A stretch of 18,120 nucleotides of DNA, taken from NCBI GenBank assembly GCA_016926735.1, contig JAFGOA010000006.1:1-18120 (forward strand), written 5' to 3'. Positions within the stretch are counted from its first letter, which is position 1. Each line of letters begins with the position of its first letter. A program made the position numbers and the translations under genes. Source of the stretch: Promethearchaeota archaeon (GTDB taxonomy: Archaea; Asgardarchaeota; Lokiarchaeia; Sigyniarchaeales; SOKP01). Below, piece by piece: positions 1 through 18,120 of the stretch. A model generated the notes under the pieces. It ran no database searches. It had not been told where the DNA came from and saw only the letters and a program-made list of their open reading frames with translations.

Positions 1-474
1 AAATCCCACATCAGAATATCTCTCAAATTTTTCAATAATCGTTTTTCCTTCATTTGGTTGTTCATGAAGGATAATGGGGATAAGACCCAGTGTTTCCAAA
101 AGCCTTGCTACCGCTTCTTTCATCTCATTATCAGAACCATGAACAATAAAAATATTTTTATTATTATATGAAACTGTTGTTTTATTTGTTTGAAAATCTT
201 GTTCAATTGAGACTCTTAATTTTCTTAAATACGTATGCAATAGGTCTTTTGTATGGGAATAAAAATAGATTAAACGCTCTGTATTAGGATTAAATAATTC
301 TTTAAATTTATTCTTTAGATAACCAAAATTCCCAGTATTTGGAAGGTCTGATTCAAAAAAATCTATTATTGATTTTAGGAATATAATTATCTGCATTTTA
401 TTAGTTGGAAAATTATTTTCGAAACTAGAAAGTTTTTCTAATATAGCTTCTCTGTTATAATCATCAGAATTCAT
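1..474 (-). CDS. TIR-like nucleotide-binding domain protein (CAP12/Pycsar-effector-type TIR, pfam10137-like); runs off the window at its 3' end
   Basis: Not in the ORF track; translated by hand from ATG at 474 (MNSDDYNREAILEKL...), open to position 1. It contains KNIFIVHGSDNEMKEAVARLLETLGLIPIILHEQPNEGKTIIEKFERYSDVGF, matching the family signature (VFIVHGHD...L..LGL.PIILHEQ.N.G.TIIEKFE). Confidence 0.9.
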   Translation of the reverse strand, partial: MNSDDYNREAILEKLSSFENNFPTNKMQIIIFLKSIIDFFESDLPNTGNFGYLKNKFKELFNPNTERLIYFYSHTKDLLHTYLRKLRVSIEQDFQTNKTTVSYNNKNIFIVHGSDNEMKEAVARLLETLGLIPIILHEQPNEGKTIIEKFERYSDVGF

Positions 475-689
475 AATAATCACATCTTATAGAGATAAAT
501 AATATTACGCAATGAATTTGAAAATTTTTTCTATAGAGAGGAATTATGTCCATTATATTATCATTACAAATATATTTAAAATCATTTAAACCTTTTTAAT
601 AAGAATTCTTTTTTTCCTTTAAATAAAAGGGGTAATTAATTAGCTTATTATATTATAAAATAATAATATTTTTTATAAGGAAAGTAGTT

Positions 690-1571
690 ATGGGAGCTTG
701 GTCAGCATCGATTAGTGGAAATGATCGCTATTTAGATATTGAAGCAAAAGCAGTCGAAGCATGTGGATTGGACCTGTTTGATTATTGTAAAGATAATTCG
801 ATTCTGACTGCTGAGTTGTTCAATACTCATTTTGATGAAATATTAGAAATCGCTAAAATTCGAGATTTACATCATGGTCTTTTAGCATTGGGATTTCTAA
901 TCATGAAGGTCGGGGCAAATATTCCAAAAGAGGTACGAATTGATATCTTAACAGAAGCAGAACTGGAACTTGTTGATTGGAAATTTGATGATCCCTGCTT
1001 TAAGCTTGAACGCATCCCTTATATACAAGAGTTTAAAAACGCTCTTTGGAATTGTCGTCGAGGTGAAAAGATCAATTTAGAGGAAATTTCGTTAATAGGA
1101 TTAAGTTTTATACGAGAAGTAATAGAACCAGTATTAGGAGAAGCAATGAAACGCAAAGCTTCAAATGAAATAATAGGCTTTTTACAAAGACTCATGTGCA
1201 AGCTGGATATACCATTGGAAGAGCTATGCAGTATTTTCAATATCTATTCGGGAGAGGAATATTTTACCTTTTTTAATACGATGATAAAATTCGAAGAAGA
1301 GTATTGCTCTCCTATAAAAAAGTATAGGAATGAGATGACCATCGGCGATTTATTTCTCAATCGAATTGTAAATAATGTAAAAATCGAAGATGTGTGGTTG
1401 GGAAAGATGAATAGTATCGATTCAAATGATCTTGAACTATTAAAAGCTGACAGTGGAAATTATTATATCTACAAGATGAGATTATGTGATAAACATTATA
1501 TTGGACAGTCGATTATCCCCCTTCAAAAACGTGCTGCCCAACATATTTCGAAATTTAAAATAGCACCATAG
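690..1571 (+). CDS. Hypothetical protein with DUF4259-like N-terminus and an apparently truncated C-terminal GIY-YIG motif
   Basis: 293-aa ORF with AAGGA upstream. N-terminus MGAWSASISGND resembles the MGAWG...ND start of DUF4259-like proteins. The last ~38 aa (GNYYIYKMRLCDKHYIGQSIIPLQKRAAQH) match the GIY-YIG hairpin and catalytic Arg helix, followed by a stop. Confidence 0.6.
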   Translation: MGAWSASISGNDRYLDIEAKAVEACGLDLFDYCKDNSILTAELFNTHFDEILEIAKIRDLHHGLLALGFLIMKVGANIPKEVRIDILTEAELELVDWKFDDPCFKLERIPYIQEFKNALWNCRRGEKINLEEISLIGLSFIREVIEPVLGEAMKRKASNEIIGFLQRLMCKLDIPLEELCSIFNIYSGEEYFTFFNTMIKFEEEYCSPIKKYRNEMTIGDLFLNRIVNNVKIEDVWLGKMNSIDSNDLELLKADSGNYYIYKMRLCDKHYIGQSIIPLQKRAAQHISKFKIAP

Positions 1572-1903
1572 CATAAATTTCTCTATTTCAAATGAAATCT
1601 TTTTTGTATCTATTTTAGTTAATTTTTTATTTATTAATAGTGAGAAATAAAAAAATTATATATAATAAATAAGAAGAATGAAATATAAATTAAAAATTAA
1701 CCAAAACCAAAAAAATTATCATGAATCAAGAAGAAGAGCTTATAGGACTTAGAGGTAAAAAGATAGTAAAATCTGAATGAGATTATTTGATAAAAAATTC
1801 AAAAATCAAAATTAGCAGTTATAATATTCAATATACTTTTATAAAATAAATTTTATAACAATAATCAACCAAAAAAAAATCGAATTTTAATTAAAGAATA
1901 TAT

Positions 1904-4900
1904 GTGTTTATATTGTTCGCAAATGAATTATATCAATATATATTATCCATGTTGAGTGGTTCGCATGAATCTTGTAGACGAATCTATTTACATCAAAAAC
2001 CATCCAAATATTTTATTATAGGATCTTTAGCAGATTATAGTAAAGATAATTCTGGGAGTCCTACTGGAGCCAATGAATTACAAGCAAAAAGTGCTTTAAA
2101 ACATTATGCTATGGCTGTAATGTTTTTAGTTGATAAAAATATACAAGAAAAGATTAAAATAAAACCTTCATGCTCGGTTTTCTATAAGATTTTCCCTACA
2201 TTTCAAGAACAATCTGAATATGTTAATGAAGTTAATAATAGTGCGGCATATGATAGCATAAGAAATGATCCCGGATTTAAAATCTATCATAAGAGAAAAG
2301 ATTGCAATTTTGATACAATTGAGATGGATCTTGAGACTAATGAAGAAAATCTCAAATTTGCAAATATATTAAATGATATTTATGCAGATTTGGATTTATT
2401 TAGGAAGGATAAGGAAATAAAAGAAGAACTGAAATCTAGAAATATAGAGAATTTTTTTGATGTAAAATGGTTAAAGGATGAATCTACCTATAATAGTACC
2501 TTAGATATTCTTAGAAAAGCATCTTTAAGAAAAAAGTACAATTGGAATGCAATAATCGAAGTAGAAAGAGAATCTTTTGATAAAGAAAAAGATATTATAA
2601 CTGTTAGAATGATTAATAAGACTATATTTAAAGGTAAAAAACCTAATTATGAGACTTTTCTTTTTAACTGCTACATTGAAATAGATTTAGGATTAAACAC
2701 TATTTATCCATTTGAGTATACATTTAATCATGAGGGATTTAATTACAGAGAACACGCCTATTTAAGAGCTCTGAATTGCCAAGGAATATATGATTCTTCC
2801 AAAAATCTGATTACAACTTTACCATATGCTATACATAATCAACTAAAAAAATCTCCAAGAATATCTATTAATAGCGTTTCTGCTAATTTTAATGATTTAA
2901 AGACTTCAATTCACTCGTTAGAAAATCTCTTATCAGAAATGAACAGTCAATATAATAAATACATAAATCATTCAATTTATAAGGATCTATCGCATTTTTA
3001 TCATGATCAATTCAAAAATGAAACAGAAAATTTTAAACTAATAATTAATCGCTTTAATGATGGAATTAAGATATTAAAATCAAATCAAAATGCGCTAAAA
3101 GCATTCAGTCTAATGAATGAAGTCTTTGAATTATCAAGCAATTATAGCGGATGGAGGATATTTCAAATAGTGTTTATAGTGATGATTCTTCCAGATTTAG
3201 TTGATTTAAAAAAAAATCGCAATCTAACAGATATTATCCATGTAAATACTGGAGGAGGTAAGTCTGAAGCTTATTTTGGTCTAGTTATTTTCTTATTATT
3301 CTGGGATAGATTAAGAGGAAAGAGTATGGGTGTTTCAGCGATCTCAAAATTTCCTCTCAGGATGCTTTCTATACAACAACTCCAGAGAATAGCAAAGATT
3401 ATTACTTTAGCTGAAGAAATAAGAAAAAGACATAAGATAGTAGGTATTCCTTTTTCGGTTGGATATTATGTGGGTGTTTCTGAAGAATTTCCACGGCATA
3501 CATATGATAAAATTCAAGAGATCTTAATAAATAAGGGAAAAGGTAAACAAATACAAGGAGTTTTATTGGATTTGTGTCCATTGTGTGGAGCAAATATAGA
3601 ATTAGAAGTTGATGAAAAAAAGCACTCGATATATCACAAGTGTTCTAATCCTATGTGTAATAATATCTATTATCTATATTTTACTAATTCGGAAATATAT
3701 CGATTTCTTCCCTCTCTTATTGTATCAACTGTTGATAAACTAGCAAGTGTTGCACTTAATAGACGATTTAAGAATCTTATTGGGGGAAAAGTATCATTAT
3801 GTCCTGAAGATCATGGATTTACACCTATAAATGATTCTTGTGAAGTCAAGATATCTAATACTAAATCATGTGATAAAATAACAACACCATTTAATGATAT
3901 TATAGAGGGTCCTACATTAATAATACAAGATGAAATGCATTTATTAAGGGAGGGATTTGGGACAATAGATTCTCATTTTGAGGGGCTTTTAAACACACTT
4001 TTACAAAAGTTTTCAGGAAAAGAATTTAAATATATCTCTATGACAGCTACAGTTTCTGGAGCGAAAGAGCAAATAGATCATCTGTATGGAAAAGAAATAT
4101 TTATTTTTCCAGGAAATTTGCCTCGTGGATATAATGAGGAAGATGACTTTTTCTTTGAATTTATACAATCAAATCAAATTAAAGAGATTCAAAGAATTCT
4201 TATTGGACTCAAGCCAAACATGAGAGATAATCAATATGCATCTTTATTAACTATTCATCATTTAGCAGATTTCTTAAAAAATATTATAAATGATAAAAAA
4301 TATTATGTTAAAAAGTTTGGGATAACATTACCAAATTTAGAAGAGGAATTAAAAAAATATAAATGTATTTTGACTTATCATGGAAAAAAAGCTGATGTAT
4401 TTGGAATGAATTATTTCTTACATACAGTTGTTACTTCAAAATTAAAAGCTTTTGATATAGTAGGTAAACCTCTTACAGGTGATAATACACTTGCTGAAAT
4501 TAAGGAGGCTATAAATACAATACAAACATTTCCAAATGATAACTTAAATGAAAAGAAAATTCATTCAACTTTTGCTACAAGTATAGTATCTCATGGAGTT
4601 GATATAGACAACTGGAATTTTATGATTTTTCAAGGAATTACTCGAGATACTTCTGAATATATACAAGCATTAAGTAGGGTAGGAAGAAAATACACAGGAA
4701 TAATATTTTTATGGTTTTATCCTAATAGAGTAAGAGATTTAAGCTATTATAAAAATTTTAACTTATATCATAATATTCTACAACAAAGAGTAGAGAGAAC
4801 TCCAATATCTCGATGGACTAAGCTGGGTTTCAAGCAAACAATAACGTCTATTATTTGTGGAGCAATTTTAAACTATATTAGTAATATAATTGAAAAACCT

Positions 4901-5236
4901 CTTTATACGGTCGAAGATGTAAATAAATTTTTTGCTGATCCTTCTCATAGGAAATTATTAAAAGATTTTATAACTGAAGCATATTATGTGGACATGCCAA
5001 GGGTAGGATCTCTGTGGATAAAAGAGAGAATAGGTGAAGAAATCGACGATAGACTCAATTATCTGGCTAAATATACTGGAAGTGCTGAAAAAAACTTTTT
5101 TCCAAATGCATTGCGAAAAAATGAAGATAAATATTTCAAGACGCAATATGGTATGAGAGGCATACAAGAGGAAGTAACACTCAAACTGAATGAAAATTAT
5201 ACAGGTTTAGTACAAAAATATATAAAAAAGGAGTGA
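1904..5236 (+). CDS. drmA: DISARM-type SF2 helicase (DrmA-like)
   Basis: 1110 aa. Walker A TGGGKSEAY (3248-3265), motif Ia FPLRMLSIQQLQR, GYYVG, Zn site CPLCG...CSNPMC, STVDKLA, motif II LIIQDEMHLL, motif III MTAT, motif V ATSIVSHGVDI, motif VI EYIQALSRVGR. It is followed by DUF1998 and PLD genes. Start codon uncertain (GTG 1904 or TTG 1913). Confidence 0.88.
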   Translation: MFILFANELYQYILSMLSGSHESCRRIYLHQKPSKYFIIGSLADYSKDNSGSPTGANELQAKSALKHYAMAVMFLVDKNIQEKIKIKPSCSVFYKIFPTFQEQSEYVNEVNNSAAYDSIRNDPGFKIYHKRKDCNFDTIEMDLETNEENLKFANILNDIYADLDLFRKDKEIKEELKSRNIENFFDVKWLKDESTYNSTLDILRKASLRKKYNWNAIIEVERESFDKEKDIITVRMINKTIFKGKKPNYETFLFNCYIEIDLGLNTIYPFEYTFNHEGFNYREHAYLRALNCQGIYDSSKNLITTLPYAIHNQLKKSPRISINSVSANFNDLKTSIHSLENLLSEMNSQYNKYINHSIYKDLSHFYHDQFKNETENFKLIINRFNDGIKILKSNQNALKAFSLMNEVFELSSNYSGWRIFQIVFIVMILPDLVDLKKNRNLTDIIHVNTGGGKSEAYFGLVIFLLFWDRLRGKSMGVSAISKFPLRMLSIQQLQRIAKIITLAEEIRKRHKIVGIPFSVGYYVGVSEEFPRHTYDKIQEILINKGKGKQIQGVLLDLCPLCGANIELEVDEKKHSIYHKCSNPMCNNIYYLYFTNSEIYRFLPSLIVSTVDKLASVALNRRFKNLIGGKVSLCPEDHGFTPINDSCEVKISNTKSCDKITTPFNDIIEGPTLIIQDEMHLLREGFGTIDSHFEGLLNTLLQKFSGKEFKYISMTATVSGAKEQIDHLYGKEIFIFPGNLPRGYNEEDDFFFEFIQSNQIKEIQRILIGLKPNMRDNQYASLLTIHHLADFLKNIINDKKYYVKKFGITLPNLEEELKKYKCILTYHGKKADVFGMNYFLHTVVTSKLKAFDIVGKPLTGDNTLAEIKEAINTIQTFPNDNLNEKKIHSTFATSIVSHGVDIDNWNFMIFQGITRDTSEYIQALSRVGRKYTGIIFLWFYPNRVRDLSYYKNFNLYHNILQQRVERTPISRWTKLGFKQTITSIICGAILNYISNIIEKPLYTVEDVNKFFADPSHRKLLKDFITEAYYVDMPRVGSLWIKERIGEEIDDRLNYLAKYTGSAEKNFFPNALRKNEDKYFKTQYGMRGIQEEVTLKLNENYTGLVQKYIKKE

Positions 5237-5243
5237 TAAATTA

Positions 5244-7172
5244 ATGAATTTAAGATTTATAGATTTTCCTGCTAGTAGTGCTGTTTTTCATATAACAAAA
5301 GGCCTTCTTTTTAATAGATTAATTGCATTTAAAGTACGTTCTATTATCCCTGATGAAAATAATAAAAATATAGAAATTCACAATAAACCAAGATTAAAAG
5401 AAAGATTATTTGAAAGAATTAAAGATAAATATAATGCAAGATTGAGAGCTACTTCTAAACCCTCAGAATATAATTTTAAAGATGAATATAAAAAAAAAAT
5501 GCTAATCAAAGATGAAAAATTGGACATTTTTGAATTGAAACTATTTCAAGTATCAGGAGGTATTGAAGATGATTTAGATCTAAGAGATATTGGAGGTGAT
5601 TTTGTAATATATCCTATGACATTTGTATGTAAGAATTTAAATTGTGGAGATCTTCAAGTAATAAAGTATAAAGATATTGATAAATTCAACCCTAAAAAAT
5701 GTAAAAGAAAAGGTTGTAATGGAGAATATGAGCAGTTAAGTCTAATGCTTTTTTGTGAGACTTGTGGAAATGTACGCCCATTTGAGTATTCATATAAAAA
5801 TGAGGAAATTACTCTTATCAGAGAAAGTAAAGACTCAATTTCAACATGGAAAGTAAGAGCAAAAACCCAACCTCCTATAGATGTATTTAGACTTATGTGC
5901 AATCATATAGATCCTCATGATAAAGGACCTTATAATCTTAGACAACGAATTTCCTCATCTAAACCCACTCAGCAAACACCGCTTACAGTAACAGAAGGGT
6001 CAATATATATTCCTGTAACCGAAACAAATATAGATATTCCAACGGCACCTGATATAGAGATGGGAGATTTAGAATATATTTTAAATGCCATTGCTCTAGA
6101 TCTATTCCCGTTTCTCTCAGTGGTTTTAAAAAAAGCAATTACATTAGAGATAATTCAAAAGTTATATGAAGGATTTAACAATGATACTGTTAAAGAGATG
6201 ACATATAATATAGATCCAATGTTTCAAGGAATATCTGATGATGAAAAAGAAAAAAAATGGAAAGAGAAATTTTTTATTGATAAAATTGAATATGTGATTA
6301 AAGATTTAAAACAAAAATATCCAAAAGAGAAAAGAGAACTTCTAAGAGAGATAAATGACTTTCACGCCTTGACTGGAAGACTTGGTCTATCAAGATTTGA
6401 AACAGTATCCTTTCAACAATATGTAGATGAAATAATTGAACCAATTAAGAAATCAAATAAAATTAGAGAATTTAATAAAATAAAAACAGATTATTATATT
6501 GACAATTTAATCTATGTTCCTAATGTAACTTTAATTAATGCGTGTTATGGAGTTATTAATGGAATTTATAAATTTTATGAAGAGGGGTTTGTTCCTCATT
6601 TTAATCCCATTTGGAAGAATTTATCAGATCCCAGTAAAGGATTTTATGCTTATTGTTATCCTTATGAGACAGAAGGTATTATTCTTCAATTAAATAAAAT
6701 AAAAATATGTGAATGGTTAAAAGAGAATGAAATCATATCTGAAATACCAATTGATGTGGATGATTTTTTCTCTTCAATTCAATTTGGTGATCGAGCATAT
6801 AAAGAAGTCTCAATATTATTGCATACACTTTCTCATTTACTTATGAGAAATTCCTCACTCTATACAGGACTTGATTTACAATCATATGGTGAGAAAATTT
6901 TCCCTACAACAGCAGCTATATTCTTTTATTCCTCATCAAGTATTAATATAGGGGGATTGCAATTTATATTTGAAAACGAACTATTTAATTGGTTTGAGGG
7001 TATAAAATATGATGTTAGAGAATGCACTTTAGATCCAAATTGTATAAAAGAAAAAGGAGCTTGCTTTGCTTGTATGTATGTACCTGAATTTGTTTGTAAA
7101 TATTTCAATCAAGATTTAAATAGAGATGTTTTTTTGGGAAAAGTAAAGTACAAAAAAGGATTTTGGAAATGA
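5244..7172 (+). CDS. drmB: DUF1998 (MrfA-like Zn-binding) protein, DrmB-like
   Basis: 642 aa. C-terminal LLHTLSHLLMR ... CTLDPNC...GACFACMYVPEFVCKYFNQDLNR is the DrmB/DUF1998 Cys cluster, and there are N-terminal Cys pairs. It starts 7 nt after the drmA stop, with GGAGTGA as RBS. Confidence 0.88.
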   Translation: MNLRFIDFPASSAVFHITKGLLFNRLIAFKVRSIIPDENNKNIEIHNKPRLKERLFERIKDKYNARLRATSKPSEYNFKDEYKKKMLIKDEKLDIFELKLFQVSGGIEDDLDLRDIGGDFVIYPMTFVCKNLNCGDLQVIKYKDIDKFNPKKCKRKGCNGEYEQLSLMLFCETCGNVRPFEYSYKNEEITLIRESKDSISTWKVRAKTQPPIDVFRLMCNHIDPHDKGPYNLRQRISSSKPTQQTPLTVTEGSIYIPVTETNIDIPTAPDIEMGDLEYILNAIALDLFPFLSVVLKKAITLEIIQKLYEGFNNDTVKEMTYNIDPMFQGISDDEKEKKWKEKFFIDKIEYVIKDLKQKYPKEKRELLREINDFHALTGRLGLSRFETVSFQQYVDEIIEPIKKSNKIREFNKIKTDYYIDNLIYVPNVTLINACYGVINGIYKFYEEGFVPHFNPIWKNLSDPSKGFYAYCYPYETEGIILQLNKIKICEWLKENEIISEIPIDVDDFFSSIQFGDRAYKEVSILLHTLSHLLMRNSSLYTGLDLQSYGEKIFPTTAAIFFYSSSSINIGGLQFIFENELFNWFEGIKYDVRECTLDPNCIKEKGACFACMYVPEFVCKYFNQDLNRDVFLGKVKYKKGFWK

Positions 7173-8002
7173 AAGATAATAATTATGATGATATTATAAA
7201 GATTATAAAAGATATTCTGAATAATGATAATGAAATATCTGTAAATCAACTAATTAATTCAAGAGACTTAGCTAATTATGAATATGAAAATAAATTATCT
7301 CTTACAAAATACCTTTTATCCATAGGTCTATTGGAATTAAAAGACCAAAATTCAAATAATACATTAGAATCATTAGTTGTTAGATGGAATAAAGAAAAAA
7401 ATGATTTTGTAGTTCCAAAAAAGAAAATTCTTAATTTTAATACGATAAGAATCTGTATTACTCTTCCTCCCTTTAATATTTCCGGATTAATTAATCAGAT
7501 GAAAAAATATAATTTTCAAATGAATTCACTTGTAAAAGAATTTTCAGATTTATTTTTGAGAGCTAAGACTTCGATTAAAATTTGCTCTCCCTTTTTGGAA
7601 TATAATGGATTTGCTTATTTTGAGGAAATATTAATTAATAAGGTAAGACAAGGAGTTAAATTGCAAATTCTTAGTCGACAAATAAAATATGATGATAAAG
7701 ATTCCCGTTTTGGTGATTTTAAAAACATTTTTAAAGTATTTTTAGATAAAGGGTTAGATAGATCAATAAATATTAGAAATTATTATTTTCAATCAAAAGA
7801 CAAGTTACTAATGAGCAGTATTCATGCAAAAATGATATTAATTGATGATTATTTTGCTTATATTGGGAGTGGAGAAATTCGGAAAAATAGTTTTAAAAAG
7901 AATTTAGAGATTGGTATAATCCTTAGTGGTTCAAAAGTTTCTGAACTCGTTTATATATTTGATAAATTATTTTCAAAATCAGAGGTTATGAATTTTGTCT
8001 AG
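7169..8002 (+). CDS. drmC: Phospholipase D-family nuclease, DrmC-like
   Basis: Single HKD motif HAKMILID-x6-GSGE (7823-7876) plus IKICSPF and NLEIG. The ATG at 7169 overlaps the drmB stop (ATGA), so it is a more likely start than the TTG at 7163. Confidence 0.85.
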   Translation: MKDNNYDDIIKIIKDILNNDNEISVNQLINSRDLANYEYENKLSLTKYLLSIGLLELKDQNSNNTLESLVVRWNKEKNDFVVPKKKILNFNTIRICITLPPFNISGLINQMKKYNFQMNSLVKEFSDLFLRAKTSIKICSPFLEYNGFAYFEEILINKVRQGVKLQILSRQIKYDDKDSRFGDFKNIFKVFLDKGLDRSINIRNYYFQSKDKLLMSSIHAKMILIDDYFAYIGSGEIRKNSFKKNLEIGIILSGSKVSELVYIFDKLFSKSEVMNFV

Positions 8003-10610
8003 TGGAATTCAATTATGGTATAAGAAATATCCTTTTAGATTTGAACATAATGCTGATATACCCTTAATTGAATCTCATAATGGAGTAGAATATTCAAGAT
8101 TGAGCCCTCTTACCAATTTAACATTAAATCTTCTTACTTCAACCCAAGCTAACTCAAATTTTATTATATGCATACCATCAGCATCATTAAAACCTATTCC
8201 CCTAATATCATATATAATAGCTGAAAAAACTCAGAAGTCAGTATTAGTATTTAGTACAACTGACCAACACCATAATAATTATTATCTTCTTAAGATACAA
8301 TATGGAAGCAAATTTGTCTATATGGACTTTCCAGTTGCAAAAATTATACATAAAGATTTGGTTATTGAACCATATTTTCCTTGGGCAACTCATAGTTTTA
8401 GGAAAGAAGTAAAAAAGAATATTCCATTTCTTCTCGATAAATTTTTAGACGGAAATCAACCAAAAATAATGTTTTACAAAGATCGAGATCTAAAAATATC
8501 ATCCAAAATGGAGAGTATTCGATTTTCTAATGAATTAGTGAATAATTCTTTTTCGCAAACGGATTTAAATATTAAAAATATCATTTTTGAAAATATAGAT
8601 TATACTATTTATAATCAATATCGGTTAGATAATTTTCTTGAATGGATTACTACTTGTATGAAAAACGATAATAATTATATTTTTCATGTTTCTAATCCAA
8701 ATTTTAAATTTTTAAATATATTAAAAGAAAGATTTTCTGCAAATTTGCTATATTTTCCTTATTCATTTTTAAAGACTAATGAGACATTAATGAAAAAAAA
8801 TCACGAGTATTTTTCAAAAATTTCTAAAGTTAGACATTTTGATGCAATATCAAAAATTAATATAGATGATATTCATATTTATCAAAAGTCTAAAGAAAAT
8901 AATTTTCAGATACAAAATAAACTTGCTAAAGGTAATATTGATTCTTTTTTTGCCAAAGGATTAAATATGTTTAAAACTATTAAATGGAACGATGTTCAGA
9001 AAGAATTATCATCTTTAATTTTTAAGTTAAAATATTTATATTTCAGTATCTACAAACTATTTACAATACCATCAGATTTTCAAGTAAAATATTTAGATAA
9101 CGAAATTGGCTGGAGATATTATCATATTGATAGATATTTAGTTCGGGTATTAAGAATTATAAATGCTTCATGTTTATCTCCAAATCTTGAAATACTTACG
9201 GATATAGTTATTTATTTGAAGAAAATGATTGATGAGTTATCAGAGTGTAAAAGATACAGTGAAAAGTTATCATACAGTAGAATCGGGAAATATTACTCAT
9301 TATTTGATTTTCTTAATAAACATCAAGATGAAAAATGTGTGATAGGTGTGCAAACAGGTGAGAAAAGTCTTACCAGTGAAAAACTTAGTTATCATAAATT
9401 TGGTGAAAATATTAGAGTTCATACATTCAAGCAATTAGCACATATGATTTACGATTTTTCAGAATATACTCTTATTCTTCCTGGAACACTTTTACCAAAT
9501 CATATTCAAATACTTTTTAAAAATTGGAAAAAAGTTCTATATTTTGTATATAAAGGAAATAATAAAAAATGGGTAAAAGATCAAATAGAGTTAATAAACA
9601 AAATAGACCTCAGTAAAGAAGAGTTAACTATAATCTCTTTAGTAGAAGTCTATAAAAAGATAGAAGGAATAGGTGATTATTCCATAGAAAGAGATGAGAT
9701 GTTTAAAAATTTTTTGAAAAAAAAAAGAATTCTTTTAGAAAGCAATCAATCAAATACTCAAAAAAAAGAAGCAAAAGATATAGATCAGATATTAACAGCT
9801 GAGACGAAATTAAAATCTGTATCTATTGCTGATCTCTGTCGTAATTTAATGAAAAGCGATCCAAAGTTCCGAGAAGCATTAATTGAAGAAAAGACTAAAA
9901 ATTTTGTTGGAACTCAGCAAAAAAAGGAAGTTAAGAAATTTTTAGAGACTTCAGAAAATATTGATTGCAATGTTATCTTAAGAAATGAGATTAATGGAGA
10001 GCAAATATCTTTTCAATTAGATTATAGAAAAAAATATATGTTTTTTAAAAAAAAAGAGGATATAAAAGTCGAAATAAGTTTTCCACATGCTATACCAAAG
10101 CAGTCCTATTTAATATTATTTGGGAAAGATGAAAGATTATCTATGACAGAGTTTTTAAAGCAAGCTTTTGAATTCGAAGATAATATCGATTATGATCTAA
10201 TTGAAAAATGGCATGGTAGATTATCATCCTTTTATAATAAAAATTATAATAATTACAAGAAGTTTTATAATGATTTTATTCATAATTATCCAGATAGTAT
10301 AAGTTATAATGAATTTAAGGAATGGATTAAAGGAAATGTAAACTATACAAACGATCCAATTAATCTTTATAATCTTGGTGTCCTTATGGATGATGCATTT
10401 TTTATGGATGACTATTATTCTATTCATGAAGAAGGTAAAAAGATCCAAAAATTTAATATAAGATTAAGTAAAAAAATGAAAAAGCTAATTATTCAAGTCT
10501 TAAGTCAAAATATTACTTGGAGTTCTTGCTCTCAAGAAGAACGATTATTAATAGAAAAAATTGAGAACTGTATTTTTAAAGTAGAAAATATTAGTATTAA
10601 AAAAAAGTAG
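7995..10610 (+). CDS. Large DrmE-like protein (class II DISARM accessory; possibly a degenerate helicase-like fold)
   Basis: 871 aa. TTG start overlaps the drmC end by 8 nt, with GAGGT upstream. Size, position in a drmABC operon and the C-terminal pattern (EKWHGRL...ISYNEFKEWIKGNVNYTNDPINLYNLG) recall DrmE-family C-termini. No intact Walker A is seen. Assignment rests on recall and context. Confidence 0.6.
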   Translation: MSSGIQLWYKKYPFRFEHNADIPLIESHNGVEYSRLSPLTNLTLNLLTSTQANSNFIICIPSASLKPIPLISYIIAEKTQKSVLVFSTTDQHHNNYYLLKIQYGSKFVYMDFPVAKIIHKDLVIEPYFPWATHSFRKEVKKNIPFLLDKFLDGNQPKIMFYKDRDLKISSKMESIRFSNELVNNSFSQTDLNIKNIIFENIDYTIYNQYRLDNFLEWITTCMKNDNNYIFHVSNPNFKFLNILKERFSANLLYFPYSFLKTNETLMKKNHEYFSKISKVRHFDAISKINIDDIHIYQKSKENNFQIQNKLAKGNIDSFFAKGLNMFKTIKWNDVQKELSSLIFKLKYLYFSIYKLFTIPSDFQVKYLDNEIGWRYYHIDRYLVRVLRIINASCLSPNLEILTDIVIYLKKMIDELSECKRYSEKLSYSRIGKYYSLFDFLNKHQDEKCVIGVQTGEKSLTSEKLSYHKFGENIRVHTFKQLAHMIYDFSEYTLILPGTLLPNHIQILFKNWKKVLYFVYKGNNKKWVKDQIELINKIDLSKEELTIISLVEVYKKIEGIGDYSIERDEMFKNFLKKKRILLESNQSNTQKKEAKDIDQILTAETKLKSVSIADLCRNLMKSDPKFREALIEEKTKNFVGTQQKKEVKKFLETSENIDCNVILRNEINGEQISFQLDYRKKYMFFKKKEDIKVEISFPHAIPKQSYLILFGKDERLSMTEFLKQAFEFEDNIDYDLIEKWHGRLSSFYNKNYNNYKKFYNDFIHNYPDSISYNEFKEWIKGNVNYTNDPINLYNLGVLMDDAFFMDDYYSIHEEGKKIQKFNIRLSKKMKKLIIQVLSQNITWSSCSQEERLLIEKIENCIFKVENISIKKK

Positions 10611-10620
10611 TGAATTAAAA

Positions 10621-12045
10621 ATGAATATTTTATTAATAGAGCCAAAATTCCCCAGACCATGCAAAAGTAAGAATCATAACGACTTTTTACCAATAGGGTT
10701 AATAAAATTAGCCTCATATCATATAAGACAAGGAAATGCTATTTGTATCATTCGAGGTGAAGAAAAAAAAGAAAATATTCAATTTGAATATAAAAATGGT
10801 CGGATAAATAAAGATAAAGAGCCTCATTTGATATTAATTACATCTTATTTTACATATTGGTCTAAATATGTAAGATCTTCTGTTAAATATTATAAAACGC
10901 TATTTCCTAACAAAAAGATTATTGTTGGTGGGATATATGCTTCACTAATGCCAGATCATTGTAAAAAATATACTGGGTGTGATGAGGTTTATGTTGGAGT
11001 CTATAAAGAAGCTGAAAATATAAAATTGTCATATAAATATCTCGAAAGGCATTATGGTTCTATAGATTATCAAATAATTCATACAAGTCGAGGATGCATA
11101 AGACGTTGTGAATTTTGTGGAGTTTATAGAATTGAACCTAAATATACATATAAAGAATCGATTAACCATGAAATAATTAAAAAAAAGATAATATTTTATG
11201 ATAACAACCTTTTAGCTAATCCTGCTATTGAGAATATCCTTTCAGAACTTTCATATATGAAAGAAAAGCAGAAAATTCTTTGGTGTGAGGCTCAAAGTGG
11301 AATTGATGGAAGAATTTTATTAGAGAATCCAAATTATGCTTCTCTTTTAAAAAAAGCAGGATTTAAAGATATTAGAATTAGTTGGGATGGACCTTTAAGT
11401 GATGCTCCTAAAATAAAAAAACAGCTATTATTGCTTGAAAAAGCAGGATATCAATTACACCGCCATATTTTTGTGTTTATGATTTATAATTGGAATATCC
11501 CATTCGAAGAGATGGAAGAAAAAAGAATTAAGTGCTGGGAATGGAAGGTACAGATCTCAGACTGCAGGTATAGACCACTTAATCAGAAATATGATCGGTA
11601 TAATGGACAAAAATATATTATTGGTCAAACTGGTCGAGATTATCATATTCATAAATCTTCAGGATGGACAGATGAAAATATTCGTATATTTAGGAGACAC
11701 ATAAGACGTCAGAATATATGTGTAAGGCTGAGAATTAATTTCTATTCTAATGCTATTGAAAGAGCCTTTTTAAATAAATCTGTAAGAAATATTCTAATTG
11801 ATATTGCTAAATATTATTCTATTGATAATGCTGAAACGATCTTGAAAAAGTTGAAAATACCATACTGGTTTCCAGAAAATTACAATGGAAATGGTTATAC
11901 CTTATCAGAACAGCAGATCTTTGAAGAATTCGAGAAATTTACTCACAAAAGAGCTTTAAAGAATGGTAATGTTAGAACTTCCTCTTTTAAAGTATGGAGA
12001 AATCAGATACAAAAAAAGGTTTTAACTCAGTTAGAATTATTATAA
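10621..12045 (+). CDS. Cobalamin(B12)-binding-domain-type radical SAM protein
   Basis: 474 aa. TSRGCIRRCEFC carries the CxxxCxxC motif (11095-11118), followed by FYDNN. N-terminal B12-binding-like Rossmann features: ILLIEP, LPIGLIKLASY, ITSYFTY, KIIVGGIYASLMP. It starts 10 nt after the previous stop. Confidence 0.88.
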   Translation: MNILLIEPKFPRPCKSKNHNDFLPIGLIKLASYHIRQGNAICIIRGEEKKENIQFEYKNGRINKDKEPHLILITSYFTYWSKYVRSSVKYYKTLFPNKKIIVGGIYASLMPDHCKKYTGCDEVYVGVYKEAENIKLSYKYLERHYGSIDYQIIHTSRGCIRRCEFCGVYRIEPKYTYKESINHEIIKKKIIFYDNNLLANPAIENILSELSYMKEKQKILWCEAQSGIDGRILLENPNYASLLKKAGFKDIRISWDGPLSDAPKIKKQLLLLEKAGYQLHRHIFVFMIYNWNIPFEEMEEKRIKCWEWKVQISDCRYRPLNQKYDRYNGQKYIIGQTGRDYHIHKSSGWTDENIRIFRRHIRRQNICVRLRINFYSNAIERAFLNKSVRNILIDIAKYYSIDNAETILKKLKIPYWFPENYNGNGYTLSEQQIFEEFEKFTHKRALKNGNVRTSSFKVWRNQIQKKVLTQLELL

Positions 12046-12175
12046 ATCCCTTTCAAATTATAATGTTTAGAAGTATTATCTTTTTGATAAATTTTATTTA
12101 AAAGTTTTTATATTGAAAATATGTATTTAAAGAAAGATTGTTTGAAATAAAATTAAATATTGATAGGTAATATTA

Positions 12176-13618
12176 TTGGTAAATATCTTTTTAAGCTATT
12201 CAACTAAAGATGCTGAATATTTTAAAATAAGTGATATAGCAGAACAACTTGAACTTTATAGCGAAATTGATGAAGTTTATTATTGGCAAGAACATTTACA
12301 TGATAATATTTCTAAATATATGAATGATTATATGGAGAAAAGTGAAGTAATGATTTTATTTTGCTCCAAAAATTCTAAAAATTCTCATTCTGTAGAGGAT
12401 GAATGGACAACCCATGATCATCATAAAAAGCCTATTATTCCAATTTTTGAAAATCTTGAAGATGTACCATATAAATTGCAAAAAAATTTTGGTTGTGAAT
12501 TTACTTCTTTAAATTTTGATAATTTTATAAAGAAATTATATAGCATTATCTTAAAGAAAATAAATCTCGATTCTGTAATAAAAGAAAAGAATCAATATAA
12601 TGATCTGAAAAATGAAATTGTTTACTATCATGGTGTTAAAATATATCAAATTGAAGCAGAAGTTCTCCTAGAAATAGAACAAAAGATTGGATGTCAATTT
12701 ACTTTGTTAAATGAAAGTGAAGATGATGTCGAAAAACTTGAGTTTGAAGTAGAGGATAATCATGTTGTAGAATTAAATATCCAGCATTGGGAAATAGAGA
12801 CACTTCCGATAAATTTTGGAGATTTAGTTGAATTAAAAGAATTATATTTATCTGATAATGAATTATTTGAACTTCCTAAAAGTATTGAGAAAATAATCTC
12901 ATTAGAAATACTTAATATATCAAATAATCAGATTGATAATCTCCCGATTAATATTGGTAATTTAATCTCTCTTAAAGAATTAATAGTATGCTACAATAAT
13001 ATTAAAATTATACCAGATGAGATTAGAGATCTTAGTTCTTTAACTCGATTAGATCTTTCGGACAACAAAATTGAATATATTCCTGAGAGTATTGGAAATC
13101 TCTCTTTACTCTCAAGAATTGATCTTTCATATAATAACCTTAATTCTTTACCAGAGAATATTGGAGAACTTAAAAATCTTAAAATATTAAATTTAGCGGG
13201 TAATAACCTTTCTTTTCTACCTGAAAGTTTTAAAAATCTCATAAATATTGAATATATAAATTTAAATTTAAATTTCCTTTCGTATCTACCAGAAACTATT
13301 GGGGAACTTAAAAATCTTAAAATATTATCTTTAGCGGATAATAAATTGTCTTATTTACCAATGGGTATAGGAAATCTTAGCTCTTTATATGGATTGAATC
13401 TTGGTCATAATATACATATAAGAAATTTACCGAGATCAATTGAAAATCTCAAAAATCTTGAGATTTTAATTCTATCCCAAAATCCTAACTTGTTATTACC
13501 AAGTTATCTTCAGAAAAATACATCATTAGAAGAAATAGATATATCAGATTGCGGTTATAGAAAAATACCTAAATTATTAGAGCCTCTTGATAGACGAGGG
13601 GTTAAAATTTTAATATAA
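12176..13618 (+). CDS. TIR domain - leucine-rich repeat protein
   Basis: N-terminal TIR (IFLSYSTKD...MILFCSKNSKNSHSVEDEW...KPIIPIF) and about 11-12 C-terminal 23-aa LRRs (e.g. IPESIGNLSLLSRIDLSYNNLNS). TTG start with AGGT upstream. Confidence 0.93.
   Translation: MVNIFLSYSTKDAEYFKISDIAEQLELYSEIDEVYYWQEHLHDNISKYMNDYMEKSEVMILFCSKNSKNSHSVEDEWTTHDHHKKPIIPIFENLEDVPYKLQKNFGCEFTSLNFDNFIKKLYSIILKKINLDSVIKEKNQYNDLKNEIVYYHGVKIYQIEAEVLLEIEQKIGCQFTLLNESEDDVEKLEFEVEDNHVVELNIQHWEIETLPINFGDLVELKELYLSDNELFELPKSIEKIISLEILNISNNQIDNLPINIGNLISLKELIVCYNNIKIIPDEIRDLSSLTRLDLSDNKIEYIPESIGNLSLLSRIDLSYNNLNSLPENIGELKNLKILNLAGNNLSFLPESFKNLINIEYINLNLNFLSYLPETIGELKNLKILSLADNKLSYLPMGIGNLSSLYGLNLGHNIHIRNLPRSIENLKNLEILILSQNPNLLLPSYLQKNTSLEEIDISDCGYRKIPKLLEPLDRRGVKILI
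13149..13360 (+). repeat. Nucleotide-level duplicated LRR unit, 138-bp offset
   Basis: ggagaacttaaaaatcttaaaatattaaatttagcgg at 13163 versus ggggaacttaaaaatcttaaaatattatctttagcgg at 13301. Confidence 0.8.
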
Positions 13619-13763
13619 AACCTCTTTTTATGAAAAACAGGAAATCGGAATATATAAAAGAAAAATATCAACGATTCAGATTTTTTCTTTAAATATATTC
13701 GGGTTATTTTTATTTCCAATAGTATCTACCTAAAAATTTCGACATAGAGAGAGATGGAAAGTT

Positions 13764-14753
13764 GTGTGTATACCAAATGACAATAGAAAGAGCCAATTAA
13801 AAGCGATTTTTTTTACAGTTTTAGTTATTTTTATAGGATTTAATCCTATTCAGAATGATATATATCAAAATAGTAGTTTTTCTGAGCAGACGAGTATTAT
13901 TAAGAATCAACCAATAAAAAACCAAGCATTAGGAGAAGGAGTTCTTCATGATAAAGTGCATACGTTCCATGAGAATCAGAGGAAAATCGAAATTCATGTT
14001 TATATTCTAAAAGGATTTAACTATTGGGTAAGTTCTGCGGTTGTTACCGATGGACACAGCTGTCATATGAATATTACGTTAATTGATCCAATCGGCAGGG
14101 TGTATTATATTTATAAATCAGAAGAGCTGATGACATTTAATAAGTATTATCCCGTACCTTTTGGAGTCGTAGTTGAGGGAAATTATACCCTACTTTTTAC
14201 AGAGACAGAAGGTCCGAATTTAAACATTCATATAAGAGTAGAGCAGGATTTTTCGCTGGATGGAGATCTTTTTGTAATTGAAAAAGGAGAGCCGGTAAAT
14301 TACACGATGGATTTAACATCTGATACGATGTACCACATTGAGCTTACGAGGATAAGTCCGATAGCCTACTCACAGGATTTAACCTTTACATTTGATTTAA
14401 ATGTAACAGATCCGTCAGATATCGTCTTTACCATTTATAATCAAGAACCTATAGTTAGTATATATAAGCCCATTACCTTTCCGTTTGGCACAGCTCAGGA
14501 GGGAAGGTATCATATGACTTTTAGCACCACCCAAGCTCAACGATATATTAATTTAGCGATTCGGATTTTAGTAAATAAAACGTTTACCAGTGAGATCGAT
14601 TCGGATAGTCCAAATAACGAGACCCATAATCCTGCGTCTTTGTTTCCTTATATTCCTCCCTCATTTTTCTATGGGAGTATAGGGATAATAGGGATAATTG
14701 CGTTTGTAGCACTCATTATAGGTATCTATTATAAAAGAAAATTTAATAATTAA
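13764..14753 (+). CDS. Secreted/membrane-anchored surface protein with two tandem beta-rich domains
   Basis: N-terminal hydrophobic stretch AIFFTVLVIFIGF; C-terminal TM helix FFYGSIGIIGIIAFVALIIGIYY followed by KRK. Internal repeat: ITLIDP...YIY...PFG...EGNY versus LNVTDP...TIY...PFG...EGRY. Confidence 0.75.
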   Translation: MCIPNDNRKSQLKAIFFTVLVIFIGFNPIQNDIYQNSSFSEQTSIIKNQPIKNQALGEGVLHDKVHTFHENQRKIEIHVYILKGFNYWVSSAVVTDGHSCHMNITLIDPIGRVYYIYKSEELMTFNKYYPVPFGVVVEGNYTLLFTETEGPNLNIHIRVEQDFSLDGDLFVIEKGEPVNYTMDLTSDTMYHIELTRISPIAYSQDLTFTFDLNVTDPSDIVFTIYNQEPIVSIYKPITFPFGTAQEGRYHMTFSTTQAQRYINLAIRILVNKTFTSEIDSDSPNNETHNPASLFPYIPPSFFYGSIGIIGIIAFVALIIGIYYKRKFNN

Positions 14754-14764
14754 CTCTTTACAAT

Positions 14765-14790
14765 CCTTTTTTTTACTCTATTTTTGATTG
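14765..14790 (+). terminator. Oligo-T tract, putative archaeal-type terminator
   Basis: T8 run at 14767-14774 and a further T run just after the stop at 14753. Confidence 0.4.
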
Positions 14791-14995
14791 AAAATATATC
14801 TTAATAATAAGACCTCAGGATAATAATTCATAATTTTATCATAATCCTAAATCAAATACCATCAATAATTAAGAATATCTCCACTCTATAAGAAATGGTT
14901 AAGTGAAGAATTATTGATTTTTTATATATAATTAAAATTATATAATATAAAGAGACATCTAATAGATATAATAATAATAAAAATGGAAAAACAAA

Positions 14996-15868
14996 ATGAA
15001 TGAAATAGATCAATCGAAAAATAGATATGACAATATTTGTCTGGATATTTTAAAAAAACTACCAGAAATAATTTCTCTGTCTTTATTTGATGTAAATGCA
15101 AACCTAATAACACACATGGGCGGAAGTCAAAATAATGAATTAAATTTAGATAGTTTAATAATCTCTGCTGGGATATTTGTCTTATCGGCACAAAAGATTA
15201 TAAATCTCTATAATTTAGATAATCTAGACCAATTATTGATTAGAACCGGTGATAGGATTCTTCTTTTCGTAGCTGCTGGATCAGATCGTATACTTTTAGC
15301 TCAAGCCAGTAGAGATATTAAATTAGGGCTTCTCTTTTTAGACTTAATAGGCACTTGTAGAGAGATAAGTAAAATTCCTTACGAAATGCCAAAAAGAAAA
15401 ATTAACTTGGAAAATAAGTTAGAGACCCTTGAGAAAGAATTTATTGGAGACTATAAAATATTTATTAGTTATGCTAAAAATGATTCTAGCTATTTTAAAA
15501 TAAAAGAGATTGCAGAAAATTTGGAAAATAATAATCCAGATGTTAAAGTTATGTATTTTGAAAGAGATAAAATAGGAGGAGAAGATATTTTAAACTATAT
15601 GGAGCGTGGAGTTCAATGGTGTAATGTATTTGTATGGTTCCATTCTGAGAATTCAATGAATTCGAAGGCAGTTATTGATGAATACAAAATGGCAAAATAT
15701 CTTGGGAAGGATATTATATCAGTCACGGAAGATTTCAATTCGCTTCCTTTAAGTGCAAGAGTTACATGGGCAATATTATATGAAAATGATATTCAAAAAT
15801 TAACGAAAAAACTGTTAAAAGATATGAAAGAATATGATTTAAAGAATGCAACAATCATTCAACAATAA
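14996..15868 (+). CDS. Roadblock/LC7 (LAMTOR/MglB-like) - TIR domain fusion protein
   Basis: The N-terminal ~125 aa have the Roadblock pattern (PEIISLSLFDVNANLI...LDQLLIRTGDRILLFVAAGSDRILLAQASRDIKLGLLFLDL). C-terminal TIR: YKIFISYAKND...FVWFHSENSMNSKAVIDEY. Confidence 0.85.
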   Translation: MNEIDQSKNRYDNICLDILKKLPEIISLSLFDVNANLITHMGGSQNNELNLDSLIISAGIFVLSAQKIINLYNLDNLDQLLIRTGDRILLFVAAGSDRILLAQASRDIKLGLLFLDLIGTCREISKIPYEMPKRKINLENKLETLEKEFIGDYKIFISYAKNDSSYFKIKEIAENLENNNPDVKVMYFERDKIGGEDILNYMERGVQWCNVFVWFHSENSMNSKAVIDEYKMAKYLGKDIISVTEDFNSLPLSARVTWAILYENDIQKLTKKLLKDMKEYDLKNATIIQQ

Positions 15869-15924
15869 AAATTACCTAAAATCGGTCTATTTTTGTATTG
15901 GAACAATTTTTCTCCTCTTCTATT

Positions 15925-16305
15925 TCATGGGTAATCCTTTTTAAAATTAATAATCTTATCTTCAGGGAATTTCTTGCACCATTCCTCCTGAGCAAGAAAC
16001 ATCTTATAATCCTCTCTTTGTATAAAATCAATAATCCGTGGTCGTGGCTGGATGGTTGTCGGGATTTCATTCGGATCGAATAGAGAATGGCTCCCAAAAA
16101 AATCAAATTTAACGGATCGATATTCAGCCAGATATTTTAATGCGCCCGTGAACAGACTCCCCGTTATTTCAATGTTTTGATTGTGTGAAATCTTGTCTTT
16201 TATGATATCAAAGAAGGTACCCCCATCAAAACTGTCGCTGGGATTTTCTTTATATATTTCATAGAGCTCTTTTGCACAAATAAACACCATTTCTATACTT
16301 TCCAT
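15925..16305 (-). CDS. Hypothetical protein (~126 aa)
   Basis: The ORF track starts at GTG 16320, but that GTGAGGT looks like the RBS for the ATG at 16305 (MESIEMVFICAKELY...). Protein-like composition; convergent with the Roadblock-TIR gene. Confidence 0.6.
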   Translation of the reverse strand: MESIEMVFICAKELYEIYKENPSDSFDGGTFFDIIKDKISHNQNIEITGSLFTGALKYLAEYRSVKFDFFGSHSLFDPNEIPTTIQPRPRIIDFIQREDYKMFLAQEEWCKKFPEDKIINFKKDYP

Positions 16306-16459
16306 TCTAAGCAACCTCACATATAAGGTGAGAGATCAAATAGACCATAGTATTTAAAGAAAAATAGGTTCAAAACACTTGTTTTTGCACCCTATCCTAA
16401 TTTTTTCTTTAAATAGTTACTTCAATACAATAGTATAAAACTGGCTGTGAGGTACTATT

Positions 16460-16603
16460 ATGAGTATAAAAAAAGAAGTTGTCTATTATAATCGCACTTT
16501 ATTTAATGACTTACGAAGGGCAATTATCGAGCATAGAGCTAAAGATTATGAAGCTCACATAAAAGAGATTCTTAAAATAAATAGAAAAAAAGTTGGATTT
16601 TAG
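16460..16603 (+). CDS. Small hypothetical protein (47 aa)
   Basis: Hand-translated MSIKKEVVYYNRTLFNDLRRAIIEHRAKDYEAHIKEILKINRKKVGF; RBS GTGAGGT ends 6 nt upstream of the ATG. Confidence 0.55.
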   Translation: MSIKKEVVYYNRTLFNDLRRAIIEHRAKDYEAHIKEILKINRKKVGF

Positions 16604-16742
16604 CAGTTTTTATTGCGTATTTAAAGAAAGAAGTAAATAGAATTGTTCCTTTATAAATAACGTGAAAATAATGGGAAGAAGATTATATTTCCATAGTGAA
16701 ATTTTATTTTTTATTTAAATATGCAGACAATAGTGTTATTTT

Positions 16743-16904
16743 ATGAGTATTGAAAAAAATACATTTCTAAATAAGCATATTTTAATTTGCCCCTTTTCCA
16801 ATAGCTGTATTCTTCCCAAGTCAGAAGTGATTTGTGATTTTCCTTGCTATAAAATTTGCCCCGAATATCAACTAAGAGGAGAAAAATTAAAGAAAAGCAA
16901 ATAA
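16743..16904 (+). CDS. Small Cys-rich protein (53 aa), putative metal-binding
   Basis: Hand-translated MSIEKNTFLNKHILICPFSNSCILPKSEVICDFPCYKICPEYQLRGEKLKKSK, with five Cys including CPF and CPEY. Confidence 0.6.
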   Translation: MSIEKNTFLNKHILICPFSNSCILPKSEVICDFPCYKICPEYQLRGEKLKKSK

Positions 16905-17330
16905 AGAGCAATTATAAATATTATTCAAAGAGAATTAGTATAATAGCACTTTTTAATTACCATTAAAATATCATTTTTACTTAATCTGATTGAAAAAGGA
17001 TTGATCATAGGAAGATCAGAACTTCATATTTATCATAGTAATCCCTTTGGTATTCTCTCTATTTATACCATTTTAACACCTTCTACTCTTCTTTTTCCTA
17101 TTAGAATTCCATAAGTATAGCTGTTGAAATGTCAATACAACCAGTCTTTACAGAAGATAGGTTCAAAGCACCTAGTCAATGTCTGCAAGTATCTTCTATT
17201 TATAGGATTAAGAGTGTTTTCAGGGGTTTTTGGATGATTTGATTATTTTCCTTTGAGTTTAAATACTCCATTTGTAATTATATAGTAATAAAATCAAATA
17301 TAATTAACCTAAAAAAAGAGATAACAACAA

Positions 17331-17513
17331 ATGAGTAGTATAATAAAAAAGAAAATACTTACCCAAGAGGAAATAGAAGAAATGATGGAGAGAGCTGTTA
17401 TGGATGATAGTATTTCATGTCCCTACTGTGAATATGGGGATTTAGAGCCTGATTATGAGCTATGCCCAGAGTGTTCGAAGCGAAACCCCTTAAAAACTTT
17501 AGGGTTAATCTAA
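17331..17513 (+). CDS. Small zinc-ribbon protein
   Basis: 60 aa with CPYC-x11-CPEC. Confidence 0.75.
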   Translation: MSSIIKKKILTQEEIEEMMERAVMDDSISCPYCEYGDLEPDYELCPECSKRNPLKTLGLI

Positions 17514-17531
17514 GGGAGGTGATAAAAAACC

Positions 17532-17939
17532 ATGAACAAGACAATTTATGAGAGGATATTTACAAAATTAACCCAGTTTATCGATTTTAAAAGACTTATC
17601 GCCCAAGGATATCTCAACTATAAGAGTGCTGGATGTATGGATCTCCACGTTGATTTTTTGCGATACAGCAACAGAGATGACGATTCTTTTATAATCTCAA
17701 TTGCTCACAATTATAAACATAATGGGGATGTTATGTGTGATCCCGATATGGAAGTGAGGATCTTTAAAAAATACAACATGGCAGAAGCCCTTACCTTCCA
17801 GCAGGACAATTTAGGCGTGTTTCAGAGAGTTTACGACGAGAGCAACAATTTCAATCCAAATCTCAAAAAACAGCTCAACCAGTTCCTTAACCAATGGTTA
17901 TCACACCTTCTCAGTCAAAAGTATTCTATTTCCAATTAA
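17532..17939 (+). CDS. DUF1249/DUF6908-like protein
   Basis: 135 aa. ISIAHNYKHNGDVMCDPDMEVRI...AEALTFQQD...LNQFLNQWL matches the family pattern (AHY..QNGD.M.DP.M...LN.FL..WL). Strong RBS GGAGGTGA. Confidence 0.75.
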   Translation: MNKTIYERIFTKLTQFIDFKRLIAQGYLNYKSAGCMDLHVDFLRYSNRDDDSFIISIAHNYKHNGDVMCDPDMEVRIFKKYNMAEALTFQQDNLGVFQRVYDESNNFNPNLKKQLNQFLNQWLSHLLSQKYSISN

Positions 17940-17949
17940 TTTTTTTTTT
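17940..17949 (+). terminator. T10 tract immediately after the stop, putative terminator
   Basis: Run of ten T directly following the TAA at 17939. Confidence 0.5.
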
Positions 17950-18017
17950 CAAATTATCAAAAATCAAATTAAAATCAAGAAAACACCAAAATAAAAAAAA
18001 GGAGGGATAAAAAAAAA

Positions 18018-18120
18018 TGAAGTTAATCTTTAAAGTTGAGATCGACTCAACAGAGTGGGATAGCGAGACCTTCGACGATTCTTGCTATGATCCCAGCACT
18101 CTTAAGTCGATGTTGTTTGA
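18018..18120 (+). CDS. Hypothetical protein, 5' part only (runs off the window)
   Basis: RBS GGAGGGA at 18001 then ATG at 18018: MKLIFKVEIDSTEWDSETFDDSCYDPSTLKSMLF..., open to the window end. Confidence 0.6.

Follow-up and report, generated by a model that had tools for sequence, protein, structure and literature searches.

Class 2 DISARM (Ofir et al. 2018) is described, in the accessible text of PMC11529989, as DrmE-DrmA-DrmB-DrmC-DrmMII. The Pbe/CxC-ABC-DndE systems are paired with DndCDEA phosphorothioation or with methylases, and the accessible text of PMC10853773 mentions no radical SAM partner for them. Radical SAM proteins appear in two further reports in the parts available to us: one concerns Ophion, a separate radical SAM system, and the other, a preprint, presents a three-gene neighbourhood of HSP90 and a radical SAM protein to which no function is assigned. 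Our literature search found no description of the radical SAM family treated here in association with DISARM or Pbe systems; supplementary tables may list such neighbourhoods. Class B (cobalamin-dependent) radical SAM enzymes methylate unactivated carbon or phosphorus centres. Among other radical SAM enzymes, viperins make ddhNTPs and QueE feeds 7-deazaguanine DNA modification.

A DISARM-like operon that ends in a radical SAM gene

The radical SAM gene is the fifth, last and tightly coupled gene of a DISARM class 2-like operon, DrmA-DrmB-DrmC-DrmE-rSAM, in the window, which is the whole 18,120-nt stretch of DNA analysed (Table 1). The first-pass annotation had suggested a defence setting for the enzyme and missed this operon, which now supports the suggestion. 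Throughout the cassette the junctions are short (+8, -10, -8 and +10 nt): drmB starts 8 nt after drmA, drmC overlaps drmB by 10 nt, drmE overlaps drmC by 8 nt, and the radical SAM ORF begins 10 nt past the drmE stop. The next ORF past the terminal spacer, starting at 12176, encodes a TIR-LRR protein. A tRNA scan and an Rfam scan of the window found no RNA genes.

Table 1. Features of the DISARM-like operon and of its radical SAM gene, by position in the window
Feature	Position	Strand	Basis
DrmA, YprA-type helicase, first cassette gene	1904..5236	+	PADLOC DrmA E 1.7e-115; Pfam Helicase_C, DEAD
DrmB, DUF1998-type DrmA partner	5244..7172	+	PADLOC DrmB E 6.3e-30
DrmC, PLD-family nuclease	7163..8002	+	Pfam PLDc_2 E 1.2e-13; PADLOC DrmC E 6.2e-21
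DrmE-family protein, 871 aa	7995..10610	+	26% identity full length, E 3e-76, to L007 protein
Radical SAM gene	10621..12045	+	474-aa intact ORF, ATG start
N-terminal Rossmann, B12-binding-like domain, ~residues 1-135	10621..11025	+	Pfam PF02310 sub-threshold, residues 64-130
Radical SAM partial TIM-barrel core, ~residues 147-372	11059..11736	+	Alignment of radical SAM cores, conserved motif
CxxxCxxC, C159/C163/C166, radical SAM [4Fe-4S] cluster site	11095..11118	+	86/86 aligned family rows
Arg-rich helix W349-R371	11665..11733	+	W349, D351, R358, R362, N365, I366 >=97% conserved, 86 rows
Lineage-specific helical tail, residues 421-474 (~55 aa)	11881..12042	+	Column occupancy 0.05-0.34, 86 rows
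AT/T-rich spacer, 130 nt, operon end	12046..12175	.	Read directly from sequence

DrmA, DrmB and DrmC were all recognised by PADLOC, and DrmB scored 56 bits against the NCBIfam DrmB_fam model, below its 240-bit cut-off. The AF2 model of DrmA residues 1-360 had a single match, the Serratia DrmA of the DrmAB complex (7s9v_A, Foldseek E 1.4e-7). An EVE/PUA-type modification-reader fold was considered for this region and rejected, as the model matched the solved DrmA N-domain only; sensing of a mark is thereby neither favoured nor disfavoured. The DrmE-family protein had no direct match in Pfam or PADLOC and is assigned indirectly, through the L007 protein, which carries Pfam DrmE_C at E 1.3e-13. 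On the 18-kb contig none of the 12 ORFs with 100 aa or more is a DNA methyltransferase, and nothing scored above the cut-off of the C5-methylase family PF00145 in the 99.3%-complete genome. With no match to a DrmMII in either search, we call the system DISARM-like rather than canonical DISARM.

Fold and conserved residues of the radical SAM protein

The N-terminus of the radical SAM protein lines up with those of its homologues. Both Pfam matches fall short of their gathering cut-offs, PF02310 with 23.2 bits (E 6.5e-5) against 32.1 and PF04055 with 21.6 bits against 29.5, and a sequence-profile search of the PDB returned no match. Precomputed matches to PF02310, PF04055 or both are common among the homologues, so the protein counts as belonging to the superfamily, as a divergent member; it has both the CxxxCxxC motif and the partial TIM-barrel core. 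The first-pass annotation had read an intact CxxxCxxC and a B12-binding-like N-domain from the sequence. The motif stands in the translation and in every family row, and the domain agrees with the sub-threshold PF02310 match, with the Pfam matches of homologues and with the predicted fold.

In the AF2 model (pLDDT 85.6, pTM 0.81), residues 1 to ~400 superpose on two-domain enzymes that combine a Rossmann and a radical SAM domain, with Z of 18-24. The best PDB neighbours are AprD4, MgmA, TsrM and MiaB. At the top stands AprD4, a dehydratase, with Z 23.6; other close folds are the protein methylase MgmA (Z 22.7), the tRNA enzymes MiaB and MtaB (Z ~20-21.6) and RimO, which acts on protein (Z 19.4). 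Matches to single domains are lower: residues 1-130 superpose on the AerR B12-binding domain (Z 11.9) and residues 147-369 on the cores of SuiB, NifB, viperin and MoaA (Z 10-12), and GDGT-MAS reaches only Z 10.8. The model thus places a Rossmann fold of the cobalamin-binding type before the barrel, which is the class B architecture. As modelled, the likeness to MiaB, RimO and MtaB (Z ~20) is one of domain arrangement only. UPF0004 and TRAM gave no match, and of the cysteines in the N-domain C114 is kept in 54/86 rows and C120 in 70/86; with no conserved N-domain Cys triad and no TRAM domain, the protein is not a methylthiotransferase.

Use of cobalamin by the enzyme is probable. Both CobS and nine proteins that pass the PF02310 cut-off are encoded in the genome, so that cobalamin would be available to it. 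On the other side, PF02310 is sub-threshold in the protein itself, AprD4 has the same domain and is not known to use cobalamin, and relatives of the enzyme occur in CPR and DPANN genomes, which generally have no cobamide synthesis.

Across 86 aligned family rows, T74-S75-x and G103-G104 of the N-domain hardly vary. In the core, the D314-C315-R316-x-R318-P319 stretch keeps C315, R316 and R318 in all 86 rows, and C305 is found in 85. K15, K301, R316, R318, R358 and R362 are the invariant basic residues in or close to the barrel, R358 and R362 each being present in 85/86 rows. The invariant arginines would suit a nucleotide triphosphate and a DNA backbone equally well. Four further cysteines had seemed invariant in a 20-row alignment, and a second, auxiliary [4Fe-4S] cluster was considered; this was dropped because only C305 and C315 hold in 86 rows (C222 is kept in 53/86 and C367 in 59/86). 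Apart from its variable C-terminus, the family has no obvious variable target-recognition domain in these rows.

A basic, Arg-rich C-terminal extension had also been proposed in the first pass, and this claim stands in part. Both of the strings quoted for it are present, WTDENIRIFRRHIRRQNICVRLR as residues 349-371 and VWRNQIQKK as residues 458-466, and the first is indeed basic and rich in arginine. It is conserved family-wide, however, and so belongs to the body of the enzyme, where the AF2 model places a helix at residues 351-370. The true tail is residues 421-474, filled in only ~5% of the 86 rows and, in alignment A1, in the nine closest rows only. Basicity extends over the entire protein (pI 9.53, with a family median of 9.3) and the tail is confined to one lineage, so that a basic tail makes a weak argument.

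Recurrence at the end of restriction-like cassettes

A family search gave 1730 matches at E <= 1e-3, and relatives that are ~50% identical occur across archaea and bacteria. In 63 of the 79 genome loci with a relative, the neighbours belong to one of six restriction-like sets of partners: a GHKL ATPase (23 loci), PbeA/PbeC (17), DISARM (11), ParB-SNF2 (5), HerA (5) or DndB-HEPN (2). Among the remaining 16 loci, 12 are cut within 1 kb upstream of the relative. The upstream ORF lies on the same strand in 60 of the 69 loci that have one, and in 45 of these 60 it is within 30 nt of the radical SAM gene or overlaps it; a close co-directional downstream gene was seen in only 4/60. The gene stands last in at least six kinds of restriction-like cassette. 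Within its cassette the enzyme needs no accessory genes.

The 11 DISARM-type loci are flanked by housekeeping genes, and no DNA methylase was found among the 43 of their 73 neighbour ORFs that were scanned, the ORFs left out being mostly short. In metagenomes, the radical SAM gene directly follows drmE in 6 of 11 informative DrmE loci. Three close DrmA-DrmB-DrmE cassettes (L092, L093 and L094) carry neither the radical SAM gene nor a methylase, so the gene is not obligatory for the DrmA-DrmB-DrmE core. A direct exchange of DrmMII for the radical SAM gene within the DrmE clade was sought and rejected, as the 15 metagenome loci have either the radical SAM gene or neither enzyme, and none has a methylase; that the one would replace the other is suggested by the published definition of DISARM. 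Ordinary DNA methylases accompany the gene in some loci, namely a type I enzyme in a HerA/MADS-like context, a Dam-like enzyme (c30) and a type III-like enzyme (c40), and the gene is thus not always a stand-in for a methylase.

The distribution of the gene is patchy. Of 301 genomes sampled from the phylum 15 have it, as does one of three other genomes of the genus, and at least one carrier, the cultivable Methanococcoides sp. FTZ1 (L048), whose cassette reads DrmA-B-C-c9-rSAM, is a complete isolate genome. In a quick IQ-TREE tree, for which SH-aLRT support alone was calculated, the radical SAM phylogeny ignores taxonomy, and DISARM and Pbe contexts interleave. Identities among the partners are only 23-40% for DrmB and DrmE, as against ~50% across domains for the enzyme. 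The enzyme is thus conserved far above its partners, as would be expected if its substrate did not vary, DNA being one such substrate.

Solo viral copies and fusions to DNA methylases

Viral contigs carry the radical SAM gene without any restriction partner, and in the same tree the viral rows nest within cellular clades. On one contig (L101) the gene adjoins a terminase. On two others (L098 and L099) an HhaI-like C5 DNA methylase gene (E 5e-47) comes directly after it, and on a fourth (L100) another C5 methylase (E 1.3e-47) lies nearby, together with dCTP deaminase-like and PAPS-reductase-like genes. The solo copies follow the pattern of phage orphan methylases, which serve to evade restriction.

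A sister subfamily of ~30% identity, which lacks C305 and C315, contains fusion proteins. P0225 joins a full C5 DNA methylase to a radical SAM domain, P0263 joins a radical SAM domain to a C-terminal piece of PF00145, and P0219 has a weak ParB_N match beside its radical SAM domain. The C5-methylase fusions are two single clusters; no second full-length methylase fusion was present among the 120 matches listed in the search with P0225, the other long ones being methylase-only or radical SAM-only.

A candidate DNA-marking module

Then, what might the enzyme do at the end of so many cassettes? That it is the DNA modification, or self-marking, module of the DISARM-like system is a reading to which we give an even chance. 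Since the enzyme occupies the usual place of the DISARM methylase, it probably puts an unusual chemical mark on the cell's own DNA. The operon and its make-up, the fold and motifs, the repeated pairing with restriction-like modules and the solo viral copies are observed; from them we infer DNA as the substrate, self-protection by the mark and the chemistry of the mark. The [4Fe-4S] cluster and SAM would yield a 5'-deoxyadenosyl radical, and cobalamin held in the N-terminal Rossmann domain would probably also be used. A non-canonical covalent mark would be installed on host DNA; the likeliest is a C-methyl or C-alkyl group attached to a base, with cytosine as a possible target. DrmAB, DrmC and DrmE would spare DNA so marked and act on unmarked incoming DNA.

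A wider proposal is possible, and we put it forward only tentatively: a cobalamin-dependent radical SAM enzyme may write a carbon-alkyl DNA mark as a universal plug-in 'M' module for at least six restriction-like machines and may have been captured repeatedly by viruses. The machines so served differ in mechanism, and the one enzyme would protect self DNA for all of them: DISARM, Pbe/CxC-ABC, GHKL-ATPase, ParB-SNF2, HerA and DndB-HEPN, in anaerobic bacteria and archaea. Such a carbon-alkyl mark could be directed at cytosine or built on 5-methylcytosine, both being possible, and the viral copy would act as an anti-restriction gene.

The idea behind the first-pass annotation, a radical SAM enzyme that acts on DNA or nucleotides in defence, draws support from context: the operon here has no methylase, six kinds of restriction-like cassette close with this gene, viral copies stand alone beside HhaI-like C5 DNA methylases or a terminase, and fusions to a C5 DNA methylase occur in a sister subfamily. 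The support that had been drawn from a basic tail is weak. Several observations speak against the marking reading: some DrmA-DrmB-DrmE cassettes have neither enzyme, some loci have ordinary DNA methylases as well, an obvious variable target-recognition domain was not seen outside the C-terminus, the invariant arginines would also suit a triphosphate, the best fold neighbour is a dehydratase, and the C5-methylase fusions are two single clusters of a subfamily that lacks C305 and C315.

Action on free nucleotides is unlikely, whether to make a chain-terminating or otherwise poisonous antiviral nucleotide, as viperins do, or to modify a dNTP that is then incorporated. In its favour, a triphosphate could be held by the six conserved basic residues (K15, K301, R316, R318, R358 and R362), residues 147-369 superpose on viperin cores with Z ~11, and the gene on L100 sits in a nucleotide-metabolism stretch that includes the dCTP deaminase-like gene. 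The viperin match covers the core only, however, and the two-domain fold differs. Every partner set has DNA nucleases and helicases and lacks only a modification function, and the partners and fusions (C5 methylase, ParB/DndB-type) are DNA-binding or DNA-modifying proteins and not nucleotide kinases or phosphatases.

We consider it improbable that the enzyme is an effector which damages or cross-links foreign DNA by radical chemistry once a helicase or ATPase partner recognises the target. Spore photoproduct lyase is a radical SAM enzyme that acts directly on DNA and offers a precedent, and co-directional coupling to genes for sensor or motor proteins would suit such a role. Solo viral copies beside viral methylases and packaging genes are hard to explain for a DNA-damaging effector, though, and DrmC, PbeA and the HEPN nucleases already provide the effector function.

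Modification of RNA (a tRNA or rRNA base, as by MiaB, RlmN or Cfr) or of protein (as by MgmA or RimO) is a similarly poor prospect. MgmA, MiaB, MtaB and RimO are among the closest solved folds, and the conserved C305 and C315 recall the two catalytic cysteines of RlmN and Cfr. Against this, at least six unrelated sets of partners share what is nearly the same enzyme, with DISARM and Pbe contexts interleaved in the tree, which makes a partner-specific protein substrate unlikely; the N-domain Cys triad and the TRAM domain of methylthiotransferases are missing, and the contexts, fusions and viral neighbours are all DNA-related.

A housekeeping lipid or cofactor enzyme that merely adjoins a defence operon, hinted at by weak similarity to the BchE, ladderane-lipid and MJ_1487-type NCBIfam equivalog models, is hardly credible and is already contradicted by the context statistics, as the scores are 17.0-20.6 bits against cut-offs of 251-481, no metabolic context was seen (so that the refuting case named in the first pass is not borne out), presence is patchy in the phylum and indifferent to taxonomy, and 45 of the 60 co-directional cases are tightly coupled to defence genes.

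The DNA-marking reading has consequences beyond this operon. Since DISARM is defined by its methylase, a radical SAM enzyme in that place points to a mark beyond the reach of ordinary SAM methyltransferases. As the same enzyme ends six defence cassettes and stands alone in viruses, one biochemical result would explain many unannotated systems, those of anaerobes and Asgard archaea included. If the reading is true, the known DNA modifications could gain a new one, together with the enzyme that writes it, the proteins that read it and its use by viruses in return; if the plug-in proposal is also true, epigenetic DNA chemistry would gain a new class beside methyltransferases, phosphorothioation and 7-deazaguanine.

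Comparison with known systems

The closest described system is DISARM class 2, with which the operon shares homologues of DrmA, DrmB, DrmC and DrmE in one tightly coupled unit and the fold of the DrmA N-domain. It differs in having neither DrmMII nor another DNA methyltransferase, in the radical SAM gene at the fifth position, in its order A-B-C-E-rSAM and in its host, an archaeon-like genome of 27% GC.

As an enzyme, the protein is comparable to class B enzymes of the TsrM, MgmA, CysS, TokK and OxsB type, whose Rossmann-then-barrel order its model reproduces with Z of 14.6-22.7 over ~310-360 residues. T74-S75-x ... G103-G104 resembles the SxL...GG spacing of class B methylases, as we take that motif to be defined. 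It differs in its 12-15% identity to them, in having no PDB profile match and in its sub-threshold Pfam scores, and the folds of AprD4 and MiaB/RimO are equally close. Viperin (pVip) and QueE have the radical SAM core in common with it and lack the N-terminal Rossmann domain, and their gene partners differ. Searches of Pfam, NCBIfam and PADLOC matched neither family at E <= 0.01, and QueE was absent among the matches listed; the first-pass view that the architecture is neither viperin nor QueE is compatible with the two-domain model, in which viperin aligns to the core only. The sole PADLOC match of the enzyme, PDC-M51A (E 4.6e-4), covers the CxxxCxxC stretch and was set aside, as a MiaB-like neighbour protein matches the same model and the similarity is thus generic to radical SAM proteins.

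Phage orphan DNA methyltransferases offer a parallel for the solo viral copies near terminase, replication genes and HhaI-like C5 methylases, although the radical SAM enzyme belongs to a different superfamily and its protective role is putative. The PbeABCD/CxC-ABC-DndE systems are joined to the family through the cassettes of PbeA, PbeC and a small protein that it ends in 17/79 loci, interleaved with DISARM-linked rows; the window itself has DISARM genes and not Pbe genes. DISARM and Pbe systems are both normally paired with a DNA-modification module.

The radical SAM protein and its predicted fold

The radical SAM gene encodes an uninterrupted protein of 474 aa that starts at an ATG, and its N-terminus aligns with the N-termini of its homologues. 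The source genome is 3.88 Mb and 99.3% complete, with a G+C of ~27%, and the window is one entire contig of 18,120 bp. Two features noticed in the first-pass annotation were borne out. The CxxxCxxC motif corresponds to C159/C163/C166 and is kept throughout the 86 aligned family members. The B12-binding-like N-domain was recovered as a Pfam B12-binding match at residues 64-130 (23.2 bits, below the gathering threshold of 32.1) and as a Rossmann domain in the AlphaFold2 model. Pfam Radical_SAM scored 21.6 bits, below its 29.5 cut-off; both families are precomputed Pfam matches in many homologues. The model, built on an input alignment of 20 sequences, has a mean pLDDT of 85.6 and a pTM of 0.81, with the radical SAM barrel following the Rossmann domain. 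Motif and predicted fold place the enzyme in the radical SAM superfamily, and its modelled architecture is that of class B, with cobalamin use putative. A PDB sequence-profile search gave no match; the best structural neighbor of the model was AprD4.

Structural neighbors of the radical SAM model
Structure	Z	rmsd (Å)	Residues aligned
6fd2 AprD4	23.6	3.2	336
9ccb MgmA	22.7	3.4	312
9a6d MtaB model	21.6	5.7	318
6wtf TsrM	21.0	4.4	338
7mjw MiaB	20.8	4.1	308
9n1d CysS	20.1	3.8	337
4jc0 RimO	19.4	4.2	306
5ul4 OxsB	18.4	3.3	308

Identity as a methylthiotransferase was rejected because the enzyme has neither the N-terminal Cys triad nor a TRAM domain. Closeness to lipid or cofactor enzymes, which had been named as the result that would speak against DNA or nucleotide modification, was not found: BchE, ladderane-lipid and MJ_1487-type identities were rejected at scores of 17-21 bits against cut-offs of 251-481.

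The first-pass annotation had further described a basic C-terminal extension that could bind nucleic acid. The basic stretch is present, but it is not an extension. It corresponds to WTDENIRIFRRHIRRQNICVRLR (residues 349-371), in which R358 and R362 are each kept in 85 of 86 aligned rows and which forms a long helix packed after the barrel in the AlphaFold2 model. This packing and the family-wide conservation make it part of the conserved enzyme body. The true extension comprises residues ~421-474, limited to the closest relatives and occupied in only ~5% of the 86 rows. Basicity spans the whole protein (pI 9.53; family median 9.3, range 7.1-9.9), so that the basic-tail argument is weak. A better candidate site for a phosphate-rich substrate would be the family-invariant motif D314-C315-R316-x-R318-P319, together with C305, K301, R358 and R362.

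A DISARM-like operon in the window

The radical SAM gene lies behind four genes of DISARM type. The four junctions from drmA to the radical SAM gene measure +8, -10, -8 and +10 nt, followed by a 130-nt AT-rich spacer. The 871-aa protein was assigned to DrmE through a homologue at locus L007 (26% identity over the full length, E 3e-76) that carries Pfam DrmE_C (E 1.3e-13); two more orthologues also contain DrmE_C. For a model of DrmA residues 1-360, the sole match was the N-domain of the solved Serratia DrmA (7s9v_A, E 1.4e-7). No DNA methyltransferase was found among the contig's 12 ORFs of at least 100 aa, and a PF00145 search of the whole genome gave nothing above the cut-off. Three TIR-domain genes flank the operon, which makes the contig a defence island. 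The last ~35 residues of a 293-aa ORF upstream resemble the beginning of a GIY-YIG nuclease motif (..YYIYKMRL..HYIGQS..R..H..), after which the ORF ends; this may be a truncated or decayed gene.

Features of the window
Feature	Position	Strand	Evidence or remark
CAP12/Pycsar-type TIR protein	1-483	-	PADLOC PDC-S35 E 2e-29; cut by contig end
293-aa ORF	690-1571	+	no family match
DrmA (helicase)	1904-5236	+	PADLOC E 1.7e-115
DrmB (DUF1998)	5244-7172	+	PADLOC E 6.3e-30
DrmC (PLD nuclease)	7163-8002	+	PADLOC E 6.2e-21; Pfam PLDc_2 E 1.2e-13
871-aa protein (DrmE family)	7995-10610	+	no direct family-model match
Radical SAM gene	10621-12045	+	last of five tightly packed co-directional genes
TIR + leucine-rich-repeat protein	12176-13618	+	
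290-aa protein	14996-15868	+	TIR domain at C-terminus; no family assigned to N-terminal half
1.2-kb interval	16321-17531		no ORF of at least 100 aa, tRNA or Rfam match
DUF6908/DUF1249 protein	17532-17939	+	E 6e-25; far contig end

Relatives and their partner sets

A search of a 90%-clustered database returned 1730 relatives at E <= 1e-3, the best 120 of which are 50-72% identical to the window protein and come from Asgard archaea, methanogens, ANME, Thermoplasmatota, Kosmotogaceae, Nitrospirota and others. Among 50%-identity representatives, there were 160 clusters at E <= 1e-30 and 1070 at E <= 1e-10. A one-genome-per-species scan yielded 79 loci spread very widely over bacterial and archaeal phyla, with CPR and DPANN lineages among them; the ORFs of these loci were called and clustered, and the representatives were scanned. 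One of six partner sets stood beside the radical SAM gene in 63 loci: a GHKL (HATPase_c_3) ATPase with or without a 333-aa protein (23 loci); PbeA (PLD-helicase), PbeC (DndD-like ABC ATPase) and a 146-aa protein (17); DrmA/DrmB/DrmC with DrmE or a DrmE-related 1060-aa protein, the N-terminus of which matches DrmE with an hhalign probability of 99.2% (11); a ParB-N-like and SNF2 helicase set (5); HerA-type ATPase sets (5), of which two are MADS-like and include type I methylase and specificity genes; and a DndB/DpdB-HEPN fusion (2). The other 16 loci comprise 12 cut within 1 kb upstream and 4 with other neighbors. The upstream ORF shares the strand of the radical SAM gene in 60 of the 69 loci that have one, with a gap of at most 30 nt or an overlap in 45 of these 60 (median gap 0.5 nt), and a close co-directional downstream gene occurs in only 4 of 60 loci having a downstream ORF. 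The radical SAM gene is thus typically the terminal gene of its operon.

In the 11 DISARM-type loci, no DNA methylase was found among the 43 of 73 remaining neighbor ORFs that were scanned, those omitted being mostly short; the genes on either side have housekeeping roles, ribosomal protein S6e and aIF-2 being examples. Fifteen metagenome loci were retrieved with a DrmE alignment, and 11 were informative. The radical SAM gene follows drmE immediately in six, one has a GHKL gene and a distant radical SAM gene ahead of drmA, and three related loci and one short one have neither a radical SAM gene nor a methylase.

Several side observations came from these loci and from other relatives. L092, L093 and L094 have a DrmA-DrmB-DrmE three-gene core without DrmC, methylase or radical SAM gene, surrounded by further genes of defence type (an SMC-like ATPase, a UvrD helicase, two DUF488 genes, DuOB and NERD). 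Just downstream of the DISARM-radical SAM cassette of Methanococcoides sp. FTZ1 (L048 13066-21230), two Cas1 genes (E ~6e-67 each) and a family B DNA polymerase look like one or two casposons. A Thorarchaeota genome carries two full-length paralogues in tandem beside a c19-c20-HerA set (L039 10001-12500; L046-genome loci L108/L122/L126), and several Asgard copies are split or contain stop codons. Relatives P0227, P0264 and P0275 contain inteins (Intein_splicing with LAGLIDADG or HNH domains), with matches to the radical SAM profile flanking each insert.

Exchange between cassettes, viruses and plasmids

In a quick maximum-likelihood tree of 89 rows, with SH-aLRT as the only support measure, a mostly GHKL-linked clade is apart from a DISARM/Pbe clade in which contexts are interleaved (DISARM loci L003 and L006 group with Pbe locus L018 at 95%), viral rows are nested in cellular clades (with 99% support for L101 as sister of a Pbe-linked row and 97% for L097 within a GHKL clade), and host taxonomy is scrambled. 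Within the window's phylum, a relative at E <= 1e-30 occurs in 15 of 301 sampled genomes, and one of three other genomes of the genus has a copy, only 42% identical. In this phylum alone, the partners are Pbe, ParB-SNF2, DISARM, HerA and GHKL. With such patchy occurrence and varied partners, the radical SAM gene behaves as a mobile accessory module exchanged between cassettes.

Relatives turned up on seven IMG/VR contigs, in each case with none of the six partner sets detected beside the gene. In L101 the gene stands directly before the large terminase, and in L097 primase and exonuclease genes adjoin it. L098 and L099 have a DNA methylase immediately 3' of it (M.HhaI match E 5e-47). L100, which bears tail-sheath and PCNA-like genes, has an HhaI-like C5 methylase (E 1.3e-47) ~550 nt upstream, dCTP deaminase-like and PAPS-reductase-like genes nearby, and a split radical SAM reading frame. 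A protein atlas contains family clusters with Uroviricota as the commonest known phylum, which we treat as a lead only. Distant relatives (25-34% identity) retain similar contexts: one adjoins HerA and a NurA-like gene in Marinitoga camini virus 1, and Rhizobium and Novosphingobium conjugative plasmids carry sets of DGQHR (DndB-like), radical SAM and ATPase genes with ParB-N and helicase genes. On these plasmids (L104, Rhizobium pR132505; L105, Novosphingobium pNL1) the relative is 25% identical and longer (~540 aa), with PIN-like and ParB-N genes alongside. Its occurrence there is unexpected, since radical SAM enzymes are an oxygen-sensitive class and these alphaproteobacterial hosts are aerobic.

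Three fusions occur in a sister subfamily ~30% identical to the window protein, outside the core family and with different conserved cysteines. P0225 joins a complete C5 DNA methylase (PF00145, E 5e-57, residues 25-345) to a radical SAM region (residues 407-669), P0263 has radical SAM followed by a C-terminal piece of PF00145, and in P0219 the region after radical SAM matches ParB_N weakly (E 0.005). No second full-length fusion was among the matches listed for P0225, so fusions are rare.

A candidate self-marking enzyme

All six partner sets are made up of the motors, sensors and nucleases of systems in which a DNA-modifying partner is normally required. The usual modification partner is a methylase in DISARM and MORC/GHKL systems and 7-deazaguanine in DpdB-type systems. 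Pbe/CxC-ABC systems are usually partnered by phosphorothioation or methylases (PMC10853773). Within the window operon, only the radical SAM enzyme is a candidate for the modification role. This position, its conservation (far greater than that of its partners), its exchange as a unit and its solo viral copies beside DNA methylases suggest that it may be the DNA modification enzyme that marks self in a DISARM variant lacking a methylase, a reading to which we give about an even chance.

The most economical chemistry would be cobalamin-dependent C-methylation or alkylation, in view of the Rossmann domain, the near-invariant T74-S75 and G103-G104 in the N-domain, and the CobS and nine B12-binding proteins of the same genome. 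SxL...GG is the signature of cobalamin-binding domains, and the spacing of the two pairs appears similar. Cytosine is a possible target, given the repeated link to C5-cytosine methylases.

Several points stand against self-marking. Some DrmA-DrmB-DrmE cassettes are without any modification gene, and ordinary methylases are also present in some radical SAM loci. The family appears to have no clear variable target-recognition domain beyond its variable C-terminus. The closest predicted fold is that of AprD4, a dehydratase that is not known to use cobalamin, and relatives occur in CPR and DPANN genomes, which to our knowledge are generally not cobamide makers.

Among other readings, a nucleotide-level product of the viperin kind is unlikely; viperins and other single-domain radical SAM enzymes align only to residues 147-369 of the model (Z ~10-12). 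The first-pass annotation had viewed the architecture as neither viperin nor QueE. We give still less credence, in equal measure, to a DNA-damaging effector and to an enzyme acting on RNA or protein. A bystander metabolic enzyme is very improbable.

Phages carry orphan methylases, and the viral radical SAM copies likewise stand alone, beside the viruses' own DNA methylases. The family as a DISARM or Pbe partner has no description in the open-access main texts searched, and there is a real chance that its chemistry is of a new kind. Class 2 DISARM, as set out in PMC11529989, comprises drmABC, drmE and the C5-cytosine methylase drmMII. Four of these five sequence-level elements are found in the window operon and the methylase is not, and we file it as DISARM-like rather than as a canonical member: it has the protein set of class 2 minus the methylase, with the radical SAM gene in fifth position.
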